Assembly: GCA_020062205.1 (NCBI GenBank) | Contig: JAGUWT010000230.1 | Coordinates: 1 to 42,751, forward strand | DNA length: 42,751 nt | Direction of reading: 5' to 3' | Source of the DNA: Thermodesulfovibrionales bacterium | GTDB taxonomy: Bacteria > Nitrospirota > Thermodesulfovibrionia > Thermodesulfovibrionales > SM23-35 | Shown here: piece after piece, positions 1-42,751 of the stretch | Numbering within the stretch: the stretch's first letter is position 1 | Layout: each line of letters starts with the position of its first letter | The notes under the pieces: model-generated | Databases searched by the model: none | What the model was told of the DNA's origin: nothing | What the model saw: only the letters and a program-made list of their open reading frames with translations | Position numbers and translations under genes: made by a program

Positions 1-147
1 TGGTACTGTAAGAGCTTTGGAAAGACAGGCAATGTCAAATGAGGGGAAAACTGTAAAATATCACTTTGAAAAGTCTAACCTCAAAATTCTTTGAGGATGA
101 TTTTCCATATAAAGGTTTAAAGGTCTTCAATACAATAAGGAGATGCT

Positions 148-1170
148 ATGCTAAACGAAAAAGTAATTTTAATTACTGGCGGCACCGGTTCTTTCGGTAA
201 AAAGATGACGCAAATTATTCTGGAAAATTACACCCCTAAAAAACTTATTATCTTTAGCCGCGATGAACTTAAACAGTTTGAAATGTCACAAAGGTGGAGT
301 ACAAGAAAGTATCCTTGTCTTCGCTACTTTCTCGGTAGTGTCAGAGATAAAGATAGGTTAATTCATGCTTTTCGTGGTGTAGATTATGTCATTCATGCTG
401 CAGCTCTGAAACAGGTACCTGCTGCCGAATATAATCCCACAGAATTTATTAAAACTAACATTATAGGTGCAATGAATGTTATAGATGCCACTCTATTTAA
501 CAATGTTCAAAAAGTTATAGCCTTATCTACAGATAAGGCATGTAATCCTGTTAATCTTTATGGAGCAACCAAACTATGTTCAGATAAGCTATTTATTGCT
601 GCTAATGCATATAGTGGGAGAAACTCAATCTTTACTGTTGTACGTTATGGGAATGTACTGGGGAGTCGTGGCTCAGTTGTCCCATTTTTCAAAGAGAGGG
701 CTGCAACAGGTGTGTTACCTATTACTGACCCACGTATGACCCGTTTCTGGATTACGCTGGATCAGGCTGCCCATTTTGTACTTAAGGTTTTAGAGATAGC
801 AAAGGGGGAGGAGATATTTGTCCCTAAAATTCCATCTATGAAAATCACCGATCTGGCGAAAGCCATAGCTCCAAATTGTACCCATACAATAATAGGTATT
901 AGACCTGGTGAAAAAATTCACGAAGTGTTAATTGGTGAGGATGATGAACATGATACAATAGAATATAATGAATGTTTTGTAATAAAACAAAAATTAATAT
1001 CTGAAGCAGATCTTAATGGTGGCAAAAGATGTCCAGAAGGCTTTAAGTATACTTCAAACAACAACCCTGATATTATTAGTATTGAAGAGCTTCAAAATAT
1101 AATAGAACAAATCTCCGATGACTATAATATTGAAAAGAGTCGCTGGTCACTGGAAGACATTATACAATAA
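148..1170 (+). CDS. pseB: UDP-N-acetylglucosamine 4,6-dehydratase (inverting), PseB/FlaA1
   Basis: ITGGTGSFG, FSRDELKQFEM, HAAALKQVPAAEYNP, STDKA, NLYGATKL, VRYGNVLGSRGSV, MTRFWITL, GIRPGEKIHE. AAGGAG SD just upstream. Confidence 0.95.
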   Translation: MLNEKVILITGGTGSFGKKMTQIILENYTPKKLIIFSRDELKQFEMSQRWSTRKYPCLRYFLGSVRDKDRLIHAFRGVDYVIHAAALKQVPAAEYNPTEFIKTNIIGAMNVIDATLFNNVQKVIALSTDKACNPVNLYGATKLCSDKLFIAANAYSGRNSIFTVVRYGNVLGSRGSVVPFFKERAATGVLPITDPRMTRFWITLDQAAHFVLKVLEIAKGEEIFVPKIPSMKITDLAKAIAPNCTHTIIGIRPGEKIHEVLIGEDDEHDTIEYNECFVIKQKLISEADLNGGKRCPEGFKYTSNNNPDIISIEELQNIIEQISDDYNIEKSRWSLEDIIQ

Positions 1171-1190
1171 TAAAAAGCAAAAAATTCTTA

Positions 1191-3365
1191 TTGTTTTATA
1201 AACCCTATTATAGAAAAACTAATTTGAGATTGCTCATTACAGGTGTGAGTGGTTTGTTAGGCAACAATCTCGCTTACTACTTTAAGGATAAGTATGAAGT
1301 TCTTGGATTACATTCCTCGCATGCTGTCACAATCAAAGGTATTTATACAGAAAAATGTGATCTTTCATTTAATAACTCCATAAGGAAAATTATTCGTGAT
1401 TTCAATCCATCTGTTATCATTCACTGTGCTTCCTTAACAAACGTGGACCAATGCGAGGTAGATAAAAATCTGACCAAAAAAATAAACGTCCTGTCGACCA
1501 AAAATATTGTCGAAGATATTACCGATAGGGATGTCAAACTTGTCTATATCTCGACCGATTCAGTGTATGACGGGGTAAAAGGGGATTTCTCTGAGGATGA
1601 CAATGTGAATCCACTAAATTACTATGGACTTTCTAAATACGAAGGAGAAGTAGAAGTTTTAAAGAAAAAAAATTCTCTGGTCTTGAGGACTAATATATTC
1701 GGATGGAATATACAAAATAAATTGAGCCTTGGCGAGTGGATTTTGGAAGAGCTTAAGGCGGGAAGGAAAATAAATTGTTTTAAGGATGCCTATTTCTCTA
1801 CAATATATACACTGGAACTTGCAAGGGTAATTGACATTGCGATTCAAAATAACTTGAGTGGCATCTATAATTGCGGCGGTACCAATTCATGCTCAAAGTA
1901 CGAATTTGCCCATAAGATAGCCAGTTGTTTCGGATTTGATAAGACATTTATAGCCCCCATCTTTATAGATGATTTCGGTTTTAAAGCTAAGAGGGGGAAA
2001 AAACTTACTTTAAATGTAAATAAGCTTCAAAAAGAGCTTGATTATAAGTTGCCAACTATAGAGCAATCGATAGAATCGTTTTATAAAGATTACAAGTGCG
2101 GATTGCCAGACATGATTAAAAAAGGTCAGTCAGCAAGTCGTGAGGAATTCAATTTTATACCATACGGAAGACACTGGATTGACGAAAACGACATTCAGGC
2201 TGTTGCCAGCGTGCTACGCTCGGATCGCATTACTCAGGGACCCAAGGTTGAGGAATTCGAGAAAGCACTTACTGAATATACTGGGGCAAGATATGCTGTT
2301 GTAGTGAGCTCAGGGACAGCAGCCCTGCACATTGCATGTCTTGCCGCAGGGGTGAAAGAAGGAGACGAAGTCATAACCTCTCCGATAACTTTTACTGCAA
2401 GTGCAAATTGCATTCTTTATTGTGGAGGCAAGCCGGTATTTGCAGATATAGACAAGGGCACTTACAATATTGATCCTACCGAAATAGAAAAGAAAATAAC
2501 TTCAAGAACCAAGGCTATAATCCCTGTCCATTTTGCTGGACAAAGCTGCGATATGGAATCAATACATAAAATTGTTATTGAAGCCGAAAAAAAATATGGG
2601 CACAAGATTTATATAATTGAAGATGCCTGCCATGCGCTTGGTTCATTATATAAAAAGAATAAGGTTGGATCATGCAAATTTTCTCATATGACAGTAATGA
2701 GTTTCCATCCGGTAAAGCATATCACCACTGGAGAAGGTGGAATAGTTCTTACAAATGATAAGGAACTTTATAGTAGACTTAAGAGGCTTAGGTCACATGG
2801 TATTACAAGCAACCCTGAAGAATTTGTCTACCGGCACTATGCCTTTCAGTCCAATGGGATGTTGAACCCCTGGTATTATGAACAGATCGACCTCGGATAT
2901 AATTATCGCATTACGGATATCCAATGTGCCCTTGGACTTTCCCAAATGAAAAACCTCGATGATTTTCGAAGGCTGAGAAAAACTATTGTCAACAGGTATA
3001 ACAAAGCCTTTGGTGGCATAAGATATATCCAGACTCCGTATGAATCAACTGATTGCGAAAGTAATTTCCACCTTTATGTGATCCTGTTCGATTTCGAAGC
3101 CATTGGAAGAGGACGTACGGAATTCATGCTTGAACTTAAGAGGCGCGAAATTCAAACGCAGGTGCACTATATACCTGTATACACCCAGCCGTTTTATAGA
3201 AAAACGTTTGGTACGGACTGGGGAGATTGTCCAAACGCCGAAGCATATTATAAAAGATGCCTTTCCATTCCGCTCTTTCCCGCCATGACTGAGAATGACG
3301 TGGAAAATGTGATCACTGAAATAAAGGAGTTAGTTGAATCATCAAAACGTTCTAAATTCATATGA
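1191..3365 (+). CDS. pseC: Fusion: N-terminal RmlD-like SDR reductase + C-terminal PseC-type UDP-4-keto-6-deoxy-HexNAc aminotransferase (DegT family). Start may be TTG at 1224
   Basis: N-half: ITGVSGLLG, HCASLTNVDQCE, YISTDSVYDG, YGLSK (YxxxK). C-half from about aa 322: IPYGRHWIDENDI, SSGTAALH, EDACHALG, SFHPVKHITTGEGG, LGYNYRITDIQCALG, QVHYIPV. One continuous frame. Confidence 0.88.
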   Translation: MFYKPYYRKTNLRLLITGVSGLLGNNLAYYFKDKYEVLGLHSSHAVTIKGIYTEKCDLSFNNSIRKIIRDFNPSVIIHCASLTNVDQCEVDKNLTKKINVLSTKNIVEDITDRDVKLVYISTDSVYDGVKGDFSEDDNVNPLNYYGLSKYEGEVEVLKKKNSLVLRTNIFGWNIQNKLSLGEWILEELKAGRKINCFKDAYFSTIYTLELARVIDIAIQNNLSGIYNCGGTNSCSKYEFAHKIASCFGFDKTFIAPIFIDDFGFKAKRGKKLTLNVNKLQKELDYKLPTIEQSIESFYKDYKCGLPDMIKKGQSASREEFNFIPYGRHWIDENDIQAVASVLRSDRITQGPKVEEFEKALTEYTGARYAVVVSSGTAALHIACLAAGVKEGDEVITSPITFTASANCILYCGGKPVFADIDKGTYNIDPTEIEKKITSRTKAIIPVHFAGQSCDMESIHKIVIEAEKKYGHKIYIIEDACHALGSLYKKNKVGSCKFSHMTVMSFHPVKHITTGEGGIVLTNDKELYSRLKRLRSHGITSNPEEFVYRHYAFQSNGMLNPWYYEQIDLGYNYRITDIQCALGLSQMKNLDDFRRLRKTIVNRYNKAFGGIRYIQTPYESTDCESNFHLYVILFDFEAIGRGRTEFMLELKRREIQTQVHYIPVYTQPFYRKTFGTDWGDCPNAEAYYKRCLSIPLFPAMTENDVENVITEIKELVESSKRSKFI

Positions 3366-3390
3366 TATGCCACGGATCGGGAGTTAGGAA

Positions 3391-4752
3391 ATGAAGATAT
3401 TATTGATAAATCCACCCATCAGGGAATGGGCAAAGCCAAATGTTTTACCGCTCGGGCTTGGTTATATAGCATCGGTTTTAAGGTGCAAGGGACATGAAGT
3501 CGAGGTGATGGACATAAACGCGTTTAGATGGAAACCCCATTACGTCGAGGAAAAGATAAAAAATGCCGAATTCGACGTCGCTGGCATAGGTGCCATCGTG
3601 ACTGTGTACAAGTACGTAAAGTGGCTTGTTGGTATTCTGAGAGGCCATCATCCAGGAAAGAAAATAGTAGTTGGTGGAAGCATGGGAACCTCTATACCAC
3701 ATATCATTCTTGAAAAGACTGATGCTGACATAGCCTGCATCGGTGAAGGCGAGGTCACCGCCGCTGAGATAACTGAAGCGGTGGAAAACGGTAGTGACTT
3801 ATCCCGGGTCGAAGGCATATGGTACAGGAAAGACGGAAGGATTTGCGTGAATAATAAGAGAGCGCCAATAAAAAACCTTGATGCAGTTCCTTTGCCTGCT
3901 TGGGACCTATTCCCGATGGATATTTATCTAAAAAACCCCGTAGGTGCTCCAAACAGGAACAAATGGATAGACGGAAGCTCCGAAAGCAATACAGTGCTTT
4001 CGATGAATCTGAGTGGCACACGTGGATGCCCTTATAAATGCATTTACTGCTATCACGACTTCATGGGTCAGGGTTATAGGCATAGGTCCCCAGAAAACAT
4101 CGTCACCGAGATGAAGATTTTGAAAGAGAGTTACGGCGTAGAGTACTTCCATTTCATAGACGACGAGTTCTGCCTGAAAAAGGGTTTTGTGTTCGATTTC
4201 TGCAAGGCTGTTAAAGAGGAGTTTAAAGGAAGGATAACATGGGGCTGTGCAGGAAGAGTTAACCTTATGACCGAAGATCTAATTGCTGAAATGGCTGATT
4301 CTGGATGTACCTTGATAGGTTACGGAATAGAGTCAGGAAGCCAGAAAATGCTGAATGCAATGAAAAAAGGCGTTACAGTCAAACAGGCTAAGGATACCCT
4401 GAGATGGACTATAAAGCATTTGGGATGGGCGGACACCTCTTTTATGATAGGCACCCCCGGAGAGAATAGGGAGACCATACAGGAAACAATTGATTTTTGT
4501 AAAGAACTTGGTTTAAACCCGGCTGTAATATTTTTTACAACACCGTATCCCGGGACTGAGTTGTATCGCATGGCGCTACAGCAGGGCAAAATAATAGACG
4601 AAGAAGAATATATTCTTAATCTTGGAGAGCAAGGAGAAAAAATAAGGGTGAATTTCTCTGAACTTGCAGATGAGGAGCTATGGGAGGCACAGGAATACAT
4701 GATTAAAGAACTGAATGCATGGAACAAGATAAAACATCCTGAGAGCAGATGA
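3391..4752 (+). CDS. Cobalamin (B12)-binding radical SAM protein (class B methyltransferase-like)
   Basis: N-terminal B12-binding domain (LLINPP...PLGLGYIAS...VVGG...GEGE), TRGCPYKCIYC (CxxxCxxC), FIDDEF, YGIESGSQ, TPYPGTEL. Confidence 0.9.
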   Translation: MKILLINPPIREWAKPNVLPLGLGYIASVLRCKGHEVEVMDINAFRWKPHYVEEKIKNAEFDVAGIGAIVTVYKYVKWLVGILRGHHPGKKIVVGGSMGTSIPHIILEKTDADIACIGEGEVTAAEITEAVENGSDLSRVEGIWYRKDGRICVNNKRAPIKNLDAVPLPAWDLFPMDIYLKNPVGAPNRNKWIDGSSESNTVLSMNLSGTRGCPYKCIYCYHDFMGQGYRHRSPENIVTEMKILKESYGVEYFHFIDDEFCLKKGFVFDFCKAVKEEFKGRITWGCAGRVNLMTEDLIAEMADSGCTLIGYGIESGSQKMLNAMKKGVTVKQAKDTLRWTIKHLGWADTSFMIGTPGENRETIQETIDFCKELGLNPAVIFFTTPYPGTELYRMALQQGKIIDEEEYILNLGEQGEKIRVNFSELADEELWEAQEYMIKELNAWNKIKHPESR

Positions 4753-5753
4753 GACAGAACATGAAAATATTAGTTTTAGGGTGTGGTTCGGTGGGCAAGA
4801 GGCATATCCGCAATTTACTTTCTCTGAATGCTGGTAAAACAGCAGCCTACGACATCAACGAAGATAAGCTGGATGCAATCAAAAAAGAATTCTCTATTGA
4901 TGTTTATTCTGATTTAAACAGAGCCTTGTCAGAAGACAAATACGATGCAGCCTTAATTTGCAGCCCTCCCAGCTGCCATGTTGCTCAGGCGTCCCTTTTG
5001 CTGGAAAATGGAATGCATTGTTTTATAGAGAAGCCAATGTCGCACAATCTTGAAGGGATTGATAAGCTTATTGAGACAGCCTTCAAGAAACAAAAGGCAG
5101 TGCTTGTAGGATACTCGCTTAGGTTTTCTCCGATGCTTGTCAATATCAAAAGGTTGGTAGACGAAGGGGCAGTAGGGAATATCCTTTCATTGAGGGCATC
5201 TGTTGGCTATTACCTGCCGTACTGGCGTCCTCACGAAGATTACAGAAGAGGTTACGGTGCAAGTCTGGAATTAGGCGGAGGCATTGTGCTGGATGCAAGT
5301 CACGAAATTGATTATGTCCGTTATCTTGCCGGAGAGGTAGAAGAAGTTTTTGCAGTCTGCAGGAAACTGAGCAAATTAGATATAGACACGGAGGATTTTG
5401 CAGAGATTACAATGCGCCATAAAAACGGAGCATATTCACAGATACACCTTGATTATCTGCAAAGTAATTATAGAAGGAACTGTGAAATTATTGGCGATGA
5501 AGGTATGATTCTCTGGGATATTAATGAGCGTATTCTTAAACTCTATGACCTGCATGATAAGGAATACCATGTTTACTATGAAGGCCTGAATGTAAATGTT
5601 AATGATATGTTTATCGAAGAACTCAGGCACTTTTTCAGATGCATACAGGGGGATGAGGACCCTGTTATTGACCTTAAGGAGGGCAAACGCATTCAGGAAG
5701 TAATTATGCGGATTAAGCAGTCTTCAGATGAAAAAAAGTTCCTTTCTGTTTAA
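4749..5753 (+). CDS. Gfo/Idh/MocA family NAD(P)-dependent oxidoreductase
   Basis: GCGSVGKRH Rossmann motif, IEKP, GYSLRF, GGGIVLDASHEIDY. Alternative ATG at 4761. Confidence 0.9.
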   Translation: MRQNMKILVLGCGSVGKRHIRNLLSLNAGKTAAYDINEDKLDAIKKEFSIDVYSDLNRALSEDKYDAALICSPPSCHVAQASLLLENGMHCFIEKPMSHNLEGIDKLIETAFKKQKAVLVGYSLRFSPMLVNIKRLVDEGAVGNILSLRASVGYYLPYWRPHEDYRRGYGASLELGGGIVLDASHEIDYVRYLAGEVEEVFAVCRKLSKLDIDTEDFAEITMRHKNGAYSQIHLDYLQSNYRRNCEIIGDEGMILWDINERILKLYDLHDKEYHVYYEGLNVNVNDMFIEELRHFFRCIQGDEDPVIDLKEGKRIQEVIMRIKQSSDEKKFLSV

Positions 5754-5756
5754 AAA

Positions 5757-6542
5757 ATGGTATTAACAAAGATTCAAAAGGTTACAGCATTAATACAGGC
5801 ACGATTGGGTTCAACAAGACTTCCGGGCAAGACCCTGATGACTATTGCGGGAGAAAGTCTTCTTGGCCATCTTGTGAAAAGAGTAAAAGCATCCCGCTAT
5901 GTAAATGAGATTATAATTGCTACGACCATAAACTACAGGGATGACGCAATAGTCAAGTTTGCTGTAGGTAACAATCTTAAATTTTATCGGGGAAGTGAAG
6001 AAGACGTCCTTGAACGTTTTTACCAGGCTGCTGTTGAATACGGCATAGAGACAATTGTAAGGATTACTCCTGATTGTCCGATGTTAGACCCTGAAATTAT
6101 GGATGCTGTTATTTCGAAGTATTTGGAAGGAAATCATAATTATGTTAGTAATGTTCTTCCGCCCACGTTTCCGGATGGGTTAGATACAGAAGTTTTTTCA
6201 TTCAGGACCCTTGAAAAGACATGGCATGAGGCAAGACTTCCCTCCGAACGGGAACATGTTACTCCTTATATTGTTAAACATCCTGAGCTATTCCGTCATT
6301 TTAATGTTAAAAAGGAAGGTGAAGACCTTTCTTGGTTGAGATTGACGGTTGATACCCGAGATGATTATGACTTTGTTTGTAAAATTTTTGAGTTGCTTTA
6401 CCACCCAAATGAGATATTTCATATGGAGGATGTTCTCGCCTTATTAAAGGAAAACCCTCAACTTTTAAAAATAAACAGTGGAATATTGAGAAATGAAGGG
6501 TATAAAATATCTCTTTTAAAAGATAATAAATATGGAACATAA
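5757..6542 (+). CDS. spsF: SpsF-type cytidylyltransferase (candidate CMP-nonulosonate synthetase, PseF role)
   Basis: IQARLGSTRLPGK, RGSEEDVLERF, RITPDCP, TFPDGLDTE, REHVTPYI, RLTVDT. Confidence 0.85.
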   Translation: MVLTKIQKVTALIQARLGSTRLPGKTLMTIAGESLLGHLVKRVKASRYVNEIIIATTINYRDDAIVKFAVGNNLKFYRGSEEDVLERFYQAAVEYGIETIVRITPDCPMLDPEIMDAVISKYLEGNHNYVSNVLPPTFPDGLDTEVFSFRTLEKTWHEARLPSEREHVTPYIVKHPELFRHFNVKKEGEDLSWLRLTVDTRDDYDFVCKIFELLYHPNEIFHMEDVLALLKENPQLLKINSGILRNEGYKISLLKDNKYGT

Positions 6543-7833
6543 TTATTCTGACCGATATAGATTATCCCTGCAAATGCTCGAAAGGGCGATTAAGACCATC
6601 CCTCTCGGCTCCCAGACCTTCAGCAAGAGCAAAACACAATATCCTTATGGCGTTTCTCCTTACTTCATCAAAAAGGGAAAGGGATCCCGTGTATGGGATG
6701 TGGATGGCAATGAATACATTGACTTTATAAATGCATTGGCTGCCGTTACCCTTGGTTATAACGACCCTGATGTTACAAATGCTGTAAAGGCTCAACTTGA
6801 AGAAGGAACTATATTTAGCTTGCCTCATGAGCTTGAAGTCAAGGTGGCTGAAAAAATAGTAGAGATGGTTCCCTGTGCTGAAATGGTGCGTTTCGGGAAA
6901 AATGGCTCTGATGTCACTTCTGGAGCAATCAGACTTGCAAGGGCATGTACAAAAAGAGAGCATGTTGCTGTATGCGGCTATCACGGCTGGCAGGACTGGT
7001 ATATAGGCTCTACTTCACGCAATCTTGGGGTACCACAATCAACAAGGGATTTAACACATACATTCGCATATAATAATATTGATTCTTTATACAAAGTTTT
7101 TCAGCAATATCCTGACCAGATAGCTACTGTTATTATGGAACCAATGAATGTAAGTGAACCGAAGGATAATTTTTTAGAAAAGGTTAAAGACCTGACACAT
7201 AAAAACAAAGCGGTATTTATATTTGATGAGACGATTACCGGATTCCGTTATTCAACCGGTGGAGCACAGGAGTATTTTGGCGTAATCCCGGACCTTGCAA
7301 CATTTGGAAAGGGGCTGGCTAACGGTTATCCTGTATCAGCCGTTGCAGGAAAGGTGGAAATAATGCGATTGATGGAGGAAATATTCTTTTCCTTTACCTT
7401 TGGAGGAGAGACCCTGTCATTGGCTGCTGCATTGGCTACGATGACAAAATTGCAGAAAGAGCCGGTAATTGAAAAATTATGGTCACAGGGGAGGAAAGTA
7501 GTTGACGGAACAAAATTGTTAATCGAGAATCATAGATTGGAAGATGTGTTGTCAATCGGGGGAAAGGAATGCTGGTCTTTTTTGATATTCAAAGATAGCG
7601 ATATATATTCCCAGTGGGAACTGAAAACCTTGTTCCTACAGGAAGTATTCAGACGGGGTATTCTGGCACTTGGAACGCACAATATGAGTTATGCTCACAC
7701 CGATGAAGACATCTCTAAACTTTTAGGAATATATGATGAAGTCTTTGCGATTATCAAAAATACCATCGTAAACAGGAATTTAAACGAAATGCTGCAAAGT
7801 GAAGTTCTGGTTCCGCTTTTTAAGATAAGATGA
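6532..7833 (+). CDS. Class-III PLP aminotransferase (glutamate-1-semialdehyde aminomutase-like), probably sugar-modifying
   Basis: PLGSQTFSKS, WDVDGNEYID, FGKNGSD, GYHGWQDW, FDETITGFR, TFGKGLANG. Overlaps both neighbouring genes. Confidence 0.88.
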   Translation: MEHNYSDRYRLSLQMLERAIKTIPLGSQTFSKSKTQYPYGVSPYFIKKGKGSRVWDVDGNEYIDFINALAAVTLGYNDPDVTNAVKAQLEEGTIFSLPHELEVKVAEKIVEMVPCAEMVRFGKNGSDVTSGAIRLARACTKREHVAVCGYHGWQDWYIGSTSRNLGVPQSTRDLTHTFAYNNIDSLYKVFQQYPDQIATVIMEPMNVSEPKDNFLEKVKDLTHKNKAVFIFDETITGFRYSTGGAQEYFGVIPDLATFGKGLANGYPVSAVAGKVEIMRLMEEIFFSFTFGGETLSLAAALATMTKLQKEPVIEKLWSQGRKVVDGTKLLIENHRLEDVLSIGGKECWSFLIFKDSDIYSQWELKTLFLQEVFRRGILALGTHNMSYAHTDEDISKLLGIYDEVFAIIKNTIVNRNLNEMLQSEVLVPLFKIR

Positions 7834-8864
7834 ACATTGTTATCCGGACAGATGCATCTGTTAATGTAGGCGCAGGGCATGTAATGCGCAGTTTGACACT
7901 ATCTGATGAACTGAGACGTTTTGATGCAAAAGTTTTTTATATCTGCCGTGAGGAGTTAGGTAACTCTATAGCACTAATCGAGGAAAAGGGTTATAAAGTT
8001 TATCGGTTGCCGTATAATGACCTCCGCTTCGGAACTGAAATCGAAAAAGTAAAGACTGCTTTAATTGATATAAGTAATGTTGACTTATTGATAGTTGACC
8101 ATTATGAGTCGGATGCACAATGGGAAAGGCAAATGCGGGTTTATGTGAAAAGACTTATGGTTATAGATGACTTAGCCGACAGATATCATGATTGCGATAT
8201 ACTTTTGAATCAAAATTTTTACGAAGGGTTTCAGACACGCTATGACGGTATGGTTCCTGAGCACTGCCAAAAATTATTGGGTCCGCAATATGCCTTATTG
8301 CGCCGAGAATTTATAGAGTCCCGCAAAAAGTTAAGAAAGCGGAATGGAGATATTAAAAGGCTTTTAGTGTTTTTCGGAAGCAGCGACCCTACAAACGAAA
8401 CCGCTAAAGCCCTATCAGCTTTAAAGCTGTTTAACAATCGCTTTTCTGTGGATGTGGTGGTAGGGGATAATAACCCGCGAAGGGAAATGATAAAGGATAT
8501 GTGTAGTGTTATGCCAGGCGCCGAATATTACTGCCCGGCGGATAACATGGCGGAGTTAATGGTTAATGCCGATTTGTCAATAGGTTCTGGAGGCAGCACT
8601 ACATGGGAGAGATGCTGTTTGGGGTTACCTGCGCTGGTGGCTGTTTTATCGGATAATCAGTATGAATTGACCTTAGCAGTTGAGAAATATGGCGCTCTTA
8701 TAAACTTGGGATGGGGACATAGTTTAGTACCTGAGGATTATTCTGATGCAATCAATAACATCACTGCACGGCATTTATCCGTGATGAGTGCTAAGGGGCT
8801 GAGTTTAGTAGACGGTGAGGGATGCCCCCGCGTAGCACAAAAAATACTTTCTTTTATAGGATAA
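7830..8864 (+). CDS. pseG: UDP-2,4-diacetamido-2,4,6-trideoxy-beta-L-altropyranose hydrolase
   Basis: IRTDAS..VGAGHVMRSLTL, IVDHY, VIDDLADR, LLGPQYALLR, FFGSSDP, GSGGSTTWER, DNQ, VDGEG. Confidence 0.9.
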   Translation: MNIVIRTDASVNVGAGHVMRSLTLSDELRRFDAKVFYICREELGNSIALIEEKGYKVYRLPYNDLRFGTEIEKVKTALIDISNVDLLIVDHYESDAQWERQMRVYVKRLMVIDDLADRYHDCDILLNQNFYEGFQTRYDGMVPEHCQKLLGPQYALLRREFIESRKKLRKRNGDIKRLLVFFGSSDPTNETAKALSALKLFNNRFSVDVVVGDNNPRREMIKDMCSVMPGAEYYCPADNMAELMVNADLSIGSGGSTTWERCCLGLPALVAVLSDNQYELTLAVEKYGALINLGWGHSLVPEDYSDAINNITARHLSVMSAKGLSLVDGEGCPRVAQKILSFIG

Positions 8865-8876
8865 AAAATTTAGGTT

Positions 8877-9929
8877 ATGGAAAAAATACAAATCGGTGAC
8901 CGTATAATAACTAAAGGATGTTCTCCCTTCATTATTGCCGAAGCAGGGATCAATCATAACGGGGAACTTGAAAAAGCATTTGCCATGATTAATGCAGCAA
9001 AGGAAGCAGGTGCAGATGCAGTTAAATTTCAGACCTTTAAAGCCGAAGAATTTATTACAGACCCTGATTTACCATATACTTATGTGTCACAGGGAAAAGA
9101 GATTACCGAATCCATGCTAAAAATGTTTAAACGATATGAGTTTAACCGTGAAGAATGGTATTTAATTAAAAAAAGATGCGATGAAGAGGGGATTATGTTT
9201 TTGTCCACTCCTCAAAACCGTTCTGACCTTGATTTGCTATTGAAAATTGGAATTCCGGCCATTAAGGTTGGTTCTGATGATTTTACCAATTTACCATCGT
9301 TGAAAAGTTACTCTCAGACAAAGTTGCCGATGATTGTTTCATGTGGAATGTCTGATTTGGCTGAAGTCTATCGTGCCCTTGAAGCAGTAGGCTCTCTTGA
9401 TGGTTACCCTACTGTATTAATGCTTTGTACCAGCCAATATCCCACCCCACTACAAGACGTAAATCTGCTTAAATTAAGGACGTTAATCGATGCATTCCCT
9501 ATGGTGTTGCTCGGATTTTCCGATCATACACAGGGCAACCTCGCATCTTCGTTAGCCGTTGCTTTTGGCGCAGTAGTATTTGAAAAACATTTCACCTTAA
9601 GCCATAATTTACCAGGGCCTGACCACTGGTTCTCTGAAGACCCGGTTGGGTTAAAACAATGGGTTAATTCAATCAGGGATGCCTTTATTATGATGGGAAG
9701 TGCAGATGTGAGGCCCACGGAAGCCGAACTTAGTGCAAGAACCCTTGCACGCCGCAGCATAGTGGCGATTCGTGATATAAATAAAGGGGATTTATTAACC
9801 GATGCCAATGTCGGTTTGAGAAGGCCTGGTAATGGGCTGCCGCCTGAAATGCTCGACAAAATAATCGGTTTGAAGGCTACCTGTCGGATTTCTAAAGGGA
9901 GTCTATTGCAATTTGGTGATTTTAAATAA
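8877..9929 (+). CDS. neuB: NeuB-family nonulosonic acid synthase with C-terminal SAF domain (PseI role inferred from context)
   Basis: IAEAGINHNG, AVKFQTF, KVGSDD, GFSDHT, EKHFT, GPDH, RRS...RRPGNG (antifreeze-like/SAF tail). Confidence 0.9.
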   Translation: MEKIQIGDRIITKGCSPFIIAEAGINHNGELEKAFAMINAAKEAGADAVKFQTFKAEEFITDPDLPYTYVSQGKEITESMLKMFKRYEFNREEWYLIKKRCDEEGIMFLSTPQNRSDLDLLLKIGIPAIKVGSDDFTNLPSLKSYSQTKLPMIVSCGMSDLAEVYRALEAVGSLDGYPTVLMLCTSQYPTPLQDVNLLKLRTLIDAFPMVLLGFSDHTQGNLASSLAVAFGAVVFEKHFTLSHNLPGPDHWFSEDPVGLKQWVNSIRDAFIMMGSADVRPTEAELSARTLARRSIVAIRDINKGDLLTDANVGLRRPGNGLPPEMLDKIIGLKATCRISKGSLLQFGDFK

Positions 9930-11386
9930 TGGATATTTCCGAATTTCAAGAGTTATTTTCGGCATTGACCGGGATTAAGAAAAACCGGTTCCACCCACTC
10001 GTATGGATAAACGGCGAGCCTGAAATCGGCGGAAATGTTTATATAGGGGGGATGTCTGAGGTGAATACAAAGGGTGCAAGTGTGGTCATCGGAGATAACT
10101 GCGACATTGCATCATTTGTCGCCATTAATTGTGCTGATACACATAAAAAATGCATTGGACTGTCGGATAAAGCAGACTGCAGGGACATAGTGCTCGAAAA
10201 CAATGTCTTTGTCGGGTCGCACAGCGTTATTAAAGGCGGGGCATACATTGGCCATCATTCAGTCATTGCGGCGGGTACGATTGTTGACGGCGTAAGAATA
10301 CCTCCATACTCTTTGGTTGCAGGAAACCCGATGCAGGTAAAAGAAGGATATTATCTAAAGCAGGCTTCTGGTATAATTCAGCATAATAAACCAACGTTAG
10401 GCGCAGAGGAAGAAAGGGCTGCTCAAAGAATAATCCGTTCGGGCTGGTTAGCACAGGGAAAGGAAGTGGAAGCATTTGAAAATGAATTTTGTAGTTCTAT
10501 TGGCTTGCCAGAAGGACACGCGGTAGCCGTTACAAACGGGACATCATCATTATTTCTTGCCCTCTGGGCACTAAAAGCACAAGGCAAAAAAGTCGCTTTT
10601 CCTGTTTATACATGCTCGAGCCTGCAGCATGCGGTAGCCATGGCCGGGGCAAAAGAGATTCTTGTGGATATTGATGGAAGGACTCCTAATATTGATCTCG
10701 AGTCGCTTGGTCAAAGTAAAGCTGATATCGCAATCGTGCCTCATATGTTTGGTTTGCCTTTGGATATATCAGATTTTAAAGGTGTAGATATAATCGAAGA
10801 TTGTGCTCAGGCACTGGGTGCATCTGTTAACAATATCCCTGTAGGATTACACGGCAAGATGGGGATATATTCTTTTTATGCCACAAAATTAATGACGAGC
10901 GGCGGACAGGGCGGTATGGTTGTATCTACGGATAAGGCTTTAGTTGATGCTATCAGGGATTACAGGGAATTTGATCAGCGGAGAGATAATATGAAAAGGT
11001 TTAACTTCCAGATGACTGATATGCAGGCTGCAGTCGGCCGCGTTCAACTTAAGAAGCTAACTGATTTTCTGAAGCGCAGGAGTGAGATATTCGAGTCTTA
11101 TCGTGAGAGCGGGCTATCCCTGCTGGATGTATCTGAAAATAATTTATCTCCGGTCCGTTTCCGAGCTGTACTATTGACTGAGCGGCCTAAAGAAGTTATT
11201 CAGGCACTGTCAAATGCAGGAATCAAGGCAATTATACCTATCGAAGATTGGGAACTTCTGGGTGAAAAAGAACTATTTCCTAATTCTTACAACATGACCC
11301 AACGGACTGTCTCGCTTCCAGTATATCCATCGCTCATAGATTACGATGTTAAAAAGGTTATTACTGTGGTGAAGAGTAGTATATGA
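9929..11386 (+). CDS. Fusion: hexapeptide-repeat (left-handed beta-helix) acyltransferase + DegT/DnrJ/EryC1/StrS aminotransferase
   Basis: aa 1-~143 hexapeptide repeats (IGGNVY, IGDNCD, LENNVF, IGHHSV, IAAGTI, VAGNP). From about aa 149: HNKPTLG, NGTSSL, IEDCAQALG, SFYATKLMTSGGQGG, FNFQMTDMQAA, SLPVYP. Confidence 0.85.
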   Translation: MDISEFQELFSALTGIKKNRFHPLVWINGEPEIGGNVYIGGMSEVNTKGASVVIGDNCDIASFVAINCADTHKKCIGLSDKADCRDIVLENNVFVGSHSVIKGGAYIGHHSVIAAGTIVDGVRIPPYSLVAGNPMQVKEGYYLKQASGIIQHNKPTLGAEEERAAQRIIRSGWLAQGKEVEAFENEFCSSIGLPEGHAVAVTNGTSSLFLALWALKAQGKKVAFPVYTCSSLQHAVAMAGAKEILVDIDGRTPNIDLESLGQSKADIAIVPHMFGLPLDISDFKGVDIIEDCAQALGASVNNIPVGLHGKMGIYSFYATKLMTSGGQGGMVVSTDKALVDAIRDYREFDQRRDNMKRFNFQMTDMQAAVGRVQLKKLTDFLKRRSEIFESYRESGLSLLDVSENNLSPVRFRAVLLTERPKEVIQALSNAGIKAIIPIEDWELLGEKELFPNSYNMTQRTVSLPVYPSLIDYDVKKVITVVKSSI

Positions 11387-12111
11387 TACTGACCGCGCAT
11401 CAGCCTGTTTATCTACCCTGGCTTGGCCTGTTCCATAAGATTTCCTTAGCGGATAAATTTTGTTTTTTTGATGATGTCCAATATCAACCGAAAGATTGGA
11501 ATAACAGGAATAAAATAAAATTCAATAACGGTACATCAGGCTGGCTAACAGTCCCTGTGCTCAGGAAATCATATCTTGAACGTTCGTATCTTGAGATTGA
11601 AATAAATAATCAACTGCCATGGCAGCGGAAACACTGGAAGTCCATAGAATTAAACTACCGGGAGGCTTCCTATTTCGGGTTGTATGAAAAGGAGTTGAAG
11701 AAATTTTATGAAGTGAAATGGCAGTTTCTTTCTGAGCTAAACTACGAGATGCTTCTGTTTTTCTTAGAAAAGCTAAATATTTCTATACTGGTAGTTAGGA
11801 TGAAAGACTATGACTTTAAGGGTCATAAGTCCGAGCTTGTTCTGGATATGTGCAGGCAGTTAGGGGCGGATATTTATATCTTCGGTGAAAAGGGAAAGGA
11901 CTATGCGGATGTAGAGGGGTTTCATGCTGCAGGCATCACACCTCTGTTTCAGGATTACCGTCACCCTACCTATCCTCAAATGCACGGTGAATTTATCCCT
12001 TATCTCTCAATCATTGACTTGCTTTTTAATTGCGGCTCTGAAAGTCTATCTATACTTACGGCGAATAACCTTCGCAGGAGTGATTTATTTGAGCATTCAA
12101 TCAAGCTTTGA
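11383..12111 (+). CDS. WbqC-family protein (putative aminoacyl/acyl transferase onto amino sugar)
   Basis: AHQPVYLPWLGLFHKI, DDVQY, WNNRNKI, WLTVPV, YPQ, LSIIDLLFN. Confidence 0.9.
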   Translation: MILTAHQPVYLPWLGLFHKISLADKFCFFDDVQYQPKDWNNRNKIKFNNGTSGWLTVPVLRKSYLERSYLEIEINNQLPWQRKHWKSIELNYREASYFGLYEKELKKFYEVKWQFLSELNYEMLLFFLEKLNISILVVRMKDYDFKGHKSELVLDMCRQLGADIYIFGEKGKDYADVEGFHAAGITPLFQDYRHPTYPQMHGEFIPYLSIIDLLFNCGSESLSILTANNLRRSDLFEHSIKL

Positions 12112-12784
12112 CAGAAAGTGGGAGGAAAATGTTTATAGTCAGGGTAAGCAATTAAACAGATACCCTTTTTCTGATTTAGTCTCCTATGTTATGAGACTCT
12201 ATGCAGAACGGCTCAGGTCTGGAGAGGCATTAAGGGCATTGGAATTAGGTTTTGGCGGAGGAAATAATATTGTTTTTTTGGCTACCGAGGGGTTTGAGAC
12301 CTGGGGGATTGAAGGTTCCCCTTCCGCACATGCATTTGCGAGTGCTCGGATGAAGGAAAAAAGGATTAATACCGAATTGACTGTCGGCGATTTTGTCAGA
12401 TTGCCTTACGATAATGAATTTTTTGATCTCGTTATTGACCGGGAGGCTGTTTATTGCAACATGCCTTCTGCAATTAAAAAAATAATTCGGGAGGTTGTTC
12501 GAGTTTTAAAAAAAGGAGGTCGTTTTTTGACTTTCATGTATTCACTTGAGCATGGAAGCAGGCTTTCCGATGGTGGAAAGCTTATAGACGTAAACACTTA
12601 CAACGATTTTGTGCAGGGCAATTTTGCTGGCACAGGAATAACACATTTTTTTTCGGAAAAGGAAATTCTCAATTACCTTAAGGATTTCGAGATAGAATTT
12701 ATGAAACATCTTCGTGTAGATAGTCTTATCCCATACAAAAGAAATGAGTATGCAGAATATCACACGTGCGCACGTAAAAGATAA
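12089..12784 (+). CDS. Class I SAM-dependent methyltransferase (start reassigned to TTG 12089)
   Basis: LELGFGGGNN motif I, GIEGS, LPYDNEFFDLVID, RVLKKGG. AGGAG at 12076-12080 precedes in-frame TTG 12089, which removes most of the overlap with wbqC implied by the 11924 start. Confidence 0.85.
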   Translation: MSIQSSFDRKWEENVYSQGKQLNRYPFSDLVSYVMRLYAERLRSGEALRALELGFGGGNNIVFLATEGFETWGIEGSPSAHAFASARMKEKRINTELTVGDFVRLPYDNEFFDLVIDREAVYCNMPSAIKKIIREVVRVLKKGGRFLTFMYSLEHGSRLSDGGKLIDVNTYNDFVQGNFAGTGITHFFSEKEILNYLKDFEIEFMKHLRVDSLIPYKRNEYAEYHTCARKR

Positions 12785-12800
12785 AAAATAGGAGGGGATA

Positions 12801-13553
12801 TTGAATCCTGTTATTTCAAGGACTGAAAAAGAGAAAGACTACCGTGCCAAGATGGAGAGGTTTTTCATGGATGCAAGTGGCACCATATCCGATAAGCTTA
12901 GTAATTTTGCAAGGTTCGTTAGCAGGCAGGACATAGCGCTTTTTCTTTTTAAATACGAGTTATACAAGAGGATACTCGAGGTTCACGGCTCCATCCTTGA
13001 ATTCGGGGTGTATCGTGGCGGTGGAAGCTTTACCTTTGCCCAGTTAAGCGCTATCCTTGAGCCTTACAATTACCAGAGGAGGATAATAGGTTTTGACACT
13101 TTTGAGGGTTTCCCCTCTGTCTCAGAAAATGACCTTCTTTCAGACCCCAACCTGAGCCCCAAGAAAGGAGATTTTTACACCTCAGAAAATTTCTACGAAG
13201 AATTGAGTGAGAATATCAAACTTTTTGACATGAACCGTTTCCTGAACCATATTGAAAAGATATCATTCGTAAAGGGCGATATAAACAAGACGCTCCCGGA
13301 CTTCCTCGAAAAAAACAGGCACATTGTAGTATCACTGGCGTATTTTGACCTTGACATCTATCAGCCTACGAAAAAGGCGCTTGAACTCATATTTCACAGA
13401 ATCCCAAAAGGCGGAATTATTGCTTTTGACGAATTGAACAACCCGCTTTGGCCCGGAGAGACACAGGCAGTAATAGAGACGATTGGAATTAATAATATCC
13501 GTTTGCAGAAATTTACCTTTGAACCCTGCAGGAGTTACTGCGTAATCGAATAA
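12801..13553 (+). CDS. TylF/MycF/NovP-family sugar O-methyltransferase
   Basis: GSILEFGVYRG, GFDTFEGFP, VKGDI, YFDLDIYQPT, GGIIAFDE. TTG start with GGAGGGG SD. Confidence 0.82.
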   Translation: MNPVISRTEKEKDYRAKMERFFMDASGTISDKLSNFARFVSRQDIALFLFKYELYKRILEVHGSILEFGVYRGGGSFTFAQLSAILEPYNYQRRIIGFDTFEGFPSVSENDLLSDPNLSPKKGDFYTSENFYEELSENIKLFDMNRFLNHIEKISFVKGDINKTLPDFLEKNRHIVVSLAYFDLDIYQPTKKALELIFHRIPKGGIIAFDELNNPLWPGETQAVIETIGINNIRLQKFTFEPCRSYCVIE

Positions 13554-13554
13554 A

Positions 13555-14259
13555 ATGGAGAAGGCAAATAGAAAAAGTTCAATCTTAGTTGTGGCAGCAC
13601 ATCCCGATGACGAAATCCTTGGATGTGGGGGGACCATGGCTCTTCACTCCATGAAAGGTGATGAGGTATATGTGCTTATCTTAGGGGAGGGAGTAACTTC
13701 AAGGGATGTAAAGAGGGACAGAAAGAAGAGGGATAAGGAAATTAAGGAATTAAGAAGGGATATAGAAGCGGCTAATAAAATAGTGGGGACTAAGAGGACT
13801 TTTTTATATGACTTCCCTGACAACAGGTTCGACAGCGTGCCTTTGCTTGATATTATTAAAGTAATTGAAAAAGTAAAAAATGAAGTAATACCAGATATTG
13901 TCTATACCCACCACCACGGCGATTTAAATATTGACCACCGGCTAACATTCCATGCAGTCCTAACAGCTTGCAGACCGTTAAAAGGGGAATCTGTAAAGGA
14001 AATCTATTCCTTTGAAGTGCCTTCTTCAACCGAATGGTCGCCAGATAACAGCAAATATTTCATGCCGAATTATTTTGTAAATATTAAAGATACATTTCAG
14101 GAAAAAATAAAAGCTATGAAAGCTTATACGAGCGAGATTCGCGATTTTCCACATCCACGCTCTGCAAGGGCTTTAGAAATTTTGGCTTGTAATAGAGGAA
14201 TAAGTGTTGGTCTTGAGTATGCAGAGGCGTTTGAAGTGATACGGCAAGTACGCGGTTAA
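13555..14259 (+). CDS. PIG-L/LmbE family N-deacetylase
   Basis: VAAHPDDEILGCGG, FPDNRFD, YTHHHGDLNIDH, FEVPSSTEW, FPHPRS, AEAF. Confidence 0.9.
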   Translation: MEKANRKSSILVVAAHPDDEILGCGGTMALHSMKGDEVYVLILGEGVTSRDVKRDRKKRDKEIKELRRDIEAANKIVGTKRTFLYDFPDNRFDSVPLLDIIKVIEKVKNEVIPDIVYTHHHGDLNIDHRLTFHAVLTACRPLKGESVKEIYSFEVPSSTEWSPDNSKYFMPNYFVNIKDTFQEKIKAMKAYTSEIRDFPHPRSARALEILACNRGISVGLEYAEAFEVIRQVRG

Positions 14260-14285
14260 AGCCAACTCTAAATTTAGATCAGAAA

Positions 14286-14870
14286 ATGAATGACAAAGTA
14301 TCTAAGAAAATTTTTTCAAGCAAGGCTTTTTTGGTAGGAAAAAGATTATATTTAAGACCATTGCTAAAATCTGACATAACGAAAAGATATTTATCCTGGC
14401 TCAATGATGCGGAGGTAACGAGATATATTGAAACTGGATTATTTCCTGTTACAGAAAAAGACCTCGAAGAGTTCTATAAAAAAATAAGGGTTAGTAAAAC
14501 GGATATTATGTTTGCTATTATTGACAAAAAGCATGATTTGCACATCGGCAATATAAAATTGGGGGGTATTAAATGGGTGCACCGCTTTGCTGATTTAGGG
14601 ATTATGATTGGTGATAAAGCGTACTGGGGGAGAGGTTATGGAGAAGAAGCATGCAGATTATTACTTGGATATGCCTTTAACAGGTTAAATTTAAATAAGG
14701 TTACGTTGGGTTCTTATGCAACCAATTTAGCAGCGTTGAAAACCTATAAAAAAGTTGGTTTTAAAATTGAAGGTAGGATAAAGAAGTTGTTGAGTATTGA
14801 TGGGAAATATGTTGACCATGTTCTGATGGGAATTCTGCAGAGTGAATACAATAAAAAAGCCTTTAAATAA
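14286..14870 (+). CDS. GNAT (RimJ/RimL-type) N-acyltransferase, candidate for the PseH step
   Basis: LYLRPL, YLSWLND, HIGNIKLG, GIMIGDKAYWGRGYG (acyl-CoA motif A), NLAALKTYKKVGF. Confidence 0.82.
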   Translation: MNDKVSKKIFSSKAFLVGKRLYLRPLLKSDITKRYLSWLNDAEVTRYIETGLFPVTEKDLEEFYKKIRVSKTDIMFAIIDKKHDLHIGNIKLGGIKWVHRFADLGIMIGDKAYWGRGYGEEACRLLLGYAFNRLNLNKVTLGSYATNLAALKTYKKVGFKIEGRIKKLLSIDGKYVDHVLMGILQSEYNKKAFK

Positions 14871-14891
14871 AACAGTAACAGGAGATATTCT

Positions 14892-16223
14892 TTGGACCAC
14901 AATGCTGTAATGTCCTTCATGCGGCGGCATTATCTTAAAAATAGAACCATAGTTTCTAAAGATATTACGGGAATCATTGAAGATGTAGCTACATACATTG
15001 GCATTGAACCAGTATTGCACCGCTATCCAACAGGAAACGAGTATTCTACATGGGATATCCCACCTCGATGGGATGTGCGTGAGGCATGGCTTAAAGACGA
15101 AGATGGCAATATTATTGCAAGCTATGAAGATCACCCCCTTTTTCTTGCCCCGTATTCGATACCTTTCCATGGAGTTGTGACGTTTGAAGGTTTAAAGGAT
15201 CATGTCAGCACCCATCCGACGCTTCGAGATGCCTTTTTCTATGAGCATAGGCTTGCCTACAACTCGCGATTAAGACTTAAGGACTGGAGAATAAGTCTGC
15301 CGGCCGATCTTCTCGACCGACTTAATCCAATGGGTAGGTACGAGGTGTGTATTGATGTTGAAGTTGAGCCGGGTGAGATGCTTGTTGCCGAGTTTGTGCT
15401 ACCGGGCAAAAGCGAGGATGTAGTAGCCCTGCTTGCTGACTATTGCCATCCCGGACAAGTCAACGATAGCTTTTCAGGAATCGTGACGTTCATGGATGTC
15501 CTCAAAGAATTAAAGGAAAGACCGTCACGGAACTTCACATACAGTCTGATGCTTTTCCCAGAGACTATCGGGTCATCAGTCATGCTTGCTTCAAATCCTG
15601 AACGTATTCCAAAAATTAAAGGTGCTATTTTTTGTGAGATGGTCGCATGGGGTGCTCAATGGGCAATAAAAAAAACGTTCACCGGCGATACGTACATGGA
15701 TATGCTGGCTGGCGTCCTCTGCCTCGAAATGCCTGAGATCAAAACAATAAGCTTTGACGATGGAGCCGGAAATGATGAAATAGTATTTGACTGGGCTGGA
15801 ATTCCTGCAATATCGCTTCAACGATATCCTTACGAAGAATATCACTCAAGCGAAGACAGCCCCGAAAAGATCGATATGGAAAGCATGAAGCGCGCCATTG
15901 AAATCATTCTTAAAATGATAGATGTTATCGAAAACGACCGTATCTGGTGCTGCGTGCACCCAGTTCCTTTTTATATGTCGCGGTTTGATCTTTATAATGA
16001 TGCTGTTTCTGTCTGGCAAGACCACTTGTTCTTCCGCAACATTCTCTTCAATCTGAACGGGTACAAAAGTATTCTTGAGATAGCGAATAAACTCGGAAGA
16101 CAATTCGATAAAACACTAGGAATAATAAAGGCAATGGAAAAATATGGATTGGTAAGATCAGGTGAATTGGGATTAATAGTCGCGTCAAGAAAGCAGAGAT
16201 ATAGGCGGCTTAAAAAAGCATAA
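14892..16223 (+). CDS. DUF4910-type aminopeptidase-like protein (M28-like domain with DUF2172 insert and C-terminal winged helix)
   Basis: YPTG...WDIPPRWDVREAWL, PYSIPF, YEVCID, LPGKSE, YCHPGQVNDSFSG, PETIGS, YPYEEYHSSED, C-terminal LNGYKSILEIA wHTH. GGAG SD plus TTG start. Confidence 0.8.
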   Translation: MDHNAVMSFMRRHYLKNRTIVSKDITGIIEDVATYIGIEPVLHRYPTGNEYSTWDIPPRWDVREAWLKDEDGNIIASYEDHPLFLAPYSIPFHGVVTFEGLKDHVSTHPTLRDAFFYEHRLAYNSRLRLKDWRISLPADLLDRLNPMGRYEVCIDVEVEPGEMLVAEFVLPGKSEDVVALLADYCHPGQVNDSFSGIVTFMDVLKELKERPSRNFTYSLMLFPETIGSSVMLASNPERIPKIKGAIFCEMVAWGAQWAIKKTFTGDTYMDMLAGVLCLEMPEIKTISFDDGAGNDEIVFDWAGIPAISLQRYPYEEYHSSEDSPEKIDMESMKRAIEIILKMIDVIENDRIWCCVHPVPFYMSRFDLYNDAVSVWQDHLFFRNILFNLNGYKSILEIANKLGRQFDKTLGIIKAMEKYGLVRSGELGLIVASRKQRYRRLKKA

Positions 16224-16245
16224 TCAGTTATTTAAGGAGTTGAAG

Positions 16246-17754
16246 ATGAAAGTTTTAGGCATATCAGGAAGTTTAAGAAATTTACGCTTTGGAAAAGGAT
16301 CCGATTTATTAGTTTCAGAAATAAAAAAAATTGCTACAAAAGATAACCTTCTTGAGTATTTAAAAGAACAAGGGAACTTATGTTTAAGTTTATTTATAGA
16401 ATCAGGCAGAAAAATGGGAAAACCTTTCAATCAGTTATATGAGAAGTTAAAAAAAACTGGCGGCAATTACGGGTTAAGCAACAGTGAGATTGCCCTTGCT
16501 ACGGGGCTATGGGGTGTAAACCAAAATGGGGTAGACATTGAACATGTAAGCTTGACCGAATTTTTAGAGAGGAATCAAAACAAAACCGTTGGACGCGAAC
16601 AAATTTTACAAAGAGTACAAGAAGCAGATGGCATTTTGGTTTCTGGACCTGTTTATTTTGGTGACCGCAGTTCACTGATTTATGATTTCCTGCGGTTGCT
16701 CAAGTTGGAGCCACAGATTGTAAAAAACAAGGTTTATGCCGGAATTGCTGTTGGAGCTAAGCGGAATGGCGGACAGGAAACAACACTTATTTATCAGATG
16801 ATGGATTTTATTAATATTGGCATGATTGCTGTAGGAAACGATTTGAATACGACAGCCCAGTACGGCGGGACAGGAGTTGCAGGTGATGTCGGTACTATGG
16901 CAAATGATAGCATTGGATTAGAAACTGCTATTGGCACAGGTAATCGTATAGGGGATGTGGTCAATCTAATATCCACTGCTGGAAAATTACATCTAAAGGA
17001 TAAGCCTCGCATAGGTGTATTTATACTACAAGATTGTGAAGAAACCGCCTTGAGAAAAATAAAAAATGTGGTGGAAAAGTATGAGATTTTCAATAAAGCC
17101 GATTTTAAATTTTTTCATTTACCAAAAGAAAAGATAAATAGATGTATAGCCTGCGATAATTGTCCAGCCTTTATTGACGATGACGAAGTTTATAACTGCA
17201 TCAATCAGAGAAAAGATGACCTTTTCAAAAAAATCCATAAGGAAATAATCGGCCTTGATGGAATACTTCTAGGCGGATACTCTACAAATGACTTTACCAA
17301 AATTTATTCTGTATACCAAACGTTTATTGAGAGAACCCGTTACTTAAGAAGAAGTGACTATCAATTTTCAAACCTCTTGGTAGCGCCTTTAGTTGTGGAA
17401 GAAGTTACAAGTCGGGAAAATCTAAGCATACGTATCATAACCTCGATGATACGTCATCATACTATTATGTTTAGGCCTTTAGTTTTGCAGCTAAAAGATG
17501 GTCAGGAGATCACAGAAAATTTATTCGTTGCTGATTTGTGCTCATACATAGAACTTGCTGGTTCAATTACGGCTGGAAGAATATTAAAATATGCAAGTAA
17601 GTTGGTCAAAAAGACGTATAATCCGTATGGTTATACTCTTAGATCAAGCAGGGACATGGAACAGTCCACTATCGAAAAAAAGCAGAAGGTTATGGAAAAT
17701 CGAAAGCACCGGTTTGAAGCGATGTTAGAAAAAAGAGTTGAGGGACACCAATGA
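16246..17754 (+). CDS. Tandem-domain flavodoxin-fold protein of the iron-sulfur flavoprotein / NAD(P)H:FMN reductase family
   Basis: Domain 1: VLGISGSLR, ADGILVSGPVYFG, VGAKRNGGQETTL, YGGTG. Domain 2: INRCIACDNC...YNC, DGILLG, FIERT. AAGGAG at 16234-16239 favours ATG 16246. Confidence 0.75.
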   Translation: MKVLGISGSLRNLRFGKGSDLLVSEIKKIATKDNLLEYLKEQGNLCLSLFIESGRKMGKPFNQLYEKLKKTGGNYGLSNSEIALATGLWGVNQNGVDIEHVSLTEFLERNQNKTVGREQILQRVQEADGILVSGPVYFGDRSSLIYDFLRLLKLEPQIVKNKVYAGIAVGAKRNGGQETTLIYQMMDFINIGMIAVGNDLNTTAQYGGTGVAGDVGTMANDSIGLETAIGTGNRIGDVVNLISTAGKLHLKDKPRIGVFILQDCEETALRKIKNVVEKYEIFNKADFKFFHLPKEKINRCIACDNCPAFIDDDEVYNCINQRKDDLFKKIHKEIIGLDGILLGGYSTNDFTKIYSVYQTFIERTRYLRRSDYQFSNLLVAPLVVEEVTSRENLSIRIITSMIRHHTIMFRPLVLQLKDGQEITENLFVADLCSYIELAGSITAGRILKYASKLVKKTYNPYGYTLRSSRDMEQSTIEKKQKVMENRKHRFEAMLEKRVEGHQ

Positions 17755-19292
17755 AGAAGCATTTCCAAAATAACGCATTATATTCCGATCCATTATCGTA
17801 CTCAACTGTTTCTGCTTTTTTAATTAGCCGCTGTAAAACGGGTGGGGATAGTGTCTTTTTAAAAGAAGTTTCAACCAATCAAAGTGTAACTTACGATGAA
17901 TTTTGGAATTTAGTATGCCAAGTTTCAAACTGGTTTGAAATCAATGCTATTGAAACTGGCGATACTATATGTTTAGCCTTAGAAAATGATATCCAGTCGG
18001 TAGCTCTCTTTTTCGCATCTCTATGCAAATCCATCATTCCAGCAGTCGTTAATAAGAATATTTCAAAACAAGAATTAAATTATATAATAGAACTGATCAA
18101 TCCGAAGAAAATTGTTAACTTCTCCATAGACTTAGTAGATAAAAGGTTCGTTTCTTTTGATTTTTCTATGATAAAAATTTTTTACATCAAAAATGTGGAG
18201 CATAGATCTGCAGGAAATGCTAATGATATTGCTTATATTACCTTTACATCCGGATCAACGGGTGTTCCCAGAGGCGTTTGTATATCAAACCGTAACGTCT
18301 TATCGGAAATCAGCAGTTTTATTCAGGCATATTGTTTGGAAAAGTCGGATGTCCATCTATGCGTACTTCCTGTTAGTCACGCGTCAGCTCTATATAGGAA
18401 CCTATTCCTTCCTTTTTCATTAGGTAGCAAGGTTGTAATGACCAGTAAGTTCGACGTCAAAGAATTTTGGCAAATTATCGAAGATAAGGAGGTGACCTTT
18501 GTTCAAGTCGTTCCCTCAATACTTTCTTCACTTCTTGTGTCGGATACCACACCAGGGAAATCCACAAAAGAGCGATTGCGATTTATCGGCAGCGCATCAG
18601 CACCCCACCCAGAAAGTCTTATAAGAAAGTTTGAGGAAAGATTCGGGATATCTATTCTTCAGGGTTACGGAATGACCGAAGCTACCTGTGGAATCACATT
18701 GTCACCGATAGAGAGGGAATTACGGATCTCTGGTAGTGTTGGACGGCCAATTCCAGGAAATAGGGTTGAGATCTGGGACGAGGATGGCAGGTGTCTTCCC
18801 CCTCATGAAATAGGTGAAGTGGTAGTTCAGGGTAAAAACATAATGATGGGTTATGTTGACCAGAATTTAAACTCAAACATAAAGTTAAGAGATGGTCGGC
18901 TGTGCACAGGAGATTTGGGTTATCTTGATGAAAATAACAATTTATTTCTTATTGGGAGAAAGAATGATATCATCAAAAGGGCTGGACATAGGGTCTCACC
19001 TAAGGAGATCGAAAATGCGCTTTACTTTCTGGAGGAAATCAGGGACGCAAAGGTTTTGGGAATACCCCATGACTTTCTGGGTGAAGATATCATAGCGTTC
19101 GTAACGCTTAACGATAGTTATTCCATAAGTGGAAGGAAGATTATCTCAAAGTTGAAAGGTCAAATTTCCTCACACAAACTTCCTTCTGAGATTTGTGTCC
19201 TTACTGATATCCCGAGAAATTCCGTTGGTAAAATTGACAGTCACTTCTTGTTCGATTGGTATGAAAAGTACTGCGCAAAAAAACGATTTTAA
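17751..19292 (+). CDS. Class I adenylate-forming enzyme (acyl-AMP / acyl-CoA or acyl-ACP ligase)
   Basis: YITFTSGSTGVPRG, LPVSH, QGYGMTE, SVGRP, TGDLG, GRKNDII, SPKEIE, PRNSVGK (catalytic Lys). Confidence 0.92.
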   Translation: MKKHFQNNALYSDPLSYSTVSAFLISRCKTGGDSVFLKEVSTNQSVTYDEFWNLVCQVSNWFEINAIETGDTICLALENDIQSVALFFASLCKSIIPAVVNKNISKQELNYIIELINPKKIVNFSIDLVDKRFVSFDFSMIKIFYIKNVEHRSAGNANDIAYITFTSGSTGVPRGVCISNRNVLSEISSFIQAYCLEKSDVHLCVLPVSHASALYRNLFLPFSLGSKVVMTSKFDVKEFWQIIEDKEVTFVQVVPSILSSLLVSDTTPGKSTKERLRFIGSASAPHPESLIRKFEERFGISILQGYGMTEATCGITLSPIERELRISGSVGRPIPGNRVEIWDEDGRCLPPHEIGEVVVQGKNIMMGYVDQNLNSNIKLRDGRLCTGDLGYLDENNNLFLIGRKNDIIKRAGHRVSPKEIENALYFLEEIRDAKVLGIPHDFLGEDIIAFVTLNDSYSISGRKIISKLKGQISSHKLPSEICVLTDIPRNSVGKIDSHFLFDWYEKYCAKKRF

Positions 19293-19381
19293 GGGAATCC
19301 CAAGGGCTTAAATAAAAAAGTACTCATTGAGAAGATAACATTTATAAGTAGTCAATTAAAATAATCAAGTAGGGGATATAA

Positions 19382-19648
19382 TTGGATAGAGCGGTGATTT
19401 ATGAGAAACTGGAGGAAATTTTTTCGGATATTTTTGACCTTGGGGATATAGGCTTTAAGGAAGACCTCTCTGCCGGTTTTATAAAAGATTGGGACTCTCT
19501 TGGTCATGTCAGATTAATGATAGCGATTGAGAGTGAGTTTGATATACGATTCTCTTTAGAAGAATTTGCCAAATTGGTCACTGTCAAAAAAATACTGGGT
19601 TATCTTGTGGATATCCTGGGAAATAGCTATAAAGACAGTCTTGTATAA
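19382..19648 (+). CDS. Acyl carrier protein
   Basis: Small acidic protein with WDSLGHVRLMIAIESEF phosphopantetheine-site motif. AGGGG SD plus TTG start. Confidence 0.9.
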   Translation: MDRAVIYEKLEEIFSDIFDLGDIGFKEDLSAGFIKDWDSLGHVRLMIAIESEFDIRFSLEEFAKLVTVKKILGYLVDILGNSYKDSLV

Positions 19649-19649
19649 A

Positions 19650-20525
19650 ATGGATGATGAATTCAGGTACTTGCTGAGTTTGTTTGAAAGGTTTTCTATA
19701 AAACCGATAACAAAGAGCGAATTTGTTGAGAAATTAATCGAGGTGGGTGTTGAAAAAAGCGATATTTTGTATATACATAGTCAGTTATTTCTTCTGGGCA
19801 ACGTAGAAGGCGCTAGTAGTCTCGACGAATATTTGAATAAGATTTTAGAATGTTTCTTTGAAGTCATTACTTCTGAGGGCACTATAGTTGTGCCTACATT
19901 TACTACGAGAGTAATAAAGCAGGGAATACCCTTTATTCTCGAGGAAACGGAATCTGATACTGGATTATTTGCCGAATTTATTAGGAAACATCCTGACTCG
20001 GTGAGAAGCCTTCATCCAGTAAACTCGTTTTCTGCTATCGGTAGGAGAAAGTATGAGATATGCAGCGATGTGCCCCAGACCAATTATGGTCTTGATACTC
20101 CTATGGATAGAATGGCTAAGTTGGGAGCGAAGGGTGTACTATTGGGCATGGAACTGACCGGAGATGCTGCTTATACAATCTCGTTGCTTCACCACATTGA
20201 AGCCATGTATAATGTGCCATATGTTTACAACAAAATAATAGATGCGAAAGTTATTGCTGGAGGAAAGTGTATCGATAAAATTTTTATCGGGAATTTCCGT
20301 TATCTGGACTTTGATATTCAAATGGGAACAATGCGGACAAATTTTATTCATAGACATTTAATCGAAGGAGGCCTGATAAGATCGGCCTACTTTGATAAAA
20401 GGGGCATTTATGTTGTGAATTTTAGTGACTATATAAACGAGTGTGTAAGTCTGTTGAAGAAAGATATATATAGTTTACTTGACTATCCTCCCTCATTTGT
20501 CAGGGGTGTTATACCATACAAATAA
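19650..20525 (+). CDS. AAC(3)/YokD-family (Antibiotic_NAT) N-acyltransferase (start reassigned to ATG 19650)
   Basis: GVEKSDILYIHS, GTIVVPTFT, TGLFAEFIR, RSLHPVNSFSAIG, LLG, SLLHHIEA. ATG 19650 lies just after the ACP stop. Confidence 0.85.
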   Translation: MDDEFRYLLSLFERFSIKPITKSEFVEKLIEVGVEKSDILYIHSQLFLLGNVEGASSLDEYLNKILECFFEVITSEGTIVVPTFTTRVIKQGIPFILEETESDTGLFAEFIRKHPDSVRSLHPVNSFSAIGRRKYEICSDVPQTNYGLDTPMDRMAKLGAKGVLLGMELTGDAAYTISLLHHIEAMYNVPYVYNKIIDAKVIAGGKCIDKIFIGNFRYLDFDIQMGTMRTNFIHRHLIEGGLIRSAYFDKRGIYVVNFSDYINECVSLLKKDIYSLLDYPPSFVRGVIPYK

Positions 20526-20577
20526 GCTCATGATTCTTGCTCTTTTACGCCTTTTAAGGATTCAGATATAAACTAAC

Positions 20578-22635
20578 ATGGTTCTGGACAGTAATTTTAA
20601 GTATTTTTTATGTAAGGTCGTTAAGCTCAAATGCGTTGTGAGTCTGGTGTTCCGTGAGGTGGTGCTTAGAAGGAACAAGGTCATGCTATGTTATTTAACC
20701 CCAAACAAAATCACATCTGTCTTGGAAAAACTTATCTGGCTGTTGAGTAAATTTCAGAAAAAGCTCTCTCTTAAGTATCTCTACTGTAATGTCTCCGGAA
20801 TGAAAAATGATGCTGGAGTTTCGCTTGTAAAGGTATCATATTTTGACGAGCTGTATGACGTAATAAATAATCTGAACGGTATGATACACAAAGAAGGCGA
20901 TTCGATATTAGATTATTTAAGTAGGAGGATGGAGCCCATTAAGGAGGACTTAAAGCTTTATATTATGCAGCAGGTAGCGTTTGATATCTATGACGATTTA
21001 TTATCAGTTAATGTTGCAAGTTGGTTATCCACAAACAAGGAAAGCGAGTTGTACGGGAAGAACCCAGTTTTAATACTAGAAAATAAAAGTTATTGGAGTT
21101 ATTTAGTTTTTGACCATGCAAAAAGTAAGAATGTGGAGATTATCGTTTTTCGCCAGATGAACATGAAAAGAAATAAGGGAATTCGCTTCGTATATTATTT
21201 AGTAAAATTGATTTCTGAATTTGTGAGACGGCTTTTCACAGGCAAGAAAAAGACTGCTCTCTCTGAAGAGGTGGATATTGGAATTCCATTTTATGCAGTT
21301 CATAATTTTACCAATTTTTTTGACCAAAAAAATTATTATCTATTTTGGTTTTATCAATCAGGAATTGACCCAAAAAACATATTGATTTATGTTCCAGATG
21401 CTGAATTTAAAATCAGCGATGAAGAGGTGCTTAACATAAAAAAGGCTGGATTTAACCTTTTATTCTGTCCGACCAGGATAACTGGGAAAGCTAAAAACAA
21501 CGTTCCTGTTTATGTATGTTCATTCAAAATGGCGCAACTTCTGCTTTTCTATTTAAGGCAGATTGTAAAGATGTATTTTCGTGTTAGAGGCAGGCCTATG
21601 AAGGAGCAGTGGAAGCTCCTTTCCCTATTGTTTATCCAACTTCCATACTGGGAGGACTTTTTCCAGAGCAATAATGTAAAGATTAAGTTCAGGTTTCATG
21701 ACATATTCGGCATACGTGATATTGCTGCGAAGCTGTCAGGCGTAATAACCATGTCTTATCACTATTCGAACCATTCTGCATCGACTATTATGCATCAGGA
21801 AGTTTGTGATATTTTTTATATTTGGGGGAGAAGATATAAAAGATTTTTACTGCCGAAATATTCGACCACAAAAAATATAATTCAAACCGGATACGTCTTC
21901 GATTATTCCTTCGGTCACTTAAAGCAAAAGGCATTAGAAGTAAAAAAGGCTTTTGCTGGGCGGAATATTCAGTATGTTATAGGGGTACTGGACGAACATT
22001 TAAAAGGAAATCCCGGGAATGCGATATTGGACTGTTATGAGGCTGTATTCAGATACGCTATGTCGCACAGCGAAATCGGTATTATTATAAAGCCCAAGAA
22101 AGTAACTCTTCGTGAGGATATGTTATCAAAACCGGAAGTTCTTGATCTGCTTGAACTGCTTGAAAAGGAAGGCAGGTTGATTATACTGGATTATAGAAAA
22201 TATCCTATTGAGGCCGGGTATGCCTCTGATATCGTTATAGGGTTGGTTGCAAACTCAACTGCAGCATTGGAGTGCGCGATTGCAGGTATCCCGACAATTG
22301 TTTATGATTGCGCTGGCTCTAGAGATTGGTGTCCATATTATGAATGGGGATATAATAAGGTAGTTTTTGATGATATTAAACAACTAATTGACTCGTTAAA
22401 TACAAACAGAGAAATATTGGATAATGTGTCTGGTTTTGCAGACTGGTCGTTCATTCTTAATGAAGTAGACCCCTTCCGTGACGGCAAGGCAAACCAGAGG
22501 ATTGCAGGCTATATCAAGACACTTCTCCTTGCGTCAAGTAATGGCTTAAGTAAAGATGAGGTCATTGAGGCTGCAAACCGGGCTTATGCAGAAGAATACG
22601 GCTGGGATAAGGTGACATCTTTGCACAGAAAATAA
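20578..22635 (+). CDS. Large uncharacterised polysaccharide-locus protein, probable GT-B fold ulosonate glycosyltransferase (start uncertain)
   Basis: C-half has GT-B-like features: YHYSN, FYIWG, TGYVFD, IIKPKK, ANSTAALECAIAGIPTIVYD, terminal DPFRDGKANQRI. Adjacent to wzx. Confidence 0.55.
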   Translation: MVLDSNFKYFLCKVVKLKCVVSLVFREVVLRRNKVMLCYLTPNKITSVLEKLIWLLSKFQKKLSLKYLYCNVSGMKNDAGVSLVKVSYFDELYDVINNLNGMIHKEGDSILDYLSRRMEPIKEDLKLYIMQQVAFDIYDDLLSVNVASWLSTNKESELYGKNPVLILENKSYWSYLVFDHAKSKNVEIIVFRQMNMKRNKGIRFVYYLVKLISEFVRRLFTGKKKTALSEEVDIGIPFYAVHNFTNFFDQKNYYLFWFYQSGIDPKNILIYVPDAEFKISDEEVLNIKKAGFNLLFCPTRITGKAKNNVPVYVCSFKMAQLLLFYLRQIVKMYFRVRGRPMKEQWKLLSLLFIQLPYWEDFFQSNNVKIKFRFHDIFGIRDIAAKLSGVITMSYHYSNHSASTIMHQEVCDIFYIWGRRYKRFLLPKYSTTKNIIQTGYVFDYSFGHLKQKALEVKKAFAGRNIQYVIGVLDEHLKGNPGNAILDCYEAVFRYAMSHSEIGIIIKPKKVTLREDMLSKPEVLDLLELLEKEGRLIILDYRKYPIEAGYASDIVIGLVANSTAALECAIAGIPTIVYDCAGSRDWCPYYEWGYNKVVFDDIKQLIDSLNTNREILDNVSGFADWSFILNEVDPFRDGKANQRIAGYIKTLLLASSNGLSKDEVIEAANRAYAEEYGWDKVTSLHRK

Positions 22636-22647
22636 GTATCATTAAAA

Positions 22648-24126
22648 ATGACAAGCAAAGAACAACAGGTAAAAAACAGTTTCATTTACATGCTTCCTCT
22701 CCTTGTAAGCGGCATTTTTCCATTTGTGGCAATGCCGATTCTTACAAGGATACTTACCGCGGAGGATTACGGCATACTTGCTCTGGCTCAGATATACGCT
22801 ATACTCGTAAGCGGATTCGCCAACTTCGGTATGAGTGCATCTTATGACAGAAATTTTTTCAAATATAGAAGTGACAAATTAAAATCGGCGCAATTACTAT
22901 TTTCCACCCTCTTTTTCGTAGTATTGAATTTTATCTTCCTCGCATCACTTACTTTCTTCTTTCGTAATACGTTTGCGAGACTCATTGTTGGCGATGCTCA
23001 ATACGGTAATATACTTTTTGTAGCGTTGTGCGCACAATTTTCGAGCACAGTGTCATATTATTACTATTCCTATTTTAAAAATTCGGAGCTTGCAAAAAAA
23101 TTTACTGCTTATACAATTGCCCAGAATATTATAAATGTTATCCTGTCTCTTTTTATGGTTGCTTATCTAAAGACAGGTGTTATAGGAATATTTTATGCCC
23201 AATTATTGTCCGGTTTAATCATCTTCTCTGCCCAAAGCTATAAGTTTTTGATTATGCTTAAGCCCTCATTGGATAAATCTATTCTACTTGAATCTATTAA
23301 GATAAGTTATCCACTTACCCCGACAATTTTTTTCGGCGTCATAGGAACACAGTTTGACAAGTACATGATAGGCATGCTGGCATCGCTTGGCGGGGTGGGG
23401 ATTTACAGCATCGGGCAGAAGGTGGCGTCAGTAGCCTTTACCTATATGACAGCCATTCAAAACGTATTTTCACCGCAGGTATACACAAGGATGTTTGATC
23501 TGAAGGAAAAGGGTGGCGAATCCGTGGGCAGATACCTGACTCCGTTTGTTTATATTTCTACAGCTTTTACATTAATTATTGCTGTTTTCTCGGAAGAGAT
23601 AATCTCTATACTCACTCCTGTTTCCTACCACGGAGCGATTGATATCGTTACAGTTCTCGCCATGTATTATGGGTTCCTTTTTTTCGGAAAGATATCCCCG
23701 ATGCAGTTGATATATGCAAAAAAAACACATTTATGTACAGTACTTTCCACCGTTAGTATAGGCTTTAACATAGTATTAAATATTATTTTCATCATGAAAT
23801 GGGGGGCAATTGGAGCAGCATGGGGCACCTTCCTGGCAGCGGTGATTTCTGGTTCGATATATTTTATGGTCGCTCAAAAAAACTATTTAATAAAATGGGA
23901 ATATTTAAAAATTGGCACCATCTTTTTAGTATTTTTCTCATCAGCGATGCTAATGATTGTTTTAAGAGATTTCAATACTGATTATGTAACACGACTGATA
24001 CTCAAGGGTATTTCTATCGGCACTTATGTATATTTGGGCATTAAATTTGATGTGATCACAATGGATAATTATAGGCTGATAAGAAATGCGATACCTATAA
24101 AACAGAAGGGTTATATTACAAGTTAG
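22648..24126 (+). CDS. wzx: Wzx oligosaccharide flippase (MOP/PST family)
   Basis: Many hydrophobic segments, PILTRILTAEDYGI, FDKYMIG...VGIYSIGQK, WGAIGAAW. Confidence 0.9.
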   Translation: MTSKEQQVKNSFIYMLPLLVSGIFPFVAMPILTRILTAEDYGILALAQIYAILVSGFANFGMSASYDRNFFKYRSDKLKSAQLLFSTLFFVVLNFIFLASLTFFFRNTFARLIVGDAQYGNILFVALCAQFSSTVSYYYYSYFKNSELAKKFTAYTIAQNIINVILSLFMVAYLKTGVIGIFYAQLLSGLIIFSAQSYKFLIMLKPSLDKSILLESIKISYPLTPTIFFGVIGTQFDKYMIGMLASLGGVGIYSIGQKVASVAFTYMTAIQNVFSPQVYTRMFDLKEKGGESVGRYLTPFVYISTAFTLIIAVFSEEIISILTPVSYHGAIDIVTVLAMYYGFLFFGKISPMQLIYAKKTHLCTVLSTVSIGFNIVLNIIFIMKWGAIGAAWGTFLAAVISGSIYFMVAQKNYLIKWEYLKIGTIFLVFFSSAMLMIVLRDFNTDYVTRLILKGISIGTYVYLGIKFDVITMDNYRLIRNAIPIKQKGYITS

Positions 24127-24163
24127 ATAAAAGAATTTCTACATATTTGGAAGGAGAGCTGGA

Positions 24164-25216
24164 ATGATTAAAATCGGCTTAAATGGATTTGGAAGGATCG
24201 GCAGGGCTATTACAAGGATAGTATTAAAAAGTGTGGATTGCCAACTAAATGTGATTAATGAGCTGGATCCAGACATTGGCAATGCTACATATTTATTAAA
24301 TTATGATTCTATATACGGTCGTTTTTCAGAAAAGATATCAGCTGATGAGCAGAGAAATGCCCTTATTTGTAACGGCGGGGTTATTCCAGTATATTCGTTT
24401 GCCAACACCGAGCATGTTCCGTGGGAAAGACATGATATTGATGTCCTGATTGACGCTACGGGGGTGAAGGCGAATGTCCTGGCAGCCCATCGCTTGATAG
24501 AGAGAGGAATCCCAAAGATCGTTATAACTCATTCCCCTGACGAGGTTGATACAACGATTATTTTAGGTGTTAATGAAAATGAGTATGACCCCAAAAAGCA
24601 TCACGTAATAAGTAGCAGTATCTGCGATGCAAGTGCGATCGCTCCAGTATTGTTTGAGATAAACAAGCTGTGGGAGATAGAGAATTGCTTTGTGACAACA
24701 CTGCATCCTTGGTTATCTTATCAAAATTTATTGGATGGTTCGGTCAGTTCTGTTTCCAGTCCGGGTCATTATTGGAAAGACTATTCTCTTGGACGAAGCA
24801 GCATCATGAACCTTATTCCAAAAGACACGACAGCTGCAAAAGCAACCCTTAAAGTCCTTACAGAATTGAAGGGGAAGATAGATGCAATTTCCTTCAGGGT
24901 TCCGACAAGTATTGTTTCAGCCTCAGACATGACAATCTTAGTAAAAAACAAGACGTCTACCGAAGAGGTAAATTCACATTTTAAGAGATTGTCAGAGGAG
25001 AAGGAGGATATCTTTGAACTGATCGAGGAATGTCTGGTTTCTATAGACCACCAGGGTACCAATAAGTCAGCTATTATAGATGCAGTGCGCACTAAGGTTT
25101 TGAACGAAAGGATGATAAAGATGGTAGTCTGGTATGACAACGAGTGGGGATATAGCAATAAAGTTGTCGATATTGCAAGATTGATAACTAAAAAATCAGG
25201 AGATAATCATGGGTAA
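24164..25216 (+). CDS. Divergent type I GAPDH/Epd-family aldehyde dehydrogenase
   Basis: GLNGFGRIGR, YDSIYGRF, DATG, LGVNE, TTLH, FRVPT, WYDNEWGYS. Catalytic loop reads SSSICDASAIAP instead of SNASCTTNCLAP. AAGGAG SD. Confidence 0.88.
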   Translation: MIKIGLNGFGRIGRAITRIVLKSVDCQLNVINELDPDIGNATYLLNYDSIYGRFSEKISADEQRNALICNGGVIPVYSFANTEHVPWERHDIDVLIDATGVKANVLAAHRLIERGIPKIVITHSPDEVDTTIILGVNENEYDPKKHHVISSSICDASAIAPVLFEINKLWEIENCFVTTLHPWLSYQNLLDGSVSSVSSPGHYWKDYSLGRSSIMNLIPKDTTAAKATLKVLTELKGKIDAISFRVPTSIVSASDMTILVKNKTSTEEVNSHFKRLSEEKEDIFELIEECLVSIDHQGTNKSAIIDAVRTKVLNERMIKMVVWYDNEWGYSNKVVDIARLITKKSGDNHG

Positions 25217-26162
25217 AAGGATTTTAGTAACGGGCGGGGCCGGTTTTGTAGGGAGCTGCCTGTGTAGAGAACTAAAAGAAGACAGTTATCACGTTACTGC
25301 AGTCGATGATTTATCCAACGGGAAACGTGAAAATATTCCTGAAGGGGTTGATTTCATAAGACTGGATATTTCGTCAGGGGAAGGCTTAAAAAGACTTGAC
25401 GCACATTCATTTGATAGCGTTATTCACTGCGCTGCCCAGTCGTCCAATGCCCTTTCTTTTAAAGACCCGAAGCAGGATATGTTGACCAACCAGTTAGGCA
25501 CACTTAATGTGCTGAATTATTGCATGGGGAAAAAAATCAACCGGTTCATTTTTACGAGTTCAATGAGCGTTTATGGACAGCCCGAGCATCTTCCAACTAA
25601 GGAAACGGATACACCATATCCTGATTCCTTTTATGCCATTCACAAATTAGGCTCTGAGCATTATATCCGAATATTTGCAAGGCAATATGGAATACAGTAC
25701 ACAATTTTCAGGCTATTTACTACCTATGGATTCGGGCAGAATCTTGAAAATGTCGATCAGGGCCTTCTCAGCATTTACTTAAGTCATATTCTTAATGAGA
25801 GGACATTGGTCGTAAAGGGCTCAAAAGATAGGACAAGAGATATAATCCATGTCAGTGATGTTGTTAACGCTATTAAATTTTCGCTAGACAATCCGAAATC
25901 TTACAACAGGGTCTATAATTTAGGAACAGGGCAGAGTATGAAGATAGAGAAGATTGTAGAGATGTTGACGACAGGCCTAGGCTACAGGAGAGGGGAATAT
26001 CCTGTAAGATATGAGAGTGGCACAGAGGGGGATCCGTTTGATACCCTGGCGGATATCGAGGAAGCCAAGAGGGATTTAGGATGGAAACCAAGGATTTCTG
26101 CCGAAGAGGGGATAAGGCTTACTTTGGAAAACTATAAGGCCCTGCTGAATAGGCATGAATGA
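25209..26162 (+). CDS. NAD-dependent epimerase/dehydratase (extended SDR)
   Basis: VTGGAGFVGS, HCAAQ, FTSSMSVYG, YAIHK (YxxxK), FRLFTTYG, RDIIHV, YNLGTG. Confidence 0.9.
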   Translation: MGKRILVTGGAGFVGSCLCRELKEDSYHVTAVDDLSNGKRENIPEGVDFIRLDISSGEGLKRLDAHSFDSVIHCAAQSSNALSFKDPKQDMLTNQLGTLNVLNYCMGKKINRFIFTSSMSVYGQPEHLPTKETDTPYPDSFYAIHKLGSEHYIRIFARQYGIQYTIFRLFTTYGFGQNLENVDQGLLSIYLSHILNERTLVVKGSKDRTRDIIHVSDVVNAIKFSLDNPKSYNRVYNLGTGQSMKIEKIVEMLTTGLGYRRGEYPVRYESGTEGDPFDTLADIEEAKRDLGWKPRISAEEGIRLTLENYKALLNRHE

Positions 26163-27162
26163 GCTTGAGATAAGACCCCAAAAACTTTTTAATGAATACC
26201 TTGAAATATCAAGGAAAGACGTTGAGCGTTTCTTTTCAAAAAAAGAGCTGTTTGTGGAGGTATCGTGCCCTGCCTGTAAAAGCAACAGGACTCAATTTGC
26301 ATTTGAAAAATATACCTTTTCTTACCGTATATGTGAAGAGTGCCTTACCCTTTTTGTCTCTCCACGTCCTACAGAGGAGATGATAGAGGACTTTTACAGG
26401 GAGTCTGCGTCAAGCAGGTTTTGGGCTGAGCGATTTTTCCCGGAAACTGCGGAGGCAAGGAGACTAAAGATATTCCGCCCACGTGCTATTTTGGTAAGCG
26501 AACTGGTTTCACGTTTCAGAGTACCTGAGCCCATCTCTCTTGTTGATGTCGGTGCCGGCTTTGGCATCTTTCTGGAAGAGATTAAAAGAACAGGATATTT
26601 TTCTGAAGTCCTGGCAATAGAACCCAGCATAGATCTTGCCAAATGCTGCAGGAGTAAAGGTTTCAGGGTTATTGAGAAATCCGTTGAAAATATTGAAGAT
26701 AACGAATTGCAGGTATCTGTGGCATGTTCTTTTGAGGTACTGGAACATTTATTTGACCCTGAAAGATTCATTAAAAGCATGAAGAGACTGTTGAAAACCG
26801 GAGGACTGATCATCTTTACGACCCTTACCATCAGCGGGCTTGACCTACTGGTACTATGGGAACACTCAAAAAGCATTTCACCACCACATCATATTAATTT
26901 CCTATCAGTGGAAGGGTTAAGGAGACTGATAGACCGCTGCGGTCTTGAAGAGGTGGAGATCTCAACACCTGGTCAGCTTGATGTTGATATTCTTTGCAAC
27001 ACAATGCGGGAAATGCCTGACCTGAAAGTTCCGAGATTTATAGATTATATAGTGAAGAACCGTGGCCCTGAAACATTCAATCAGTTACAGGCATTTTTAC
27101 AGGCCAACAACTTAAGCTCACATGCACGTGTTATCGCCCGAAAAGTAATACTTGAGTTGTAA
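26155..27162 (+). CDS. Class I SAM-dependent methyltransferase with N-terminal zinc-ribbon
   Basis: CPAC...CEEC...SPRP, LVDVGAGFG, IEPS, SFEVLEHLFDP, LKTGG, PPHHINF. Confidence 0.88.
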   Translation: MNELEIRPQKLFNEYLEISRKDVERFFSKKELFVEVSCPACKSNRTQFAFEKYTFSYRICEECLTLFVSPRPTEEMIEDFYRESASSRFWAERFFPETAEARRLKIFRPRAILVSELVSRFRVPEPISLVDVGAGFGIFLEEIKRTGYFSEVLAIEPSIDLAKCCRSKGFRVIEKSVENIEDNELQVSVACSFEVLEHLFDPERFIKSMKRLLKTGGLIIFTTLTISGLDLLVLWEHSKSISPPHHINFLSVEGLRRLIDRCGLEEVEISTPGQLDVDILCNTMREMPDLKVPRFIDYIVKNRGPETFNQLQAFLQANNLSSHARVIARKVILEL

Positions 27163-27908
27163 TGCGTAGCTTATTATGGGATTTTGATGGTGTTATTATT
27201 GACAGTATAGACGAATGCCTGCTTACTTCATATAATGCCTACCTGCAGTACCAGGGGATATATAATGAATTTATCGAGACATTAGAGGACATCCCGAAAT
27301 ATTACCGTGAAGAATTTTACAGGACGAGAAAGTATGTCAGGCCAGCAGGAGAATATTTTATTTTGCATAAGGCGATATCATCTAATATTAAAATCGACAG
27401 TTATTTGCGGTTCAAAGAATTATTAATAAGCAACGCCGGAGCAGTGGCTGATTTTCAGGAATTGTTTTTTTTAACTCGCAATGAATTTAAAAGCAAGTAT
27501 CCGCGATACTGGTTTGAGCTTCATCATAGTTACCCAGGAATAAAAACAAAATGGCAGGAACTTAAAAGATATTTTGATTTTTATATCGTCTCTAATAAGG
27601 ATTTAAAATCAATTTCTGAGATTTTGGATTTTTTCGATCTGCCGATCAACCGAGACAACATTTTCGGCGCAGAGTTCAGCACAGACAAGAAAGTGATAAT
27701 CAGACATATTCTGTCAACTAATAATATTAGCGCTGAGAAACTATTTTTTATAGATGACAACTACCAACATCTTTTAGATTTAAACGGAATGGGGATCAAA
27801 CTATTCTTTGCTTGTTGGGGATATGGAGAAATCCAGGATAATACCAATGAAGATATAATCCTTCTGGATTTAGATACTTTTAATATTAAAGTTATAGAGG
27901 AATTATGA
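27162..27908 (+). CDS. HAD-superfamily hydrolase (probable phosphatase)
   Basis: Motif I WDFDGVIIDS, motif II IVSNK, DKK, motif IV FIDD, WGYG. Confidence 0.85.
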   Translation: MRSLLWDFDGVIIDSIDECLLTSYNAYLQYQGIYNEFIETLEDIPKYYREEFYRTRKYVRPAGEYFILHKAISSNIKIDSYLRFKELLISNAGAVADFQELFFLTRNEFKSKYPRYWFELHHSYPGIKTKWQELKRYFDFYIVSNKDLKSISEILDFFDLPINRDNIFGAEFSTDKKVIIRHILSTNNISAEKLFFIDDNYQHLLDLNGMGIKLFFACWGYGEIQDNTNEDIILLDLDTFNIKVIEEL

Positions 27909-28687
27909 TGGAAAAGTTTGCGAAAGTTAATTACCATGGGAAGATAAAATGGTGCAAAGTTATAGAAGATAATTATTATGAATTAGCAGATAGTATTTAT
28001 AAGGAAAATCCAAGAGTAAAAAGGCAACCTCTTGATCAAACAGGTATTCGTTTTCTACCACCATGTGACGGTCAAAAAGTCATTGGTCTCGCTTATAATT
28101 ACAAGGGATTGGTTGGTAAAAAAGAAAACTATGATGAGCCATTATTCTTTTTCAAATCGCCGACTGGATTGATAGGTCACAGAGAATCCATCATTTACCC
28201 TGGTTTCGCCCAAAAAGTATGGCAGGAGGTTGAGTTAGCTATTATCGTAAAGGCTAAATGCAAAAATGTTCCTGTAGAAGAGGCACATAGATATATTTTG
28301 GGCTATACCTGCGGTAATGACATTACTTGTGAGAATATCCTTAATAGGGATTGGCATTTAGCCAGATCAAAAGGATTAGACACTTTTTGCCCTTTAGGTA
28401 CATTCTTAGTTAAAGATATCAACACAGAAAATTTACGGCTGACATCGTACATTAATGGAAGGGTAACACAAGACAGTTATACATCAGATAGGATAATAAA
28501 TGACGTTGAAACTGTATCATTAATATCAAGGTATGTCACTTTATTCCCCGGGGATGTGATACTAACCGGAACACCTGCCGGTGCGGTCAATGCTGTTATA
28601 TCACCGGGTGACATAATAAAGGTAGAAATTGAAAGTATAGGAATTTTAGAAAATAGTGTAGTACCAGATAAGGAGGGCTTAAAATGA
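27905..28687 (+). CDS. Fumarylacetoacetate hydrolase (FAH) family protein
   Basis: KVIGLAYNY, EPLFFFKSP, EVELAII, GYTCGNDIT, KGLDTFCPLG, TLFPGDVILTGTP. Confidence 0.92.
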   Translation: MMEKFAKVNYHGKIKWCKVIEDNYYELADSIYKENPRVKRQPLDQTGIRFLPPCDGQKVIGLAYNYKGLVGKKENYDEPLFFFKSPTGLIGHRESIIYPGFAQKVWQEVELAIIVKAKCKNVPVEEAHRYILGYTCGNDITCENILNRDWHLARSKGLDTFCPLGTFLVKDINTENLRLTSYINGRVTQDSYTSDRIINDVETVSLISRYVTLFPGDVILTGTPAGAVNAVISPGDIIKVEIESIGILENSVVPDKEGLK

Positions 28688-29424
28688 TTCCAGCATTAGT
28701 AATTGGAAGGGGTGGCAGCACCGGATTTCCCGGAAAAAATACTACCAGTATAGTTGGTCGGCCGTTAATGTCTTATCCGATATTGGCAGCCAAACACTCC
28801 AAGATGGTAGATAGGGTATATATCTCCACTGATACAGAAGATATTGCATCTATAGGGAAAAATTATGGTGCGGAGCTGATTAAACGTCCTGATTATCTGG
28901 CCACTAAAGAGGCCCTGTCCCAGGATGCTTTTAAACATGGGTTTGATACGATTGTCGAACTCATTAAGCCGGAGGAATTGGAAATGATAGTTTTACTTTT
29001 TGCCAACGGCGCAACGATTACACCCGGAATTATAGATAAGGGGATTGAAGTCTTACGAACAAACCCGAACCTGGATTCAGCTGTCACTGTAAGCTGTTAC
29101 AACATGTGGAGCCCCTTGAGGGCGCATAAAATTGTGGACGGGTTATTAAAGCCTTTTTTAGATGCCTCCTTTTTTGAATCCGCAAGTTGCGACAGGGATT
29201 CACAGGGAGATGTGTACTTCCCCGATTGTTCGGCATTTGTCGTGAAACCAAAATGTTTTGACTATGATTACGGCAGACCGCCTTTTCCATGGATAGGGAG
29301 AGTAGTATATCCTCTTAAACAATGGGGAGGTCTTGATATCGACTTCAAATGGCAGTTTCCAATAGTGGAATTCTGGCTCCGTGAGCATGGATTCACAGAA
29401 ACCAAAACTCCGTACGACAAGTAG
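28684..29424 (+). CDS. NeuA/KdsB-type cytidylyltransferase (CMP-ulosonate synthetase-like)
   Basis: IGRGGSTGFPGKN (compare PARGGSKGIPxKN), GRPL, ISTD, IKRP, C-terminal DID. Confidence 0.85.
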   Translation: MIPALVIGRGGSTGFPGKNTTSIVGRPLMSYPILAAKHSKMVDRVYISTDTEDIASIGKNYGAELIKRPDYLATKEALSQDAFKHGFDTIVELIKPEELEMIVLLFANGATITPGIIDKGIEVLRTNPNLDSAVTVSCYNMWSPLRAHKIVDGLLKPFLDASFFESASCDRDSQGDVYFPDCSAFVVKPKCFDYDYGRPPFPWIGRVVYPLKQWGGLDIDFKWQFPIVEFWLREHGFTETKTPYDK

Positions 29425-29426
29425 CG

Positions 29427-30422
29427 ATGGCAACAATAAAAGTCTTTATTACAGATTATATAACATCTCCTGATATTGAGCGCGCGGTTTTGGGAGAAGG
29501 AGTCTCAATCGAGTGCCTTAATACAGAAGATGAGGCTGAGTTTCCTGATTCCATCGAAGAAGAGGCAGATGCCCTGCTTGTGTGGCATGCACGCATAACG
29601 GAGAAGACCATCAGACGACTTAAAAAATGCAGGGTTATTGTCCGTTACGGCGTTGGATATGATAACGTGGATTTCAGATGTGCGCAGAGATACGGTATCC
29701 CTTTCTGCAATACACCTGATTACGGTATCCATGAAGTTGCGGATACCACCTGCGGCATGATACTTGCGTTTATCAGGAAAATTTTTTCTTATCACCATTC
29801 AGCGCAAAGATTTTCTTCGGGTTGGCAGGAACATACGCAACCGCCGATAAAACGTTCCACACAGCATAATTTAGGTATTATCGGGATTGGCCGTATTGGC
29901 TCTGCAGTGGCTTTAAGGATGAAGGCATTTGGAATAAGCATAGGTTTTTATGATCCGTATGTGCCGAGTGGATATGAAAAGACCCTCGGGGTGCAACGTT
30001 TTGAATCCCGAGAAGAACTGCTTAAATTCTCAAGCATAGTCTCCCTGCATGTGCCCCTTAATGAAGAGACACGCTGGATGGTTGATGAGAGGTTTATACA
30101 GAATTTAAATGATAATACAACCCTTATTAATACAGCTCGTGGAAAGATAGTAAAGGATCTAGATGTCCTGTATGATGGACTGGTTTCAAGCAAACTTGCG
30201 GCTGTGGGTTTGGATGTTTTGCCTGAGGAGCCTCCGTTGCCTTCAGAACGCTTGATACAGGCATGGAAAGATGTAAATTCCGATTTTCATCAGAGAATTA
30301 TTATTAACCCTCACACTTCATATTTTTCCGATCAGGCATGGCGTGAGATGAGAGAAAAGGCCGCAGAAAACGTTAAGAGAATCCTGGAGGGAAAGAGCCC
30401 CAGGAATCTAATTACTTCTTAA
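29427..30422 (+). CDS. D-isomer-specific 2-hydroxyacid dehydrogenase (CtBP-like subfamily)
   Basis: RYGVGYDNVD, NTPDYG..EVAD, GIIGIGRIG, YDPY, SLHVPL, INTARG, LDVLPEEP, NPH. Confidence 0.92.
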   Translation: MATIKVFITDYITSPDIERAVLGEGVSIECLNTEDEAEFPDSIEEEADALLVWHARITEKTIRRLKKCRVIVRYGVGYDNVDFRCAQRYGIPFCNTPDYGIHEVADTTCGMILAFIRKIFSYHHSAQRFSSGWQEHTQPPIKRSTQHNLGIIGIGRIGSAVALRMKAFGISIGFYDPYVPSGYEKTLGVQRFESREELLKFSSIVSLHVPLNEETRWMVDERFIQNLNDNTTLINTARGKIVKDLDVLYDGLVSSKLAAVGLDVLPEEPPLPSERLIQAWKDVNSDFHQRIIINPHTSYFSDQAWREMREKAAENVKRILEGKSPRNLITS

Positions 30423-30438
30423 AGACAGCATAACAAAA

Positions 30439-32433
30439 ATGATAGCTAAAAATCTTCTGATCGTAGATAATTGTGAGGGGAAAGTTTTTGACCAATATGT
30501 GGGGGACAACTTAAATGAGTCCGAATGGGAAATATTGACTTTGGGCGCTACAGAAACATTGTATTTTGGCAGAAATAAGGCCAAGTTACAACAGCAGTTA
30601 GCTAACTATTCGTTTATTGACCTGACAGAATATTATCTAAAGGCACAAGAATTAACCAAGGAATATTGTCTTCGTTTAAAATTTGAGTTTCCCAAAAAAA
30701 AGATATGGAAAGGAAAAACTTTATTTGATCTTTTAAGTTTTAAAGAGTTTAATCTTTGGTGGTTTACTACGTTTTCAGAAATGGGGACTTTCAGGATTAA
30801 ATTCATTGATCAAATATATTTTCTGTCTTTAATTCAACTTGTTATTTCCAGCAGAGAAAAGTATGACAATATATGTCTGGATATCAAAGACTGTCCACTT
30901 AACTCGATATTAACTGATTATTTTCGAAAAGAGAATATGAATGTCTTTACAACAAGACATTACTCTAATATCAGAAATACACTAACCCGTAGGTTCCCAT
31001 TATTGTGGTGGATAATTTCGGTTACAAGTTTCTTATCACTTCAATTGGTGAAAACTGCTATTTTGAAATTATTCAATATAGGTTTTAATCCTGATAGTAA
31101 AAATTTTTATCTTTTTTTCAGTTTCTATCCATTACTCTGGAAAAATAAAGAAGAAAAAAATATCAGGAATGCAATTTATAACGACTTACCGGAGCAATTA
31201 TCTGAAGTAGCTCCGTCATATCATGCAGTATTTATCACAAACATTGGGGAACTCTGGAAGCAAAGAAAATCTATCCATGATGTTTTTCAGAATGGAAAAA
31301 TTATACCTGTAGAGAGATTTATTACCTTAAAGAACTATTGGTTTTTGTTAAGTATTAAGTTAGTAAAATTAATATTTAATTACAGCTTTTTTGTTTCAAA
31401 AAAAATAAAAGAATTCTATAACGGGTATGATATAACTAAACTTGTTGTCGGGACCTTCAATTCATCTCTGGGAGATCATGAACTATTCAGGGATGTTTTG
31501 ATCTATTTTGCTCTTACCAATATATTCAGAAAGTATGATGTTAGAGGCATTATTCATGCCTCTGAGTTTCAATGTTATGAAAAAGCTATCTGGTATGCAG
31601 CAAAAAATAAATGTAAAGTTTTCGCTCTACAGCACTCTGCCATAGGGAAAAACTGGTTAAATTATTATTTCTGCCCAGATGAAATACCTTTGTATTTAGG
31701 AGATAAAAGGCCTTCATGGAATATGCCGTTACCTGATTTATACCTTACCTCTGGTGTTTATCCATATGAAGTTATAGTGCAAAACAAAATCCCTGAAAAT
31801 ATGCTCAGGTTGTGTGGCGCCGTCAGATACGATAAATTGGCTTCTTATATTCAGCACAAACCCTCAAAGATTGAGTTAAGAAAAAAATATAATATTCAAA
31901 ACAAAATGAAAGTACTTTTGGTATTTAGTGGCGTCAACAGAGAGGAATCTATAAATATGATTAGTAATATTAGCTTCGCTTTGCAGGAGATAGACGCTGG
32001 CATTTTAGTTCTGTTCAAGTCACACCCGCTTAGAATAATAGATGAAGAGTTTAAAAAGATTATGAGAACAAACAATGTAAGGGTCCCTTTTGATACTATT
32101 CCAGTTAATGCAAATTATTTTGAATATATAACTTTAGCTGATGTTACATGTTTTTGTAATTCAACAATCGGTATAGAATCAATTGCCTTAGGAACCCATG
32201 CTGTTAGTTTTGATAATATTCATAGTATGGTTAGTTTCGACATGATCGAAGTAGGTGATGCAGTATTCCATGTGAAGAACCCATGTGAATTGAGACAGGC
32301 ATTGGATAAGATCCTAAGAGGAGATGAAATATTAAAAATGGTTGAGAATCTTTGGTCAGATGCCATTTATAAAACGTTTTATTCTTTAGACGGAAAATCT
32401 CATAAAAGGTTTATCGAATGTTTAAAGAATTGA
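30439..32433 (+). CDS. Large uncharacterised surface-carbohydrate protein, probable GT-B fold ulosonate glycosyltransferase
   Basis: LWWFTTFSE, EFQCYEKA, ALQHS, MPLPD, GAVRY, FKSHP, NSTIGIESIALG, terminal DGKSHKR. Recalled resemblance to large proteins in Leptospira LPS loci. AT-rich. Confidence 0.55.
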   Translation: MIAKNLLIVDNCEGKVFDQYVGDNLNESEWEILTLGATETLYFGRNKAKLQQQLANYSFIDLTEYYLKAQELTKEYCLRLKFEFPKKKIWKGKTLFDLLSFKEFNLWWFTTFSEMGTFRIKFIDQIYFLSLIQLVISSREKYDNICLDIKDCPLNSILTDYFRKENMNVFTTRHYSNIRNTLTRRFPLLWWIISVTSFLSLQLVKTAILKLFNIGFNPDSKNFYLFFSFYPLLWKNKEEKNIRNAIYNDLPEQLSEVAPSYHAVFITNIGELWKQRKSIHDVFQNGKIIPVERFITLKNYWFLLSIKLVKLIFNYSFFVSKKIKEFYNGYDITKLVVGTFNSSLGDHELFRDVLIYFALTNIFRKYDVRGIIHASEFQCYEKAIWYAAKNKCKVFALQHSAIGKNWLNYYFCPDEIPLYLGDKRPSWNMPLPDLYLTSGVYPYEVIVQNKIPENMLRLCGAVRYDKLASYIQHKPSKIELRKKYNIQNKMKVLLVFSGVNREESINMISNISFALQEIDAGILVLFKSHPLRIIDEEFKKIMRTNNVRVPFDTIPVNANYFEYITLADVTCFCNSTIGIESIALGTHAVSFDNIHSMVSFDMIEVGDAVFHVKNPCELRQALDKILRGDEILKMVENLWSDAIYKTFYSLDGKSHKRFIECLKN

Positions 32434-32447
32434 AGAGGTTTAAAAAT

Positions 32448-32536
32448 ATGAAAGGCCCTTTAGTTACAGTACAGTATTAATGCCTGTTTATAACGGTGGG
32501 GAATATCTCAAATTCCTATCTATATTATCTATATGA
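32448..32536 (+). pseudogene. Frameshifted N-terminal stump of a GT2 glycosyltransferase
   Basis: GAGGT SD then ATG 32448. Removing one copy of the tandem ACAGT (32466-32475) gives MKGPLVTVLMPVYNGGEYLK, the canonical GT2 start. It is truncated immediately afterwards. Confidence 0.7.
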
Positions 32537-34011
32537 ACCGCTCATTTAGGATGTCTGCCGCAGTGATCGCCGGAGGTGCGGCCGTGGGTTTGCTTGTACA
32601 TGCCCTGGCGTCAAATCCCCAACTGGCGATGCCTTTAGCTGCGGCTGTATTCTTATTGGGCATAGTGTTTCAAGAGCGTGTCCTCTACTACTTCATCGTG
32701 GGGACTATGCCGTTGCACCATAATGCATGGGTGCTCTCGGATATCGGTTTTGGGGCAATCCCTGTGCTGGTGCCAGTTTTGGCGGCTTCCGTCATTGCCA
32801 AACAGATGTTGAAAGGCAGTCCTTTTCGGTTTCCCAAGAGGATGAGACCGGCGATCATTTTCATTGCTCTCGCGGCACTATCAATTGCCTTCGCCGAATC
32901 GAAGGCTGACGCCCTAAACCTTATGGCCTGGGAGAGGGCATTCGTTCGAGTGCTGCTTTTCCCTTACGTTGCTTGGGTCATTTTTATATCGCTCTGTCCC
33001 GAGGCACAGGTGAAATTTCTGAGCCGCCAGACCGCTGTTGTGCTCTTCGTAACGTTTGCCGGCGTTGTTCTTTCCTTCCTCCAAGTTTTGACTGGAGAAT
33101 TTTATTTTATCTCAAGCCAATGGGAGAACTATAGTGTTCACAGTGCGCTCTTAGCGCGCCCCATAGGTCTAGCCGACTATCCAATCGCATGGGGGGTCTT
33201 TCTGCTCATCCCCTTCTTCATGGTGCTCGCCGAAGCATCAGCAGGCATCATCCTGTATAAATGGTTTGCTGCGGGCATTATCCTGGTAGGGTTAGTGATT
33301 TCCGGAACCCGAGGTGCTTGGCTAGGGGGATTGGTTGCGATGCTCTGGTTTTTCTCTAAAGCACGGCATCGAAGGAGGGCCGTCTTCTTGCCACTCCTAT
33401 TCGTCGTACTAATCACGGGTGGGGTCATATTCAGTGTCGGGGCCTTCCGTAATATTTCATGGGAGAGGATCGAAACGGGTGAGGAAGGACTAATAGGTCG
33501 ATTGCCGATATTGCTTGGGGTAGTTAACATGGCCATCAGTCATCCCATCATTGGGGTCGGCATAGGAAATGTCCCTATCTACCTTCTAAACCACGCGCGC
33601 GAACTCTTGGGTGACTTCAGGGTCGAATACTGGCAGCATTGGATCGGACGCAGCGAAGCAACTCATGCGCACAATATGCTCTTGGGCATCTGGGCAGAAA
33701 TAGGCACTTTCGGCCTGCTCGCGCTGTGCTGGCTCCTCTGGAGAGGCTGGCAGAATTTCCAATCGTTCTCAATGCCAAGCGGGGTTGATGATTCGCTGAG
33801 CCGTGGCATATCGCTAATGCGGATCCGAGATGGTCTGCAAGCCGCCTATCTTGCCATCATTGTGGCGTCATTCTTTCAAGCAATCGACCATTATTTGTTT
33901 CTCTGGTTCTTACTCGCCGCGTCTTTCATGCTGAAGAGTTATGCCACGAGGCTGCGGATTACGGATCCGCAGCCTGCGCTTAGTGTGAAGGGTCATAAAT
34001 ACGTTGATTGA
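32533..34011 (+). CDS. O-antigen ligase/polymerase (Wzy_C / WaaL) family membrane protein, probable Wzy
   Basis: Multi-TM protein with RPIG...P, SGTRGAWLG, GR...HPIIGVGIGN, HAHNMLLGIWAEIGTFGL. GC-rich relative to neighbours. Confidence 0.85.
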   Translation: MNRSFRMSAAVIAGGAAVGLLVHALASNPQLAMPLAAAVFLLGIVFQERVLYYFIVGTMPLHHNAWVLSDIGFGAIPVLVPVLAASVIAKQMLKGSPFRFPKRMRPAIIFIALAALSIAFAESKADALNLMAWERAFVRVLLFPYVAWVIFISLCPEAQVKFLSRQTAVVLFVTFAGVVLSFLQVLTGEFYFISSQWENYSVHSALLARPIGLADYPIAWGVFLLIPFFMVLAEASAGIILYKWFAAGIILVGLVISGTRGAWLGGLVAMLWFFSKARHRRRAVFLPLLFVVLITGGVIFSVGAFRNISWERIETGEEGLIGRLPILLGVVNMAISHPIIGVGIGNVPIYLLNHARELLGDFRVEYWQHWIGRSEATHAHNMLLGIWAEIGTFGLLALCWLLWRGWQNFQSFSMPSGVDDSLSRGISLMRIRDGLQAAYLAIIVASFFQAIDHYLFLWFLLAASFMLKSYATRLRITDPQPALSVKGHKYVD

Positions 34012-34070
34012 GCGTCGGGGATACTTACGCGCGAAAGGGTTTCATAGAAAGTATGAACTGAGTGAGGGCA

Positions 34071-34178
34071 ATGGGCGCGGGGGAAATTTAATCGGGAGTT
34101 TAAGGAAGAGGCAGTACGACTGATAACAGAGGGAAGACGACCTGTATCTACGGTGTGTCCACTTTTTTGGCAAGAGCA
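34071..34178 (+). mobile_element. Degenerate IS3-family remnant (orfA start joined to a right-end-like sequence)
   Basis: Frame from 34084 reads KFNREFKEEAVRLITEGRRPVS (HTH_Tnp_1-like OrfA N-terminus; ATG 34071 is one base out of frame). It is followed by GTGTCCACTTTTTTGGCAAGAGCA (34155-34178), resembling IS3-family right ends. Confidence 0.6.
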
Positions 34179-34235
34179 AAAAGAATCTTAATGAATTAAT
34201 GAGATGGAGTATCATTGAAGGGAGTACGCGGATAA

Positions 34236-35135
34236 ATGTATATCAGCGCTGTAATACCTACACGAAATCGTCCCGATGATTTAATACGCACAGTCAATTC
34301 CATCATTAGACAAAATCTCTTGCCTGATGAATTGTTGATAATTGATCAGAGTAGGGATGATATATCCAAAAATCTGGTAATGAATCTATTCGCCGAACAA
34401 GGGGATAGTATAAACTTAAAATATATTCTTGATGATTCGATACAAGGTCTCGTAGCCGCCAAAGAAGTTGCCGTATCCATAGGTTTGGGAGACATTATAA
34501 TGTTTTTGGAAGATGATGTAGTGCTTGAGGAGGATTATATAGATAATATGGCACAGGGATTTATTGATCATCCTGAAATGATGGGTTCATGCGGTGTTGT
34601 TACAGAAGTGCCGAATGTAAATAAATTTTATCAATCATTTTTTCATCTTTTCCACCGGGGCATTTTCTACGACAAGAGGGTAGGTGTTCATGGCAATTCA
34701 AAAAAATGGGAGCAACTTTTGATTCAAAGCAATTATTTGAGCGGCGGCCTTTCTGCATACAGACGTGAGGTATTTGAAAAGGTAAAATTTGATACGAAAA
34801 ATGACTTTTTTATGCTTGAAGATATTAATTTCTCGACCCGTGTTGTCAGGGAGTTTGGAGAAGACAGATTTTTTATAAATACCAGTGCTCGTCTGCAACA
34901 CAAAATGTCAGCAGTTAACCGTAGTAAATTTAAAGTGCGTTATGAACGAAAGTTGCGTGAATATATTTGTTTTTACAAACTAAACTGTGACCAGAAGATG
35001 TCTCTGACAAATCTCCTCTGGCTGCTTATCGGCCTCTTTATCGAGGCATGTTTCGAGTCTTTAAAATCGCTCAATTTTGGTCCTTTAAAAGGCTCCCTTG
35101 CCGGTCTTGTTAAAGGAATCAGGCAGAAGATCTAG
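34236..35135 (+). CDS. Family 2 glycosyltransferase
   Basis: ISAVIPTRNRP, LLIIDQS, MFLEDDV, LSGG, FD...MLED. Confidence 0.9.
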   Translation: MYISAVIPTRNRPDDLIRTVNSIIRQNLLPDELLIIDQSRDDISKNLVMNLFAEQGDSINLKYILDDSIQGLVAAKEVAVSIGLGDIIMFLEDDVVLEEDYIDNMAQGFIDHPEMMGSCGVVTEVPNVNKFYQSFFHLFHRGIFYDKRVGVHGNSKKWEQLLIQSNYLSGGLSAYRREVFEKVKFDTKNDFFMLEDINFSTRVVREFGEDRFFINTSARLQHKMSAVNRSKFKVRYERKLREYICFYKLNCDQKMSLTNLLWLLIGLFIEACFESLKSLNFGPLKGSLAGLVKGIRQKI

Positions 35136-36126
35136 CCTGTATAGCTTAGACAATTTGGAAAATAAAGCAATTTTTGTTACTGGTGCTACTGGTTTTATAG
35201 GGAGACAATTGGTTGCCGATCTCCTAAAAGAAAATGTATCGGTCTATGCTCTTATTCGTGAAAATAGCAATAGATCGAATATGGATAAAAGAATACATTT
35301 TATTAAAGGCGATATTACTGAGAATATCGTTTTACCCAGCGGAATTAAAACTATATATCATTGTGCAGGGATAATATCGAGAAGGGATCAAATGGAAAAT
35401 GTTAATGTCCATGGTTCACAAAATATAGTTGATGCTGCATTAAAACAAAACTGCCGGTTAATTCATCTTTCGAGTGCTGGAGTTGTGGGACGAACCAGGG
35501 AAAACTATATCGATGAAAATACAGAATGCAATCCGCAGAACCTTTACGAGCAAACCAAGCTTGAAGCTGAAAAAATTGTAAAAAAAGGCATTGCTATGGG
35601 ATTGAAAGCTCAAATACTGAGACCCACTATTGTTTTTGGGACTGGAAGAGAGCCTGCTAATGATAGTTTTCTTCAACTTATTATTGCTATGAAGTCCGGC
35701 CGTTACAAAAATATTGGCGCTGGTAGCAGCGTATATAATATAGTCCATGTTAATGAAGTCGTTCATGCCATGCGCGCACTGGATAGTGACGATATCTCAA
35801 ATGGTGGGATATATTTTATTAATACTCCGATAACTTTTAAAGAGATGTACAGAATTGTTCAGGAAGAAACAAAGGGTAAAGTTAATAAACCATCCAGTAT
35901 CCCTTATTCAATAGCCTTCGGTGCTGCTGCAATTCTTTCTGCAATTTCGCTCATAGCCGGTAAAAAAATGCCCTTAACTCTCTCACGATTGAAGGCACTG
36001 ACGAATAAAAAAGTCTTCTCACAGAATTGCCTCATAGATATGACTTCCTACCGTCCTCTTGTAACAGTGGAAGATTATATTAGGCAAGCCTGCAGGGAGT
36101 ATGCTGAAAAAGGTCTGTTAAACTAA
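35098..36126 (+). CDS. NAD-dependent epimerase/dehydratase/reductase (extended SDR). True start probably downstream, e.g. TTG 35155
   Basis: FVTGATGFIG, YHCAG, HLSSAGV, YEQTK (YxxxK), LRPTIVFG. Confidence 0.85.
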   Translation: MPVLLKESGRRSSLYSLDNLENKAIFVTGATGFIGRQLVADLLKENVSVYALIRENSNRSNMDKRIHFIKGDITENIVLPSGIKTIYHCAGIISRRDQMENVNVHGSQNIVDAALKQNCRLIHLSSAGVVGRTRENYIDENTECNPQNLYEQTKLEAEKIVKKGIAMGLKAQILRPTIVFGTGREPANDSFLQLIIAMKSGRYKNIGAGSSVYNIVHVNEVVHAMRALDSDDISNGGIYFINTPITFKEMYRIVQEETKGKVNKPSSIPYSIAFGAAAILSAISLIAGKKMPLTLSRLKALTNKKVFSQNCLIDMTSYRPLVTVEDYIRQACREYAEKGLLN

Positions 36127-36129
36127 ATT

Positions 36130-36795
36130 ATGAAGCTTAACAAAAGTCGTCTACTCATTGTCATCTCTATCATTGTTTTAACGACCAGCATCTTGCTTTT
36201 TAGTGTCAGATTGGCAGGATACTGGCTTCTAAACAGTGACAACCCACAAGAGGCAGACGCAATTGTCGTGCTCGCCGGAAACCCCACCAGAGCCTTTTAT
36301 GCTGCAGACCTCTATGTAAAAGGGTATGCCCCGAAAATATACATCAGTAAACCCATCCGTTTACATCATGAGCGATTGTTGGATGAACTCGGGGTGATTT
36401 CACCTTATGCAGAGGATATCTACAGACAGGTGCTTTTGAAAAAGGGTGTTCCTGATTCACATATTCAGGTGTTCGGAAAATCATCAATAAGCACTGTTGA
36501 AGAGGCAGAGGCTATTAAGGAACTCTTTAAAGGTTCTAATAAACGCCTTTTAGTCATTACTTCTCCTTACCATACAAGAAGGACAAAGATGATCATCAGA
36601 GATGTATTAGGGGGATACGATGTTAAAGTTGTAGCGACACCTTATGAACCATTTCCCAAAAAATGGTGGACAGATCAGGACTCAGCAAGAAATGTAATTC
36701 TTGAGGCATTTAAAATTCTATTTTATAAGTTAGGTGGCACTTTCATTCCGGGACGGATTGAAATTATGGGTTTATGGCTGCAACGGAAAAGCTGA
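36130..36795 (+). CDS. YdcF/DUF218 family protein with N-terminal membrane anchor
   Basis: N-terminal TM, ADAIVVLAG, STVEEA, LVITSPYHTRR, ILEAFK. Confidence 0.88.
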   Translation: MKLNKSRLLIVISIIVLTTSILLFSVRLAGYWLLNSDNPQEADAIVVLAGNPTRAFYAADLYVKGYAPKIYISKPIRLHHERLLDELGVISPYAEDIYRQVLLKKGVPDSHIQVFGKSSISTVEEAEAIKELFKGSNKRLLVITSPYHTRRTKMIIRDVLGGYDVKVVATPYEPFPKKWWTDQDSARNVILEAFKILFYKLGGTFIPGRIEIMGLWLQRKS

Positions 36796-37916
36796 AAATC
36801 TGCATTATCGTATCCAGCGAGATGACGGTCATGGTGTTCCTGCTCGACCAGATTGCGGCATTGAGCCGCCGATATGAAGTTACTGTAGTTGCCAACACAA
36901 GGAACAGGGATTTTCTGAATGCCATGGGAATAAAAGCGAACGTCTTTCCTGTCTGCATCGAAAGGAGGATAGCCCCGATCAGCGATATTAAGGCGCTGTT
37001 CTCCTTGCTTTATCTGTTTAAAAGGGAAAATTTTGCCATTATCCACTCCGTTACCCCAAAGGCCGGACTGCTGTCCATGACGGCAGGCTTTTTGGCTGGT
37101 GTCCCCAGTCGGGTTCATACATTTACAGGCCAGGTTTGGGTCACCAGTTCCGGAATGAAGAGGTGGTTCCTCAAAAGAATGGACAAGGTGCTGGCCGCCC
37201 TTGCCACAAATATCCTTGTCGACAGCTACTCGCAGAGGGAATTTCTGGTCGAGCATGGAATTGTTTCGAATGAGAAGTCCCGCGTTCTGGGGAAAGGCTC
37301 AATCAGCGGTGTCGATACAGATCGCTTCCGCCCCGACCCCCGTGCAAGATTGAAGACCCGGGGAAGGCTCGGCATCAGGGATGACGATATCGTCCTTCTA
37401 TATCTTGGCAGACTGAACAGGGACAAGGGGGTTCTGGATCTAGCCAAGGCATTCTCCGTCGTATGCGCCGCCCATCACGGTAATCTTCATCTCCTTGTTG
37501 TCGGCCCCGACGAGGAAAACATACGAGACAGCATTATTACACCGTATCCAAACAGGGTGCACTTTATTGAATACACTCATGAAGCAGAAAGATACATAGC
37601 CAGTGCCGACATATTCTGCCTACCTAGCTATCGAGAAGGATTCGGAAGCGTCATCATCGAGGCGGCATCGGCCGGGATCCCATCCGTTGGGTCGAGAATT
37701 TATGGGATTACCGATGCGATAGAAGAGGGTGTAACAGGGCTTCTGCATGACGCGGGCGATGTAAATCAGCTGGCAGTGAGATTGAGACAGCTTGTTGATG
37801 ACCCGGGGCTGAGGAGAAAAATGGGAGAAAATGCGCGCCTCTGGGCACAGCGTAATTTCTCAAAGGACATGCTGACCTCTGCCATGCTTGATTACTACAC
37901 GGAGATTTTGGGATAA
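36774..37916 (+). CDS. Family 4 glycosyltransferase (PglA/CapM-like)
   Basis: HSVTPKAGLL, HTFTG, GSISGVD, LGRLNRDKG, PSYREGFGSVIIEA (EX7E). Confidence 0.92.
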   Translation: MAATEKLKICIIVSSEMTVMVFLLDQIAALSRRYEVTVVANTRNRDFLNAMGIKANVFPVCIERRIAPISDIKALFSLLYLFKRENFAIIHSVTPKAGLLSMTAGFLAGVPSRVHTFTGQVWVTSSGMKRWFLKRMDKVLAALATNILVDSYSQREFLVEHGIVSNEKSRVLGKGSISGVDTDRFRPDPRARLKTRGRLGIRDDDIVLLYLGRLNRDKGVLDLAKAFSVVCAAHHGNLHLLVVGPDEENIRDSIITPYPNRVHFIEYTHEAERYIASADIFCLPSYREGFGSVIIEAASAGIPSVGSRIYGITDAIEEGVTGLLHDAGDVNQLAVRLRQLVDDPGLRRKMGENARLWAQRNFSKDMLTSAMLDYYTEILG

Positions 37917-37922
37917 TTTCCC

Positions 37923-38516
37923 ATGCTCAAGCGGTTGTTTGATTTTATGGTATCGCTCATTTTGCTTATTATATTGTCTCCGCTTATTGTCACGGTGACG
38001 ATAATGGTACGACTTATAATGGGCAGTCCTGTACTTTTCAGACAACAGAGACCTGGTTTGCATGCTAAGCCCTTTTTTTTGTATAAGTTTCGCACAATGA
38101 CTAATCGCCGTGATGTCGGGGGGCGGCTGTTGCCGGATGAGATGCGCCTGACGAAGTTCGGGAGTTTTCTCAGGAGATACAGTCTGGACGAGCTGCCCCA
38201 GCTCATCAACGTGCTCAGGGGCGATCTAAGCCTGGTAGGGCCGAGGCCGCTACTGATGGAGTATCTTCCGCTTTACAGCCCCGAGCAGGCCCGCCGTCAC
38301 GAAGTAAAACCCGGCATTACCGGATGGGCCCAGGTCAATGGTCGCAACGCCATTAGCTGGGAAGAAAAGTTTAGGTATGACATCTGGTATGTGGATAACT
38401 GCTCATTTTTGCTGGATTTAAAAATGCTCCTGATAACAGTAATCAATATTCTTAGAAGTGAAGGAATTAGCCAGGAAGGGCAGATTACTGCCGAAAAATT
38501 CAAAGGGAACAGATAA
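37923..38516 (+). CDS. pglC: Monotopic phosphoglycosyl transferase (PglC-type initiating sugar transferase)
   Basis: KRLFD, re-entrant helix, QQRPG, KFRTM, SLDELPQL, GDLSLVGPRP, PGITGWAQVNGRN, DIWYV. Confidence 0.88.
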   Translation: MLKRLFDFMVSLILLIILSPLIVTVTIMVRLIMGSPVLFRQQRPGLHAKPFFLYKFRTMTNRRDVGGRLLPDEMRLTKFGSFLRRYSLDELPQLINVLRGDLSLVGPRPLLMEYLPLYSPEQARRHEVKPGITGWAQVNGRNAISWEEKFRYDIWYVDNCSFLLDLKMLLITVINILRSEGISQEGQITAEKFKGNR

Positions 38517-38521
38517 AATTT

Positions 38522-38935
38522 ATGAATGATAGATTTAAAGGCTGGAAGTACCTGGAGATAAAAGAGGGAAAATTAACCAAATACAATTGGTTAGTCCAAC
38601 ATAAAGATAAGCTCCTATTGGGATATAAAACTGATATAGGCGCATTTACTTATATTAATGCAAAAAATGGGGTAGTTATAGAAGACTTTGTCCAGATAGG
38701 TTCTCATTGCTCGATATATTCTATTTCTACAATTGATGAAAAGGAAGGGAGGGTAGTCTTAAAGAAAAATTGTAAAATAGGCAGCCACAGCATTATAATG
38801 CCTGGAATAACGATAGGAGAGAATTCGATTATTGGTGCCTTTAGTTTTGTAAATAAGGATATACCTGATAATGTTACTGCCTTTGGAATACCTATAAAGA
38901 TTATTAAAAGGCGTGTAAAGAAAAAAATCCCCTAA
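38522..38935 (+). CDS. Hexapeptide-repeat acyltransferase
   Basis: IGAFTY, IEDFVQ, IGSHCS, LKKNCK, IGSHSI, IGENSI, IGAFSF, FGIP. Confidence 0.88.
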   Translation: MNDRFKGWKYLEIKEGKLTKYNWLVQHKDKLLLGYKTDIGAFTYINAKNGVVIEDFVQIGSHCSIYSISTIDEKEGRVVLKKNCKIGSHSIIMPGITIGENSIIGAFSFVNKDIPDNVTAFGIPIKIIKRRVKKKIP

Positions 38936-38940
38936 ATCCT

Positions 38941-40146
38941 ATGTTGCCAAAAGTTAATGAATTTAGAACGGAAAATTTTAAATCATTTGCCCCATGGCCT
39001 TCTTTCGCACATGATGAAATTAAAGCTGTTGTTAGCGTCCTTAGATCAGGCAAGGTTAATTACTGGACTGGTGAGGAAGGGCGTCTTTTCGAAAAGGAGT
39101 TTGCCAATTTTGTCAGTTGTGAATATGCTGTCGCTGTGGCCAATGGAACAGTTGCCCTAGAACTGGCTCTTTTTGCTCTTGGAATTGGACCTGGCGATGA
39201 AGTTATTGTAACAAGCCGCACCTTTATAGCATCAGCAAGTTGTATTGTTATGCGCGGGGCAAAGCCTGTTATGGCTGATGCTGACCCTGTCAGTCAGAAT
39301 ATAACTGTTGAGACAGTCAAGGCTGTTCTAAGTCCAAAAACCAAGGCAATAATAGCAGTGCATATAGGAGGTTGGCCATGCGATATGGACACTATAATGG
39401 AATTCGCAAAAAAACATAATTTGAAGGTTATTGAAGACTGCGCCCAGGCCCACGGGGCAACCTACGAAGGACGGCCTGTTGGTTCTTTGGGCGATGTGGC
39501 AGCTTTCTCCTTTTGTCAGGATAAAATTATGACGACGGGTGGAGAGGGAGGGATGTTAACAACCAATAATAAAAAGATATGGGAGAAGGCATGGTCTTTC
39601 AAAGACCACGGTAAGAATTATAACACTGTTTATAATAATAAACATGAGCCGGGTTTCCGCTGGCTTCACGAATCTTTTGGAACCAACTATCGTCTGACAG
39701 AAATGCAGTCGGCTATAGGCAGAGTCCAACTGAAAAAGGTTCCGGGCTGGATAAAGCTGCGTCAGCAGAATGCAGCCATATTGACGGATTGTTTTAAACG
39801 GATTCCCTCGCTGCGAGTAACAGTGCCGCCATCACATATAGGACACGCTTACTATAAGTATTATACTTTTGTTCAGATGGAGAAATTAAAGGCGGGATGG
39901 ACTCGTGATAGAATAATGAATGCTATAAATGCTGAAGGTATTCCCTGCTTCAGCGGGAGCTGCAGCGAGATATACCTTGAAAAGGCATTTGAATTAAAGG
40001 GGCTGCGTCCTAAAAAACGCCTGCAAACAGCAAAAGAACTTGGAGAGACAAGCCTGATGTTTTTTGTTCATCCCACATTGAGCAAGAAGGATATGAAAAA
40101 TACCTGCAGGGCAGTGGAGAAGGTATTGCGGGCGGCGATGCGATAG
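38941..40146 (+). CDS. DegT/DnrJ/EryC1/StrS aminotransferase (PglE-like role inferred from context)
   Basis: PWP, SGKVNYWTG, NGTVALE, EDCAQAHGA, SFCQDKIMTTGGEGG, GTNYRLTEMQ. Confidence 0.92.
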   Translation: MLPKVNEFRTENFKSFAPWPSFAHDEIKAVVSVLRSGKVNYWTGEEGRLFEKEFANFVSCEYAVAVANGTVALELALFALGIGPGDEVIVTSRTFIASASCIVMRGAKPVMADADPVSQNITVETVKAVLSPKTKAIIAVHIGGWPCDMDTIMEFAKKHNLKVIEDCAQAHGATYEGRPVGSLGDVAAFSFCQDKIMTTGGEGGMLTTNNKKIWEKAWSFKDHGKNYNTVYNNKHEPGFRWLHESFGTNYRLTEMQSAIGRVQLKKVPGWIKLRQQNAAILTDCFKRIPSLRVTVPPSHIGHAYYKYYTFVQMEKLKAGWTRDRIMNAINAEGIPCFSGSCSEIYLEKAFELKGLRPKKRLQTAKELGETSLMFFVHPTLSKKDMKNTCRAVEKVLRAAMR

Positions 40147-40342
40147 TCGCCCGCGCGAATGGGAGTAGCGGGTTGGCTGTGGCGTATTTGGTTGATAATG
40201 TGCAAAACATTGGAAACTTCGCTGGTCTGCGATGCGGTGATGGGGGCGATGATAATATCGGATGACGCACCAAGAGGAACTTCGGCGGTGTGTGGAAGTT
40301 AAATGATTAGCTTAGGGTAGGGTCAGCCTTATTTAGAAAAGG

Positions 40343-40732
40343 ATGGATGTCCTTGGTTTTGTCTTTGCTACTTTTGTAGTAAAATTGTCAGTTAATATCG
40401 GCATATTTCTTTGCCTTGTTATGTTTCTCTGCACATTTTATGCAGATGCAATAGTCACTATCTTTTACAGATGGAGAAGGGGAGAAAATCTAATAAAGGC
40501 ACACAGGAGTCACCTATATCAATATATGAGTAATGATCTGGGAATGCCCCATTGGATAGTATCGCTGTTGTATGCTTTAAGCCAGTTCGTCTTTGGCTTT
40601 CTGGCGTTATTAGCATACAGGAAAGGATTAGTATGGCAATTTATGGTCTTTTTAGGATTCGGAATCATGTTTCTGTTCACCTATAAGGTTGTTAAAAATA
40701 TAAAACCGAAATATCTGCTGGATAAAAAATGA
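40343..40732 (+). pseudogene. C-terminal fragment of a WecA/WbpL (MraY-family) polyprenol-phosphate HexNAc-1-P transferase
   Basis: LGFVFA...DAIVTIFYR..RGENLIKAHRSHLYQ is the C-terminal loop of this family. The N-terminal two-thirds, including the DD and FMGD motifs, is missing. Confidence 0.75.
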
Positions 40733-41052
40733 AGCGTTTATTTGATATAGTATTTTCACTGATTGGGCTGTTATTACTTCTGCCTTTATTTGCAGTGGTG
40801 CCATTCTTTATAAAGGTAGGAAGTAGAGGTCCTGTATTTTTTGCCCAGAAAAGGATTGGGAGGAATTTAAAGCCATTTAACCTTTACAAATTCATGACAA
40901 TGGTCCACGATGCAACTAAGAAGGGGCTTTCTATTACTACCGGTGCTGACTCACGAGTTACAAGGATTGGCAGGTTTTTACGAAAGACAAAGGTAGACGA
41001 GCTCCCACAGCTCTGGAATGTCCTTAAAGTGAAATTTATCTCAAATGCATAA
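40729..41052 (+). pseudogene. Truncated PglC-type sugar transferase
   Basis: KRLFD...GPVFF.Q.RIG...KFMTM (conserved Arg lost)...RKTKVDELPQLWNVLK, then similarity stops. Lacks SLVGPRP and the rest of the domain. Confidence 0.85.
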
Positions 41053-41168
41053 CTTTTGTCCCTCCCATTGCAAGGTTAATAGCTCCATATTCATGGCATG
41101 TCTACTATATACTTGAGAAACTGAAGGTTTTTAATACGCATTATATTGGGGTGATTAAGAAGAACTAA
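41031..41168 (+). pseudogene. Orphan C-terminal fragment of a deleted gene, probably a SAM methyltransferase
   Basis: Startless frame EIYLKCITFVPPIARLIAPYSWHVYYILEKLKVFNTHYIGVIKKN* begins exactly where the PglC-like similarity ends. Family assignment is from recall only. Confidence 0.4.
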
Positions 41169-41335
41169 TAATATAGTAAATATTTTTAATGAAACAGTTC
41201 TAATATTTATTCATAAAATGTATCATCGGCAAAACCCCCGCAACGTATAAGATGGAGGAATAAGCAAGGGCAAGACCATTATTGATTTTTTAGTCTTACT
41301 GGTGCTAAAATTCTTTAAATTGTAAAAGTAGAATT

Positions 41336-41620
41336 ATGGGAAAAATCCTTGTAAAAGAAACCATCACGAAAGAAAGAGAAATAGAAATTACAGTAGATAC
41401 ACTACTTGCTCTCATTGATGACCTTGCTTTGAAAGAGAAGACGGAATTGTTCAAAAAACTCTCTTCCGCTTTGAAAGGCAAGAAACCCTTAGAACTTATG
41501 CCATTTAAAAAAGACAGGATTGAAAATATCATCTCTGATTTTGCAGATACGAATCTGTATGAGGAAAATTTTCTTAGGGATTTAGAAGAAGGCTTGAAAA
41601 GATCTTCTATATATAAGTAA
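41336..41620 (+). CDS. Putative antitoxin (small protein upstream of RelE-like toxin)
   Basis: 94 aa, acidic C-terminus, 5 bp upstream of the toxin-like gene. Assigned by position only. Confidence 0.55.
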   Translation: MGKILVKETITKEREIEITVDTLLALIDDLALKEKTELFKKLSSALKGKKPLELMPFKKDRIENIISDFADTNLYEENFLRDLEEGLKRSSIYK

Positions 41621-41625
41621 CATTC

Positions 41626-41883
41626 ATGCCCCGGATATTGAACCTAAGGGATGATCTTGAAGAGTACATAAGAAAACAGGGACTTACAGAAAAATGGCAA
41701 CAAGTTAAACACCTATTTGAAAATGATCCATCACATCCTTCCTTGCATACTGAACTTCTTGAACCTAAACAACGTCTGATTTATTCTTTTAGAATTGATA
41801 AAAAGTATAGAGCCATATTTATCGTAAAAGGGAAAGACCTGATTGAAATAATCTCTATCACTAAGCATTATCGTAAACAATAA
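41626..41883 (+). CDS. Type II toxin, RelE/ParE superfamily mRNA interferase-like
   Basis: 85 aa basic protein, LFENDPSHPSLHTELL...IYSFRIDKKYRAIF...IEIISITKHY. Confidence 0.75.
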   Translation: MPRILNLRDDLEEYIRKQGLTEKWQQVKHLFENDPSHPSLHTELLEPKQRLIYSFRIDKKYRAIFIVKGKDLIEIISITKHYRKQ

Positions 41884-42276
41884 GACAATTCCCAAGTTAT
41901 AGGGATATGGTCGGATTCCACAATTTACATTCCCTGTGTCAATTTAATACATCCAGCATAAAATCCTTGGGATGGTAGCCAATACCTGGTATTACCTGCC
42001 ATGGAGCAAGAAGGAAATGTTGTACAGTCTGATTTAAGTTTCTGTCGAAAATTTCTAACTTTAATGGGACTTGTACTCCCTTAACAAGATTAATAATCCC
42101 TTATTCATATCTGGCATGTTATTTGCGTCTGAAAAATTATTTGTATTGATACATAATTCATACTTGTTTGTGCTCATAAAGCATACTTTTGTGCAAGGCA
42201 GTTTTGAAGGCTTTAATAATGGGAATCCCTTTCCACTATGCTATTCAGCCCTGTGATATGAATGAGATAATGGAGA

Positions 42277-42471
42277 TTGCCAAGGGGAATAGAATCTTTT
42301 GATGAAGCCGAAAAGCGAAAGACACTTATTGATGAAAAATTTCCCTGTGCTTCAATTGAGGATATAATTGAGAGCAAGAAGGCTGCTAAGAGACAAAGAG
42401 ATATGGAAGAACTACCACGCCTTGAAGCGTTTAGGGATGAATTAAGGAGAAAGCAAAGGGGACAAAGATGA
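42277..42471 (+). pseudogene. C-terminal fragment of a nucleotidyltransferase (TA-associated type)
   Basis: GIESFDEA...PCASIEDIIESKKAAKRQRDMEEL resembles the xSxxDLIxxKxAxxRxxD tail. The N-terminal catalytic part is absent. Confidence 0.55.
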
Positions 42472-42517
42472 TAATAAAATACTATACTAAGACTTTATAA
42501 GAGGGTAACCCAGGCAG

Positions 42518-42751
42518 ATGAAAAGAGGCTTTGACATATTTTTTTCATCCATTGGTCTCTTGGTATCTCTGCCTATCTTTGCATTGGTAGCAGTCCTCGT
42601 AAAGATAGAAAGCCGGGGGCCTGTATTTTTTATCCAGACAAGAATAGGCAGGAACTTCAAGCCTTTTGCCCTTTACAAGTTTAGAACCATGGTGGTGGAT
42701 GCTCCAAAGAAGGGCATCCCCATCACTGCCAGTGATGATCCACGAGTTACA
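42518..42751 (+). CDS. PglC-type sugar transferase, 5' part (runs off window; not in the ORF track)
   Basis: My translation: MKRGFDIFFSSIGLLVSLPIFALVAVLVKIESRGPVFFIQTRIGRNFKPFALYKFRTMVVDAPKKGIPITASDDPRVT, open to the window end. Confidence 0.88.
   Translation, partial: MKRGFDIFFSSIGLLVSLPIFALVAVLVKIESRGPVFFIQTRIGRNFKPFALYKFRTMVVDAPKKGIPITASDDPRVT

What the first reader, a model, noticed from the sequence alone, without database searches (positions are those of the whole stretch)
14892..20525. NRPS-like carrier-protein cassette for glycan acylation: DUF4910 + Fe-S flavoprotein + adenylation enzyme + ACP + AAC(3)
Seen: five consecutive genes forming an activate / tether / modify / transfer set. 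Known: the Campylobacter jejuni flagellin locus has a DUF2172/DUF4910-type gene (Cj1295, linked to di-O-methylglyceroyl-Pse) near AAC(3)-like, ACP and FkbH-like genes. Here there is no FkbH or FabH; a redox flavoprotein overlaps an acyl-AMP ligase instead. Inference: an acid is adenylated, loaded on the ACP and redox-tailored, then moved by the AAC(3) fold onto a sugar amine that DUF4910 unmasks or trims. The acyl group is unknown and the AAC(3) gene is unlikely to be a resistance gene.
Basis: partly seen in the sequence, partly recalled or inferred. Interest (0 to 1): 0.75.

Follow-up and report, generated by a model that had tools for sequence, protein, structure and literature searches.

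The report
Carrier-protein sugar-acylation cassette with flavoprotein
Five adjacent genes in a surface-sugar gene cluster most likely swap the usual acetyl group on a sialic-acid-like sugar for an unusual acid carried on a small carrier protein, helped by a widespread iron-sulfur flavoprotein whose reaction nobody has yet studied.

Summary
The five genes are real, intact, co-directional and tightly packed at 14892-20525 inside a 42-kb pseudaminic-acid-type polysaccharide operon. The core reading holds. Relatives of this AAC(3)-fold gene sit next to small carrier proteins in many metagenome loci. Natural fusions exist: carrier+AAC(3), ligase+carrier+AAC(3), AAC(3)+DUF4910 and AAC(3)+DUF4910+phosphopantetheinyl transferase. 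So ligase -> carrier -> AAC(3)-fold transferase, working with DUF4910, is well supported by context, though no enzyme test was found in print. It is not a resistance gene by NCBI's curated cut-off.

The flavoprotein is a very conserved two-domain family with four invariant cysteines. In 47 of 80 genomic loci it travels with an ATP-grasp ligase and/or an enolase-type enzyme, and none of those 47 has a carrier protein nearby. In 15 it travels with a Dlt-like ligase/carrier/MBOAT set, and in only 3 with AAC(3). It therefore probably acts off the carrier, on the acid itself. The ligase looks like an acyl-CoA ligase, not an amino-acid adenylation domain. A PIG-L deacetylase next door rivals DUF4910 as the enzyme that frees the amine.

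This scan had already noted both modules in other genomes. Verdict: new variant of a known but biochemically untested kind.

The parts
13555..14259 (+). PIG-L/LmbE-type de-N-acetylase. Context gene and rival candidate for freeing the sugar amine.
   Evidence: Pfam PIG-L 90.2 bits. BshB1-like by NCBIfam, below cut-off.
14286..14870 (+). GNAT N-acetyltransferase, PseH-like. Context gene of the pseudaminic-type pathway.
   Evidence: Pfam Acetyltransf_3 91.4 bits. TIGR03585 PseH 48 bits, below the cut-off of 93.1.
14892..16223 (+). DUF4910/DUF2172 M28-like zinc protein of the CA_C2195 / Cj1295 family. Proposed to remove or exchange the N-acyl group.
   Evidence: Pfam DUF4910 134.7 bits. PDB 3k9t E 6.3e-36. 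The positions that align with the zinc ligands His189/Asp195/His324 (named in Das 2014) are kept as H186, D192 and H318.
16246..17754 (+). Tandem flavodoxin-fold (WrbA/FMN_red-like) protein with a CxxCxxC...C motif: a putative FMN + [4Fe-4S] redox enzyme. An alternative TTG start lies at 16240.
   Evidence: Pfam FMN_red 51.5 bits. C302, C305, C308 and C320 are invariant in 28 of 28 aligned relatives. Model pLDDT 87.3, two flavodoxin-like halves. The PDB gives only WrbA-type matches.
17751..19292 (+). ANL-superfamily acyl-AMP-forming ligase. Loads the acid on the carrier.
   Evidence: Pfam AMP-binding 233.7 bits. The best NCBIfam match is fatty-acid-CoA ligase at 318.4 bits. AA-adenyl-dom scores 176.1 against a cut-off of 317.4. 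His, not Asp, at the A4 position. 34% identical over 335 residues to the ligase part of the fused protein P0235.
19382..19648 (+). 88-aa acyl carrier protein, with Ser39 in a DWDSLGH motif.
   Evidence: Pfam PP-binding 22.1 bits. Ser39 is invariant in 32 of 32 aligned carriers from related loci. The genome has two PF01648 phosphopantetheinyl-transferase hits elsewhere.
19650..20525 (+). AAC(3)-fold (Antibiotic_NAT) N-acyltransferase, proposed to take the acyl group from the carrier.
   Evidence: Pfam 90.4 bits. PDB YokD E 1.7e-9 and FrbF E 4.2e-7. The His/Glu pair H181/E184 is invariant in 53 of 53 sequences. Fusions with carrier, ligase, DUF4910 and PPTase exist.
3391..4752 (+). B12-binding radical SAM enzyme in the same operon. 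Possibly linked: its relatives flank the flavoprotein in L001 and L121.
   Evidence: Pfam Radical_SAM 92.9 and B12-binding 55.7 bits. L001 and L121 architecture.

Best explanation
The cassette is an N-acyl exchange module for a pseudaminic-acid-type nonulosonic acid, or for its amino-sugar precursor. Inferred steps follow. (1) The ligase adenylates a carboxylic acid that is not an alpha-amino acid, and thioesterifies it to the phosphopantetheine arm of the 88-aa carrier. (2) The AAC(3)-fold enzyme uses its His/Glu pair to move the acyl group from the carrier to a sugar amine. (3) That amine is freed beforehand from its N-acetyl group by DUF4910, by the neighbouring PIG-L deacetylase, or by both. 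(4) The Fe-S flavoprotein works off the carrier. It most likely makes or redox-tailors the free acid before activation, since its relatives serve three alternative attachment systems: ATP-grasp/enolase, ligase/carrier/MBOAT and ligase/carrier/AAC(3). Shown here: family membership, conserved catalytic and cofactor residues, recurrent synteny, and natural fusions. Not shown: any enzyme activity, the identity of the acid, the acceptor position, or the flavoprotein's reaction.
For: Setting: PseB-like, DegT, GNAT, PseG-like (GT28_C), NeuB and CMP-transferase genes lie upstream, all on the + strand.

Synteny around AAC(3): a metagenome scan with an AAC(3) alignment found 109 relatives and kept 80 loci. 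My ORF calling re-found the gene in 75 of them. Of those 75, 33 have a carrier within 3 kb (21 directly adjacent) and 24 have DUF4910 within 4 kb. Among the 25 loci with at least 3 kb on both sides, 15 have a carrier, 14 DUF4910, 6 a ligase, and 13 NeuB within 7 kb. The loaders of the carrier vary: ANL ligase, LuxE+LuxC, or FabH. The carrier/AAC(3) pair stays constant.

Fusions among the 150 best of 7429 representatives: P0196 and P0248 are PP-binding+AAC(3) by Pfam. P0209 and P0230 also carry a carrier domain by my own carrier profile. P0222 and P0235 are AMP-binding + carrier (WDSL motif) + AAC(3). P0231 is AAC(3)+DUF4910+ACPS. P0123 is AAC(3)+DUF4910+HTH_47.

Co-fold of AAC(3) with the carrier: weak support, score 0.40 against a best control of 0.01. 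The mark was reached by 116 of 157 solved complexes and by 2 of 215 mismatched pairs. A score of 0.60 or under was reached by only 18 of those 157 and by both mismatches. The runs agree in at least 98% of contacts and the partner's pLDDT is at least 78.

Flavoprotein context within 6 kb in 80 genomic loci: ATP-grasp and/or enolase type in 47; ligase/carrier+MBOAT in 15; ligase/carrier+AAC(3) in 3; ligase/carrier only in 2; none of these in 13. None of the 17 carrier-containing loci also has an enolase-type or ATP-grasp gene. The partner type follows the flavoprotein tree.

Published genetics: Cj1295 is required for the di-O-methylglyceroyl-Pse glycoform (passages). The DUF4910 neighbourhood with an N-acetyltransferase and an ACP is described in Das 2014 (section 10).
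Against: No biochemistry exists for any step. Ten of the 25 well-flanked AAC(3) loci show no carrier within 3 kb. Two of these ten do have one further off or missed by my ORF calling (L121, and L161 judged by its likeness to L014). So some family members may use acyl-CoA.

The window's AAC(3) is a divergent member, 27-29% identical to those of L001, L014 and L070. Its ligase groups with L001 and L069, not with L014 or L070. The five-gene sets are therefore mosaics, not one inherited unit.

The DUF4910 here scores lower than its relatives (134.7 against about 314 bits) and shows no Pfam HTH_47 match. Das 2014 states that the family lacks a conventional peptidase active site, so hydrolysis is not assured.

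Counts are of loci, not of independent lineages. Near-duplicate contigs (for example L083/L084, L085/L086, L149/L151) were not removed. Gene calls were a crude longest-ORF procedure and the profiles were my own. The co-fold pass is of the weak kind.
Confidence: 0.55

Rival explanations
1. One reading: the acid is first loaded on the carrier, and the flavoprotein then redox-tailors the carrier-bound acyl group before transfer.
For: The flavoprotein overlaps the ligase gene by 4 bases. It lies directly before the ligase or carrier in L001, L014, L070 and L077. The window's flavoprotein belongs to a small clade (SH-aLRT 98) whose members with known partners have a ligase.
Against: None of the 47 ATP-grasp/enolase-type loci of the family shows a carrier within 6 kb. 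Yet the family is very conserved (mean column identity 54%), which argues for one shared, carrier-independent substrate.
Confidence: 0.15
2. The flavoprotein is a dedicated electron donor (FMN plus Fe-S) for the B12-radical-SAM enzyme or enzymes of the locus, which methylate the acyl group or the sugar. It has no substrate of its own.
For: Radical SAM enzymes need a flavodoxin-type reductant (general knowledge, recalled). In L001 and L121 two B12-rSAM genes flank the flavoprotein-ligase-carrier block, and L099 has the same start. The window has a B12-rSAM gene at 3391-4752.
Against: Only 5 of 80 genomic flavoprotein loci have a B12-rSAM gene within 6 kb. In the window that gene lies 11.5 kb upstream. 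The many invariant arginines in the second domain suggest an anionic small-molecule substrate; this is inference.
Confidence: 0.12
3. The AAC(3)-fold enzyme is a plain acetyl-CoA-dependent sugar N-acetyltransferase, and the ligase and carrier feed a different step.
For: All characterised members of the fold use acetyl-CoA (passages of Stogios 2022). Ten of the 25 well-flanked relatives lack a carrier within 3 kb. A GNAT acetyltransferase is not the only acetylation option in such loci.
Against: There are fusions of carrier+AAC(3) and of ligase+carrier+AAC(3). A 1-nt gap separates the carrier and AAC(3) genes here. A carrier is directly adjacent in 21 of 75 loci.
Confidence: 0.08
4. The AAC(3) gene is an aminoglycoside resistance gene that happens to lie in the operon.
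For: Pfam Antibiotic_NAT match, and a conserved His/Glu catalytic pair.
Against: NCBIfam AAC_3 scores 76.5 bits against a cut-off of 270, and all subtype models are far below their cut-offs. The nearest solved relatives are YokD and FrbF, which have no activity on aminoglycosides according to Stogios 2022 (passages). The gene lies in an operon, with no mobile-element context.
Confidence: 0.02

Closest known systems
Campylobacter jejuni NCTC 11168 flagellin-glycosylation genes around Cj1295 and Cj1296/7 (2,3-di-O-methylglyceroyl-pseudaminic acid)
   Same: A DUF4910-family gene lies beside an N-acetyltransferase gene in a pseudaminic-acid locus. Cj1295 is genetically required for the non-acetyl N5 acyl glycoform. 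The published hypothesis is removal of the 5-acetamido group followed by re-acylation (Hitchen 2010, passages).
   Different: The window has an ANL ligase plus an Fe-S flavoprotein. It has no FabH or FkbH-type loader. The presence of such loaders in C. jejuni is recalled, not checked here. A 2026 survey still lists cj1295 among 'putative transferases' (abstract and passages).
Clostridium acetobutylicum CA_C2195 locus (PDB 3k9t; Das et al. 2014)
   Same: Same DUF4910/DUF2172 protein family (E 6.3e-36, zinc ligands kept). That locus also holds NeuB, a cytidylyltransferase, an 'aminosugar N-acetyltransferase' and an ACP (Table 2).
   Different: The clostridial locus has an ATP-grasp ligase and an acetyltransferase+HAD fusion, and no flavoprotein or ANL ligase is listed. 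The function there was proposed from context only.
Dlt D-alanylation system (DltA ligase, DltC carrier, DltB MBOAT)
   Same: Same logic: an ANL ligase loads a small carrier and a transferase then decorates a cell-surface polymer. Fifteen of the 80 flavoprotein loci have just such a ligase/carrier/MBOAT set.
   Different: The window has no MBOAT. Transfer is by a soluble AAC(3)-fold enzyme, presumably onto an amine in the cytoplasm. The ligase lacks the Asp that binds an alpha-amino group (the rule itself is recalled).
Butirosin side-chain pathway (carrier BtrI, transacylase BtrH)
   Same: An acid is built on a stand-alone carrier and moved as an amide onto an amino sugar by a carrier-dependent transacylase (passages of PMC7183216).
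   Different: BtrH has a papain-like fold, and loading is by an ATP-grasp enzyme. Here the transferase has the Antibiotic_NAT fold and the loader is an ANL ligase.
Antibiotic_NAT family: AAC(3) resistance enzymes, FrbF, YokD
   Same: Same fold and the same His/Glu catalytic motif.
   Different: Far below the curated resistance-family cut-offs. Linked to carriers instead of CoA by fusion and synteny.
WrbA / iron-sulfur flavoprotein (Isf) lineage of the FMN_red fold
   Same: The first half aligns with WrbA, including the GGQETT loop. The fold matches are WrbA, PnpB, ArsH and SP1951. A compact four-cysteine motif is present.
   Different: About 500 aa with two tandem flavodoxin-like halves, and the cysteine motif lies in the second half. 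Always found in glycan loci. No published function turned up in my searches.

Membership tests
Antibiotic_NAT fold family (PF02522) | Pfam score above the gathering cut-off | tested here: met
   90.4 bits against 25.
Antibiotic_NAT fold family (PF02522) | Catalytic His/Glu pair of the TxFHFAE motif (F = hydrophobic residue; Stogios 2022, passages) | tested here: met
   H181 and E184 (LLHHIE) are invariant in 53 of 53 subfamily sequences. Ser replaces Thr at the -3 position.
AAC(3) aminoglycoside resistance enzymes (NCBIfam NF033082 and subtypes) | Score above the curated equivalog cut-off | tested here: not met
   76.5 bits against 270. The subtype models score 23-61 bits against cut-offs of 420-675.
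AAC(3) aminoglycoside resistance enzymes | Acetylation of aminoglycosides / raised MIC | not testable with these tools
   Needs an enzyme or MIC assay.
DUF4910 / CA_C2195 / Cj1295 family | DUF4910 with inserted DUF2172 domain | tested here: met
   134.7 and 53.5 bits. 3k9t E 6.3e-36 over residues 29-408.
DUF4910 / CA_C2195 / Cj1295 family | Zinc ligands His189, Asp195 and His324 of CA_C2195 (Das 2014) | tested here: met
   They align with H186, D192 and H318.
DUF4910 / CA_C2195 / Cj1295 family | C-terminal HTH_47 winged helix | tested here: inconclusive
   No Pfam HTH_47 match. However, the alignment to 3k9t runs to chain residue 419, inside that domain.
Acyl carrier protein (PP-binding) | PP-binding profile and the Ser attachment site in a DSL motif | tested here: met
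   22.1 bits against 20.8. Ser39 is invariant in 32 of 32 sequences.
ANL superfamily acyl-AMP ligase | AMP-binding and AMP-binding_C domains | tested here: met
   233.7 and 41.1 bits.
NRPS amino-acid adenylation domain (TIGR01733) | Score above cut-off, and Asp at the A4 position that binds the alpha-amino group (the rule is recalled) | tested here: not met
   176.1 bits against 317.4. His at that position. None of the 18 aligned ligases from flavoprotein loci has Asp there.
Iron-sulfur flavoprotein Isf | Single FMN_red domain of about 190 aa with a compact N-terminal Cys motif (recalled) | tested here: not met
   Tandem two-domain protein of about 500 aa. The motif CX2CX2CX11C lies at residues 302-320, in the second half.
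Iron-sulfur flavoprotein Isf | Bound FMN and [4Fe-4S] cluster | not testable with these tools
   Needs spectroscopy. Only the FMN_red match (51.5 bits) and the four invariant Cys are shown.
Dlt-type carrier-dependent acylation | MBOAT (DltB-like) transferase | tested here: not met
   No MBOAT among the 39 window ORFs scanned.
FkbH/FabH-fed glyceryl-carrier cassettes | FkbH-like or KAS III loader | tested here: not met
   None in the window. FabH does occur in the related loci L121 and L126.

The most novel reading that the evidence does not exclude
The two-domain Fe-S flavoprotein makes one specific, still unknown carboxylic acid. Bacteria of at least 15 phylum-level groups hang this acid on surface glycans by three interchangeable routes: an ATP-grasp amide with enolase-type epimerisation, a Dlt-like ester through MBOAT, and a carrier-to-amine transfer by an AAC(3)-fold enzyme as in this window. 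That would define a widespread, undescribed glycan decoration. It would also give the Antibiotic_NAT fold a native role as an acyl-carrier-dependent transferase, from which the resistance enzymes may derive.
Probability: 0.3. Interest if true: 0.8.

Novelty: new variant of a known kind. Interest (0 to 1): 0.55.

Why it matters
Nonulosonic acids and their N-acyl groups shape phage, immune and lectin recognition of bacterial surfaces. Yet authors in the field write that knowledge of the enzymes installing non-acetyl groups is scarce (Friedrich 2017, passage).

This cassette, with the fusions found here, gives a directly testable scheme: ligase, carrier, AAC(3)-fold transferase and DUF4910. It assigns a likely native function to a large environmental branch of the aminoglycoside-acetyltransferase fold, with 985 representatives at E <= 1e-30. 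This bears on where resistance enzymes came from, and on over-calling 'AAC(3)' genes as resistance genes in metagenomes.

The flavoprotein is one of the most conserved proteins in such loci and has no known reaction. Cultivable carriers exist for genetics: Marinomonas sp. MED121, Roseivirga sp. E12, Curvivirga aplysinae and Borborobacter arsenicus (record titles).

Tried and rejected
Flavoprotein function by structure. The AlphaFold model is good (pLDDT 87.3), but Foldseek against the PDB returned only flavodoxin-like proteins (WrbA, PnpB, ArsH, SP1951). A profile search of PDB sequences gave only WrbA-type proteins at E around 1e-4. The ESM Atlas gave only the family's own clusters, named 'flavodoxin family' or 'NAD(P)H-dependent oxidoreductase'. 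None of this reveals a reaction.

Fused forms of the flavoprotein of 932 aa or more: none found. The tool itself calls this weak evidence.

Literature. 'DUF4910' gave 3 papers. 'Cj1295' gave 39 papers, 20 of them listed. Combinations of FMN reductase, flavodoxin or iron-sulfur flavoprotein with nonulosonic, pseudaminic or legionaminic gave 91 papers, 15 listed by title and abstract; none links such a protein to these sugars. 'PF02522 / Antibiotic_NAT' gave 12 papers. In Stogios 2022, 'acyl carrier' and 'polysaccharide' each occur 0 times. The library lacks most subscription journals, so absence from print is not proven.

Rejected readings. Resistance gene. Amino-acid-activating NRPS module. 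Genes on the minus strand. Structured RNA in the 89-nt gap. Internal promoters or terminators.

Not followed. The identity of the acid: the GAPDH-like, HAD and 2-hydroxyacid-dehydrogenase genes downstream hint at a glycerate-type acid, as in C. jejuni, but I have no test. Supplementary tables of Das 2014 were not opened. No RNA or read data were used.

Full report
THE OBSERVATION

The window is one contig (C289) of a 1.84-Mb, 303-contig genome bin that is 73.65% complete. All ORFs of 100 aa or more that match a family lie on the + strand. They form one long polysaccharide locus.

- A pseudaminic-acid-type set comes first: a PseB-like dehydratase, DegT aminotransferases, a PseG-like GT28_C protein, NeuB, a CTP_transf_3 cytidylyltransferase and a PseH-like GNAT.
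- After it come methyltransferases, a PIG-L deacetylase, the five genes of the finding, two large proteins without Pfam matches, Wzx, Wzy and glycosyltransferases.

I correct two start codons:

- The flavoprotein more likely starts at ATG 16246, behind AAGGAG. This agrees with the 502-aa database gene call.
- The AAC(3)-fold gene starts at ATG 19650, one base after the carrier's stop codon.

Spacing between the genes is 16, -4, 89 and 1 nt. Several checks found nothing else in the region:

- Promoter-like and terminator-like sites are not enriched over shuffles.
- No Rfam family is present.
- No minus-strand ORF reaches a Pfam cut-off.

THE AAC(3)-FOLD GENE AND THE CARRIER

The protein has the Antibiotic_NAT fold. 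It is far from the resistance enzymes: NCBIfam AAC_3 scores 76.5 bits against a cut-off of 270. Its nearest solved relatives are YokD (E 1.7e-9) and FrbF (E 4.2e-7). According to passages of Stogios et al. 2022, these have no activity on aminoglycosides. The same paper describes the catalytic His/Glu pair of the family. That pair, H181/E184, is invariant in my alignment of 53 subfamily members.

Neighbourhoods. A metagenome scan with an alignment of four AAC(3) proteins found 109 relatives, of which 80 loci were kept. I called ORFs crudely (longest non-overlapping frames) and labelled them with profiles built here.

| Loci counted | Carrier within 3 kb | DUF4910 within 4 kb | Ligase | NeuB within 7 kb |
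|---|---|---|---|---|
| 75 where AAC(3) was re-found | 33 (21 directly adjacent) | 24 | 17 | 19 |
| 25 with at least 3 kb on both sides | 15 | 14 | 6 | 13 |

- Pfam scans of sample loci show that the enzyme loading the carrier varies: ANL ligase, LuxE plus LuxC, or FabH. The carrier/AAC(3) pair stays the same.
- Near-duplicate contigs were not removed, so these are counts of loci, not of lineages.

Fusions. An exhaustive profile search found 7429 representatives at E <= 0.001 and 985 at E <= 1e-30. I picked 16 of the 150 best as clearly longer than one domain, plus P0131 (325 aa), and scanned these 17. The results:

| Protein(s) | Domains |
|---|---|
| P0196, P0248 | PP-binding + AAC(3), by Pfam |
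| P0209, P0230 | N-terminal carrier domain (my own carrier profile) + AAC(3) |
| P0222 (901 aa), P0235 (922 aa) | AMP-binding + carrier (WDSL motif) + AAC(3) |
| P0231 (812 aa) | AAC(3) + DUF4910 + ACPS-type phosphopantetheinyl transferase |
| P0123 (694 aa) | AAC(3) + DUF4910 + HTH_47 |
| P0234 | MaoC dehydratase + AAC(3) |
| P0194, P0215, P0250, P0269, P0122 | AAC(3) + methyltransferase |

- The ligase part of P0235 is 34% identical to the window's ligase over 335 residues.
- These fusions are the strongest evidence here that ligase, carrier, AAC(3)-fold transferase and DUF4910 act in one pathway.

Co-fold. A co-fold of the AAC(3) and carrier alignments gave weak support: 0.40 against a best control of 0.01. 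The calibration counts are given in the For line.

Activation of the carrier. The genome has two PF01648 hits on other contigs, so the carrier can be activated in trans.

DUF4910

The protein matches the solved CA_C2195 (3k9t) at E 6.3e-36. It keeps the three zinc ligands as H186, D192 and H318. Two papers bear on its role:

- Das et al. 2014 (abstract, section 10, passages) had already described its neighbourhood of NeuB, a cytidylyltransferase, an 'aminosugar N-acetyltransferase' and an ACP. They proposed a transacylation or a deacylation.
- Hitchen et al. 2010 (passages) showed that Cj1295 is needed for the 389-390 Da pseudaminic glycoform. They hypothesised that it cleaves the 5-acetamido group so that another acyl group can be installed.

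In this window a PIG-L de-N-acetylase gene (13555-14259) lies two genes upstream and could do the same job. The AAC(3)+DUF4910 fusions argue that DUF4910 does act on the same substrate as the transferase.

THE LIGASE

It is an ANL enzyme. Its best NCBIfam matches are fatty-acid and other acyl-CoA ligases (318.4 bits). The amino-acid adenylation model scores 176.1 bits against a cut-off of 317.4. At the position where amino-acid-activating domains carry an Asp (a rule I recall, not tested here) it has His. None of the 18 aligned ligases from flavoprotein loci has Asp there. The acid is therefore probably not an alpha-amino acid.

THE FLAVOPROTEIN

Sequence and structure:

- A word-based search gave 1153 relatives. 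The 120 best are all 466-549 aa long and 42-73% identical. Sources name them only 'NAD(P)H-dependent oxidoreductase' or 'multimeric flavodoxin WrbA'.
- In an alignment of 28 diverse members, 78 columns are invariant. They include C302, C305, C308 and C320, a PVYFGDR loop, GAKRNGGQET and ERTRY-RR.
- The model shows two flavodoxin-like halves.
- Only the first half aligns with WrbA.
- Fold search adds nothing beyond WrbA-type proteins.

Genomic context. A scan of one genome per species found 184 relatives, of which 80 loci were kept. Their record titles name at least 15 phylum-level groups. I clustered the neighbours, named the clusters by Pfam, and re-counted with profiles within 6 kb of the flavoprotein:

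| Partner set within 6 kb | Loci of 80 |
|---|---|
| Enolase-superfamily (MR_MLE_C) and/or ATP-grasp gene (one of these also has a ligase, one an MBOAT) | 47 |
| Ligase/carrier plus MBOAT (Dlt-like) | 15 |
| Ligase/carrier plus AAC(3) (L001, L014, L070) | 3 |
| Ligase/carrier only | 2 |
| None of these | 13 |

- No locus with a carrier (17 in all) has an enolase-type or ATP-grasp gene.
- A quick maximum-likelihood tree of 81 flavoproteins separates three groups. The careful search did not finish; support is SH-aLRT only.
  - A ligase/carrier clade of 20 rows with support 100: 15 MBOAT-type, 2 AAC(3)-type, 3 with no partner.
  - A small clade with support 98 that holds the window, L001, L077, L003 and L004.
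  - The ATP-grasp/enolase majority.
- The flavoprotein is thus the constant part, and the attachment chemistry is the variable part. It is also more conserved than its partners.
- Its reaction is unknown. An electron-donor role for B12-radical-SAM enzymes fits L001 and L121, but only 5 of the 80 loci have such a gene nearby.

RECURRENCE OF THE FIVE-GENE SET

| Locus | Gene order | Note |
|---|---|---|
| L014 (Rhodospirillales bin) | DUF4910 - flavoprotein - carrier - ligase - AAC(3) - GT28_C | Beside a flagellin gene |
| L161 | Same order as L014 | - |
| L121 | NeuB - DUF4910 - AAC(3) - B12-rSAM - flavoprotein - ligase - carrier - B12-rSAM | L001 is a shorter copy with identical carrier sequence |
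| L070 | NeuB ... flavoprotein - ligase - carrier - AAC(3) | No DUF4910 in view |

The window's ligase and AAC(3) are not the closest relatives of those in L014 and L070. The AAC(3)-type loci fall in two separate flavoprotein clades. The set was therefore assembled more than once from modules.

COMPARISON AND NOVELTY

The logic is that of known carrier-dependent decorations. These include Dlt, the butirosin side chain (where the transferase BtrH is papain-like; passages), and the genomically described but untested Cj1295 and CA_C2195 loci. What differs here is the loader (ANL ligase with an Fe-S flavoprotein) and the explicit link of the Antibiotic_NAT fold to carriers.

I found no paper that tests any of these proteins. 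A 2026 C. jejuni survey still lists cj1295 among putative transferases. Friedrich et al. 2017 state that knowledge of nonulosonic-acid-modifying enzymes is scarce.

This scan has noted both modules before on other DNA:

- The flavoprotein with ATP-grasp/enolase or acylation genes: e1-2403112, e1-3089191, e1-4557192.
- AAC(3)-fold plus carrier cassettes: e1-2106007, e1-1378737, e1-4263016, e1-2498771, e1-5229663.

My counts were made independently of those notes, but the ideas coincide.

VERDICT

This is a new variant of a known, biochemically untested kind. Interest is moderate.

Noticed in passing
window 1191-3365 and 9929-11386: Two fused genes in the sugar pathway. One is an RmlD-like reductase domain joined to a DegT aminotransferase (724 aa). 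The other is a hexapeptide acetyltransferase joined to a PseC-like DegT aminotransferase (485 aa).
   Followed up: no
window 24164-30422: A second activation module: GAPDH-like, GalE-like epimerase, methyltransferase, HAD phosphatase, FAH-family protein, a second CTP_transf_3 cytidylyltransferase and a PGDH-like 2-hydroxyacid dehydrogenase. A related block (cytidylyltransferase, 2-hydroxyacid dehydrogenase, GFO oxidoreductase, methyltransferase, with HpcH-type aldolases in L110) follows the AAC(3) gene in metagenome loci L093, L105, L110 and L116. It may supply the acid or make a second CMP-activated sugar acid.
   Followed up: partly
window 20578-22635 and 30439-32433: Two large proteins (685 and 664 aa) without Pfam matches. 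The second weakly matches TIGR04326 and the BFO_1060-family glycosyltransferase model, below cut-offs. They are candidates for nonulosonic-acid transferases.
   Followed up: no
window 40729-41052: A 107-aa ORF matches only positions 1-99 of the 179-position Bac_transf profile. It lies downstream of an intact Bac_transf gene at 37923-38516 and is probably a truncated duplicate.
   Followed up: no
window 11383-12784: The listed ORFs for WbqC (11383-12111) and the methyltransferase (11924-12784) overlap by 188 bases. The Pfam match of the methyltransferase begins at residue 88 or later, so its true start is probably further downstream.
   Followed up: no
L014:14165-15748 (- strand): In a Rhodospirillales bin the same DUF4910-flavoprotein-carrier-ligase-AAC(3) set lies next to a flagellin gene. 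The module also serves flagellin glycosylation, not only polysaccharides.
   Followed up: no
proteins P0231, P0222, P0235: Natural multi-domain proteins join AAC(3)+DUF4910+phosphopantetheinyl transferase, and ligase+carrier+AAC(3). These are compact single-protein versions of the pathway and could be convenient for biochemistry.
   Followed up: partly
L138:156-8054: A sister AAC(3) locus loads its carrier with LuxE/LuxC-type enzymes and carries an AprA-like methyltransferase and a radical SAM gene. This suggests quite different acyl groups on the same transfer scaffold.
   Followed up: no
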